The translations under genes were made by a program, and so were the position numbers. 64,000 nucleotides of DNA, taken from Octopus sinensis. Its lineage: Eukaryota. Under the pieces are notes generated by a model that was given only the letters and a program-made list of their open reading frames with translations, did not search any database and was not told the DNA's origin. The stretch is from assembly GCF_006345805.1 (NCBI RefSeq), contig NC_043009.1, positions 38,006,001-38,070,000 of the forward strand. The letters run 5' to 3'. This document shows, in pieces, positions 1 to 64,000 of the stretch (the stretch's first letter is position 1; every line of letters starts with the position of its first letter).

Positions 1-1170
1 CTATATAAAGCTCGTGTATGTGTGTTATAGGTCCAGCTATATAAAGTTTGTGTGTGTGTGTATTACAGTTACAATCAGCAAAATAGCACTGCAAAAATTT
101 AATTAAGAGATAGTATGTTTGTTCATTTAACACACATTTTTCTTGCAAAGCTAAAAGTTTTTGATGTGAGATTTTATTAGAGGCAGGATTTTAAAGTCAG
201 ATGCTCTTCCTGTCACCAACTCTTATTTGTTTTTCAGTTAAAAAAAGAGATCTCATTATTCCGCAGGTCTTTGAGAATAGAGAGCATCCAGTTGTAATGT
301 CAACATTTAGTGTTGGTTCACTCAAGTGGTGATAAGTAACTGATGCAAATATGATCTGACAATTGAAAACACGAAGAATTAATGGGATAGTTTCTTCAAA
401 TCTTCACACCAACAGAAGATATTTTTGATACTGGAAAATTCGAGTTCAGCTAAGAATAATGCGACTAAAAGAAGCCCATATGTGGATAAATTGAAGTTAC
501 TTTACATTGATGAAGCCGAAAAATGGACTTTAAAGAAAGAGCTTCAGGATCACTCTGAGGGCTGGAAACATATTTTAGAGACTTCAGAGAATGGAAGTCA
601 CTAACAGAGGATAAAAATGTCACAAGTATATGTTATTGGTAGAGATGACAACAATAGCATCATCATCATCATCACTACCACTATCAAATGTGTGTCTTCT
701 ATGCTGGCATGGGTTGGACAATTTGACAGGATATCACGAGTTGGAAGACTTGTTATGTACCAATATCTGCTTTGGTAAACGGAGGCTAAGGGAAGGAAGG
801 TATCCTCAAACTAGAATCATGGTCTGAATGCTTGTATCAAAGTGGATTCTGTTACAGGCACTTAAGATGCCAAATAGTGTTAAACTGGCCAATGGGCTAT
901 GTCTACCTCCGAGGTGAACCTAGATGGGATTTGAACACAGAATGCAAAGAGTCTAAACAAATACAATAAGTTATCTGGTCCAATGTTTTTACTGTTCTGC
1001 CAATCCACCCTCTTAAGTTGGTAACTGTAAATGGTGATCAAGTGTATGTAATTTTTGGTTTTTAGCACCAAATCAACCATGATTGTACAGGCCTATGAGC
1101 AAAGCTATTCTCACCATGACTACCCCATTGACATTTAGAAGTACGTAGGATATATATATATATATATATC

Positions 1171-1290
1171 ATCAGCATCATCTTTTAATGTCCGCTTTCC
1201 ATGCTAGCATGGGTTGGACGATTTTGATTGAGGGCTGGTGAACCAGATGGCTGCACCAGGCTCCAATCTTGATTTGGCAGAGTTTCTACT
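1171..1290 (-). mobile_element. RTE-type LINE/SINE 3' tail (family C1) fragment
   Basis: catcatc...tttaatgtccgctttccatgctagcatgggttggacg is the reverse complement of the tail at 26260-26315. A more decayed related tail lies at about 655-780. Confidence 0.8.
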
Positions 1291-1297
1291 GCTTTTC

Positions 1298-1328
<31 letters not shown>

Positions 1329-2328
1329 ATGAATTATATATCATATGAGTCAATTTTTTATTTAAGACATTTGGGTGTGATGTGAGAAACATAGCTGTTA
1401 CTTTTAGCAAGTCAAGTGAGAACACAGAGGCTTGTTTGTTGTTTCACAGCAAGAAGTACATACTGTCAGTGATTGTGAGCATGAACAATCTTCCACTATA
1501 ACCACAGTGAACCAAAGATCAATAAGTACAAGCATCCTCTTATGATCATGTTGCTATTGTTTCTTTATGCTACTCCAACCCCTCTGCTATTTGAAGTGAC
1601 GGAAGTAGTCATGTTGATTGAAATAATTAGATATGTTACCAGCAATAAATGAATGAATATTTTAACAAATGTTATTCAAATTAGTGTATGTTTTCACAAG
1701 TTACATTCTCCTTTTGGCATATTGACCATAACCAACACTCACTCACAGGCAAGTGTGACCTCGGAGAATGTTCCATGCTTTTGTTAATTATTTTAGGTGC
1801 TTCTATACTTGCAAGCTGACATAGATATCGTCTCAGCACCCCCTCTTATCCATGATCCAACAGAAAATCCAAAATGTGAGAGCAGGAGGGAGAGTGGGGG
1901 ACTGTACCAGTCATTGAGCTGATGCAGGCCTCTCTCAAATACTGCAAAGCATTCTGTTCAACACTCTGATGATTGCCAGTTTTACCACCTTATAAATTAT
2001 TCTATTAATATATGTGGCAACGATGTGAAACCTAAAGAGCTCAATATAACAAGAAATAAGAAAAGAATAAAGATTTAATGTCTACATCATTGCCTTAATT
2101 TTTGCTTTCCCATGCTTGGATGGACCAAGATGAGGTAGAGTTTTCTTTATGGTTAGATATCTTTCAAGATGTCAATCTCCATCAGTCTCCAGGCAAAGTA
2201 ATAATCTCATAATCTATTTATTGAACAACAAACAACCTTTACATGAATAACTGAAAACAAAACCAACACTGTATGAACAAGCCTTTTGTTTACAAAGGCT
2301 GCATTATACTTTAAGAAGCCCAGACATG

Positions 2329-2685
2329 ATCCTTATTTCTTTATTGCCCACAAGGACCTAAACACAGAGGGAACAAACAAGGATGAAAGGCAAAGTCGAC
2401 CTTGGCAGAATTTGAACTCAGAATATAACGGCAGACAAAATACCTATTTCTTTACTACTCACAAGGGGCTAAACACAGAAGGGACAAACAAGGACAGACA
2501 AACGGATTAAGTCGATTATATCGACCCCAGTGCGTAACTATTACTTCTTTAATCGACCCTGAAAGGATGAAAGGCAAAGTCGATCTCGGCAGAATTTGAA
2601 CTCAGAACATAATGGTAGACGAAATGCCGCTAAGCATTTCGCCTGGCGTGCTAACGTTTCTGCCAGCACCCTCACCTTATACCCC
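2329..2685 (-). mobile_element. SINE family B head-to-tail dimer (one full and one 5'-truncated, internally deleted monomer)
   Basis: Two copies of the family-B body (gtcgactttgcctttcatcctttcggggtcgat, reverse complemented). They are flanked by one 16-bp direct repeat, aagaagcccagacatg, at 2313-2328 and 2686-2701. Confidence 0.85.
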
Positions 2686-2899
2686 AAGAAGCCCAGACAT
2701 GTTTTTGTGATGGACTGCAAGAAAATGACATAATTAGCAGAGCCATTGTTTACAATCATGTGTAGATGAGAGAAATATGAACTCATTCATGCAAACACAA
2801 ACCTGTCTATTTAATGATATAATATATAGACTCTCATGTCATTAAACGATGGATGAGGATTTTGCAATTTCTTGCAGAACATTGGTCAATGGAACTACC

Positions 2900-3134
2900 T
2901 ACTCATTAATAATCAAATGTTTGTGTTTACATAAGTTCACTCCTGACATCAAACTGATATTGCTTGTAGTACAGGTGCACAGGTGTGCTATGTGTCAGAT
3001 GCCAAAATGATCACAGACCAAGTGAAATGAAGAGTTTTGCTTAAGAACACAATGCATTGTCTGGTCTGAGGACCAAACCTACGATCTAGTGATTACGAGC
3101 ACAGCACCCTAACCACTAGGTCATGTGCCTTCAC
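2900..3134 (-). mobile_element. tRNA-derived SINE family D, degraded
   Basis: The reverse strand reads tgtgaaggcacatgacctagtggttagggtg (A-box-like head), then tgtgttcttaagcaaaactcttcatttcac as in the copy at 24269-24528. Confidence 0.7.
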
Positions 3135-3176
3135 AATATATTTACATATATATACAATGGGCTTCTTTCAGTTTCT

Positions 3177-3409
3177 TATTTCTTTACTGCCCACAAGGGG
3201 CTACACACAGAGGGGACAAACAAGGACAGACAAATGGATTAAGTTGATTATGTCGACCCCAGTGCGTAACTGGTACTTATTTAATCCACCCCGAAAGGAT
3301 GAAAGGCAAAATCGACTTTGGCGGAATTTGAACTCAGAATGTAGTGGCAGACAAAATACTGTTAAGCATTTCGCCCTGCGTGCTAACATTTCTGCCAGCT
3401 CACCACCTT
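3177..3409 (-). mobile_element. SINE family B inserted into a family A SINE
   Basis: Full family-B sequence. An 18-bp direct repeat, gggcttctttcagtttct, lies at 3159-3176 and 3437-3454. The family-A head continues to about 3600. Confidence 0.9.
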
Positions 3410-4289
3410 CATACACAGAAGAAGGCTTTGGAAAACGGGCTTCTTTCAGTTTCTATCTAACAAATCCTCTCACAAGGCTTTGATAGGCCTTGGGCTATAA
3501 CATAAGACACTTACCCAAGGCACCATACAGTGGGACTGAACCAGAGACCAGATGGTTGGGAAGCAAACTTTTTAGCCATACAATCATGTCTGCACCTAAT
3601 TCCAGATAATTAAAACCAATTAGTTCAAATTCCGTTCTGCCTAATTACTTCTGTTACTGCGTCTCCGATGGATCTTTAGATGTTACACAGGTGTCTACAA
3701 TATAATTTCATAACGCTGCATATTTCATAGCATCGAAGCCTTTTATATGATATAATACATAGAAGTATGAAAGCTATTGTTAATTATGCAGATGTTAAAG
3801 CCATGCAATGACATTGTTTAAAGAGTTAAAAGTAGGGCAGCATTTGATAATAAATAAGCATTTATATATCCCTGAAGGTCTATTAGAAGAATAGCCAACT
3901 TAATAGGTACTTTCAATATTGCTGAATTTTAAAGTGTACCAACATAACACTTCTGTGAAACTATTAAAATACCTCAGAATCTTATAGATATAAATATATA
4001 AGTATGTGATGAACACTAAAATTAATGCAGACATGTTTAGCAATGGAAGTCCATTACCAGGAATTGTTATCTTTTCTGCCAATAATATCTCATCAGCGAC
4101 TCACTATTTTTTTTCTTCCTCTTTTGTAGAAGAATATATTTAAGAAAAAATGACAAAAAAGAAAAAAAAAAAATGAAAGAAAGCAAGTTGAATTCCAATT
4201 CATTATTCAGTTGGATGAAAAGAAATAGTTAGTTGGTGCAATTGAAAGCTAAAGTAGGTATATATGTCATTTGCCCATAACTACTATGA

Positions 4290-4398
4290 CAAGATATATA
4301 TATATATATATCTTATATCATATATATATACATATTATATCACATACATATACATATATATATGATATCACATATATATACATATATATATATTATAT

Positions 4399-4433
<35 letters not shown>

Positions 4434-4438
4434 TATAT

Positions 4439-4471
<33 letters not shown>

Positions 4472-4483
4472 TATATCACACAC

Positions 4484-4529
<46 letters not shown>

Positions 4530-4690
4530 CACACATGTATATATACATATATACATTATATCACACACATATATATATATACATATCATATATATATATA
4601 TATATATATTATATCATATATATATACTCATACATAAATACACACACACACATATATATATATTATACACATACACACACATTTACATAT
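4290..4690. repeat. Compound (TA)n/(CA)n microsatellite with a recurring TATTATATCAC spacer
   Basis: Direct reading; this is the source of the YI/HT-repeat ORFs. Confidence 0.95.
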
Positions 4691-4811
4691 ATATTGCCAA
4701 ATGAAAAACAAAATATCAGTCTGGATTTTTTCTTCTTTCTCATTTACAATAGCATATCGAAGATACTGAGTAAAGAAATTCACCAATGGCTCTCTCTCAT
4801 TTCCTGTTTAG

Positions 4812-4949
4812 GAAAACATCAATGGTTTTTAAGATTAGAAGAATGCAGCAGAAACGGGTATGTAAACAGTGGGGGTGATTGTTATAATAGATTGTCCCAG
4901 AATATGGAATATAGCAACTATGGGAATCTATATTCTTCCTATTGTATTG
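4812..4949 (+). CDS. Candidate internal coding exon, 138 nt, phase 1-1; product unknown (Cys/Tyr-rich, possibly extracellular)
   Basis: Acceptor ctctctctcatttcctgtttag, donor TTG|gtaagc. Open frame (G)KHQWFLRLEECSRNGYVNSGGDCYNRLSQNMEYSNYGNLYSSYCI(G). No partner exon identified. Confidence 0.4.
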
Positions 4950-5074
4950 GTAAGCATTCATTACATTGATAGACTGTCAGAGAAAAATATAGGACTGTAT
5001 ATGAACTGAATATCTTATTCACATGTCTAATAGGTAACACTATATTTGTGTGTATGTGCATGTGTGTATGCAGG

Positions 5075-5105
<31 letters not shown>

Positions 5106-6130
5106 ATATGCAGATATATATGTGTACATAAATACACACAGATGTATGTGCACATGTGTGTGTATGTATGTATGTATCATATATATGTATGTGTATACAT
5201 ATATGTGTGTGCATGTGTACATATATACATACATACATATATGCATGTTTGTGTGTAGTAAATGGCACTGAGGAAATTGTCCTAACAAAAGATTAAAGAA
5301 TCGGTGAGAGACATTCCAAAGAAGCCTGAAGATTTATGGTATTTGGCACAAGCATTGTGGTTGGTTAAGAAGCTTGCTTTGCAATCACATGTTTTCAAGG
5401 AAGTGTCTGCTACTATAGGCACTAATTGACTAATGCCTAATGCCTTGTGAGTGAATTTGATAGATGGAAACTGTGTGGAAGCCTATTTTATGTATATATG
5501 CATCTTTAGTGTCTGTGTTTGTCATGCTACTTTCTTAACCAATTGACAACTAGTGTTGGTTTATTTATGTCCTTATAACATAGCTGTTTACTGGAACAGA
5601 CTAATAGAATATGCAAAAGACTTTAAAACAGCGAAAGTACTGAGGTCAATTTATTTGAACTAAAACTCTTCAAAGTGGTGCTCCAGCATGGCCAGAGTCA
5701 AATGGCTGAAACAAGTAAAAGATAAAAGCTTCTATTCTGTGGTACAGTAGGTTCACTCATAATTGGAGCTTCAGATGGTGAGGAGGAAACAAGCATGGGA
5801 GGAGGGGGGGGGGCAAAGGGAAGCAAAATATTCCACTAGAATATCAGACTTTATCCAGAATGGATCCTACATTTGACAGAAGCTTTATGGTTCAAAATGA
5901 CCTCTTTTAACCCTCTTTAATAAGTTGCACAAACTCTGAAATAAGTGAGATTCATCATCATCATTTAATGTTTGCCTTCCATGTCACCATGAGTTGGACA
6001 GAGGGAGACAAATATATGATAAGGCCAAGAACAGTGTTGTGCTCCAGTCCACATTGTATAATTTGTCAGTGGTGGATAAGACACATTTGTGATCTGTATG
6101 GTCCCTGCCAAGCTAGTGAGACCCGTTTAG

Positions 6131-6500
6131 TCTGATATCATCATCATTTAATGTCCACTTTTCTTTGCTTGTATGGGTTGGATGGAATTTGTCGAGGCAA
6201 ATTTTCTTCAGCTGGATGCTCTTCCAGTCAATAACCCCCACCTATTTCCAGAAATGTTTCCCATGGAAGACTGGAAATGAACAATATCATTCATGTGATG
6301 ATGTTCATTTGTAACCATCATGTGATGCCAAGACAAGGGTACACACACACACACATTTCTGTCTACCAAATCCAATCACAAGATTTTAGTTGGCCCAGGG
6401 CTGTAGTAGAAGACATCTGCCCAATTTGTGGTATGGTGGGACTGAACCTAAACTATATGGTTAGTAAGCAGACTTCTCAACCACACAGCCATGCCTGCAC
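6131..6500 (-). mobile_element. SINE with family A head and RTE-type (C2) tail
   Basis: The A head (ccacacagccatgcctgcac, reverse complemented) is joined through a (CA)n tract to a tail beginning catcatcatttaatgtccac. Confidence 0.75.
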
Positions 6501-6704
6501 ATATAAAGGGTATTTGAAACTTTTCTGATATCTAAAAATTCCTTCAACTACATTTTTATTCCACAAACTAAATTTGTCTGATACTGATAAGAATTTAAGT
6601 AACACAGTTTAAAAAGACCAACAATAAAAAACACCCTCCCAATTAAAACTTTATGTAATCATAGTCTCTCAAGAGAAACTGGTAGAAATGCAACAGAAAC
6701 TAGT

Positions 6705-6736
<32 letters not shown>

Positions 6737-6895
6737 TGGTAACTTTGTCTCTAGGAGGAATTTTCATCGGTGTTAAATGAATTTTGTTGCTTACTGAGGT
6801 CAACAAACAGCTAACAGATGACAGGGTGTGATTCTAAGACGTAAGTAATTGACAGATACTAACTTAGAATTTAAATGTTATATCATAACAGCCAG

Positions 6896-6943
<48 letters not shown>

Positions 6944-7623
6944 GAATCTTTAGTAGCAGATGGAAGTGTGTTGTTTGGGTCAGTATGAGGCAGTGTGAAC
7001 AGAGAAGAACAAAAATATGAAAAGAAGAAAGATTGGATGTAAGAGAGAGAGAGAGAGAGACGGAGAGAGAGAGAGACGGAGAGAGAGAGAATGACATCTG
7101 TATCAAAACAGTACAAATTGTTTACATACATAAACTATAACAACATTTACCAGTCCTGGACTTCAATGACTAAGTACATAAAGCAGGAACCAGGAACAGT
7201 ACTAAATGTTATGTGAAACTGGCTACTCCCAGCCATACACACACACACACACACACACACACTGGTGTTGTTAACTTTTAAGGCAGACAAATGCCAATGA
7301 ATCACAACTAATGAAGATTGTTGCTAATTATCTTTGGTCTAGTCTTCCATCATCAGTCTAGTCTTTGATCCATAGTTTCGTCTTTAATCCTCGGTCTTGT
7401 CATTAATCCAGTCTCATCTTTAATCCACAGTCCTGTCTTTAATCCACAAACTAGTCGTTAAGTTGACTGATACCACAGTATCTTTTCTAAGTGTTGCTTC
7501 ACAATACAATTACTTACAACCATATTTACTTAATGCCCAGTAATGTGCCACCCATCATTAAGCCCCAAGGTTTGGCATCATACATGGTTTCCTGAAAAGC
7601 TAGCTTTATTTAATTCTTCTTAC

Positions 7624-7715
7624 CTTTTATTTCAGCCAATAATGCTGTAAATTCAGTAAAGTCAGAAGGAAGAATGTTGAATCAAACTTACCTAAAAGAA
7701 AATAAAAAAAGATGT
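7624..7715 (-). other. Candidate recursive splice site with a 68-nt RS/poison exon (7691-7624)
   Basis: Minus strand: aactaaatgacatctttttttattttcttttAG|GTAAGT at the 7692/7691 junction, and a downstream donor AAG|GTAAGA at 7624/7623. The exon has stops in all three frames. Confidence 0.45.
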
Positions 7716-8139
7716 CATTTAGTTATATTTTGGTTTTGGATTTGGTTTGCAAGGTTCTTTATATGAACTTATATGTTCAAGCATAATTTTTTTATCTCAG
7801 GAGGGTCATTATGCCAAGAATAAACACAGGCATTGATTCTATTTCACTTCTTTCATTACTGACTGAACAATTAATCAAACAGTTAATTGGTTAATAGTTT
7901 ACCAATTGACATATAAATAATAACAAACTAAAATAGAACCAGGGTGTGTGTGAATTTTATTATTAGCATAATGACCCTACCAGAATACCGCAAAATTAAG
8001 CAAAACATTTCATAAAAAATTAGAATTACCTCTATATCATATTTAACATAAGTGTCTCCAAAACAAACTTTTTCCTTTTATATTTTGGTGTACTTTGTGA
8101 ATAATGTCAACAAATTATATTAAGAGAGACATTTATATA

Positions 8140-8723
8140 CTGCAAAAACCCATGTAATTTACGTACTTTTTTCACAAAAACAAAAATAATCAGAGCTTGA
8201 GACAAGAAGACACTTTTGACCAATCAGAATTTTGTTTACATAATGAGTGATGGGTCACCTTCCTCTGTCGGTTGAGTAAAGTGTCACCCAAGCTGATGTT
8301 TATTGGTAAAATTAAACTTATTTTGCAACACTGGTGCATATTTATCAGCTTTGTTTTTGTTGGTAAGAATTATCAACAACTTTTCATGTGATCGTGATTT
8401 GAGAAGACACAGAAGTATGCTAAAGATTGGATATAATCTCTTGTGGGCAAAAGTTTATTATAAACAATACAAACACTTTGTAATTTAATAGCTTTCAATG
8501 AGATACCTGTTAAACAGAAATTATTTTTATTTAGTGAAAATTTAATAAAATCTAATCATAAGCAAGTGAAATTATGCTAAATACAACTAAATTGAAAAAC
8601 TTTTCCCCTGGCCATATCGGAAATTCTGAAAAATTTGGGGTGCAAATTTTACACGGACAGAAGCTTTTTTTCAACAATTTTTATCCTGAAAATCACCTGC
8701 GTAAATTACATGGGTTTTTACGG
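8140..8723. mobile_element. Tc1/mariner/pogo-type MITE
   Basis: TIRs of about 26 bp: ctgcaaaaacccatgtaatttacgta and tgcgtaaattacatgggtttttacgg. TA dinucleotides flank both ends (8138-8139, 8724-8725). Confidence 0.8.
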
Positions 8724-9031
8724 TATTTCAGTATCATTTACTAATTCACTTTTACATCCATTTTACCATGCGTGTGTAAGAGGATTACATATTATAGAGA
8801 TGTTTAACAGCCTGGAGCCTTTCCTGTTGCTTAAGAGAGCTCTCATCTCACTCGGATGATCTGTTGACCAGGAAATGTCAACAAATGACATCAACAGTCA
8901 AGCAGCTTAGTGTGGAATGTAAATGCTTACTACACACACACACACATACACATACAAATATATACTATACAAATATAAATATGCAAAAACATATATGCAC
9001 ACAGAAAAGCATATATATGGCATTTACCATA

Positions 9032-9570
9032 TACACTGAACCACAAAAGAAGTGCGATTTTTTTTCAAATGTCATTTTTATATGATAAATTCTGAAAATT
9101 TATTTCAAGGATGTAAGTGTAAATATTCCAAGACATGCTGGTTTATGGCTGAGACCCAAATTGCAGGTAATCTTTCAACTTTCCCTGAAACAAGATGCCA
9201 AAATGCAGCTGTGTTGAATACTGTGGGTGGCAGTCGCAAACAATTGTCATGAAAACCGAAATGCATGTACATCTTGTGAAGGTTATGGGTATAAAAATTG
9301 ACTTGAACTGCATTCCTGGCATTTATGATTTGGACACATCAGGTAGGACCCGATTGTTAGCAGCATAAAGAGAACAAGCTATCAGTCAATTGCAAGCAGA
9401 GCAGCATGCCCTGCAATAGCAATACGACAATGTCAACATCACTGCAGACCATACCCACAGTGGGTGCCCCCTGGGTGACCACGCCCTAGCAGGACCGCTT
9501 CATTCACCTGCAACACCTCCGTGATTGCTTCAGACCTGCTAGCGTGACAGCTCCAGGAACCCATCAGTAA
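9032..9570 (+). pseudogene. Tc1-like transposon 5' portion with a disabled transposase N-terminus
   Basis: TA|CACTGAACCACAAAAGAAGTGCG resembles a Tc1 terminus. The frameshifted translation TADHTHSGC/PWVTTP*QDRFIHLQHLRDCFRPASVTAPGTH matches the Tc1 linker motif DRPRSGRPRVTT..QDR.I.L.HLRDR. Confidence 0.85.
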
Positions 9571-12470
9571 ATACATATATGTACACACACACATTTATGA
9601 ACACACAACAGGCTTTGTACAACTTCCAATCTACCATATTCATTCATACAGCATCGGTTATAGTATGGAGCTATAGTAGAAGGTGCTGTGAAGTGGAACT
9701 GAACCCCAAACCATTTGGTTCAATAACAAACTTCTTAACTTACAGCCAATACCTGCACCCTATAGTCTGTAACTGTAAATAATTACTTCTTAATATAATA
9801 AACAATGCATAATTATGAAGACTTTAGTTTTAGAATTTCATTTCATACATTCCACAGTTTTAGATATATAATTTTATTATTTCTATGGTGCATCATTTAG
9901 GAACCAAACTCTTATACTTTCAACACAGAGAACTAATTAATGCAATAACTAATACACTGGAACCATTGATGTATATTTTGTCAGAATATTTCATAAAAAC
10001 AATTTAGACAAAACTTAAATCTATAGGAAGCGGATGATAATCTTAAACTGTAATAAAATTACTAAATAAATATATAAAAAAAAAAGATTTTTGTAACAAA
10101 TATTGCTGTGTGTCTTTGGAGGGAAATAAAATGAAGAAGGAGGAAAGAAGACATTTTATGTTGATGCCATTTAGCTGCAATAATAATTAAATTAATATTG
10201 AGTGACTAAGATAGCATTTTAGGTGACAAACAACCAAGAATTAAATAACTTGGCACCATATGTCTATAGAGTAAGTGTTTGGAAAATTTTGTTGTGTACA
10301 AAGAAACTACAATATATATTTATTTAAGAAATTTCAAATAAATAAATAAATAAATTAAGGTAATGACAGATTCTTTGGAAAGATTCTTTACATGATTAGA
10401 TTTTCAAGAATAAAGACAGACTCATGCTAACACGAAGTAATTAACTATAGTTTGAAGAATTTCCTGCAGATGTTATATAGTTGGAAAATGAAAATTAACA
10501 TTAAACTAAAAGAAAAAAAAAACTTTCGTTCTTCAACTTTGTGGCACATATGTAGGAATATGTAGGAATATTAAAGACAAAAAGAAGAATCATATATGTA
10601 ACTAATTAAAACTGAAAAAGAAAATATAAAAATAAAAAACTATGGAAATGAAGAGAGAAAAAAACCCTTGAAATTTACTCGAGGCATAAACGAAGAAGAG
10701 TTAAGGTTGAATATGATGAACAGCAGATAAATGAAATTTCAGGAAATAGATAAGACTAAAACAATAATAAATAAAAAATAAAATAGAAACATGTTAAAAT
10801 TAAATAGTGTGAGATTCTAAATAATACTACTAATGCAGATAATTAGTTACATTTTCAATAATTAACAAAAATAAAAGAAATTCTCAAAAAAAAAAAAACC
10901 GAGGAAAAAAAAAGAAGAGAGATAATTCTGGAGCGCAGCAAGAAACCAGAGGAAAGGATATAGCAAAGATATATTTTTGTAAAAATTCATTAGTGACAAA
11001 AAGAAGTTAGCAGCATGTGACATCATATTGCTTCTGCTATTTGGTTAGCAGCTGAAATATGTCAGTTGTTTAAACACTACTTAACCAGTTCACTAGAAAA
11101 GATTTGTGCAAAAGCAAACAGGAATGGAATTTCCAAAGTCAGTTTTTTTCCTAAATCCCACCCAGCAACTTGCTAGAAGTTGCTAAACATTTTAATATCA
11201 ACATTAACGTTGCTGCTGTGGACATGGCCAAACCAATGTACTTTCTTAATCTTATGGTTTTTTAAAAAATTCTTTTTAGTTTCTTCTTTGCATTTTACGG
11301 TAAACAATTCAAAAACACAAGAATTTAAGTAGAGCAAAGAAAACTAGTTGTGTGAATAGCCAGGGTTAATTAAAGAGGACCGAGCACAGAAGCAAGAAAT
11401 GATTGCAGGTGTTTTAAATTCTTCTTGTGTAAGTGCATATGTTTTTATAGGTTATACAAGAGAATGAAGAGCAGTATCTATGACTACTGTATGCTCTCAA
11501 AGACTGTGGATATTGGTGAGGTTAATACACAACACAAACAGCTCTAGCAAACATGTTAGTTTTGGAATGAATTCTTGCTAAAGGCACTCAAGAAAAAGAA
11601 TGTGATGGTCTTAAATCACAGAGTGTTAAATCTACCACCTAACATGGGAGAGAAGAAGCAAGAATAAAAGGAAAAGGGGGTGAAAAATCTCAGGAATGGG
11701 AAAATCTAATTAAAAATTTTTTTTATTGTCCTATAATTTTTTCAAAATTATTTTTTTGTTTAAAATTGCAAATTGGTAAAACTGATTGTTTTCATAAACT
11801 AACATCTAAGGTAAACTGCCAACTGAAATTAAAATTCAATTTCAAAAAAGAAAAACATTTTTTTTTAGTTTTTGTGATTAAAATTTGATTTTGCTTTGTA
11901 TATTAAATTTTTAATTAGGGCTCAAATTTCAATGAGTATTTTGAAAATTTTTTTTGTTTTCTTCTTTAATATTTTTTTTAAAAACAATTTCATTCTTCCT
12001 ATTTGATTTCAGTTAATGAAAAAAATACAAAACTATCGAGAAGCTGACAAATCATGAAATGAAATTCCTATTGCTAAAAACAATAAACAAATAAATGAAA
12101 ACGGTTTTGAGTAAAAACTACTTTAGAATTGTCTCAGTTTTTTAATATGTTTTATTATTAGCTTGTTAAAGGAAGAAGAACAGAAATTTGGTGAGTAATG
12201 AGTGGGGGAGTTTTTGCGGAGATTGTGATGTCTAAACAATTTCAAATAAACCGATAAGTGGGTACGGCTGTGTTGTAAGAAGCTTGCTTCCTAACCATGT
12301 GGTCTTGGGTTCAATTCTTGGGTGTCTTCTACAATAATCTTAGACTGACCATAGCCTTGTGTGTGCATTTGGTAGATAGAAGAATTTTGTTGTTTGTATG
12401 TGTAGGTACCGGTGTCTTAACATCACATGATTGTTGTAAATGACTAGCACTATAATAATCTTTTCTACTC

Positions 12471-12873
12471 TAGGCACAAGGTCTTAAATTTTGGGGGAGG
12501 GGGCAGTCAATTAGATCAATCCCAGTATGCAACTGGTACTTAATTTATCCCCAAAAGGATGAAAGGCAAAGCTGACCCTGGCGGAATTTGAATTCAGAAT
12601 GTAAAGACAGATGAAATACCGCTAAGCATTTTGCTTGGCATGCTAACGTTTCTTATTTCTTTATTGCCCACAAGGGGCTAAACATAGAGGGGACAAACAA
12701 GGACAAACGGATTAAGTTGATTATATCGACCCCAGTGCGTAACTGGTACTTATTTAATTGACCCGAAAGAATGATGGCAAAGTTGACCTTGGCGGAATTT
12801 GAACTCAGAACGTAATGGCAGACTGCTAAGCATTTCGCCCGGTGTGCTAACATTCCTGCCAGTTTGCTGCCTT
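12471..12873 (-). mobile_element. SINE family B head-to-tail dimer
   Basis: A full copy (12656-12873) is fused at aaagaaata/agaaacg to a 5'-truncated copy (12471-12655). Confidence 0.85.
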
Positions 12874-12899
12874 ACTAGCACTATAATAATACAAGTAAT

Positions 12900-13075
12900 G
12901 TACAGTATTCTGTGAAAAACATGTCTGGCCATGGAGAAATATTATCTTGCTTGGAAATAGATGAGGGTTGGCAACAGGAAGGGCACCCGACTGTAGAAAA
13001 TCTGGCTGCACAAATTGCATTCAACCCATGCAAGCATGAAGAAGTGGACATTAAATGAGGATAATGATGAGAGGA
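12900..13075 (+). mobile_element. RTE-type 3' tail (C2)
   Basis: ggttggcaacaggaagggcacccgactgtagaaaa...ccatgcaagcatgaagaagtggacattaaatgaggataatgatg. Confidence 0.75.
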
Positions 13076-13787
13076 CATTGTAATAATGGTGACACACACA
13101 GACGATAAGATGTAACAAGGACAAGAGATTCAAAAAAGACTTTTTGATGAAAATACAAGAAGCAGAAGGCCATAATTACTAGTTCTTCAAGTGAAGTGAA
13201 TTATATGGTGTAATTTAAGACCAGTGATAATAATTTTTATAATATATTTGAAATTAAAGTCTTGCAGTCTTTCAGAGAAAATCCTTGTTTATTTTTGTCA
13301 TTTTTATTATTATTTTTTTTTTTTTGGTGTCTTATCATTTTAACTTTGATTTCCTTCTTAAAATAGTTCTAACAAGCAATAACCACAAAACAGTATGGTG
13401 TTTGTATAATTTTAAAATTTAATTCTGTTTCGATTTTTTTGCTTTATTTGACTAGCTTCCTTTAACTATTGAAGTTTGTGAAACTATACACCAGAAACAA
13501 ACATTTGGATTATTATTATTATCATTATTATTATTATTACCACTACTATTATTTTTTTTTTTTTTGCTTTATATGACATTGTGTGGCAAGAAGGTTTATT
13601 CAGGCAAATAATAGTACATTTAAACAAGAATCTGTTAGAACTTGGAATAAATAACTTGAGTTTAATATTACACAATGTTGGAACACTGGTTTATAGCCGA
13701 ATACACTTTCATTATCAAAAGAGGCCAATGACGGTATTTTGTGCCATGCACACAAGAAATTTTCACTTCTTGCAAGACAGCTCCATT

Positions 13788-13845
13788 TCAGCAGCACTCT
13801 TGTCTTAACACATGCTCTGTGTTTATTTTCTTTCCATTAGCATTC
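13788..13845 (-). CDS. Candidate terminal coding exon ending ...NANGKKINTEHVLRQECC*
   Basis: Acceptor tctatcttatccttattttcag; only one frame stays open beyond a few codons. AATAAA at 13600-13595 lies about 190 nt past the stop. Upstream exon not found. Confidence 0.3.
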
Positions 13846-13975
13846 CTGAAAATAAGGATAAGATAGACGGCCTGGTCTGTCTGAGCTTCAGTGAGCATAC
13901 CAATGTTAATGAATAAGACGTTTTGTCGAGAAGGAAATAGATAGGAATCTTATACTATGTGTTGAAAATCTTATT

Positions 13976-14061
13976 TCAATATTGCTTCAATTTCACCATT
14001 ATATAAATATATACACACACGAGTGTATGTGGGTGTGTGCGTTTATATATATATGTGTGTG

Positions 14062-14109
<48 letters not shown>

Positions 14110-14181
14110 TACACACATGCATGTGTGCAACAGTATTTATATATATATATATATACATACACACATGAATGCGTGCAAGAG

Positions 14182-14217
<36 letters not shown>

Positions 14218-14249
14218 CACACACATACACACATGCATGCGTGCAAGAG

Positions 14250-14284
<35 letters not shown>
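13976..14284. repeat. (TA)n/(CA)n array with a three-copy higher-order unit (catgcatgcgtgcaagagtattta(TA)n)
   Basis: Direct reading. Confidence 0.9.
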
Positions 14285-14287
<3 letters not shown>

Positions 14288-15079
14288 ATGTTTGGAGTAG
14301 GATGGGCAGAAAATTGAGAATAAGAAGCAATGATGAAAATTAAACTATGAAAATAAATGATAAAATGGAAAAAAAGAATTAAAAAAAAAACATTGAAAAA
14401 TTTATTCTTTTTTTGTTTTATTTTTGCAAAAAAATTTTTTTGTTGTTGCGATTATTTTTATTTGAAAAGTTTATTGTATACAAATTGTATTAATTCTTAA
14501 CAGTCATGGAAATATTGATTTAAATAATTCAGATAAATATCAATTGTTTAAAGAGAGCTGAGTTAAAGCAGAATTTAAGAGACTACTACAGAAAACAGAA
14601 AACAGGAAAAAAAAAAAAAGGATGAAGAGAAAAATTCAGAAAAAAATAGAAGAGAATGGGGAAAATTTTATAAGAACTAGGATTAAGAAACGTAAGTCAA
14701 GATACTTATTTACACTAAACTTAAAAGGAAAAAAGGTCAGTATGATCTCGGAAAACATTTAAGAGGAAAAGCTATGTGAAATGGAAACTAGATATCGTGG
14801 TGTAGAGATAGTGTCATAGAACTCTGCAACAAAGTATCAATGATTGTAAACATGAAGATAAGAAATCTTTTGCCAGAAGGCAAGATTTTTAAAAGATCTT
14901 TGTTATACTGATTGTGGTCATAACCATAGAAGAATGGTAAACGAAGAACGTTTCTTCAACCTTTATTTTTATTCAATTCTTAACCACTGGGGCATGATAT
15001 CGGTCATTGTATTTGCTAATCAAAATGCTAGAATATATTGTTCCGTTTCTATCACAGACTTGAGAAATATATATATATG

Positions 15080-15117
<38 letters not shown>

Positions 15118-15210
15118 CATACATAAGTATGTGTGAGTACATATGCACATGAGTGTATGCAAGTAGGCATATGGGCATATATATATTAATGTGTGTGAAT
15201 GTGCACATTA

Positions 15211-15249
<39 letters not shown>

Positions 15250-15785
15250 CTTTTTAGGAAAGTCTGTCCATTAACTTAATGAAACTTAACTTATAGAATA
15301 TAAAGGTGGTACTACTACCATCACCAACACCACCACCACCACCAACAACAACTGCTGTCACTACTACTACTACCAGCACCACCACCACCATAATTGCTGC
15401 CATCATCTCCATCACCACCACCGTGTTTATCTTAATGATGATATGTCTCTAACACAATGAAAGGAAGATTTTATTACAAAATGAAGAACGGAGAATACGT
15501 GAACAAAATAAGGAAACAATATTAGAAGGATAAATATTTTCAAGAAAGTCTTTAATTTAATATGAATGAGAGAAACATATTTCAGAGAGAGGGGGGACGA
15601 GGGAGAGGAGAGAGAGAGAGAGAGAGAAAAAACTATTTGGGAGATATTCAAATTATATCTAACATATAGTTTGAAACATGGATGCAAGAACAATACGTTT
15701 CCACATTCTTCCTTACTTTTTTTTACCATTTTATTTCATCATTGAAGAATTATATGTTAAACTGGAAGTTTATTATTTCCAAGCT

Positions 15786-15832
<47 letters not shown>

Positions 15833-16753
15833 GAACATTTACATGTAAGGTGACTCAGTACTGGCAGAGAGTAGATGTTTTACTTGTTTCAGTCACTGTA
15901 CTGTGGTCGTGCTGCGGTAAAACCCGGCAGAGTTTAGTCAAACAAACTGACCCCAGTATTTATCCAGGTTAAAGTCTGGTACATATTCTAATGCATTTCT
16001 TTTGCTGAACTAGAAGACACCCAAGAATTGAACCCAAGACCATATGGTTAGGAAGCAAGCTTCTTACAACAAACCAATGCCAGTTTTCAAGCGATGGTGG
16101 GGCACAAAACAAAATGATACCTACATACATACATTTCATACATGGGATTGCACCTAGAAAGTTGCTCTCTGAGGCACAAATCCAGGCAAAGGTTGATACA
16201 GCTTGTCACCAGTGTCATCCCAACTCATTTCTATAGCTGAGTGAACTGGAACAATGTGAAATAAAGTATCTTGCTCAAGAACACAACACGCGGCCCAGTC
16301 TGAGAATCAAACTCACTACCTCATGCAATCCCATGGTCATTCATAACTGAAGAGGGTCTTTACTCTTTTTACCCTTTATTATATATATATATATATATAT
16401 ATAAAGGGTAAAAAGAGTATATATATATATGAATGCGTGCGTGCACACACATGTATATATATGATGGGCTTCCACAGTTTCTGTCAACCAAATTTACTCA
16501 TAGAGCATTGATCAGCCCGGGGATACAGTAAGACACTTGCCTAAGGTGCTGTGTGGTAGGACTGAACCTGAAACCACATAATTGTAAAGTGCTCTTCTTA
16601 GCCACACACCCACGCTTGTGCCTAAAATCAAATTTATTATAACTTTTGTGTCAAGTTTTGCCTGACAGCTTATTCAATCAGCCAGCATGAAATTTAAAAT
16701 AAATCATTGAAGAATTACTAATTTCTTATTGCTGTATTCCACATTATCTAAAT

Positions 16754-17014
16754 CGGTGGTTTCCAACCATTTTTTGCCTATGATCCTCTGTGATTTCTAT
16801 TTTACTTGGATGGTTCCTCAAAGCCAGTCAATGTCTAAAAAATCCTATTATATTTCTATAAGTAGTTATTATTAGAAATTATGTAATAAATTGCTGAAAT
16901 ATTTTTAGTGTATTGTGGAAATATAAGTAATTTATTGCACATAAATTTTAACAACAAAATCTTACATGAACCCCCACTCACCAGGGTCACATGGACCCTA
17001 GTAGAGAACCGCTG
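16754..17014. mobile_element. hAT-type MITE
   Basis: Ends cggtggtttccaacc and agtagagaaccgctg; 8-bp TSD atctaaat / ttctaaat (7 of 8 match). Confidence 0.8.
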
Positions 17015-18387
17015 TTCTAAATTTCAACATTTTCAAGGCAAGGTTTTGGAATAACTATCACTAGCTTATGGAGAAGATAAAGGGCAAGGAATTGAGAAGC
17101 TTTGGTTCTTTTTTGTCTTTAGCTTTCCTGTGTTTTGTACATTGAAAAATGGTTCTGAAAGAATTCTTTTGTCCCTCTAGAACTAAATTGTTTTTGTTTT
17201 TTTTATATATGTATCTTGCTTCTCCATTCTGTGTCCCTTTCCTTCCCCATGGTGTAGTCATAGTTATTCTAAACCTCTGCTGTTTGCAATTGCTGTCAAT
17301 TGATCAATAAAATGGCAACACTCAGACTACTTTAGAGCAACGTTGGTTTAGTTTAAAAACTCTTTTACAGGAACAAACACAAGACGTAACATGCTGGATC
17401 AAAAGAATTCTCATTAAGTCTTGTATGGAAAATTAATCTATCTAAATACAGTCGCTGGTAAAAGGAAGCAAAGGGTTTGAATTAACATTCTAGAATCGCA
17501 GCCCCATAGTCTTCAAGGCACTGAAAAGAGCAAACAAATACAAACAAAATGGTAATTAATGATAAAGAAGATAAAAAAATTGAATTCCACTCTATGACTA
17601 AGTAAGATAGGTGGAAGCATGACTGGCTGTGTGGGTAAGAGGTTCAATTCATCATAGTGCAGTTCAGGTTTGATTAGGTTTGATTTTGCTATTGAAAGGT
17701 TACATTGTTTGGTCTTTGTGCAGGCGTTCCTGTTTTGAAGTGACTATCCAATTTAAAAAAAAAAATCTCTTGCTTTTTTTTTTTTTTACTTTTACTTGCT
17801 TCAGTTATTGGACTGTGGCCAAGCTGGGGCACTGCCTTAAAGGATTTAGTTGAATAATCAATCCCAGTTCTTTTTGTTTTTCTTTTGAAAGCCAAGTATT
17901 TATTTTATCGGCCTCATTGCCAAGCAACTAAGGTAAAGGGACTTAAACATAAACATAACAAACAGGTTGTCAAGAGGTGTGCATGCAAGGCTGTACTGGT
18001 GGTGTTGGGGGTAATACACAAACACACACACATGTATATATGATGGGCTTCACGAGTTTCCATCTACTAAATTCACTCAAGGCATAGGTTGGCGATAGAA
18101 GACACTTGCTCAAGGTGCTGTGCAGTTAAACTGAACCCGAAACCATGTAATTACAAAGTGAGCTTCTTAACCACATAGCCATGCCTGAGCTCATAGAAAT
18201 GTTTTGGACATTTGATAATTATTTTGTAGTTACTATCTCAAAGTTATATTTGCACTGTAGTTCTAGCAAAAAAGTAACTTTGTAACTCCACACAGATTAA
18301 TAAAAAATATATTATTTGACCCGTTTGTTACCATATTTCTGTTGAAATACACAATCTTTGTTTGAAATAATTTCTGAACGTTGTCGA

Positions 18388-18630
18388 TGCCAGCCCCCCC
18401 CCCCCCCCCGCTCTGACTGGCTCCTGTGCTGGTAGCACTTAAAAAAGCACCATCTGAACATGGCTGATGCCAGTGCCGCTTGACTGGCTCCCATGCTGGT
18501 GGCATGTAAAAAGCACCCACTACACTCTTGGAGTGGTTGGCATTAGGAAGGGCATCCAGCTGTAGAGACATTGCCAGATCAGATTGCAGCCTGGTGCGGC
18601 CTCCTCGCTTGCCAGTCCCTAGTCAAACAA
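18388..18630 (+). mobile_element. RTE-type tail family C1 (two internal units of about 65 bp)
   Basis: gactggctcctgtgctggtagcac..., then ggttggcattaggaagggcatccagctgtag. Confidence 0.8.
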
Positions 18631-20979
18631 CTTGACCTCTTGCTTTCCAAGATCCCAGATGAACTAATATCAAGGCAAGAAATTCAAAAGAGGGCTGTGT
18701 TATAGAACTCCCTCCTTTACCAAAAGCCAACCTCATAGAATTGGCCAATTAAAAAGTGATTAAACTGGCGGTGCCCTAGCATGGCTACAGCCTCACAAGT
18801 GAAACATATAAAAGAATACATACATGCATACACACACACAAATACATATATATATATACACACACACACACTTATGTAAATATATATATATATATATACA
18901 TACACACACACACTTATGTAAATATATATATATATATATATACATACACACACACACAACAGGCTTCTGTCTACAAAATTCATTCACAAGGCTTTGGTTG
19001 TTCTGGGCCTATAGCAGAAGACATTTACCAAAGTTACACACACTAGAACTGAACTCAGAATGACATGGCTATGAAGTGAACTTGAAGAAGAAACTATAAA
19101 GAAGAAGAAAAAAAAAACTTGATGAAGTAACCATATATATATATATATATATATATATAAATTTTTTTTTCTGTCTTTAAATCCAATAGAGACTTTATAG
19201 CAGTAAAATTCCCGCTTGAGGAGTTACGTCATGTTAGGTTGTTTTGTGTTCTTGGATTGAATCATTATTATTGTCGAAACCTCCAGGAATGAAAATAAAT
19301 TACACTGTTGCTTAGAAAGAACATAACACGAGGTGGGGGTGGGATGGACAAAATTTAGAACCCAATTCATGTATTTTCAGGTTAGATAAACTTTAATACT
19401 CTATCCATTTAACGATATGGAATTTTATCCCTACCCGCCCTTAACCTTCCCCATTTCTTACATCATTTCTAGTCAGAAAATTCCATTCTGATATTGAAAA
19501 GTTCATTAAAATAGCTGAATATTATTCAGCAATCCATAAAAAACACATTCATTCATACACACACATACATACTCATACATACACACACATAACAAAAAAA
19601 AGATAAGGAAAAAATGTGTAAATATTGACAGATTAGAGCTGGATTTGTGGCAGTGAATTATTCTAAAGAGAGGTAGAAAAAAAGAAGGGAGATAATTATT
19701 AAACAATAGGGTATCTATCCTGAGTTATACACAGATGAGTTGTATATAATAAACTGAAATACATGACAAGCATATTAATGTATATTTTCCTGAGTAATCA
19801 ATCATATATAGTGTATAATGATATAGGTATGTGTATGGAGATACACATACACACATAGATAGATGGATACACGTACATACACTCACACATATATATGAAT
19901 GAATGAATGAATGAATGTATGTATGATATGAATATACTATAAAGATGGCTATAGCATAAAAGGAAATGTATTTTCAAGCAGTAGTTTTCCAGAAGATTTA
20001 GTTAGCACTGAAGAATACATTAGCTCCTTATCTACACTGAGAAAATAACCAACACGATATGTAGCTATAATGTAGTCCATGATGGAAAGAACTTCTTTCT
20101 CTCCCTGCTCATTACAGGCTCACTGCAACTATGAAACAGATAAGAGGGAATTTTACATCCCAGCAGTTATCTAAATGTGAGTTAAGTTGCTGGAACGGAG
20201 TAATATGAACACAAAGATACTTGCTCAAATAATAAATATATTTTTATTAGGCTGAATGAAGTTACAAAGTTATTTTAATAGCTAGAATCACTATGCAAAT
20301 ATAACATTGAGGAAATAACTGCAAAATAAGTATCAAATTTTCTACAATTGACAACGTTTATGAACATCTTGTGAAAGCAGTCGTAAAAAACCATCTCTTC
20401 TTTTTCCCAGAGAAACTTTCTATAAATGGATATTCTCTGCAAAATGGAAAAGCTTTGGCTAAAGACTGAACAAAACAACTTTTGAATAGATTATTTTAAT
20501 GGTCAGAATAACACAGTTTGATCACATTTAGATTGTTAGTGGTAAAAGAATAACAGTCTGGAAAGAAGAATGGTAAAGGAGTTTATGTGAGAAGGTCTTG
20601 CAGATAATAACATTCCCTCTTGCAATGCATATTTATAAATGTTAATCATATCCATCCTTTTAATGAACTGATTTTTGGTTAGCAGCAGATTCCAAAAATA
20701 AAAAAAAGGAATACTAAAAATATTTGAAAAGATCTTTTATCACTGGAATTATTTCCGAAATTGTTGAGTTTAAGAGAGCAAACTTTGGCTGCCAATCATT
20801 CTTATAGAAACAGAGATATATTTCTACTTTCTTTGTTGCAGCGTACTGGAAAGTTAAAGCTGAACATATGCGTACATGAACAACACACACACACACACAC
20901 ACACACACACCACACACACTCTGAGGAATTTAATTGCTGTTTTATGTGTAGTGATGTTGTCATGAAATTAAAGCTTTAA

Positions 20980-21159
20980 CCCTTTAGCATTTAAGCCGGT
21001 CAGATCAGGCTTCTCACACCCACCCTACAATGCACTTCTAAAAATATGCATTTTCTTATAGCTTCAAAATTTTGATGATGTAAATGTTCGATTAATTTAA
21101 AACAATATGAATAAATAAATAGGCATTACACTTGACAGAGTAACCTGAATGCTAAAAGG
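20980..21159. mobile_element. piggyBac-type (TTAA) MITE, family 1
   Basis: TTAA|CCCTTTAGCATT ... AATGCTAAAAGG|TTAA, with TTAA at 20976-20979 and 21160-21163. Confidence 0.85.
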
Positions 21160-21163
21160 TTAA

Positions 21164-21580
21164 GGCGCAGGAGTGGCTGTGTGGTAAGTAGCTTGTTTAC
21201 CAACCACATGATTCCGGGTTCAGTCCCACTGCGTGGCACCTTGGGCAAGTGTCTTCTACTATAGCCTCGGGCTGACCAAAGCCTTGTGAGTGGATTTGGT
21301 AGACGGAAACTGAAAGAAGTCTGTCGTATATATGTATATATATATATATTCGTGTGTGTGTTTGTGTGTCTGTGTTTGTCCCCCTAGCATTGCTTGACAA
21401 CCGATGCTGGTGTGTTTATGTCCCCGTTACTTAGCGGTTCGGCAAAAGAGGCCGATAGAATAAGTACTAGGCTTACAAAAGAATAAGTCCCGGGGTCAAG
21501 TTGCTCGATTAAAAAGGCGGTGCTCCAGCATGGCCGCAGTCAAATGACTGAAACAAGTAAAAGAGTAAAAAGAGTAAAGA
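21164..21580 (+). mobile_element. SINE family A, full length (tRNA-derived head, CORE-like domain, internal (TA)n(TG)n)
   Basis: A-box tggctgtgtggt, B-box ggttcagtccc, then ccttgggcaagt (CORE-like) and tail gactgaaacaagtaaaagag. It resembles, from recall, the octopus OR1/OR2 CORE-SINEs. Confidence 0.92.
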
Positions 21581-21984
21581 GAGGGGTCATCCTTTCAAAG
21601 ATGACCTAATGTATTTCAGGGTAGATTTAGCCATTTCAAAGCAGATTTTAGTTGCTTGGAGTAAGTTGAATAAATACACAAGAGTTCCATTTCTATTTCA
21701 ATAATTTTGTTATTCAATGTTTTGCTTGTATTAAGATACCAATCACCTACAATAATACATACCATGTTTGATATGGTAACCGTCATATTTTGTATTAGCT
21801 CAGGCAGAAGCTATTGAATCACAGACAGAAACATTATCAGGCGGTTAAGAAGTCCATTTCACATCCATGTGGTTTTGTGTTCAGTCCCACTGTGCAATAC
21901 CTTGAGCAAGTGTCTTTTACTATTGCTTCAAGTCAACCAATAACTTAATAAGTGAATTTGGTAGATGGAAACTGCACATAGTAG

Positions 21985-22092
<108 letters not shown>

Positions 22093-22099
22093 CAAATGT

Positions 22100-23066
22100 T
22101 GTGTGCAACAAAGGAGATGGTGATTGTATGGACCCATGATGCATATGGATGAAAAAAAAGCTGTACCAATAAGTGCCGAATTGCTAAATGTGACCAGAAC
22201 TTGTGGAAGAGGGGGACCCGGGAAGAGATGAGATGAGATGAAGTGGTTAAACCTGATGGAGGAGACAACATAAGTCTGAGATCTCTGGCAATATGAGGTT
22301 CTTGCAAAGACTGCTTCCATGTCAGCAAAACTGAGTTCTGGAAGTGCTGTTATAGTAACTCATCCCCCACCACTCCCATGCATTAGGCCTGTGGCTTCTC
22401 ATCCCCAGCACCAGTTCCTGGAGACTACCAACCATGTCATCCCTCTCTCTTGTCTTCCCCACCTGACAACTGTATCATCTTTACAACTCTTGCTACCTGA
22501 CCCCTCTCTCTTCTGCATCCCTCTATCCCCTCCCAACTTATGGCTCTTTGCTCATCCAACCTTCAATCCACCCTACCCTTCCCATCCACTCAATCTCTTT
22601 CTCATACAAACTTGCAAACTGATACATCAGCTAACCTTGTGTCTTGTGGGGCCAATTAGGCACTGCATTGCTGTTATCTAACTATCTCTCGCAGTTCCTA
22701 CCGTTCATTTTCTTTTCCTTTCCCTTCTTCTACTAGATGTGAGTAACCAAGCAGATCCTCTACAAGAACCAGCACTACACCCACTTCTCACACTTCAGTC
22801 CTCTCATCAACCAGCATGAAGCCGACCTCCACCCCAGCAAGGATTTGCAGTTCTGTGAGCTGCATAGCAACCACAATAGTGCAGGTAGCATGAGAAAAGC
22901 AACCAGTCCACACTGTAAAGTGGTTGACATTAAGAAGAGCATCTGACAGTAGAAACCATGCCGAAACAGACATTGTAGCATGATGCAGTCCTTGGAGACA
23001 TACGATCCTGTCAAATCGTCCAGTCCATGACAGCATAGAGGTTGGATGTTAAACAATGGTGATAAT
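22100..23066 (+). mobile_element. RTE-clade LINE 3' fragment (RT C-terminus remnant plus 3' UTR)
   Basis: LYGPMMHMDEKK...LLNVTRTCGRGGPGKR*DE matches the RTE end motif WYGHVMRMD...G.RGRPRKTW.E. The 3' end carries the same tail as family C. Confidence 0.8.
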
Positions 23067-23589
23067 ATACTTCATATAAGAAAACAAAAAAACTATTGCA
23101 TTCCAAGCAGTGAAATTTTTTGTCAATTCCTTATCAACATGTAATTCACTGGCTTTGAACTGTCAAACACATGTGAAGCAACAGATCTTTTACTTGAAAA
23201 GTGAAGAACGAGAGAAGGTTAGAGACAGGAAGGGCATTTGGCTATAAAACGATACTTCAATACATATTCAGCTAACACATGCATGGAAAAACATAAGTAA
23301 AACCATTGAAGAATTTATGTGTGCACATGAGCTTGTGTGTGTGTGTGTGCATTTATCTCTCACTGTTTGACAGACTGGTATTGGTTTATTTACATTCCTT
23401 TAAGTCAATGGTTTGGCAGACAAAAAGATGCCACTAGAATAAATACAAGACAGAAAATTAGCACTGGGATCAATTAAACTGACTAAACTTTTCAAGGCAG
23501 AGCCCCAGCAAGGCTGCTGTCCAATGACTGAAACAAGTGAAATAATAAAAGCATGTATTCTTGCTGTATGTTTGCTCAACCAATGAGAG

Positions 23590-23945
23590 TTGCTGGCTGG
23601 GTGCTGTTCCTGTAGCTAATCCTCACCTGCTTCAAAGCAAGCTAATTTTCCGAACAACTGGACTAATTTTAATGGAAGACTGGGAATGAATGACATCCTT
23701 TGTGTGATGCTGACACTCACTTACACATGTCCTTTGATGTTAGGACACAGAAACACAAACGCACGCACACACACACACACACACAATGGGCTTCTCTCAG
23801 TTTCTGACTCCTAAATCCACTCACAAGGCTTTGGTTGGCTTGGGGTTATAGTAGAAGACACTTGCCCAAGGTGCCACATAGTGGGACTGAACTTGAAACC
23901 ACATGGTTGGGAAGCAAGTTTTTTAACCATACAACCATGTCTGTC
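23590..23945 (-). mobile_element. SINE with family A head and decayed C2-type tail
   Basis: The A head at 23785-23945 is clear; the tail at 23590-23760 is degraded. Confidence 0.65.
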
Positions 23946-24143
23946 TCTCAGAAACTGTGCCAGTCCACCTTCTTTAAAAATGTAACAGTAAATTAAATTA
24001 AATTGATTTTTTGCATAAACAAATGACCAAAAATTTTAGTGGGAGGGAACAAATATTCATATGAACCCCAGTATTGGTCTGATCCTTTATTTCTATTGAC
24101 CCTAAGAGGATTAAAGGCAAAGTTGATCATTGTGTGATTTGAA

Positions 24144-24640
24144 CTCTTTAGCATTCAGATTATTCTGTTAAATGTAATGCTTATTTATTCACATTCTTAA
24201 AAATCAATTATTCATGATCTCATAGCTTTGAGATTTTAACAATGTGATTGTTTACTTTTAGTATGATAATAAATAAAATAAATGCGCCCTTTTAAAGCCT
24301 AGCCAGGCTCATGGGCCCGGTCTCCTGGTTTCTATGGCGTATGTATTCTTCAGCTGGACGGGACACCAGTCCATCGCAGTGTTACTCATTTTTGCCAGCT
24401 GAGTGGACTGGAGCAACGTGAAATGAAGTGTTTTGCTCAATAACACAACGCGATGCCCAGTCCAGGAATCGAAACCACAATCTTATGATCATGATGCTGA
24501 CACACTAACCACTAAACCGCGTGCCTCCACTTTTAGTATGATATTGTAGGGTAAGTGTAAGAGACGGGATCTGGCTAGTTTGAACATAAACTGGTAGAAT
24601 ATTTGGCTCAGATATGGCTGGTTAAAATGCTGCTAAAGGG
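24144..24640. mobile_element. piggyBac-type MITE family 1, interrupted by a SINE
   Basis: ctctttagcattcagatt ... aatgctgctaaaggg|TTAA; halves are collinear with the copy at 40503-40721. Confidence 0.85.
24269..24528 (-). mobile_element. tRNA-derived SINE family D (V-domain-like motif gcgatggactggtgtcccgtccag)
   Basis: 15-bp TSD acttttagtatgata at 24254-24268 and 24529-24543; head gtggaggcacgcggtttagtggttag; A/T-rich tail. Confidence 0.88.
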
Positions 24641-25365
24641 TTAAATTAGATTAATATCAAATAACACATGTTTATTGTCTGTTCTATGCTATCCAACCAT
24701 TTTATACTATATTCTTCAGAGAGAGTGTGCTAATACTGTTGGACATAACGAAGGAATATGTTAGAGGAAAAGAGCTTTGAGAAACACTGTAGTAAGGTAC
24801 AGCATTTATTTTTTTAAGTTTGTTTCCCAGTGCTCTGCACTTATAGTCACCTTCATCTTCTGAAAAGAACATGGTGATTATAGCTCTAGGCAAAAATTGG
24901 AAAAGTTTCCACACTGGATTGACTTGGGAGCTTTTACGTACTGATAACAGAGTTCTTATTGCAGAATCTGTCAAATAGCTACAGGAAAAAAACCAAAAAA
25001 AAAAACTTCCAAATGAGGAAGAGTGGCTTAAAGGTTTAAAGATCAACACAGCAAAGACCTAAGTAGCACTTAGTCGCAGGGGAGCATGAAAACAAAATAA
25101 CATCTGGGAGATAACCATGAGGCCAGGATAAATAGGTGAAAAGGAAAATTTTCTTGACTCCATACTGTGTATTTGGTGCAGAAAATACAGGGAAGATACA
25201 AGCGCAATAAGATCACTGGTAGATTGCCAGGCGTGGTAGGGAAAAATAAGCATCCGTGAATTGTGCACCAATGAAATGAAACATACAACCTGGAGCTCTT
25301 ATGGAGAGAAAAAGAATTTAGTACTGAGTTGTGGGAAGCAGTCTTAAAAATTAAATGATTTAGCA

Positions 25366-25691
25366 CAGGGGTTCTCAACCATATTTTATCTATGGACCCC
25401 TTTCATTACTCTTTTATTCTGGTGGACCCCCATAGCCATCTGATGTTTAAAATTATAGAAATGTCTTTCAAAATTCCTATTTTGGCTTTCACATTAAATT
25501 GTTTAGGTGGATCTATGCAAAATGTTAGAGAAAGAAACCTATCTGTTTCTTACAATACATCTCAATAAAAATTTTTTCAGGGTCCCTTAAAATATTATTG
25601 TGAATTCCAAATTTACTATCTTATTACGTGGATCCCCAAAAATCTTATATAGACCCTCAGGGGCCACATGAACCTTGGCTGAGAACCACTG
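25366..25691. mobile_element. hAT-type MITE, related to 16754-17014
   Basis: Ends caggggttctcaacc and ggctgagaaccactg; 8-bp TSD atttagca / gtttagca. Confidence 0.85.
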
Positions 25692-25902
25692 GTTTAGCAT
25701 AATAATTGATTTCGATATATTTGTTGGATAGTATTTCAGCTCTTTATGTTCTGAAGTGTCTAAAACAAGAAACCATTATAATCACTAAGTAGCAGAGACA
25801 GATGATATACAAGGCAGTGTATGGTATGGTTCTATTGGGTTGTCCGGACTCTCTCTCACACACACACACAATTATTATTATTATTATTATCATTAAGGCA
25901 GA

Positions 25903-26315
25903 GCGTGATCGTTGCCAGAGCAACAAACTGGCTTCCATGCTGGTGGCATGTAAAAAGCACCATTCGAGCGTAATCGTTACCTGCATTGCCTTACTGGCAC
26001 TTGTGCTGGTGGTACGTGAAAAAAAACATTTGACCGAGGTTGTTGCCAGTGCCGCTGGACTGGCTCCTGTGCAGGTGCCACATAAAAAGCACCATTTGAG
26101 CATGGCTGTTGCCAGTACAGCCTGACTGGCTCTCGTACCGGTGGTATGTAAAAGCACCCACTACACTCTCTGAGTGGTTGGCATTAGGAAGGGCATCCAG
26201 CTGTAGAAACTTTGTCAGATCAGATTGGAGCCTGTGCAGCCAACTGGTTAGCCAGTCTTCAGTCAAATCGTCCAACCCATGCTAGCATGGAAAGCGGACG
26301 TTAAATGATGACGAT
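25903..26315 (+). mobile_element. RTE-type tail family C1 with about 3.6 tandem units of about 65 bp
   Basis: Repeated actggct...gctggtggca.gtaaaaagcacc; ends ccaacccatgctagcatggaaagcggacgttaaatgatgacgatg. Confidence 0.85.
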
Positions 26316-26992
26316 GAAAGCAGTGAGCTAGCATGCAAGACAAAATGCTCAGTAGCATTTTGTTCATCCTCAGATTCTGGGTTCAGACTCTGCTGAAGTT
26401 GACTCTGCCTTTCATCCTTTCAGGTTTGATAAAGTAAGTACCATTAGAACACTGGGGTTGATGTAATTGATTAGCACTCAACCACCTCAAGATTTCAGGT
26501 CTTGTGGCTATAGTAGAAAGTACCATTATTATTATGCACTCAAAAGTGTATTTGCTATTGTATCACCAGAACTTTTTCAATGTAGTTCAGTTATGTTTTT
26601 TGCTCACACGGCTTTACTTCATCAAATACACACACATTTTCACTACTATAGACACACACATACATTGGCTCTTATACATATACACAATCCCTTTCATTCC
26701 TACACACACACACACCTTCACTCCCACATATACATTTACTCCCAATACACCCTTACTTCAATACACACACACACACACACACATCACTTTCCAATACACA
26801 TACATACACTCATTCACCGTTGCTTCCCTCATACTCCTACACATACAGTTTACTACCCCCCCGAACACACTTTTATACACACACACACACACACCGTCAC
26901 TCCTATACATAATGTATATGCAGATACACAACCTTACTGTTACACACACACACAAAGCTTACACATATAGAGCATATTGATCTGTACATCTA

Positions 26993-27039
<47 letters not shown>

Positions 27040-28139
27040 GACAGACAGACACAAATACACGTGGAAAAAAAAACTTCCCAAAAACAATATTTGCAGCTTT
27101 GCATCTCACACAATACGTGTACTCAAAGATGCATCAAGAGAAATGTCTTTTGAAGCAGTTATTTATATGAAATGCACAAGTAGAGAACATGCAAAATGCA
27201 TATATTGAACTAAATAAATAATCAATAGAAAAATTTTGACCTAAATATTAGTTAATTTTTGATATTTGTAAAAAAAAAAAAAGTATGTGAGCGAGAGAGA
27301 GAGCAAGAGAGAGAGAGAGACAGAAAGAGAGAGAGAGAGCGAGAGTGGGGTAGTTTTCACCTTTCCATTAAACTTGTGTAAATCTTCCATGCTGTTTTGT
27401 TTGGAAAGAAGAGAAATGTTATTAAAAGGAGTAAATGGTAAGATTGTAAGAATGTGAAAAGAAAAAGTCTTCTAGTTTTCCTTTATATAATAAACAAAAG
27501 TTCCCTTAAATTGAGCAAGAATGGCAGTAAGTGCTCTGGGAATACTTTTATCTGGAGAAGATCACAGTTGATTAATTGAAAAGCAATCCTTTAATCAGAG
27601 AATCGCAGAACAGCCTCTTAGAATTGGATCACAAGTAACAAGCGGAATTCTTCTGATATTCTGATATCTGTGTCAAACTGGGAGACAAAGAGTGTGTGAG
27701 TGGAAGATGGGAGAGAGGAGAGAGAAAAGAGAGGGGGAAAGAAAGAGACAGGGAAATAGTGTGAGAGGGAGAGAGAAAAGAGAAGGGACGAGAGTATGGC
27801 AGAGAAAGAGAGTGAGAATGTGTGTGGGAGAGAAAGAGAGAGAGAGAGAGAGAGAGTGAGAGAGAGCTTGGTGTGATGAGGAAGAAATGACATTAGTGCA
27901 AGATCCAGCAATCTGCTCTTCCAGCATAATCTAGTAGGATTCACAATGAACTAGGTTAACAATAGCCTGGAGCTCAGAGCTGGGTTGTGTGATATGAGGT
28001 AGCAGGGGGAAAAAAAACAAACAAAAAACAAAAAAAAAAACAAAAAAAAAATCCAGATAAAGAGAGATTTCAATAACTACGTTTCAGGAGCAATGGTGAT
28101 GATTGCTTTTGTTTTTGTTATTTTTTTTATCTATTTTCT

Positions 28140-28239
28140 CTCAGTGTGTGTGTGTGTGTGTGAGAGGCAGGCTGAGTACACAGGAGAGATGTGTTACAAT
28201 GCATATGTGTATGTATATGAAGAAAGCATGCATGCATGA

Positions 28240-28272
<33 letters not shown>

Positions 28273-28518
28273 ATAATGAAGAATGTGTGAAAGCACAAAC
28301 GCAAATGTATTGCATAAAAATGTGTATATACAGTGCATAGATCTGAATGCATTGCATAGAAGTATGTATATACAGCACATGCATATATATATTATATGAG
28401 TGCATTGCATAGTAGTACACACACACACACACACATATACATATATATATATACACACACACATATATATACATATATATATATATATACACACATATAT
28501 ATATATATACATATACAC

Positions 28519-28551
<33 letters not shown>

Positions 28552-28638
28552 CACACATATATATATATACATACATATACATACATATATACATATATAT
28601 ACACACACGTATATATGTACATATGCACATATATATAA

Positions 28639-28674
<36 letters not shown>

Positions 28675-28900
28675 AAACACATACACACACACACACACAT
28701 ATAAAGACATACACACACACACATATATATAAAGACATACACACACACACATATATAAAGACATACACACACACACATATATAAACACATACACACACAC
28801 ATACATATATAAACACATACACACACACACATATATACACACACCACACACACATATATATATATATATATATACACACAGTGCATATATGTGTGTGTGT
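28140..28900. repeat. Long compound (TG)n/(TA)n/(CA)n microsatellite block
   Basis: Direct reading; this is the source of the 194-330 aa CV/YI ORFs. Confidence 0.95.
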
Positions 28901-29243
28901 TCCCATACAAAATATATGTATGCGCCTTCATTGAAGCTGTTTCTAATAAACTTAACAGAAGAGACGACAATAACAATGAGATTGTTACACATAATCAGCA
29001 AAGAAAATAAAGTATAAATAGAAAGACAGTGCGGCAGAAGAGGCTGGAGGTGGTGGTGGTGGTGGTGCTGATAGCAGTGGTGGAAATAGTGTACATTTGC
29101 TAAGTTTAGACTGAAAGAACATAACGAAGACAAAAGTGATTAATGAATACAATTATGTTAAATGACTCAGTCCCACTACAGTATATATCAGGGTTATTGG
29201 GAAAACTTTGCATCTCACATTAAATTTCTTTGTATGGTGGGGG

Positions 29244-29274
<31 letters not shown>

Positions 29275-30265
29275 TAAGGAAAAATTTTTTTTCTTTGTAG
29301 ATAACGGTTCTATAATTACTTGAAAATTTCTAATGATTTTTAGATAATAAAAATTCTTTAAAAGGTGAAGAAAATTAATATGAAATAATTAGAGAAGAAA
29401 TTTAGTGCAATTGTAAAAGCTGTGAGAGCCCTAAAGACTAGAAACCCTATTTTCCTGATCAGAATGTTTTGTCATAAAGATGACCGATGTAAATTATGAG
29501 AACCAATTTCTTAAAATACGACATGAACAATTAAGAATTTCAGGCTAAATGAATGAAAGCTAACTTCACAGGAATAGATTCTATTAAAATGCCAAACTGT
29601 TGCTTTGCACTAGCCGTGAAAATAAGTCTTCTATTATCTGTTCGAAAATGAGAGCAGTAAAAAAGACGAAAGCTGTGTAAAAATTTGTCAATATAAAGGA
29701 AAGAGGCTGTATTTATTATCTTTTTTTTTGCACCTTTTTTATGATGTGTTTTTGGAATCTTAGCAATTTGTACAATATCTCTCTGAATTCTTTGAATAGA
29801 AAAGATATGGAAAAAAAAAAAAAAAAAAGCAAAACACCAATCTTCCAGCAATGCACTACTGACATATTCAATACACCAATATTAAAAAAGTCTGATCTAT
29901 ATTTTCTCAACCAAACAGTTCCACAGCATTAAATGAAATACATATGTATGCGTACGTATGTGTGTGTGTGTGTGTGTGTGTGTGAGAAAGTATATCTGTC
30001 TATCTATCTATCTGTATTATAGATATCTATACATTTTTTTCCCCTTTCTGTTTCTGCAAAGTTAATAATTTAATTTAATTTATTGTGATGTAATGTTTAA
30101 ATGTTTAATAGGAGCACTTGTGACTCCTGACCAGGTCACACTGCTGACATCCAACTAGAAAGAAATAGTTGTTATAGAGAAATTAAAAGAAAAATTAAAG
30201 GTAAAGAACATTTAGTCAAATAAATGCATAAAGATAATATTGCTTGTTTCTCCAACATCAGTAAT

Positions 30266-30317
<52 letters not shown>

Positions 30318-30328
30318 GTGGTGTGTGT

Positions 30329-30630
30329 GTGGAGGCACAATGGCCCAGTGGTTAGGGCAGCGGACTCGCGGTCTTAGGATCACAGTTTCGATTCCGAGAC
30401 TGGGCGTTGTGAGTGTTTATTGAGCGAAAACACCTAAGGCTCCACGAGGCTCTGGCAGGGGGTGGTGGCGATCCCTGCTGTACGCTTTCGCCACAACTTT
30501 CTCTCACTCTTTCTTCTGTAGGCCTGCTTGCTTAGCCAGCGAGGTGGCTTCATTTGAAGGCTAAAACAATGCGAAGTGCATTGTGACCAGCCATGTGTAG
30601 TAACATCTGATAGCCTGGTCAGTCACGTGA
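30329..30630 (+). mobile_element. tRNA-derived SINE (D-like head, distinct body)
   Basis: gtggaggcacaatggcccagtggttagggcagcggactcgcggtc...tttcgattccgagac carries A/B-box-like motifs. Confidence 0.75.
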
Positions 30631-30996
30631 TATGTGTGTGTGTGTGTATTACACACACATGTGTGTATGTGTGTGCATATATGCACCATGCTGCAATTAC
30701 CTATGTTATTTTGTGCAATACACTTTGGGCCTGTAATATACTAAGGCATATGTTTTATATTATCAAATGAATTTCTGTAAGGGGAACATTTCATAAGATG
30801 AAGGCTATGCCTAATAGGGAGACCAGCTGTGGTGAAGCTTAATGGTAAGGAAGACCAGCATCTATATGCTTGGGTTTAGCATCCCTACCATGCAACCCTT
30901 TGTCTCTGGCATGCACACTATGCATCAGTTTAGGTTACATAATTAGAAGGAGAGTGTAAGGTAAGCTCAGTACATAAACAACACTTATTTTTTTAG

Positions 30997-31057
30997 GGTG
31001 TTGATGAATTTCGTATAGAAGTGACTGTTGTCAAGTGCTCAGACATCACCATAGATG
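30997..31057 (+). CDS. Weak candidate exon GVDEFRIEVTVVKCSDITID; may instead be a decayed RTE RT fragment
   Basis: Acceptor cacttatttttttag, donor ATG|gtaaag, open frame. DEFRIEV also resembles the RTE RT segment EEFRVEVGVHQGS. Confidence 0.2.
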
Positions 31058-31077
31058 GTAAAGTCCCTCATGTATCT

Positions 31078-31125
<48 letters not shown>

Positions 31126-31784
31126 AGATTGGTGTGTTACATTTTTTAAATCATATCTTTCTATTCAAAGAATTCGGAGAGATATTGTACAAATTGCTAA
31201 GATTCCAAAAACACATAAGAATGGTACAAAAAAAAAAAAAAAATAATAAATACAGCCTCTTTCCTTCATATTGACAAACTTTTACACAGCTATGGTCTTT
31301 TTTTCTAATTTATATATATATTATATATTGTGAAATTTGATTTAGTATTTCTAAATTGAATTTTTCCCTGTAAGTTTGGAATAATATTCCCTCATATTTT
31401 ATTTATATATATATATATACACACACACATATATACTTGTATGCAATGTATAGGGGAGACCTAGTCCTCCAGCAGACTTGGGAAACAATCAGTAACTGTA
31501 AATAACAAATGACTTGCAATGTGACAACTCATCCAACCCATACCAGCAGGAAAAGCAAATGTAATATGCTGGTACATACACATACAAAAAGAGAAAGAAA
31601 GGGATTAAAAAATCCAGGCAAATATCATTAAAGCACTTGATTTTAAATGAATTTGGTCAACTATATCTAACAATGCAAATAGAAAACACATCCAAGGTAA
31701 TTCCTCATGTATGACAAGTAGATCCAAATATCATTTAGAAGAATTGAGAAATTCAGAGTATTAGACAACAAAAGTATGTATGGT

Positions 31785-32084
31785 ATGTATGGAGAAAATT
31801 GCATCTTTAATTGTTGAATTCGCCTTACAAAGCCGACAATTATTTCTATTGTGTTAACATATTTAAATATAGAAAATATCATTGAAGTTAATATTTCTGA
31901 AAATACAGATTAACATAACGTTTTCAAGGTTATCCAAAATTAGTTACATTTAAGTAATTTTTGATTGTCTTGAAAACATGTTAACATGTATTTTCAGAAA
32001 TATTAACTTTAATGATATTTTCCATATTTAAATATGTTAACACAACAGAAACAATTATCGGAAGATGTGATTTTCTCCATATGT
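31785..32084. mobile_element. Fold-back MITE (near-complete palindrome of about 300 bp)
   Basis: Arms 31789-31928 and 31969-32080 are reverse complements; the left arm has about 26 extra nt. The ORF track shows MIFSIFKYVNT on both strands. Confidence 0.88.
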
Positions 32085-34102
32085 ATTTATGTTATGTGTG
32101 TGTGTGTGTGTGTACACACACATCCCTGGTTACCAACCCTCACCAGTTTCCCATCAAGGTAATAATTTCCCCCATGGTTAGACAGGTTTTCACAAAATAC
32201 TGGACTGACACTGCTTGTAAGACACTGACACCAATTTGCAACTATCGATGTCAAAATCAGGGGACAAATATTCAAATTTGCATACATGAAAGGCTTCTTT
32301 CATTTTCCATCTACCAAATTCACTTACACGGTTTTGGTCAGCCTAGTGCTACAGTAGAAAAACATTTGCCCAAGGTGCTACACAGTGGGACTGAACCTGA
32401 AACCATGTGGTTGAGAAGCAGACTTCTTAACCCACACAGCCACACCTGCACTTCATAACCTTGTAAAATAATAACGATGATTATATGTACACTCGCACAT
32501 GAGCAGTATTTCGTTTTATCACAGTCTTGTATGTTAAGTCAACAACAACAACAATAATAATACAGAAGTTAATACAAGAAATTACTTTTAACAATATTTG
32601 TTGGTTGTTGTTAGTTAAATAGTACGTTATGGCAATGTTAGTTGATCTTATTCTATCTTGCTTAGTTACCTTCGCAAGTCTTAACCATGCTACGAAGCAT
32701 TTCTTATTCAGTTTTAATCCACCGAGAATTAATCAGCAGTTCCTACTCAGACGCTCTTTGAATATGTCTTTCCAATCCAATTCTATCTTTAATCTGACAC
32801 TTGTTTAGTCTATTTTGACAAGGTGAACTATTTCTTCAATGCAAAACTGATTAGAACTAATGAAAAGATTCACAATCTGAAAGCGGGCAACATTTGAGTA
32901 AGTTGAAGTGAATGCTTTTGAATATCCAGGAAAGTGCTAATATGGAAGAGGTCTTAGAACTCGTATGATTATTACTTCGGTAAAGACAGTTATATAATTC
33001 TAGAGATATTCGTTTTATCTTTCCTAGCAGAACAATTTTAGAATTACATTGTCTACGGCAGCAATGGAAAGTTCCTATTTACAACAGACTGACATACTTC
33101 TTCTACATTCAGTGGCATCCCTTGACTTTATATTCTAAGTGACCTGCGTCTTTTACAAGCAGCATAGAAACGGCATTCCCTCTAAGCTTATATCTATTTC
33201 CAATAAATCCTTTTGTATTGTTTAAGAATGTGTATTTCACTTTTTTTTCTTATAAGGCAGTGATGTATTGTGTGTTATTTTTGCAGTAAAACTTCTGTTG
33301 TCCAAAATGCATGTCTATATGTGTTTTGTGCAACTGCAAAAATAATATAATTCAATAGAGATTTATGTCTGCTTTCGAACAATACACTCACTACATTATA
33401 TCTAATAAATGCATTAAAAAGACACAATCTTGGCACCAGCTGATGAAATATTTGAAAAGCAGATTTAGAAAAAAAAAAAAAAGAAAAAAATAGCTAAAGA
33501 ATAAAACAAATATTGAAGAAGCTTTTATGTAATTATGAGGGTTTCCTTTTTAAATTTGCAGAGTTTAGACAAACAACGAGAATGGTGATGATAAATACGA
33601 TACAAAGCATACATATGTAAATATGCAATACAATAAAAACCCTCATATTTCTCTTTCAATCACTGAACAAGACTTGCAGATTTTTCACTTAACTACAATA
33701 CTAATATCTAAATTTTTCTCACAGGCACAGACATGGTTGCATAGCAAGAAGTTTACTTCCTAAGCACATGGTCTTGGGTTCAGTCCTGCTGCATGACACT
33801 TTGGGCAAGTGTCTTCTACTACAGCCCTGGGTAAATCAAAGTCTTGTAAGTGGATTTTGTAGACAGAATACCAGCCTTATGACAAAGTTATTTTACTAAA
33901 TTATTTTCATAATTAACTGAAAAGTAGTGTATTACAACAGGGATTTGTTACTTCAGATACATAAGTGGCACCAAATACCAGTAATTATTCATTACACTTG
34001 AGTAACGGGTCAGAAACTATGTTCAATAGAAACTAAAGTTAAGCTGCTATTTGCAAGATGAGTGTGTCTATAAAACACATTCAAAAGTATCTATTTTATA
34101 TG

Positions 34103-34133
<31 letters not shown>

Positions 34134-34139
34134 ATGTAG

Positions 34140-34487
34140 TTAAAAAGCTTGCTTTCCAACTATATGGTTTTGGGTTCAGTTCCCCATTGCAGTAACTTGG
34201 GTGAATGGATTTGGTAAATAGAAATTGAAAGGTGGTGAAGTGGTAGAATCGTTAGCATGGCGGGTAAAATGCTCAGCAGTATTTCGTCTGCAGTTATGTT
34301 CTGAATTCAAAATCCGCCGAGGTCGACTTTGCCTTTCATGCTTTCGGGGTCGATAATAAATTAAGTACCAGTTACGCACTGGGGAGGGGGTCGATGTAAT
34401 CGACTTAATCCCTTTGTCTGTCCTTGTTTGTCCTCTCTATGTTTAGCCCCTTGTGGGCAATAAAGAAATAAGGAAATTGAAAGAAGC

Positions 34488-34532
<45 letters not shown>

Positions 34533-34771
34533 CCTTGTCTCGACATCATGTGATGATTGTAAATGAGCATCACTGCCATGTAAATGATGTTGTTTGTTTC
34601 CAGTCTTCAGTGGGAAGCAAGTCTGGCCATGCAGAAATATTACCTTGCTTGGAAGCAGGTGAAGGCTGGTGACAGGAAGGATATCCAACCATAGAGAAAG
34701 TCTGCCTCAATAAATTCTGCCCGACCCATGCAAGAATAGGAAAGTGAACATTAATGACGATGATGATGATG

Positions 34772-34773
<2 letters not shown>
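34140..34773 (+). mobile_element. Composite element: SINE A head with a nested SINE B (34232-34472), then (TG)n and an RTE-type C2 tail
   Basis: TSD gaaattgaaag at 34221-34231 and 34473-34483; the tail ends aatgacgatgatgatgat. Confidence 0.85.
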
Positions 34774-34808
<35 letters not shown>

Positions 34809-35122
34809 AAAGATATGCATAATAAAAGTGAGTTGCGCAGAGGCAGTGTTGTCTGTTGTGTCATTGAAAATGCAGTGAAGCAGTAAGTTACTCCTCATTG
34901 AAAACCTATAATCAATGTAGCTATTGTCCACAAAATCCATTTCCATTAATATGCTGAATCCCAGCCCTTTGGGAACAAAGTTACTGGGTCAGTAAATTGT
35001 ATTGTTAAAGCACAACTGACCGGATCTGTACACCAATGACAACGACAACAACACCAGCAACGCTTACAGAATCGATTGAAGACAAAATATAATGGTGAAA
35101 GTTGGTGGGGGACATAGTGAAA

Positions 35123-35156
<34 letters not shown>

Positions 35157-35189
35157 ATCTTCTCTATTAAGTCTGAACTTGAATATTTA

Positions 35190-36200
35190 CAATATTGGAA
35201 AACTGTAATACAATATCTAATAAGCAAGGAACACACTACCTGATAGTGGATGTATAACATGCTATAGTAGAGCTACATAATAATATCAAAGACATGACAC
35301 ACAATAGTAGAAATACAATAAATAATATCAGAGATAGAAGATACAATAGTAAGGAAACTATAGCCAATAGAAATATAATAGACAATATCTAATAGTAGAG
35401 ATATCGTGGGGATACAATACTTAGTATGAAAGATACTACATACAATAGTAGAGATACAATATGTTATATAGAGATACAGCATACAATAGCAAATATACAA
35501 CATATAACAGTAAAGATACAATAGACAATATCAAACAACAAAGAAACAAGTGACAATAGCTAAGAATATAATACTTAATATGAGAAATGTAATATACAAT
35601 AGGAGATATGGTATCTTGTAGCAGGTACACAATATAAAATAACAGAGATATACTATACAATATCTAAGGGGGTATAATGTATTCAGTAGCAGAGATACAA
35701 TAGGCAGTGACAACAGCAAGGAATACAATACCCATTAGCAGATATGTAAGATAAAATAACAGAGATATACTATACAATATCTAAGGGGGTATAATGTATT
35801 CAGTAGCAGAGATACAATAGGCAGTGACAACAGCAAGGAATACAATACCCATTAGCAGATATGTAAGATAAAATAACAGAGATATACTATACAACATCTA
35901 AGGGAATATAATATCTATAGGAAAAGATACAAGCAGAAGTACAATTGATAACATGGAATACAATACCCAATAGTGGAAATGCAATATCCAGAAGCAGAGA
36001 CAACAATATCCAAGAAAAGATACAATATACAATAACAGAAATACAGTATCTAATCTATAATACATATATATATATATACAATGCCCTTAAGTGGAGATAC
36101 AATATTCTATAGCAGAAATACAATATTCTACTGTACAGATACTCTACCCTGTAGCAGAGATGCAATATCCACAGGCAGGTGTGCAATATCTAATAGTTGG
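35190..36200. repeat. Degenerate minisatellite (unit about 20 bp) containing an exact 117-bp tandem duplication
   Basis: Recurring agcagagatacaatatc motif. Segments 35641-35757 and 35758-35874 are identical, and a third partial copy starts at 35875. Confidence 0.85.
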
Positions 36201-38261
36201 GTACCTCCAGCTATAAATTAGATTGAAATAAGCAACACTGCTTGCAATATTTCCTTTCAAAACTAATTATGCAGTGAGTCAATGAAAGAACTTCTATGTG
36301 ATTACTGTCCCTGCTGGAAATAGCAGTTAAGTCTGTAAAGTTACTGTAATGATTAAAAAAAAAAAAAAAAGATACTTTAGACACTCCTGGCTATACAAAA
36401 AAGATAGGATGGTAACAGCTGGAACATTCTAGATATATATCTGCTTGATCAAGCCTGACCTAGGGGCTAAATAAAAAAAAAAAAATAATAAATTATACAA
36501 GATATGTATTTGTGTGTATGTATGTATGTATGTATGTGTGTGTGTACATTTTTAAATAAAAGTGTTGACATGGTTATGTGCAGATGAGCATGGATGTAAG
36601 CAAATTCATATATTGAAAGACTGAAGTATTTTTCTTGCACAACTGATGGTGCAATGCAAAGCACAAGAAAGTAATAATGGCAAGCTTTCAGCAAGCAGCA
36701 AGTAATAACTGTGATAATGGTAAAATTCCCAGTTAAATTTCCTTCATTTCCTTTACTCTTCATTCATACAGCTTTCAGTGGCAGTAACAAAATACCTGAA
36801 GAATTTTTCTTTTTAATTTTATGTCTTTGGTCAGGTTTCATGAAAACAAAGTCTTTGGTACTAACCCAAACCCAGTAACTGCATTCAATTCAAGTACCAG
36901 ACTAGTTTCATTTTGTTTTTTTGTTTTTTCTTCTTTATTATTTCATTATCAGACTTCTGTGTCTAGCAGAAATAATACTTAGGCAAAAAAAAAAAAAAAT
37001 TTCATCTTGGTCTAAAATTTAATTAAGAAAAAAAAATCTCATAAGTTATGAGGAGAACAGAAAAAACATCACTAAAACTAGCTGAAATTTGTCTCAAATT
37101 TGATTGTCTGTCACAAGTTTTGAAGTTTACTTGTTGCACGAATTAGGTAAAAAAAAAAAAAAAGTAAGCTCATGGCATGGTAGTGTAGCTAAGAAGATAA
37201 CTTTCCAATCATGTTGTTCAAAAGCTTGTCTCCCAACCACCTGGTTTTTGTGTTCATTTCCATTACACACCACTTTGGGACAAGTATTTTCTACTGTAGA
37301 TCTCAAAGCTATAGGTGACCAAAGCTTTGTTAGTGAATTTGGTAGATAGAAACCGAAAGAAGCCGTGTGTGTGTGTGTATAGACAGAGTAATCAAAATGC
37401 TAAAGGATTAAGAATCTCTCTCTCCCTCCATCAACTCGAATCTTGAGGGCCCTGTAAAGGGTCTTGGACATGGCCTTCCCTCCAGACTAAGAAGTATAAA
37501 AATATTAGACATCTCTGCATGCACACACACACACACACCACACACACACACACACACGTGTGTATATACATTTATTCATATGCAGAGTTATGGATACATG
37601 TATAGATGAGTATTTACCTGCATGTATAGAAAATTGCATATACATATATATATGGAAATAGTTGCATTGATATAGTTGTGTGTGTGTATGTTTGTGTGTG
37701 CAGATGTATGTATGTATAGATAGATATATGCTAACATATTGGACTTCCATTTATTTTGTAATTTTCCAAGTTCTGGTCCATCAGGGGAAAAAATGTGAAA
37801 ATATAATTACCATGATCAAATTAAATAAAAAAAAATTTCTTTTTTTTTGTTTCATTTTCAGTAGAGAGAGATTAAATCTTAAATAAATAAGGTTTACTTA
37901 AGTACCTTATTGATTAAAAAGGGGACAATTTTCTGTGAGATTAAAATATATCCTGCAAAGGTATGATTAAGAAATAATGTAAATAAGGAAAAGTTTATAA
38001 TATTTTGTTGACAAAAAGATTAATATAGGTGCAGTGATAGCTGTGTGGTTAAGAAGCTTGTTTGGCATGGAGTCAGATGAGGTGTTCAAATCCACCGTTG
38101 GCCTGTGATTTCTGTTATGGCCTTGGGTTGATCAATCCGTTCTGTGTGAATATTTGTAGATAGAAATTGTTTACAAGTCCTTCACACACACACACACACA
38201 CATGTGTATATCTGTGTTGATACTTGACAACTAGTGTTGGTTTGTTAAAACCCTTTTAACT

Positions 38262-38460
38262 TGGCGAGCACGCCGGGCGACATGCTTAGCAGTATTTCGT
38301 CTGTCTTTACGTTCTGAGCTCAAATTCCGCCGAGGTCGACTTTGCTTTTCATCCTTTCGGGGTCGATTAAATAAGTACCAGTTACACACTGGGGTCGATA
38401 TAATCGACTTAATCAGTTTGTCCCCTCTGTGTGTAGCCCCTTGTGGGTAATAAAGAAATA
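38262..38460 (+). mobile_element. SINE family B, 5'-truncated, within family A remnants
   Basis: ggcgagcacgccgggcg...gtgggtaataaagaaata, flanked by A-tail fragments. Confidence 0.85.
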
Positions 38461-39659
38461 GGTATGTTGAAAAGATACAGACAAAATAAAAACCCTGCTT
38501 CAAATCGATGCTCCCGCATGGCCACAGTCCGCTAACTATAATAAATAAAAGAACCACATTTATTTATCTGCCCTCCTCTCTCTCACTACGTACGTACATA
38601 CATACATACGTACGTACGTACGTACGTACGTACATACATACATACGTACATACATACATACACACACACCACACACACACACACACATACATACAGACAC
38701 TTAAGCAGACACACCGCCATTATTTCTCTTAAGCAATTCATCTTCGCCCTTGGTAAAGTAGACAATTATGATAAATATTGGCTGCTTTGACAACTTGAAA
38801 GGAACCTAGCTATATTAGTTACAGTTGCCACTTCTGTTGGATAGTTTTCTCTCTTGGTTCAGTAAGCTATTTCACTTGTAATAATAATAATAATAATCAT
38901 AAGAATAAGACGGCGATGACGACGGGTATGCTTCAATAAATATGGAAAGACATATTAACAATAACAACACAATAAAACTAGACCCCCCGATGTTTGTGTG
39001 TTAAAGAATTTATTAGCGGCTGGCTTTACAGGTATCATCGTCGTCTTAGCTAAAACCAGTTGTCATATATATATATATATGCAAGTGAAACCTATGTCTA
39101 TTTAAAATCTCATCAAAATTTTAAGAGGCAACACCCCCCCGCCTTTCTGGTCTATTTTTTTTCTTCTTCTTTTATTCGAAAACATATATAATAAGTTCAG
39201 GTGGCACCATACCATTGAAGAAAAATTAAGCCGGTTATGATTGGTAACAAAAGCAAAGCTTCAGAAACATGAATTTGAATATATATATTATTTCTTTACG
39301 TTTGTTTTTGTTTTTTTTTCTAAAAGTAGGACATTCCACGATTTCTTGAACTCGGTATTTAATTGTTTTTTTAAGGTTGGATGATATCTCTTAACGCTAG
39401 CTAATAGGATTAATTAATACATCTATAGCTAACTTTCTTTGTATCTATTTTTCTATTATCTGTCTGTCTTATCTATTTTCTAACTGGGTGAATTCAATGG
39501 TAGAGTTGTGTACAGTACATTTACATAGTGGTTCCTACATCACGTTTTAAGCAAATACAGTGAAAACTTTACTTCACTAGTGAGCCCAGAATAAGGTGGA
39601 AACATGACTAGTGTTGTCCTCTATAAGTGCCAAAAAGAAAAAAAAGACAAACCATCAAC

Positions 39660-40045
39660 TCTTTACTCTTTTACTTGTTTCAGTCATTTGACTGCAGCCA
39701 TGCTGGAGCACTGCCTTTAGTTGAGCAAATCGACCCTAGGACTTATTCTTTGTAAGCCTAGTACTTATTCTATCGGTCTCTTTTGCTGAACCGCTAAGTT
39801 AAGGGGACGTAAACGCATCAGCATCGGTTGTCAAGCGATGTTGGGGGGGGGACAACACAGACACACAAACACACACACACATATACGATGGGCTTTTTTC
39901 AGTTTCCTTCTACCAAATCCACTCACATGGCTTTGGTCGGCCTGAAGCTATAGTAGAAGACACTTGCCCAAGGTGCCACGCAGTGGGACTGAACCTCGAA
40001 CTATGTGGTTGGTAAGCAAGCTACTTACCACACAGCCACTCCTAC
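39660..40045 (-). mobile_element. SINE family A, full length
   Basis: Reverse complement of the 21164-21580 sequence. Confidence 0.92.
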
Positions 40046-40498
40046 TCCTCTAATATAGTTTCCTTTCCTCTTCACATATTTGTTTCCAGTTATACAATAT
40101 ACGGTTAATACAAACTTTTTAATATTTGAATCAGTAGACTTTTGCAACACTACTGTATTAAGAAACTATTAAAACCAATTTAAATGAATACCTCGGGAAA
40201 ATCCATCAGTGATTAAAATATTCAGTTTTATATAGTAACAACAAACTGCAAGTAATTAACAATTAAAAGGTATTAATTGAATAAAATACATATTACTCTT
40301 TAATTATTTAGTTAAATAACAAAATACACATACAGTTATCATCCTCATTATTGTTTCAACGTCTACTTTTCCAGGTTTTCATTGTCATAATTGGCTTCTA
40401 AAATATTTAATGTAAAGTACTATTAAAAATCAAATGGTAAGATTAACTGATAGGGTCAAATGCTTTGACTGATTGCTAAGATATTCGATCTTTAACAT

Positions 40499-40934
40499 TT
40501 AACCCTATAGCATTCAGATTATTCTGTCAAATGTCATGCTTAATTAATTCACTTTGTTTTGAATTAATCATGCATTTTCACATGGCTTTGAAATATTCAA
40601 AATAATTTGACTATTTTTGGAGTGCCATTGTCAGGTAGGTGTGAAAAGCCAGATCTGGTTAGGTTTGAGCCAAAACAGTAGAATATTTGGCCCGGATATG
40701 GCTGGTTTGAATGCCAAAGGATTAAATTGGTTATATCTGGCCCAAATATTCTAACAGTTTTAAGTTCAAACCAATCAGATCCAACCTCTCACACCTACCT
40801 GACAATGTCATTCAAAAAATAAGCAATCACATCATAGAAATCTTGAAGCTATGAGATAATACAGGATTAATTCAAAATGATGTGAATATATAAGCATTAC
40901 AATTGATGGAGTAATCTAAATATGAAAGGGTTAA
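40499..40934. mobile_element. Two piggyBac-type family 1 MITEs in inverted arrangement sharing a central TTAA
   Basis: Copy 1 spans 40503-40721, with TTAA at 40499-40502 and 40722-40725. Copy 2 is reversed, runs to 40930 and is followed by TTAA at 40931-40934. Confidence 0.88.
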
Positions 40935-41479
40935 AACATGATAAATCACTAATATGAGAGAGCAAAAGGGAAGTTAGACTCACTACAAGCCTGGTTTTTC
41001 TATTTCCTGTCTCAAATTGGTAGCAGTTTATAATTATGTCTTACAACACGTTTATCATTTAGTTTCCATACATTCTATATTTAGTCTCGATCTAAAATAA
41101 TTTTGTGGGGGAGGAAGGCTTATAACCCCTACAAAGAAAACATATGGCTGTCAAAACCAAGAGATCATGACTTTGACCTAGTTGGGCATATCATTTAGAC
41201 TGGGTGCAGTCAGAGCCCTGATTAGAATGTTTACATAGCTGCAGGCTAGATCCCCTAAAGAGAATTTGGAACCCTAAAATTTTTTTCAGAGCAACACCAA
41301 ATATATATTCTTACAGATATATAGATATAGAATTCACAAAATTCTGTGGTGTAGGTGTGTTATTTTATTTTTCCGGTTCAAATATTATAATTTCATCAAT
41401 CGCAGCAGTAGCACCACCACCACCACTTACAATAATAAGCTTTCTACTAAAGGCACATGGCCAGGAAATTTCCAAGGAG

Positions 41480-41800
41480 GGTGCTACTCAATTACATGAA
41501 CATCAGTGCATAACTGGTATTTATTTGATTGATCCCGGACGGATGAAAGGCAAAGTTGACCTCAGTGGAATTTCAACTTGATGTTGATGAATGTAAAGAT
41601 GGACAAAATGCTGCTTAGCTTTTTGTTTGGCATGCTGATGATTCTGCTCAACTGGTACTTGTTTTATTGATCCAAAAAAGATGAAAGGCAAAGTCAATCT
41701 TGGCAGAATGTAAAAGAAAGATAGGAGGCAAAGTTGACCTTGACAGAATTTGAACTCAGAACGTAAAGACAGACGAAATGCCACAAAGCATTTTGTCCAG
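41480..41800 (-). mobile_element. Cluster of degraded SINE B central-domain fragments
   Basis: Three or more occurrences of gatgaaaggcaaagt(t)gacct / aactggtacttg within about 320 bp. Confidence 0.7.
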
Positions 41801-42058
41801 TATCACTAAATAATAATAATAATGGTTTCAAATTTTGAGGAGAAGTAGAGTTAGTTGCTATCATCAATTCCAGAACTTCACTGGTACTTTATTTTATCAA
41901 CCCGGAAAGAAAGAAAGGTGAAGTCAACTTCAGTAGGATTTGAACACAGAAAACAAAGTCAAGGTAGAAGACCAGCGATTTTGAAGGGAGATAATTGATT
42001 AATATATTGGGTCTAGATTTGCATGAGGCCAGTAATTTCTGGGAAGGGAATAAGTTAA

Positions 42059-42278
42059 CCCTTTTGTTACCAACCCGGCTGAAACTGGCTCCGGCTTTGA
42101 GTACAAATGTCTTGTTTTCACAAGTTTTGAATTAAAATCTTCCACCAAACCTTAGTCACCATTTATGTTCCTAACACTAGCTTAATGATAACTAAGATAT
42201 TTTACTGAATTCTTTCTTATATTTAAAGTAATTGAAAGAAACACAGAGCATCTCAAAATAAATACAATGACAAAAGGG
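42059..42278. mobile_element. piggyBac-type MITE family 2, inserted in a SINE B tail
   Basis: TTAA|CCCTTTTGTTAC ... TGACAAAAGGG|TTAA. The flanks rejoin to the SINE B sequence aagTTAAttacattgccccc. Confidence 0.88.
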
Positions 42279-43269
42279 TTAATTACATTGCCCCCAATGC
42301 TCAACTGGCACTTATTTTATCGACCCTGAAAAGATGAAAGGCAAAGTTGACCTCAATAGAATTTGAACTCAGAATGTAGACAGCAACAAAATGCTGTCAA
42401 GCATACTGACTGGTGGTACTATCAATTCTGCCAGCTTGCCAATTTGGATTGATCAATACATTATAAAAGATAAACCAATGTTTGATTCTGGATCATTTTA
42501 TGATAATCACTTGAACTTGAGTCAATTATGTCAGAGAAGACAGATGATACTTCTTCATGTGCTGTGCTTACAGATGTTGGTGATCTTGGACTTCCATTTC
42601 CTCATACACTGTCACACAATTTAGCAAGTTATTGGGTCACTCCTTCCGTAGCCAACTGGTGGGTATGATCATTGAGTAATTAATTACACTAGTAGGAGTA
42701 AAATAATTGAAAGTCTGAAAGTAGTCACAAACTTTAAAGTACCAAGATAGATTTGATGAGTGTGACATGACATATTTTCTTAAATCATATTTTTTTTTAC
42801 CTCTAATTTTTAATAATCTTCATAGCTATTTCAAATCTCTTAAAACTCTCAGAAACATGGGTTTATATTTCTTTTTTTCATTTTCCTATAAGAACATCTT
42901 AGCCAATGTATGTTTGCTTATGCTTGTTATCTTTATGTGTTACATTATGATGATGGAAACCTTAAGCAGGAAGATGATAGGTTCTCGCCACCACCAACAC
43001 TATCAGCAGAAAAATAAAACAAAATAAAATAAAATAAAATAGAAATAAACATCATAAAATCAAAGAAATTTTATGGCAATTTTAAAAATCTTAAAATAGT
43101 TGCAAATTCTGTGAGTGAAATTTTATAGAACACCTGAAATGTTTCTTTGACAATTTATTATTATCATTATTACTATTATTATTATTATTATTTATCAAGA
43201 TTATATAAATACTGAGAGCCAACTTATTTTCTATTGAGCACATAAAATTGGTTTCTGTTATTCTCAATA

Positions 43270-43309
<40 letters not shown>

Positions 43310-44267
43310 TATATATGTATATATGATATATAAATGATTTCCCTTTGGCTCTATTTAGAATTTTTAACATAGTTTCTTTTTTCAAATTTATTTTATTGAA
43401 GCTTGAAAGACTGTGCGACACTGAAATACTGCTTATGAATGAGATGACTGAAGAAGTATTTAGTAAAAGTATAGGAATCAGCGGAAATGAGATTTTGAAA
43501 GAATCTCGAATGAAGGGAAAGAAAATGAAAGAATTAAGGAATAACGATAAGGTTTATGAATACAAGAAATATAACTGAGATCCGTTAGAGTTTGCTAAGG
43601 AATTATAATATTTTCTATTTTGTATTTTAAATCGTTGCTCCACAACTCATAACCTATGAAATCAATAAGTGTATGGATCTTTATAAAAGTTTTAGAACTT
43701 GTAGCTTTACCAAACCAAAATATAATTTGATGTTATTCAAAAGCAAAGAAAGAGACCTCTGGTATTTAAGACAGAACATGTAATTTTTTAAAACCCTTTT
43801 AATAAAAACCTGCTGAAGTCCACTCTAGATATATGACACACGTTTCCTGTTTTAAAGAGATCTAAATTAACACCAATGCATTGTGAAAGACATTCAAAAA
43901 CACACAAAAACTATTAACTTCACTTAAATATTTATTATTTGGTATCGAAATTTTTGTCACACAATCTGTGACCTGGTCACTGACGTGATTCCACTGTGAA
44001 TAGTCTTTGTGTGCATTTGAATGGCATATATGTGTCGTCCACACTCAATGGTTTTAATTTCAATACATAATCACCTGCCTGGCAAGTACTTCACCTCAAT
44101 TAAAAACCTCCATCAAAATTCCTCATTGATTTATGATCTAAACACCAGTTTGCTAGCAACAAAATTATTTTACTAAATATTTTATTATTTTCAAAATTAA
44201 ATGAAATAAAGGCGGTGTATTCTAACGGAAACATGGTAACAAAAGGTTAGTAGATAAGTTTAAGGCG

Positions 44268-44590
44268 GCGAGCTGGCTGAAACGTTAGCGCAACGGGTGA
44301 AATGTTTAGCAGTATTTCGTCTGCCGTTATGTTCTGAGTTCAAATTTCACCGAGATCGACTTTGTCTTTCATCCTTTCGGGGTCGATTAAATAAGTACCA
44401 GTTACGCAATGAGGTCGATAAAATAAGTACCAGTTACGCACTGGGATTGATAAAATAAGTACCAGTTATGCACTGGGATCGATAAAATAAATACCAGTTA
44501 CATACTGGCTCAATATAATCAACTTAATCCGTTTGTCTGTCCTTGTTTGTCCCCTCTGTGTGTAGCCCCTTGTGGGCAATAAAGAAATAA
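44268..44590 (+). mobile_element. SINE family B with a four-copy internal 32-bp tandem expansion
   Basis: Units start at 44382, 44414, 44446 and 44478. The SINE is preceded by a reversed family 2 MITE (about 44050-44259). Confidence 0.9.
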
Positions 44591-46559
44591 AATAAGCTGA
44601 AGCCAGATAATATATTTTATGAAGCGTGGGGGTGGGATGAAACGCCACTAAGCCTTTTGTCCAGCATACTAACTGTTCTGGAAGCTAGCCCCCTAAGACA
44701 TAGAAATCATAAGGGTTTCTAATTTAAGCACAAGGCCAAAGACTCTGAGTGGAAGGAGATTAGTCTATACTTTCAACCCCAGTATTTAACTGGTTATACA
44801 TGTCTAATTTACACACAAAGTCAGTAATTTTGGAGAGGAGGGGGGTTAGCCATTATCACTGACCCCAGAAGGGTGAAAATTAATGTTGACCTTGGTAGCA
44901 TTTGAACTCAGAACATAAAGAGGTGTAATGAATAATGCAAGGCATTTTCTTCCAGCACTCTTTGCCAATTCATTATTCTAATAAGGGGGTAAAGACATTA
45001 TGATAAATTAGGGGTTTATCATAACCCCATCACCCCACACTTTACCCAGCACTGTAGACTTAGTGGGTTTTGTTCTTTTTTAATATAATTCATTGTTGCT
45101 CATAAATAATAAAGTTCCATTCGCTGAACAATGTTGACATGTGACATAAATTAGTCATGAACTAAAATCATACTAATTGCATTGAAGCGAAGAAAATAAT
45201 TAGCTTTCTTCATTAGCACACACACAAACACGCACACACACACATACACCCACCTGTGCATACACACATCTAATAAGAAATAATATACAACCAAAAGAAA
45301 AATTATTAGTGGCAGAGTAGTTAAGAAGTTTGCTCTGTAACCAATAGTATAATAGGTTCAATCCCAGTGTGTGTTGTCTTAGGCAAGTGGCTTTACCATA
45401 GCCATAGGTATACACACACACACACATATCCACAAGTGTGTGCATATGTTATTAGGAAGTTCATTACACAACCTCCTAATTTTAGAGTTGCTCCTATTAT
45501 GTGGTACTGAGGGCAGGTGTCTTCCATCATAGTATTGGGCTCATCAATGGAATTGGTAGATGGAGATTAAAGGAAGTCCAACATCTCTATCTATATTAAA
45601 AGACACCAGTGCAACATGCCCCACAATGGGACTGAACTCACAACCACATGGTTGAGAAGCAAACTACTTAACCACAGCTAACTACCCACCTACCTAAGCA
45701 ACTGACTAACACACCTACTCATGTGTGTGGAATTTAAAAAGTAAGGACTTTTTCAAAAGTCTTTTGTTTTAAACAAATAAAGGCAAGATACGCTACCAAA
45801 CATTCATGTGGTTTCTAGATATTTTTGCTACATTAACACAAAGACATTAAGAATAAATTATTTAAATAATGAAACCGTGGCTATTAGTAACCAATGTTCT
45901 TTTTCGCGTTTCCTAGATAAGTCTTTTAAATAAAAGATATCTCAAAAACAAAGAATAAATAAAAGATATTTCATTTGTTGTTGACTGTGTTGTTGACATT
46001 TAGAGTGGAGATAAAAAAAAGCCAGAAGTCTTTTGAGAAAAATCATAAATAATTCTTTATATTTAATGATAAAAATGTGAACCTACTATTCCAGTATTAA
46101 TTATATACAAGATAAACTTTATTTTTCTATGTGGCAAACAATAATGAAGGTGGCAGAACAAATCATTTGACAAAATTGAAGAAAATATCTTTAATTTTAT
46201 TAATTGAGATTCTTTCACTGAAAAAGGTAGATTGATAAAGTTCTTTAATGAACTTTTCTGTTTCCTATTGATAATCCTCACACAGTTTGTGTTACATATT
46301 TGTACTTTTATTTGCTTGCGAATTCAATGTTTGTTATGATAACAGACAATGTGATGACAAGAGCAACTTAGTTCCTGAAATAAATTGCAGGAAATAAATA
46401 AATAAATAAATAAATAAAAACAAATACTATTTGAATTCTTTAATGCCTGCACCCAGCTGACATCTTGACATACCTATTATCTTACATACTAGTTGCAAAA
46501 GCTATTTGACCACATATATTTTCTAATACATGCAACACACACACATACACACACACTAT

Positions 46560-46985
46560 CCTAATTTTATTCAATGTTTACTTTTCTATGTTTGTATGGG
46601 TCAGACAAAATTTATTGAAGCAAATTTTTCTATGGACAAATGCCCTTCTTGACACCTGTTTCCAAGCAAGTAATAATTCCCTTTGGCCAGACATGTTTTT
46701 CATGGAAGACTGGAAATGACTAACATTTTTTACTTGACTGTGTCACTCATTTATAACTATCACTCAATGTCAAAACAAGGAGTCACACACACACACACAC
46801 ACATACATACACACACACACACACACAAAGAGAGGCTTCTTTCAGTTTCTATCTATTAAATTCACTTAGAAGGCTTTGGTTGGCCTGGGTCTAAAGTAGA
46901 AGAAGGACACTTGCCCAAAGTGCTGTGCTGTGAGATTGAACCCAAAACCATGTGGCTCAGAAGCAAGCATTTCAATCACACTTGC
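46560..46985 (-). mobile_element. SINE with family A head and C2 tail
   Basis: A head at 46830-46985, (CA)n, then C2 tail (catggaagactggaaatgac..., ccagacatgttttt). Confidence 0.75.
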
Positions 46986-48000
46986 GGTTGAAATTTCTCC
47001 TAGTATGCTGTGCCTAGTATGTTGACCTGTGACCAGGTCAACATTAGTATTTTGGTACCAGATAATTAAATGGGAATATTTTGGAAGATTGTTATGAAAT
47101 GAAGTGGATGTGTTTCGGAAGAATTTAGGCAAGAGATTTTCAAATGTGGAAAGAGATGGGGGGAGAGAAAGAAAGGAGAGAAAGGAAGAAAGAAGAAAGA
47201 AAAGTCAAAATGGTTCGAAAGGAATATTATTTCTACCATTGTTAAGTAATCTGAAGCAGGCGTTCTATTGAGAGAGAGAGAGAAGCAAGAACAGATGTTG
47301 TTTAAGACAGATTCTTGTTGATGTTTTACTTTTGCAAAGTAAGACGAAATCTAGAGATTTATGTATTGAAGTAGGTCTAGCCATGACAAAAACAACAGTG
47401 AAGAGGGATTAATTACCGAGATCAGTGAGGGATGGTGCAGCGAAACATTTTAAAATATAGCCCGTCTGGTGTGAGAGCAAGATAACTCTGATTGGAGAGA
47501 GATTATTTTCTTTTTAACTGCAGGGTTTTATGTTTTTAATGTTCTGCTGGATCTTAAGACGATATCAGCCAGGAATCCCTATCAACATATTATTTACAAT
47601 CAGAAGCTTATTATGACTGATGAAGAGAGAAATATATATGTATATATTTATGTGTGTTTCAGGAAAGAAAATAAAACAAACTATAATCTACATAGAAACA
47701 AGTGATGTTGGCTGGAAAGATCTTTTACTTTACTGATATTATGTAATTCAAGTACAAGAAGATATTTCAACAACTTCCTTACTTGTTGTTGTTCAGTCCC
47801 AGTTCAGCCTTGATCTAGAAGATTTATTACTAAGTCAGACCCATCCATGTTTTTTTGTAAACTTACAGCTACAATATCTAACGTGTTCTTTATTTTCGCA
47901 TTAAGATAAGTGATAATTTGGCTGCTATTTCTAACAGGCTGAGCAATAGTACACAGGCAGCTTCTTCAGCTAAGCTTGCCTCATATATCTGTTGGAATAC

Positions 48001-48402
48001 TCTCTCTTTTACTTGTTTCAGTCATATGACTGCGGCCATGCTGGAGCACCGCCTTTAGTCGAGCAAATCGACCCCGGGACTTATTCTTTGTAAGCCCAGT
48101 ACTTATTCTATCGGTCTCTTTTGCCGAACCGCTAAGTGACGGGGACGTAAACACACCAGCATCGGTTGTCAAGCAATGCTAGGGGGACAAACACAGACAC
48201 ACAAACATATGCACACACACACACACATATATATATATACATATATACGACAGGCTTCTTTCAGTTTTCGTCTACCAAATCCACTCACAAGGCATTGGTC
48301 GGCCCGGGGCTATAGCAGAAGACACTTGCCGAAGATGCCACGCAGTGGGACTGAACCCGGAACCATGTGGTTGGTAAGCTAGCTACTTACTACACAGCCA
48401 CT
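48001..48402 (-). mobile_element. SINE family A, inserted in a family 2 MITE (about 47985-48578)
   Basis: Near-full copy. The flanks atatatctgttggaatac and actgtctttgtttcaatt rejoin the MITE consensus. Confidence 0.9.
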
Positions 48403-49350
48403 GTCTTTGTTTCAATTAAATTTGAAGGTAATGATGGATTTAGTAAAATACCCTTGTCCTTATTATGTTGGTGTTTGGCATACAAATTAACATGGAAATT
48501 TCATGGAAGGTTTTAAAACTGGAAATTTGTATCATGGAATTGGGGTCAGTCCCAGGCAGGTTGTTATCAAAACAGTTAAGTCGATAGTCAAATAAATACT
48601 AATACAATGCAGTCAACACAATAACTTCAATTTATTCAGGCTGTATCTGAATCTAAAAGAGGCAAACTCAGTTGAACACTGACTAAATCAACCAAACTGA
48701 GGCAAAGGAGACAATTTGAAATTGTGTTTTTAAACAAGTTGATGTATCAAATTTCCAAGCAAATAAGTTTGGAAGGAGGCACTGTGCTTCAAGTAGCCTT
48801 ATTTTTGGCAGATACTTGGACAAACCTAACATGTTTCTACCTTATTAGAGATTGTCAACCCTTATCTGTCGATGGAGAAAAATTAATATATACATGTACA
48901 AAGACTGTACATATGCTGGTATGACGAAAAACAATTAATATAGTCTAGTATCTATTTATAGTTAAATAGTTTGAAGGGGCCTGGAAAACCAGGTTAGAGT
49001 CACTTTCATGAGGCAAAAAAAAAAAAAAAAAAAATTATACACACACACAAATTATACACATGAATTCATGGACCGAGTTTGTTGGGTAGCTATTCCAATT
49101 TCATGCAGAAAGACATAGTAATGGAATTAGAGGCGGGGATTCTTTTCAGAACTATAACACCCGTTGTATGAAACTTAGGGATAAAAAAAAACAAAAAAAC
49201 TAAGCCTAATTCTGTGCTTTTTTTCCCGTTCCCTGTGGGTCAGGGAAAAAAAGTTACATTTACCCTTGTTTCTTTCTTCTAGTTGCACATTTTATCTCAC
49301 AATCTCTTCCATACAACACAGACAGGGCCTTTCCCCTCAATTTCTCTTAC

Positions 49351-49461
49351 CCCATCGTCCGAAACATTTTCAGTCGCTTCCCTTTCTGAAGTCGACCGTT
49401 GTAAAATACCATCATATACTGTTTGTGTTGTTGTCATGGTGAAAATGTTGCCAATAAACAT
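49351..49461 (-). CDS. Candidate first coding exon of an unidentified minus-strand gene: MFIGNIFTMTTTQTVYDGILQRSTSEREATENVSDDG
   Basis: Acceptor tcgctttccttacaAG (49465-49464) and phase-0 donor GGG|GTAAGA (49350). The second ATG (49437) sits in a ttcaccATG context. An upstream 109-nt intron (49572-49464) follows a UTR exon ending in an in-frame TAA. Confidence 0.55.
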
Positions 49462-50966
49462 CTCTTGTAAGGAAAGCGATATATATTAAATATCTTCTAA
49501 TATTATGATGGCCCCTTTTACAGTTTCTTCCTATTCTAACCCCCGACGACAGCGTCGTATAAGTTCCCCTACCTTATCCCAATAAACCCTGGTGAAAGCC
49601 AAGCTTCTGTCGCCCTCTTACTCATTTCTTCATAATATCCTTCTCTCCCCTTCTCTCTGACATTTTCCTAAATAATTCTCTTTCACCTGACCGTATTGAT
49701 AATAGTCTAAGCAAGTCAATTCATTATTTGACACAAAAATTCAAGCTTAATCCACGTTGCTGTAGGTTGTTGTTTGGTCGAACTTAACACATCACCCCCC
49801 ACAAGAAAAAAAAGCAAAAAAAAAAAAATATTAAGTAACATATATAGAGTTAGTCGTGGTATCTAAAAGATACTCACGGATAGGTTTTAGTTACTGAAAT
49901 AAACCTAACACCTAGTCGAATGTCGAAAGGAAAAAAGGGGTAGTGAGGAGGTAAGAGAAATAAATAAATTAGAGATTGTCACAGGGTGAAGGATTTGCCA
50001 AACCAGATGATAATGCGTTCATGTCAAGAACAGACATGTTCTAAGGAGTTTTTAACCCCGTTGACACTGATCCTGACCTGAGCTGTTCGAGGTTTTTACA
50101 GACAAATAGACGCTGTGTTTTAGACTAGTCAATAAATGAAAAAGCTCTTGTTTTGATTCCAAACGAGAGGAATGTAATTAGTCGATGGTCAGAGAAAGCA
50201 ATATTATACATCAATGGTGAGAGAGATGGGGAGAGAGAGGCGGTTACAAGAAAGAAAAAGGAGAAAATTATTGTGGTTCCAAGTTCAGTACCACTGCGTG
50301 ACACCGAGAGCAGTTGTCTTCTACTATAGCCCCGGGCCGTGCAAAGCATTTAAGTGGATTCGGTAGGCAAGCCTGTTGTGCGTGTGTGAATAAATGTGTT
50401 TGTGACCATCGCTTGATAACCAGCGTTGGTTTGTTTATGCTTCCATATCTTGGCAGTTCGACAAACGTCACTGATAATTAATAAGTACCAAATTTCAGTA
50501 AAATATAAATACTGGTGCTCTAGTAAGACCGCAGTCCAATGATAAGTAAAATGGTATCTTTATTACGATCACGATGATCTTATATAGAATGACCGCTCGG
50601 TTCAAAGTCTCGGCCTTGCTTTTTGAGCAAAAAAATTAACTTAACTTAGGACAAATAAAAGACAAAAATGTTACATGAGTTCGAATGATTTAAATATTTA
50701 AAATTTACTTAAAAAGTATTTTATATACCGATTAAATTTTCCTTTAACTAGAACTTTTTTAAAAATAAAACTAAATCAAAGAAAGAAAAACGAACAAAAA
50801 GGTTAAAAGATCGAACCCGGCAGCCTATAAAGAGTCCAGCAACGATCTTTTCCTTTCATCAATGATACGTAAAATGTGGGGGGAGAAAAAAAAAAAAAAA
50901 GTAACTGTTTGCAATATAGGACACAGGGCCTCGAAATTTCAACGGGGGAGTGACGGTTAGTCGATA

Positions 50967-51200
50967 AGGCGGCGAGCTGGCAGAAACGTTGGCACGCCGG
51001 GCGAAATGTGTAACCGTATTTCGTCTGCCGTTACGTTCTTGAGTTCAAATTCCGCCGAGGTCGACTTAGCCTTTCATCCTTTCGGGGTCGATAAATTAAG
51101 TACAAGTTACGCACTGGAGTCAATGTAATCGACTTGATCCGTTTGTCTGTCCTTGTTTGTCCCCTCTGTGTTAAGCCCCTTGTGGGTTAGTAAAGAAATA
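50967..51200 (+). mobile_element. SINE family B, young full-length copy
   Basis: 12-bp TSD ggttagtcgata at 50955-50966 and 51201-51212; CpGs intact. The central gcctttcatcctttcggggtcgataaa motif recalls the Meta-SINE-type domain (from recall). Confidence 0.93.
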
Positions 51201-52060
51201 GGTTAGTCGATATCGCATACCCTAGCACTTGACTGGTACAGGTACATAAACGACCGATTTTCTTAACTCCTTTAATCCAGATAAATTATAGGAAGGGACT
51301 TGAAATTCCCCTGGTCGTCAGTCTAATTAATTGCACTACCACAGATAACATTGTGGTGTTTATACATATATTATTTACTCTGCACTCGTTAGTGGACATA
51401 CCAAAATTTTGAGATATAGATATTTACTATTTAGTTTAAAGTTACCCTAGCAATTTTTCGGTGAAAATATATGACATAGTTTTTCATCTGCTCGAGAGAG
51501 CTAAACAGATACACTCACACATACACTCACAAAAAATGCGGATTATATTCGAGGATTTACGTTATATCTTTTTGGTGTTAATATAATTCACAACGCCTGT
51601 TGGGTATGACACTGTATTGTTTCCAAGCAAGGAAATTCTTGCCACTGCCAGACAGGACTTTGCGGAATACTGGAAATAAATGACATTCATTTATGACAGT
51701 CAAGCGATGTCAAGACAAGAAGACACCTACATCATAATAATGAAAATTTCTGATATAGGCACAAGACTAACTGAGTGGGGTTACTTGATTACATCGACCC
51801 CAGTACATGACTGGTACTTTGATCGATCCCGAAACGATAAAATAAAAAAAAAGTTCACGTCGGCGGGATTTGAACTTAGAGCTTAAAAGTCGAAACAAAT
51901 ACCGCAAAGCACTTTTTCCTATGCTTTAATGATTCTGCCAGCTCGCCATAATGATGCTGATAACGACGATGACAATGATGAGGCGAAAACTAATGGTTGC
52001 CTTATCCTGCCCGACCCAGAAGGGAGGGTCTGAAATATTTATGGGCGGTGCCAATCTTCG

Positions 52061-52139
<79 letters not shown>

Positions 52140-52526
52140 CAAATATCAAAATCTGCCAAACATTACTTGAAGGAGCACTTAATTCATTTGAGTAGATTAT
52201 TACAAACACACATACACAGCTGCACGGAAACTTCGAAGTTACTGTCGACCTTTTTTTCCTCGTAAAAAAAAAAAACGACAAACGAAAACAAAACAACGCT
52301 AAAACTAATTATTATGTATCCTATGGAGTATGTGGCCGCCATGTGTGTATGTGCGTGCACGTACGTGTATGTATGTATATTACGTGTAGATATATATATA
52401 TGTATATATATATATATTGAGAGAGAGAGACTGCGTCGAGCTGTTGGCAACAAATTGATTGAGCGTTGGAACTGAAAAAACAGAATCACTCTTAGGCGTC
52501 ATGGAGTGAATGGTGCTCTATCTTAC

Positions 52527-52690
52527 TCGCCTTTCAATTCAATGCGGGGAGGAAACGCAAAGACGGTGATAAGACATCAATTAACTTGGATGACCTTCTA
52601 TTTAAAACTCAGGAAGAAGGAGTATTTGCCCTCCGTTGTTGGTTGGCTTCAAGAAGGAGGAACGAAGCGGGTGAGTCTCAAGAGTAAACA
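52527..52690. promoter_or_regulatory. Candidate first-exon region with consensus donors on both strands
   Basis: Minus donor GGCGA|GTAAGA at 52527/52526 and plus donor GCGG|GTGAGT at 52670/52671. The region is CpG-rich and lies next to a (GT/GA)n tract. Confidence 0.3.
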
Positions 52691-52869
52691 GGTGCCTTGC
52701 GCTCTAATCTATAATGTGATACAAACACATAGAGCATAAACATACACACACACATTTGTGTGTATATATACATGCATATACATGTGTGTGTATATAAATA
52801 TATATACACACACTCACTCAGCATATATGTACGCGCGAGTGTATGTATATAAACACACACACATCTATA

Positions 52870-52908
52870 TATGTGTTTGAGTGAGTGTGTGTGTGAGTGT
52901 GTGTATGT

Positions 52909-52945
<37 letters not shown>

Positions 52946-53050
52946 AGTGTGTGTGTGAGAGTGTGTGTGTGTGAGAGAGAGTGTGTGTGTGTGAGAGAGA
53001 GAGAGTGTGTGTGTGAGAGTGTGTGTGTGTGTGAGAGTGTGAGTGTGTGT
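52870..53050. repeat. (GT)n/(GA)n compound microsatellite
   Basis: Direct reading. Confidence 0.95.
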
Positions 53051-53605
53051 GCGCGTCAGTATGAACGGAGAACGTTGAGCGAAGTTTATGAAGGGACCCT
53101 AATGAAATCAGAAAGAAGTGAACAGCGGGTGGTTATTTGTTTATTTATTTCAAATAAAAATAATAAAAAAGTCCAAAAAAAAAAAAAAAAAAGATGGAAA
53201 TTTCCAGATGACAAAAGTAACCTCCATTACCACCACCACCACCATCACCATGTCTCCCGCTCCGATAAAATGATGTGCTTCTTTAATAGACAGTCGTTTT
53301 GTTTGCTGTATCCGATTTCAGCCCATCATAGTTTAAAAAAGTAAAAGAAAAGAAACGTGGGGTTGTTAGCGATAGCAACCCGTGGGGGTCACAGATTCTG
53401 AGTTCATCAGTAAATACACTTAAATCAACATTTCTGTTGGCCATAAATAAATTTTTTTTTTTTAAACCTCTCTCCATAGCTTCTCAGTCATTGCTTTTTG
53501 AGCGAGAAAAAAAAACTGGTTGACACACACACAACGGACACGTATGACCTGCAAATGAATTTAAGTTCATATGTGTTAACTTTTTATGGACTGCTTATTA
53601 GTGAT

Positions 53606-53850
53606 AGAGCGTGGCTCAGTCGTTAAGGGTGTTGCATTCATGATAGCAAGAACGTAGTTTCGATTCCAGGACCAGCTGGTGCGTTATGTTCTTGAACAAA
53701 GCACTTCGTTTCACGTTGTACAGACAACGTTGACTTGAGAGCAGGAGTGAGCTTAATACGCAGCTCAAACATTTGATCACTATAAACAAATCATCAGTGA
53801 GGGATGTTCAACGACAAATTGCGAAACCCTCACCTGTTCTTTACGACAGG
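53606..53850 (+). mobile_element. tRNA-derived SINE family D
   Basis: gagcgtggctcagtcgttaaggg...tttcgattccagg...gttcttgaacaaagcacttcgtttcacg. Confidence 0.7.
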
Positions 53851-53918
53851 AGAGACGACCGCCATTACTGAATTCAGAATATTTATTTACTATTGTATAA
53901 TTATTTATCTTTTGTATA

Positions 53919-54435
53919 TCTATATATATAAAACTGTAGTTGTGTGAGTGTCTGTCCCCTTCGATTTAGATTCCTAACTACTCCCACATTTTGCGGTGCA
54001 GTTTAACCAAAACCGGGTATCTTACAGTCGTGATTAATATCGAGCCCGTCTGGCTATTAGCGCGCGTCTACGATGAGTCTACGATTTTAAAAATAATTTA
54101 ACATAATTTTTTATTCCATTTTAATGCATAATTTTTCGTGTGTCGATGGCGGCGGAGTTGGCGTCCACGCTCAAACACCTGCACCTGTGTTTGCTTCTCC
54201 CCCTTCTTCCCTCCCTCGTGAAGCTGTGGGGAAGGGAGTTTAAGGAAATCAACGTCGTAAAGCGTTGTCAAGGAGACCAGCGTTCTTTTAGAACAACGAC
54301 TTCATGGCTTGAAGACACCAAAACAGAAATGGCTAAGAAAGCCCGAATTGGCATCTATAAGGGAAGTAACTCTCTAAAAATGCTTATATAGTTATTTCCC
54401 TTACAAACCCGAGCAACGCCGGGCGATACTGCTAG
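53919..54435 (+). mobile_element. Non-autonomous Helitron, complete (517 bp)
   Basis: A|TCTATATATATAAA at the 5' end, subterminal hairpin cccgagcaacgccggg (54408-54423), CTAG|T at the 3' end, and no TSD. Confidence 0.92.
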
Positions 54436-54981
54436 TGTATTATAGGACCTTAGCATCTTCAGAAATTCAACTGTATCTTTATTTTTTTTAATTCCTGTAA
54501 AGTTTATTATTCAATTCATCGTTTCAATACCGAACGCTTTAAGCTCATGTCTAGCGTTTCTTTAAGAAAAACATCGAGAACAAATTCCATATCCCCTTTT
54601 CTCTCTCACGCCCGTTCTCTCCATCTGTATTGTTGAAGCTATTAACACTATACAATTTTACATTAAAATATTCATTTATGTACCATCCTTAACATATACA
54701 TCATTGACAGGCACGTTGCTGTGGGTTTCGTTTGAGAGAAAAATTTCTTCACAGACATGACGTGTTAAAACACATGTCGGAATAAAACGAACATCGTCTC
54801 AGCAGTGATCCATGAAAAAGCTTGATGCATTTCAGCTTCTTTGAGCCTTGTACTCGCTAAAGTATGTCCCCTACGATATAGAGGAAATAATGGATAATTT
54901 ATTTCACTGATATTGCGGAAAGCCGTCCGGCTAAATAAAAACTCTGTGTACGCAAATGACACAGAATTTGTTTTCCTCTAG

Positions 54982-54996
54982 AAAGTTTCAAACAAG
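54982..54996 (+). CDS. Candidate 15-nt microexon (AAAGTTTCAAACAAG); coding status unknown
   Basis: Acceptor aatttgttttcctctag and donor AAG|gtgaga; length is a multiple of 3 and all frames are open. Confidence 0.3.
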
Positions 54997-55154
54997 GTGA
55001 GAAGTCTCTTGATGCAAGAGACTATGTTGAAAGAGAAATTAAGATGAAAGGAATGAATTTACTTTAGACTTGAAAGAGTTGAGGTCATAAGAAGCAGGGA
55101 AAACAAAAACGAAATGAAAGTGAGTTTCAAAGTCTGGCAGTTCGAGGAAAAAAG

Positions 55155-55385
55155 CTACGACCACAGAAAGACTTCCTTATTCGTAGAAGTACAATATTTG
55201 GATGAAGACGCTGTGAGGCGAGATGGCATAAAGTGATTTGGAACTAGGAGAGACAGTTCATCAGAACACTTCCTGTGGTAATGAAGATACAGAATACTAA
55301 TAGTAGCGACGTCACGTCGATGTGACAAGGGTTGCAGAATTGAAGCAAGAGAGGGACCAATCAAATCAGAGACTCGCTTCTAAAC
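55155..55385 (-). pseudogene. CR1/Jockey-group LINE RT C-terminal remnant
   Basis: LIGPSLASILQPLSHRRDVATISILYLHYHRKCSDELSLLVP matches the LINE motif L.PL..RR.VA.L..FY.Y..G.CS.EL..LVP. Confidence 0.85.
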
Positions 55386-56001
55386 CCTTTCAACAAGAGA
55401 AAGGAACAAAAAAACGTAGGGTTGGATTTATCCTCGATATTTTTGGCTTAAAGAAACACTAATCATAAGCTTAAAACGTTGTGTTGAAACGTTGAGTCAG
55501 AAATTTTATGGGGATAAAAAAAAAAAATAAAGATATGGGAGAAATGACAGAAGATGCAAAGCCATTTTATGTAGCATATTTAGCGTATATACAACGTTCA
55601 CAGGCATGATGCTGTAGTTTTTATCAGAGAGAAAAATCTCTTTATAGACATTATAGACATGCTGCCATTCATTAAAGCAATAAATACAAGAGATTAAAGC
55701 TAGTGATTAGCTTCTGCGTGAAAAGTGCAACTCCAGCGGAAAGCTGTCTTAAATCAGTCTGTAATTAAGAAATGCTGACCTAGTACGATTAATTAATGTA
55801 ATGAAGCAAGCGTCTAAAGGGGATTTCATCAGCTACAGCAGAGAAGTAAGTAGGATTACAGTAAATAATGAATTTTAACATACGTTGAGGTTGCTTATCC
55901 CTCGGTTAATACTGACTGAACAGACAGATATTTGATCACAGTTATTCCCACCTGATCAAGCCGACCTATGATCTTAAGTTATTCTAACCGTGCCTATCAA
56001 G

Positions 56002-56392
56002 TCTCTTTTACTTGTTTCAGTCATTTGACTGTGGCCATGATGGAGCACTGCCTTTTAGTCGAGCAAATCGACCCCGGGACTTATTCTTTGTAAGCCCAGC
56101 ACTTATTCTATCGTTCTCTTTTGCCGAACCGCTAAGTTACGGGGACGTAAACACATCAGCATCGGTTGTCAAGCGATGTTGGGGGGACAAACACAGGCAC
56201 ACACATACATACACACATATATATACATACATATATACGACGGGCTTCTTTCAGTTTCCGTCTACCAAATCCACTCACAAGGCTTTGGTCGGCCCGAGGC
56301 TATAGTAGAAGACATTTGCCCAAGGTGCCACGCAGTGGGACTGAACCCGGAACCATGTGGTTGGTAAGCAAGCTACTTACCACGCAGCCACT
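56002..56392 (-). mobile_element. SINE family A, near full length
   Basis: Reverse complement of the family A consensus; its 5' end abuts the TTAA of the adjacent MITE. Confidence 0.92.
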
Positions 56393-56396
56393 TTAA

Positions 56397-56589
56397 CCGT
56401 TTTTGTTATATTTCCGTTGAAATATAGTCTTTGTTTCAATAAAATTTGAAAATAATGGTGAATTATTAAGATATTGTTATTAAGCTGGTTTTTTAAATGT
56501 AAATTAATGTGGATTCTGGTGGATTTTAATGAAACGGAATTTATACTATAGGACTTAGGAGTGGTCTCAGGTACGTTGGTACCAAAAAG
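56397..56589. mobile_element. piggyBac-type MITE family 2
   Basis: TTAA|ccgtttttgttatatttccgttgaaata ... ggtaccaaaaag|ttga; related copy at about 63500-63686. Confidence 0.75.
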
Positions 56590-56839
56590 TTGAAGGCATA
56601 AAGGATTAGGAGGGCTAGGTCTCTACACACAGACGCAGCAAGCCCACAGACATTTAGACATTCTTGATGCCACCTGAGCCAGTCCCTCCGCTAAAGGTTA
56701 AATAGGTCCAGTGCTTTAAGAGTAAACTCGGGGAGACCAGGAGACTAGTATAGTAAATAAAATAAACCGGCATTAGACAACAGGATACTACTGAAAAAAA
56801 AACATGAAACACCAGACTGGCATAAATGGCCATGATCAC

Positions 56840-56940
56840 TGACGCCGGAAGTCATGGCGCACAAGAGGAACGACATAAAAAAAACAAAGAAATGAAAGCT
56901 GACTTCAAAAAAAGGGATTACCGGAAGTAACTTCCGTGGG
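56840..56940. promoter_or_regulatory. Housekeeping-type promoter motif cluster (CRE half-site, ETS sites, YY1-like core)
   Basis: TGACG at 56840, CCGGAAGT at 56845-56852, CATGGCG at 56853-56859, and the inverted ETS pair CCGGAAGT-A-ACTTCCG at 56921-56936. Confidence 0.5.
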
Positions 56941-57949
56941 TTCTGGTTAAATTTTTATTTCAAAGCCGAAAATTCGTTTTCAACTGCTAAATATATTTTA
57001 ACGTTTAAAACAAAAAAGTAATTGAAGATATTTTTAGTTTACATTAAAATTTAGCTATTTAAAGCTACGTACGTACGTACTGTTTGTTTCTGTTTTGTTT
57101 TTATTTTGAAGTGTTTGCAATAGATCAAATAAAAATGTTCTTAAAGAATATAATTGAAGTTTTTCAAACAGAAAACATTTTGCAAAATTTAGCTTTAACT
57201 TCATTGTAAACATTAAAGAAAAGTGTGGTATAGAGGGCATAAGCCAACTTTTGTAATATATATATATACACACACACGTATGTGTATATATATATTTACA
57301 CGCACAAAAACACACATATATAATGTGTGTGTATAGGTTAGATAGAACAGGAGAAATAGAACTTAATACCTGGCCTTTTTATTTTATGTTTTAATTATTC
57401 GCATTTCAGAAACGTTCTGCCTATTAGTAAGTACACATATGTGCATAATGTTAATGTATACATATGTATGTGTTTAGAAGTGGTAGATATTCGTTCGTTT
57501 ATTGGTCACAAGGGCTAACAAAAATCATATATACAATAAGGAAAGGCTACAAGCACACACGTAAAATCTTACAACATACTGGTTTTATTCTCTTTGGTGA
57601 AATTTATTGAAAACATTATTATTTAAAAATTTTTTTTTTTTTGTTGTCGGGGACAGACGACCGGCCGCAGACTCCACGAATGCTAGTGTAAATTGACTTG
57701 TGAATCTATGTGTACAGACGGAGAAAGAGAGAGACATGAATCCTAGGGAAGACGGTGGACAATACAGACAGACGGAAAAAGGTGGTAGGGGAAGGGAAGT
57801 GGAAAGGCGGGATGGGACGTGTGCGAGGTGTTGTGGGAGTGTTAAAGTGAAGGGAGCAATGAACAAGAAAGGGGAAAAATGTAGTGGACGAAAGGGGGGC
57901 CCCGCCGGAATGGGGAAGGACTGAAAATCGAGTGGGACAGAGCGGGGTT

Positions 57950-58510
57950 GGGGGGTGGAATTGAGAATGAGAGCGGGATTAAGATTAGGGGTTAAAGTGA
58001 AGAAGGTAAGAGGGATAAGGAGGTGAGAGCGAGAGAAAAAGAGAGGAGTAGGGGACGTGAGAGCGAGTGAAAAAGAAGGGTACAGTGAAAGGGTAGAGGT
58101 ATAGGGAGGAGAGAAAGAGAAAAGGTAGAACGATAGGGAAGCGAGAGAGAAAAAGGGGTTAAAGTGAAGGTAAGAGGGATAAGGAGGTGAGAGCGAGAGG
58201 AGTAAGGGAGGTGAGAGCGAGTGAAAAAGAAGGGTACAGTGAAAGGGTAGAGGTATTGGGAGGAGTAAAGGGGTAGAGAAAAGATAGAAGGATAGGGAAG
58301 CGAGAGAGAAAGAAACCAGCGGATAGAGAAATAGAAGGAGGGAAATAAAATGACAGGGCGGAAGGGAGAGAATGAGAGAGAAAGGGAGAGAGTGAGGGAG
58401 GGAGGAAGGGAGAGAGTGAGGGAGGGAGGGAGTGAGGGAGGAAAGGAGAGAGTGAGGGAGGGAGGGAAGAAGGGAGAGAGGGAGGGAGAGAGTGAGGGAG
58501 GAAGGGAGAT
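57950..58510 (+). repeat. Polypurine low-complexity tract with a tandem duplication of about 167 bp
   Basis: Units start at 57991 and 58158; gagagtgagggagg repeats at 58370-58510. Confidence 0.85.
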
Positions 58511-58952
58511 AGTTATATAGGTAGCCAAGGAAACCGAACGAAGTAGCTGGGACGGCAGAAAAATCCTGCTTAAAACCTGTTATGCCAGACCCCGTCAAAC
58601 ATTTCACACCCGCAAAATAACAAGCCTAGCCATTAATTGATGAATGACAAGGTGGTTGAATTTTTTTTTTCTTTTTCGTATCTTCAATATAAAACCGAAT
58701 AAAACAAATATTTCAATAGAAATATGGTAGGTAGAGAGTTTAAAAGAGAAGTTAGCTATTAAATTCTTAACGGTTTAAAAATAAATATCAGAACGACCAA
58801 CACATCTCTGTTCTTCCAAGTGGTTACTGGTGTCTCTCGCCCCCCCCCCTTTTTTAATGTTCCTTCGTTTTCTCTAGACTTTTCATTAGAAAAGATTTGT
58901 CAAGCTCTGCTAACACCTTCCTCCAGACTATGTGTTGTATATAACGTATATA

Positions 58953-59152
58953 CTCGTTTACTTGTTTCAGTCATCTGACTGCGGCCATGCTGGAGCACCG
59001 CCTTTAGTCGAGCAAATCGACCCCGGGACTTATTCTTTGTAAGTCCAGTACTTATTCTATAGGTCCCTTTTTGCCGAACCGCTAAGTAACGGGGACGTAA
59101 ACACACCAGCATCGGTTGTCAAGCGATGTTGGGGGGACAAACAGACACACAA

Positions 59153-59195
<43 letters not shown>

Positions 59196-59340
59196 CATAT
59201 ATACGACGGGCTTCTTTCAGTTTCCGCCTACCATATCCACTCACAAAGCTTTGGTCGTCTTGAGGCTGTAGCAGAAGACACTTGCCCAAGGTGCCACGCG
59301 GTGGGACTGATCCCGGAACCATGTGGATGGCAAGCAATCT
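58953..59340 (-). mobile_element. SINE family A (5' head clipped), followed by an inverted A-tail fragment at 59341-59453
   Basis: Direct comparison with the other family A copies. Confidence 0.9.
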
Positions 59341-59489
59341 ATATGTTTGTGTGTCTGTGTTTATACCCCCCCCCATCGCTTGACAACCGATGGGGGGGGA
59401 TTTGTGGTGCTCCAGCATGGCCCGCAGTCAAATGACTGAAACAAGTAAAAGAATAGATAGTTTCTAGTATCTGTCTGAGTTTATTATAG

Positions 59490-59574
59490 AAAGATAGATA
59501 GATAGATATGTAGGTAGATAGATAGATAGATAGATATGTAGATAGATATGTAGATAGATATGTAGATAGATATG

Positions 59575-59616
<42 letters not shown>

Positions 59617-59618
59617 TG

Positions 59619-59649
<31 letters not shown>

Positions 59650-59680
59650 CTAGCTATGTAGATAGATAGATAGATAGATA
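59490..59680. repeat. (GATA)n / (GATATGTA) tetranucleotide array
   Basis: Direct reading. Confidence 0.95.
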
Positions 59681-60228
59681 AGGAAGGAGGGAGAGAAAGA
59701 GAGTGAGAAACAGACAGACAGATGAGAATATATATATAACTGTTCATGAATGTGAAATAGGAATGAGTGTCGGATGCCAGGCTACCAACCAGGCTGCAAG
59801 CTTTAAAGTTATGGGACAAGCACACTGATAAGAGTTTTAAGGACAATACTTCAACACTTCACCCTCCTCAACCACCCCTTTTCATACAGACCTACCACTG
59901 ACACTTGCGGCTAAAAATAATGCACCTGAATGACTCAAGTTCATATGTGTGTGTGTGCGTGAAGCTTAAAATAATGCAGGTGACTGAATGGAAGATTAGA
60001 GTATGAATACGGTAGGTGTTCGGTTCAGGTCAACGGTTAAGTTGGCTCATGAACATCTGGAAATAAGGTTTGAAAAAAAACAGAAAGAGAGAAAGAAAGA
60101 AAACTCCTTGTTCTCTGAAGGGAGACATCAACTAATTACTTTACAGTGGAGAGATGATAATAATTATAAAGCATAAATAATACTCTTAAATACTTCTTTC
60201 ATCAATTCATACAGAACAATAAATAAAT

Positions 60229-60535
60229 CTCTCTCTATATAAAGCTGAAGTTGTCTGTCTGTGTATGGCAGGTTTGGTAGCCTTCAACTAACACTATTTC
60301 CTCGGAGACCCTGCGGTGCAAGTTGACCAAAATTGAGAGTATGATAGAAGAAGGCTTGCTCTTCCTTCTGTAGAAGAAAAAATTCAAATCGGACCATGTT
60401 TACACCAAAAATTATTTGCATCAAAAAGGTGCTTTTTTTTTTTCTATGAAAATCCCTGCTTTTTACGATTTTTTTTACTGCTGTGCCGCCATTTTTCGGT
60501 GTATTTCAACCAGGAAAATGTTCACTTAAAGAGAA
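60229..60535 (+). mobile_element. Non-autonomous Helitron 5' fragment
   Basis: A|TCTCTCTCTATATAAAGCTG start; it shares gcggtgca.gtt.accaaaa with 53919-54435. No CTAG end was found. Confidence 0.65.
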
Positions 60536-60560
60536 TAACAACAACAACAACAACAACAAC

Positions 60561-60688
60561 CCATGGTTGGAATTTATAAATATTTTAATGCATTGCTATG
60601 TTGTTTCCATAAATCAAAAGTTTTTTAAGGCTGATTTGTAGGAATGTGTGTAGAGATGCATTAAAATATTTATAAATCCAATCCATGG
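60561..60688. repeat. 128-nt hairpin (perfect 22-bp core plus extended imperfect stem)
   Basis: 60572-60593 is the exact reverse complement of 60656-60677. Outer ccatgg arms and inner ttccataaatca/tgatttgtaggaa also pair. Confidence 0.9.
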
Positions 60689-60840
60689 ATCATTATCATT
60701 GCTATATTTATCCTACATTATATCAGTACAGCTTGGTATGAGACCAAAAATCTGGTATTGTCAGTTGGTGTGTCACTAGTTTGTAGCTGGCATAATAAAA
60801 TAGGAGCTTTTAAATGCATATTCAAAATGTTTCCCCGTAA

Positions 60841-61221
60841 GGAGATGTGGCAAGTAGCTTGCTTACCAACCACATGGTTCCGGGATCAGTCCCACTGCAT
60901 CGCACCTAGGGCAAGTGTCTTCTACTATAGCCTCGGGCTGACCAAAACCTTTTGAGTGGATTTGGTAGACAGAAACTGAAAAGAAGCTCGTCGTATATAT
61001 ATATGTGTGTGTTTGTGTGTCTGTGTTTGTCCCCCAACATCGCTTGACAACTGATGCTGGTGTGTTTACGTCACCGTAACTTAGCGGTTCGGCTAAAGAG
61101 ACCGATAGAATAAGTACTAGGCTTACAAAGAATAAGTCCTGGGGTCGATTTGCTCAATTAAAGGTGGTGCTCCAGCATGGCCACAGTCAAATGACTGAAA
61201 CAAGTGAAAGAGTAAAAGAGT
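60841..61221 (+). mobile_element. SINE family A, near full length
   Basis: Matches 21164-21580. Confidence 0.92.
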
Positions 61222-61228
61222 ATATAAA

Positions 61229-61306
<78 letters not shown>

Positions 61307-61370
61307 ATACATCTATCTATATATACCTATATATAATTATCTATTTGTGTGAGTATATGTATGTATCTAT

Positions 61371-61417
<47 letters not shown>

Positions 61418-61680
61418 GAGAGATTAGTGGTAACATATATGCACACACACACACTCTAACTCATTTATTTGACTTGGGGGTATTACTGAGAACAGAAGTG
61501 TCAACTGTCCTAAAGCCTAGTTACCTATTATAATAATAGAGGAGGGTCTGATCAATTTCCCAGCAACAAATGAAAATACCTACTTTAGCTCCCTACAGAA
61601 TTAGTTGGCCTAGTAGTAGAATTAAGTACTTAGATATGTTATCCTATTGGCCAGCTAACAATTTGTGCTTGCACCGACAG

Positions 61681-61707
61681 CTGTTTGTAGTAATATGTGT
61701 TTCTAAG
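61681..61707 (+). CDS. Candidate 27-nt microexon (LFVVICVSK in the only open frame)
   Basis: Branch-point-like CTAAC at 61655-61659, TGC motifs before CAG (61678-61680), and donor AAG|gtgaga. Confidence 0.4.
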
Positions 61708-61883
61708 GTGAGATTAAAAGTGTAGACATTTATGTTGGTAACCAAATCAGAGGACTGTAGAACTGACTTCATTTTAAACCTGCCAAGAGTACAGATGTTT
61801 GTTTTCTTTTTGAACTATGTGGTTTTGGGGGTTCAGTGCTATTGTGTGGCTCCTCGGATGAATTTCTATTACTATAGCCTACA

Positions 61884-62095
61884 AGGCGGCGAGCTGGCAG
61901 AAATGTTAGCACGCTGGGCAAAATGCGTAGCCGTATTTCGTCTGCCGTTACGTTCTGAGTTCAAATTCCGCCGAGGTCGACTTTGCCTTTCATCCTTTCG
62001 GGGTCGATAAATTAAGTACCAGTTACGCACTGGGGTCGATATCTGTCCTTGTTTGTCCCCTCTGTGTTTAGCCCCTTGTGGGTGGTAAAGAAATA
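61884..62095 (+). mobile_element. SINE family B nested in an old SINE A head
   Basis: 13-bp TSD attactatagcct at 61868-61880 and 62096-62108. Confidence 0.92.
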
Positions 62096-62647
62096 ATTAC
62101 TATAGCCTGGACTGACTGATGTCTTGAGAGTGAATTTGGTGGATGGAAACTGCACTAAATTCCATTGTCCACACACACACACACACACATGGAACAAGAA
62201 TAAAAAAACATGGCAGGTTGAAAACAAAGAAACAGGGTACAGTAGGTTTACACTCAAGATATGTTTTGGGTATACATTCTTTCTTCTACAGAAACAATAA
62301 AGTGAGACAAAATTGGAGACAGTGAAGGACAAACATGTCTCAAACAGACAGTCACTACATGTTGAAATGACCAGAAAAGGGTGCTACAGACACCCTCTCA
62401 AAGTATTGGTTGGTCCAAGGCTATGGCAGAGGACACTTGTCCAAGGTGCTGTGCAATGGGATTGAACTTGAGTGAATTCCATATCTGCAGAGCCATGCCC
62501 ATACCCAACTTTTTTTTGGGGGGGGTAGCTGAAGGATAAGCAGGTGGGAGAGGATAATGACCATTGCCTTTCAGCCCCTCCAAGACTTAGATACAGGTGT
62601 AACTAGAAGAGATTAGATTAATTTGAACACATATTGGTTAGTAATTA

Positions 62648-62940
62648 ATCATCATCATTGTCGTCGTTTCGATGCTAGCATAGGTTGGACGGTTTGACTG
62701 TGGGCTGGCGAACCAGATGGCTGCACCAGGCTCCAGTCTTGATCTGGCAGAGTTTCTACAGCTGGATGCCCTTCCTAACGCCAACCACTCCGAGAGTGTA
62801 GTGGGTGCTTTTACGTACCACCGGCATGGGAGCCAGTCAGGCGGTACTGGCAAAGGCCTCGCTCGAATTTTTTTACACATGCCAACGGCACAGGTGCCAG
62901 TAAGGCGATGCTGGTAACGATCCCGCTCGAATGGTGCCTC
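62648..62940 (-). mobile_element. RTE-type tail family C1
   Basis: Reverse complement of the 25903-26315 sequence. Confidence 0.88.
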
Positions 62941-63716
62941 CTACATGCCTACATACATGAAAAAAAAAATATTTGGCACAGATAAAATTCTGGGGGGATG
63001 CAACTCTATGGTGGGAAATAGAATTAGGTGAAACATTTAATTTGAACTCATTTGAGTAAATGAGATAGAGTAAGGCTGACAGAAAAGAGTAGATGCACTG
63101 AATGCCTTTAGAGAAAGCAATATAAGGTAAACAGAGACCATTAAAGAATTAGTACAACAGACAGTTTGAGGATGCAGACCAATGTTGAGTCAGCAGTTAG
63201 GAAGTATAAATAAGTTTTCTGTTTAATGGAGACACTGGTTCAGGTGTGTAAACAGTACTCTAGTGTAGGATAAAGTTTCATCTTGTATAAAAAAGTTAGT
63301 TGGTTTTCAGTGCCAAAATATTTTCTGATTTGGGGGAAATAAATTGAGACATTTTAATCCAGTCTTTGGTATGTGAAGAATGTGTAGCTGCCTTGAAAAC
63401 TTTTCAAAATCTGTAATGCCAAGTGTTTAGAAAAGGTGAGGATTTTACCAACCATCCTAAGACTTTTCTTGGTTCCATGATTTAAACTTCACGTTTTTTA
63501 CCCTTTGGTTACTAAACTGTTGTTGAAATACACTAATATTGTTTAAAATAGTTTAGTAAAATGGCTGCCATTATCAAGCTGGTGTTTGGGACATAGTTTA
63601 ATATTAAATTTTGATAACTTTTAAACAGGAATTCATATTATAGGACCAAGGCACAGTTCCAGGAAGGATGGTATCAAAAATTTAAAGTGATCTAAATTAA
63701 AAGCTTTCATCATATA

Positions 63717-64000
63717 GGCGCAGGAGTGGCTGTGTAGTAAGTAGCTTGCTTACCAACCACATGGTTCTGGGTTCAATCCCACTGCGTGGCACCTTGGGCA
63801 AGTGTCTTCAACTATAGCCTCGGGCCAACAAAAGCCTTGTGAGTGGATTTGGTAGACGGAAACTGAAAGAAGCCCGTCATATATATATATATGTGTGTGT
63901 GTATTCACGTCCCCGTAACTTAGCAGTTTGGCAAATGAGACCGATAGAATAAATACCAGGCTTACAAAGAATAAGTACTGGGGTCAATTTGTTCGACTAA
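63717..64000 (+). mobile_element. SINE family A (runs off the window end)
   Basis: ggcgcaggagtggctgtgtagtaagtagc... head and a partial tail. Confidence 0.9.

What the first reader, a model, noticed from the sequence alone, without database searches (positions are those of the whole stretch)
7512..7720. Candidate recursive splice site with a poison RS-exon in a dense minus-strand splice-signal cassette
Seen in the sequence (minus strand): branch-like CTAAAT/TGAC, a roughly 20-nt pyrimidine tract and TAG, followed immediately by a perfect donor GTAAGT (7691). A second strong donor, AAG|GTAAGA, lies 68 nt later (7623), and the intervening exon has stops in all three frames. A further acceptor (7593-7592) and a third consensus donor GTAAGT (7517) follow within about 180 bp. 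Established knowledge: AG|GT junctions followed by a cryptic stop-containing exon are the architecture of recursive splicing in long Drosophila and vertebrate neural introns. Inference: this may be a cephalopod recursive-splicing element about 42 kb downstream of the candidate first coding exon. I am not aware of such sites being characterised in octopus.
Basis: partly seen in the sequence, partly recalled or inferred. Interest (0 to 1): 0.75.

Follow-up and report, generated by a model that had tools for sequence, protein, structure and literature searches.

The report
Candidate recursive splice site, unproven
A textbook-looking "recursive splice site" motif, with a short stop-filled cryptic exon behind it, really is in the sequence and is rarer than chance predicts for one window. 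Nothing available here can show that it is transcribed, spliced or conserved.

Summary
The core motifs are present on the minus strand at the stated coordinates. A 19-nt pyrimidine tract and TAG are fused to GTAAGT (G at 7691). A second strong donor, AAG|GTAAGA, lies 68 nt later (7623), and the interval has stops in all three frames.

By a rough splice-site matrix the fused site is the best of 334 AGGT sites in the window (11.7 bits; next best 6.3). Markov nulls give 0.005-0.05 such sites per 64-kb strand. Adding the second donor gives about 3e-4 per strand-window. That is unusual for one window, but tens of chance cases are expected in a 2.7-Gb genome.

The "further acceptor" (7592) and "third donor" (7517) are ordinary background.

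The site lies in a 48-kb CpG-depleted block (o/e 0.33, against 0.95 at 50-58 kb). [quoted passage not shown] The block has no recognisable coding domain.

No RNA data or orthologous DNA could be reached. Recursive splicing is a well-formed, plausible reading (about 0.4), closely rivalled by a chance, unused motif. If real, it is a new member of a known kind.

The parts
7714..7722 (-). Branch-point-like CTAAAT (7722-7717) and TGAC (7717-7714). The TGAC adenosine is at -24 from the splice junction.
   Evidence: The 64 nt upstream of the acceptor AG contain no other AG.
7694..7712 (-). Polypyrimidine tract TCTTTTTTTATTTTCTTTT (18 of 19 Y), with TT at positions -5/-6.
   Evidence: The TT feature is found in 196 of 197 Drosophila ratchet points.
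7692..7693 (-). Acceptor AG of the candidate ratchet point.
   Evidence: acceptor score 8.4 bits, rank 4 of 3203 AG on the minus strand.
7686..7691 (-). Ratchet-point donor GTAAGT, directly abutting the acceptor AG.
   Evidence: It is the only AGGTAAGT in 128 kb. The composite scores 11.7 bits, the best of 334 AGGT sites.
7624..7691 (-). Candidate cryptic RS-exon of 68 nt, with stops in all three frames. It has a stop after 9 codons if entered in phase 0.
7618..7623 (-). RS-exon donor AAG|GTAAGA.
   Evidence: 6.8 bits, rank 9 of 3870 GT. It is equal in strength to the ratchet-point donor.
7605..7614 (-). Overlapping poly(A)-signal hexamers ATTAAATAAA, 9 nt after the second donor.
   Evidence: This is not significant on its own: one search counts 70 AATAAA and 53 ATTAAA on the minus strand of 1-48 kb, about one hexamer per 390 nt.
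7592..7594 (-). The 'further acceptor' CAG. It is weak and at background level.
   Evidence: -5.3 bits, rank 1259 of 3203.
7512..7517 (-). Third GTAAGT, in the poor exon context GTT|. It is ordinary.
   Evidence: 1.7 bits, rank 155 of 3870.
49351..49461 (-). It is unsupported.
   Evidence: sequence; no true homologue; no Pfam domain.
1..48000 (.). CpG-depleted block (o/e 0.33), probably a germline-methylated gene body. It contains the candidate site.
   Evidence: Interpretation from PMC9476566.
50001..58000 (.). CpG-undepleted island (o/e 0.95). Its left edge meets the candidate exon.

Best explanation
The proposed element is a minus-strand intronic ratchet point with a cryptic RS-exon, inside a long intron of a gene whose body covers at least 1-48 kb.

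Proposed mechanism (inferred, not shown):
1. U2AF and U2 recognise the strong tract and AG at 7692. U1 binds the donor at 7623. Together they define the 68-nt exon 7691-7624.
2. The upstream exon is spliced to G7691, removing the first roughly 40 kb of intron.
3. This rebuilds a consensus donor, exon|GTAAGT. That donor is then used to splice to the next acceptor, so the cryptic exon is discarded and leaves no trace in mRNA.
4. If the 7623 donor wins instead, the 68-nt exon is included and brings in a premature stop, giving a non-productive isoform.

Shown here: the motifs, their rarity, and the long CpG-depleted context with no recognisable coding domain. Inferred: transcription of the minus strand and every splicing step.
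For: - Motifs are exactly as described.
- The composite AG|GT site is the best of 334 in the window, by 5 bits.
- Nulls give 0.005-0.05 per strand. The runner-up scores sit at the null median, so the null is calibrated.
- The acceptor ranks 4th and the two donors 9th and 10th on the strand. The joint chance is about 3e-4 per strand-window.
- TT at -5/-6, as in 99.5% of fly ratchet points.
- A 68-nt stop-filled exon with its own donor matches the published architecture: a cryptic RS-exon of about 50 nt, generally out of frame (PMC8605326).
- A 64-nt AG-free zone and a TGAC branch candidate at -24.
- The site lies in a 48-kb CpG-depleted block (o/e 0.33 against 0.95 next door). [quoted passage not shown]
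- None of 230 ORFs of at least 55 aa has a Pfam domain, which is compatible with one very long intron.
Against: - There is no evidence that the minus strand is transcribed. Counts of poly(A)-signal and donor hexamers show no strand asymmetry.
- The candidate upstream exon has no homologue among 1.84 billion representatives, nor among proteins of 227-721 aa in the 5.8-billion set.
- The ratchet-point donor is no stronger than the RS-exon donor (6.6-6.8 against 6.8 bits). In flies the ratchet-point donor usually wins by being stronger.
- Tens of equally good chance sites are expected genome-wide.
- In octopus, methylated gene bodies mark broadly expressed trafficking, translation and metabolism genes, and neuronal functions fall among the unmethylated genes. 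The neural-gene framing is therefore not favoured.
- Site-specific recursive splicing is rare in some animals with long introns, such as mouse and lungfish.
- Conservation is untested.
Confidence: 0.4

Rival explanations
1. A chance juxtaposition in non-functional DNA. A T-rich run happens to sit in front of the single AGGTAAGT expected per strand, with another GTAAG nearby. The T-rich run could be the complement of a degenerate A-rich retroposon tail on the plus strand (CTAAAAGAAAATAAAAAAAG, 7694-7713). The site would be unused, either because the minus strand is not the sense strand or because the spliceosome ignores it.
For: - AGGTAAGT occurs at the rate composition predicts.
- Pyrimidine tracts cover 1-2% of minus-strand positions, 4-7 times more than on the plus strand.
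- The order-5 Markov null reaches 0.05 per strand.
- Exon-like acceptor-donor pairs of similar combined score occur on the plus strand too, at 20118-20176 and 30522-30960.
- With about 84,000 strand-windows in a 2.7-Gb genome, roughly 8-84 such cassettes arise by chance.
- The strand is undetermined and the upstream exon is unsupported.
Against: - The joint probability is about 3e-4 per strand-window.
- The site exceeds every other AGGT in the window by more than 5 bits.
- No second copy of 7300-8000 exists in the window, so there is no positive sign of a repeat origin.
Confidence: 0.38
2. An ordinary expressed cassette exon (7691-7624) that merely happens to begin with GTAAGT. It could be a 5'-UTR exon, a lncRNA exon or a regulated poison exon. 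It would be included in some mature transcripts rather than serving as an obligatory, always-skipped intermediate.
For: - A top-4 acceptor and a top-9 donor 68 nt apart are what a real short exon looks like.
- The two donors are of equal strength, so inclusion is predicted to compete well.
- Expressed RS-exons are known in flies and are numerous in mammals.
Against: - Only about 3e-4 of exons would start with GTAAGT by composition.
- There is no open frame.
- There is no transcript evidence.
- By the published model, an exon starting with a consensus donor is itself subject to recursive splicing, so this rival overlaps the main reading.
Confidence: 0.12
3. A cryptic last exon, that is an intronic polyadenylation site. 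The strong acceptor at 7692 would be followed about 80 nt later by ATTAAATAAA (7614-7605). The two U1-binding donors would act to suppress premature cleavage (telescripting).
For: - Overlapping poly(A) hexamers lie 9 nt after the second donor.
- Cryptic last exons in long introns are described in the literature (PMC7997972, listed).
Against: - One search counts 70 AATAAA and 53 ATTAAA on the minus strand of 1-48 kb, about one hexamer per 390 nt. One within 100 nt therefore has a probability of about 0.2.
- No downstream GU-rich element was examined, and there are no 3'-end data.
Confidence: 0.05

Closest known systems
Drosophila intronic ratchet points with cryptic RS-exons (Ubx, kuz, Bx; Hatton 1998, Burnette 2005, Duff 2015, Joseph 2018/2021, Pai 2018)
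   Same: - (Y)n-TT-N-AG|GTAAGT junction.
- Prominent pyrimidine tract, with TT at -5/-6.
- A short (about 50-nt) stop-containing cryptic exon closed by its own donor.
- Location tens of kb into a region with no recognisable coding domain.
   Different: - No RNA evidence and no conservation data.
- The host gene and strand are unknown.
- The ratchet-point donor is not stronger than the RS-exon donor.
- The organism is presumed to be a cephalopod, where the mechanism has not been described.
Vertebrate recursive splicing via RS-exons in long genes (Sibley 2015; Blazquez 2018)
   Same: An RS-exon defined by a downstream 5' splice site, a premature stop if included, and competition between the rebuilt donor and the RS-exon donor.
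   Different: - Vertebrate high-confidence cryptic sites are few (nine noted definitively).
- The published cases were reported mostly in brain-development genes. Here the CpG-depleted context points rather to a broadly expressed, methylated gene.
Exonisation of antisense retroposon tails (Alu-type cryptic acceptors; own knowledge)
   Same: On the other strand, the pyrimidine tract reads as an A-rich tail-like run directly following unique sequence.
   Different: No repeat body could be identified. The region is single-copy within the window, and no repeat library was available.

Membership tests
Intronic ratchet point + cryptic RS-exon (recursive splicing) | [quoted passage not shown] | tested here: met
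   TCTTTTTTTATTTTCTTTTAG|GTAAGT scores 11.7 bits, the best of 334 AGGT sites. The null gives 0.005-0.05 per strand.
Intronic ratchet point + cryptic RS-exon (recursive splicing) | TT at -5/-6 of the acceptor (196 of 197 fly ratchet points) | tested here: met
   (T at 7697 and 7696).
Intronic ratchet point + cryptic RS-exon (recursive splicing) | Short cryptic exon (about 50 nt) closed by a downstream donor | tested here: met
   68 nt. Donor AAG|GTAAGA ranks 9th of 3870.
Intronic ratchet point + cryptic RS-exon (recursive splicing) | Cryptic exon is non-coding, out of frame or stop-containing | tested here: met
   stops in all three frames.
Intronic ratchet point + cryptic RS-exon (recursive splicing) | Ratchet-point donor is stronger than the RS-exon donor, so that the exon is skipped | tested here: inconclusive
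   6.6 bits (6.8 if rebuilt with GGG| from the candidate upstream exon) against 6.8 bits. Both have 7 bp of U1 complementarity. The matrix is a rough one.
Intronic ratchet point + cryptic RS-exon (recursive splicing) | Lies in the sense strand of a long (over about 10 kb) intron of an expressed gene | tested here: inconclusive
   - A CpG-depleted 48-kb block suggests a methylated gene body.
- No Pfam domain in 230 ORFs.
- The strand is undetermined, and the candidate upstream exon has no homologue.
Intronic ratchet point + cryptic RS-exon (recursive splicing) | Strong evolutionary conservation of the acceptor|donor junction | not testable with these tools
   No cephalopod DNA or ORFs could be reached: all came back empty.
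Intronic ratchet point + cryptic RS-exon (recursive splicing) | RNA evidence: junction reads into the site, saw-tooth coverage, lariats from the rebuilt donor | not testable with these tools
Retroposon-tail-derived cryptic acceptor | The tract is the complement of the A-rich tail of a repeated element | tested here: inconclusive
   No second copy of 7300-8000 in the window, and none of the three interspersed families covers it. Only 64 kb could be searched.

The most novel reading that the evidence does not exclude
Site-specific recursive splicing of the Drosophila type (a consensus ratchet point plus an always-skipped cryptic exon) operates in cephalopod long introns, and this locus is one instance. 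It would be the first described in Spiralia. It would imply that the ratchet-point and RS-exon architecture is ancestral to Bilateria and is reused wherever introns become very long.
Probability: 0.35. Interest if true: 0.55.

Novelty: new member of a known kind. Interest (0 to 1): 0.33.

Why it matters
Recursive splicing has been demonstrated in flies and vertebrates. No paper in the searchable library links it with octopus, and the one paper that mentions cephalopods is on another topic.

Cephalopod genomes have very long introns, so they are a natural place to ask whether long-intron removal uses conserved ratchet points or only stochastic multi-step splicing. A validated site would extend a known mechanism to a third major animal lineage and give a concrete locus for assays.

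It would not change the understanding of the mechanism itself. As it stands, the locus is a motif-based prediction, so its present value is as a testable candidate only.

Tried and rejected
- **Repeat origin.** Self-BLAST of 7000-8500 against the window found only microsatellite hits. Three interspersed families were mapped and none covers the site.
- **Gene model, by domain.** 230 stop-to-stop ORFs of at least 55 aa were scanned against Pfam and gave nothing above chance.
- **Gene model, by homology.** The candidate exon-1 ORF was searched against 1.84 billion representatives. The three hits are summed weak matches to tandem-repeat proteins, not homologues. The same exon, X-padded to 412 aa and scored over residues 1-40, found no candidate in the 5.8-billion set.
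- **Gene model, by splice sites.** An exon scan requiring strong sites and an open frame found no convincing coding exon on either strand.
- **Orthologous DNA, for conservation.** Ten window ORFs are not in the protein collection. An interspersed-repeat (SINE-like) ORF gave no hit. A 30-mer across the junction is absent from metagenome contigs and genome contigs.
- **Strand of transcription.** Poly(A)-signal and donor hexamers, compared with composition-matched permutations, show no asymmetry. The A/T skew (minus strand T-rich) is the same inside and outside the CpG-depleted block, so it is uninformative.
- **Non-coding RNA.** Rfam and tRNA scans of the window found nothing. That also excludes a U1-like gene behind the plus-strand ACTTACCT.

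Full report
**1. Observation**

- The sequence runs ...AACTAAATGACATCTTTTTTTATTTTCTTTTAG|GTAAGTTTG. The AG is at 7693-7692 and the G of GTAAGT is at 7691.
- AAAAG|GTAAGA follows, with its G at 7623.
- TTTTCAG|G is at 7594-7591.
- GTAAGT is at 7517-7512.

A script confirmed further details:
- The 68-nt interval 7691-7624 has stops in all three frames, and so does the 74-nt interval 7591-7518.
- The tract 7712-7694 is 18 of 19 pyrimidines, with T at -5 and -6.
- The 64 nt before the acceptor AG contain no other AG.
- The A of TGAC lies at -24.

**2. Is it more than chance?**

The octamer alone is not. AGGTAAGT occurs once in 128 kb, and base composition predicts about one per strand. GTAAGT itself is not enriched: there are 9 on the minus strand of 1-48 kb, against 12.3 for composition-matched permutations.

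The composite is unusual. I used a rough position-weight matrix for a metazoan acceptor tract plus the intronic half of a donor. The frequencies come from my own knowledge, not from a trained cephalopod model.
- The site scores 11.7 bits, the best of all 334 AGGT sites on both strands. The runners-up score 6.3 and 4.7.
- Sequences simulated from Markov models of the minus strand reach that score 0.005 (order 1), 0.015 (order 3) and 0.05 (order 5) times per 64-kb strand.
- The observed runner-up scores sit at the null medians (5.5-7.4), so the null looks calibrated.
- An independent estimate agrees: about 1.2% of minus-strand positions follow a tract of at least 17/18 Y, times about 1 AGGTAAGT per strand.

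With full matrices:
- The acceptor ranks 4th of 3203 AG.
- The fused donor ranks 10th of 3870 GT, and the 7623 donor ranks 9th.
- A donor that strong within 20-150 nt has a probability of about 0.02.
- The core cassette therefore has a chance rate of roughly 3e-4 per strand-window (range 1e-4 to 1e-3).

That is notable for one window. It still implies on the order of 8-84 chance cases in a 2.7-Gb genome, and this one was picked for its looks.

Two elements of the description are background. The acceptor at 7592 ranks 1259th of 3203, and the donor at 7517 ranks 155th. Exon-like acceptor-donor pairs of comparable combined score also occur on the plus strand.

**3. What surrounds it**

- The region 7300-8000 is single-copy within the window.
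- Three interspersed repeat families with about 13, 20 and 4 copies were mapped. None covers the site.
- A 177-bp element with 23-nt terminal inverted repeats lies at 7802-7978. A 19-nt tandem array lies at 7316-7461.
- No tRNA or Rfam family is present in the window.
- None of 230 stop-to-stop ORFs of at least 55 aa has a Pfam domain above chance.
- A scan for open-frame exons with strong splice sites found nothing convincing on either strand.

At this level the window is non-coding.

**4. An independent contextual signal**

CpG observed/expected is sharply domain-structured, while the GpC control stays near 1:

| Region | CpG o/e |
|---|---|
| 1-48 kb | 0.33 |
| 6-8 kb (around the site) | 0.17 |
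| 50-58 kb | 0.95 |
| 58-64 kb | 0.50 |

Interspersed repeat copies inside the depleted block keep o/e 0.6-1.1. The unique sequence there is therefore even more depleted than the block average.

In Octopus bimaculoides, fewer than 10% of CpGs are methylated. [quoted passage not shown] If the window is cephalopod, which I could not verify, the 48-kb depleted block is most simply a germline-methylated gene body.

This supports 'inside a transcription unit'. It does not give the strand: the edge could be the 5' end of a minus-strand gene or the 3' end of a plus-strand gene.

**5. The upstream exon and the strand**

The candidate exon-1 ORF found no true homologue.
- Among 1.84 billion representatives, the three hits are summed weak matches to tandem-repeat proteins.
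- No protein of 227-721 aa in the 5.8-billion set shares even three 5-residue words with it.
- It has no Pfam domain.

Strand indicators were uninformative.
- Poly(A)-signal and donor hexamers, compared with composition-matched permutations, show no asymmetry.
- The minus strand is T-rich, but equally so inside and outside the depleted block.

**6. Conservation and RNA evidence**

Neither could be obtained.
- Window ORFs are not in the protein collection.
- An interspersed-repeat (SINE-like) ORF has no relatives there.
- A 30-mer across the junction is absent from the metagenome and prokaryote-genome collections.

**7. Comparison with the known system**

Published fly ratchet points have these properties (PMC8605326; Duff et al. 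preprint; PMC6110457):
- They are juxtaposed acceptor|donor motifs with a prominent tract.
- They have TT at -5/-6 in 196 of 197 cases.
- They sit in introns of at least 11 kb.
- They have an ultraconserved junction.
- They require a cryptic RS-exon of about 50 nt with its own donor. [quoted passage not shown]

Here, every feature that sequence can test is met, with one exception. The donor competition comes out even: 6.6-6.8 against 6.8 bits, with 7 bp of U1 complementarity each. That predicts appreciable inclusion of the stop-containing exon rather than clean skipping.

The features that actually establish membership were inconclusive or untestable: a sense-strand long intron, conservation, and junction, lariat and saw-tooth reads.

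Of 160 fly ratchet points predicted from motif plus conservation, 91 were later verified. Here conservation is missing. It is also unknown whether cephalopods resemble flies (over 500 sites) or vertebrates, where only nine fully suppressed intronic sites were noted definitively and such splicing is reported as rare in mouse brain and not ubiquitous in lungfish.

**8. Verdict**

Weighing a chance rate of tens per genome against an unknown number of true sites, I put about 0.4 on a functional recursive-splicing cassette. The alternatives are:
- about 0.38 on an unused chance motif;
- about 0.12 on an ordinary expressed non-coding or poison exon that happens to start with GTAAGT;
- about 0.05 on a cryptic last exon using the ATTAAATAAA at 7614-7605.

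No paper in the searchable library links recursive splicing with octopus, and the single paper that mentions cephalopods is on another topic. If real, the site would be a new member of a known kind in a new lineage. That would interest splicing specialists but is mechanistically expected. The cheapest decisive tests are the genome annotation, strand-specific total RNA-seq, alignment to other Octopus genomes, and a genome-wide sense-versus-antisense count of the composite motif in long introns.

Noticed in passing
window 1-48000 vs 50001-58000 vs 58001-64000: CpG observed/expected falls into sharp domains: 0.33, 0.95 and 0.50, with the GpC control near 1. This looks like a germline-methylated gene body abutting an unmethylated block of about 8-10 kb. 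A local exception occurs at 38-40 kb (0.78).
   Followed up: partly
window 7802-7978: A 177-bp MITE-like element with 23-nt terminal inverted repeats (AGGGTCATTATGCCAAGAATAAA / TTTATTATTAGCATAATGACCCT, 91% complementary). It lies about 110 nt upstream of the candidate site in the minus sense. The whole 7802-7978 stretch is weakly palindromic.
   Followed up: no
window 7316-7461: A degenerate 19-nt tandem array (CAGTCTCGTCTTTAATCCA-like, about 5-7 units), immediately downstream in the minus sense of the motif cluster. It is followed by (AC)n at 7237-7262 and (AG)n at 7042-7090.
   Followed up: no
window, e.g. 2436-2652, 3177-3384, 12654-12848, 34254-34482, 38150-38650, 50992-51203, 61908-62095 (family A); 21189-21513, 39713-40023, 48051-48385, 56054-56375, 59000-59450, 60855-61164 (family B); 18413-18628, 26027-26318, 62600-63000 (family C): Three interspersed repeat families of SINE-like size, at 70-88% identity and in both orientations. 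Copies keep CpG o/e of 0.6-1.3 even inside the CpG-depleted block, with slightly fewer CpGs there than in the undepleted block. ARAGORN finds no tRNA-like heads.
   Followed up: partly
window, whole; e.g. 57585-58625, 27711-27866: Polypyrimidine tracts are 4-7 times commoner on the minus strand than on the plus strand (2.3% against 0.6% of positions at 16/18 Y or more). This is largely due to GA-rich low-complexity arrays on the plus strand.
   Followed up: no
window 7605-7614 (minus): Overlapping poly(A)-signal hexamers ATTAAATAAA lie 9 nt downstream of the second donor. This would allow a cryptic-last-exon reading, but it is not significant by itself.
   Followed up: partly
window 35634-35912: A 117-bp tandem repeat, 2.4 copies at 98% identity, within a broader zone of 21/42-nt A-rich tandem arrays at 35264-36142.
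   Followed up: no
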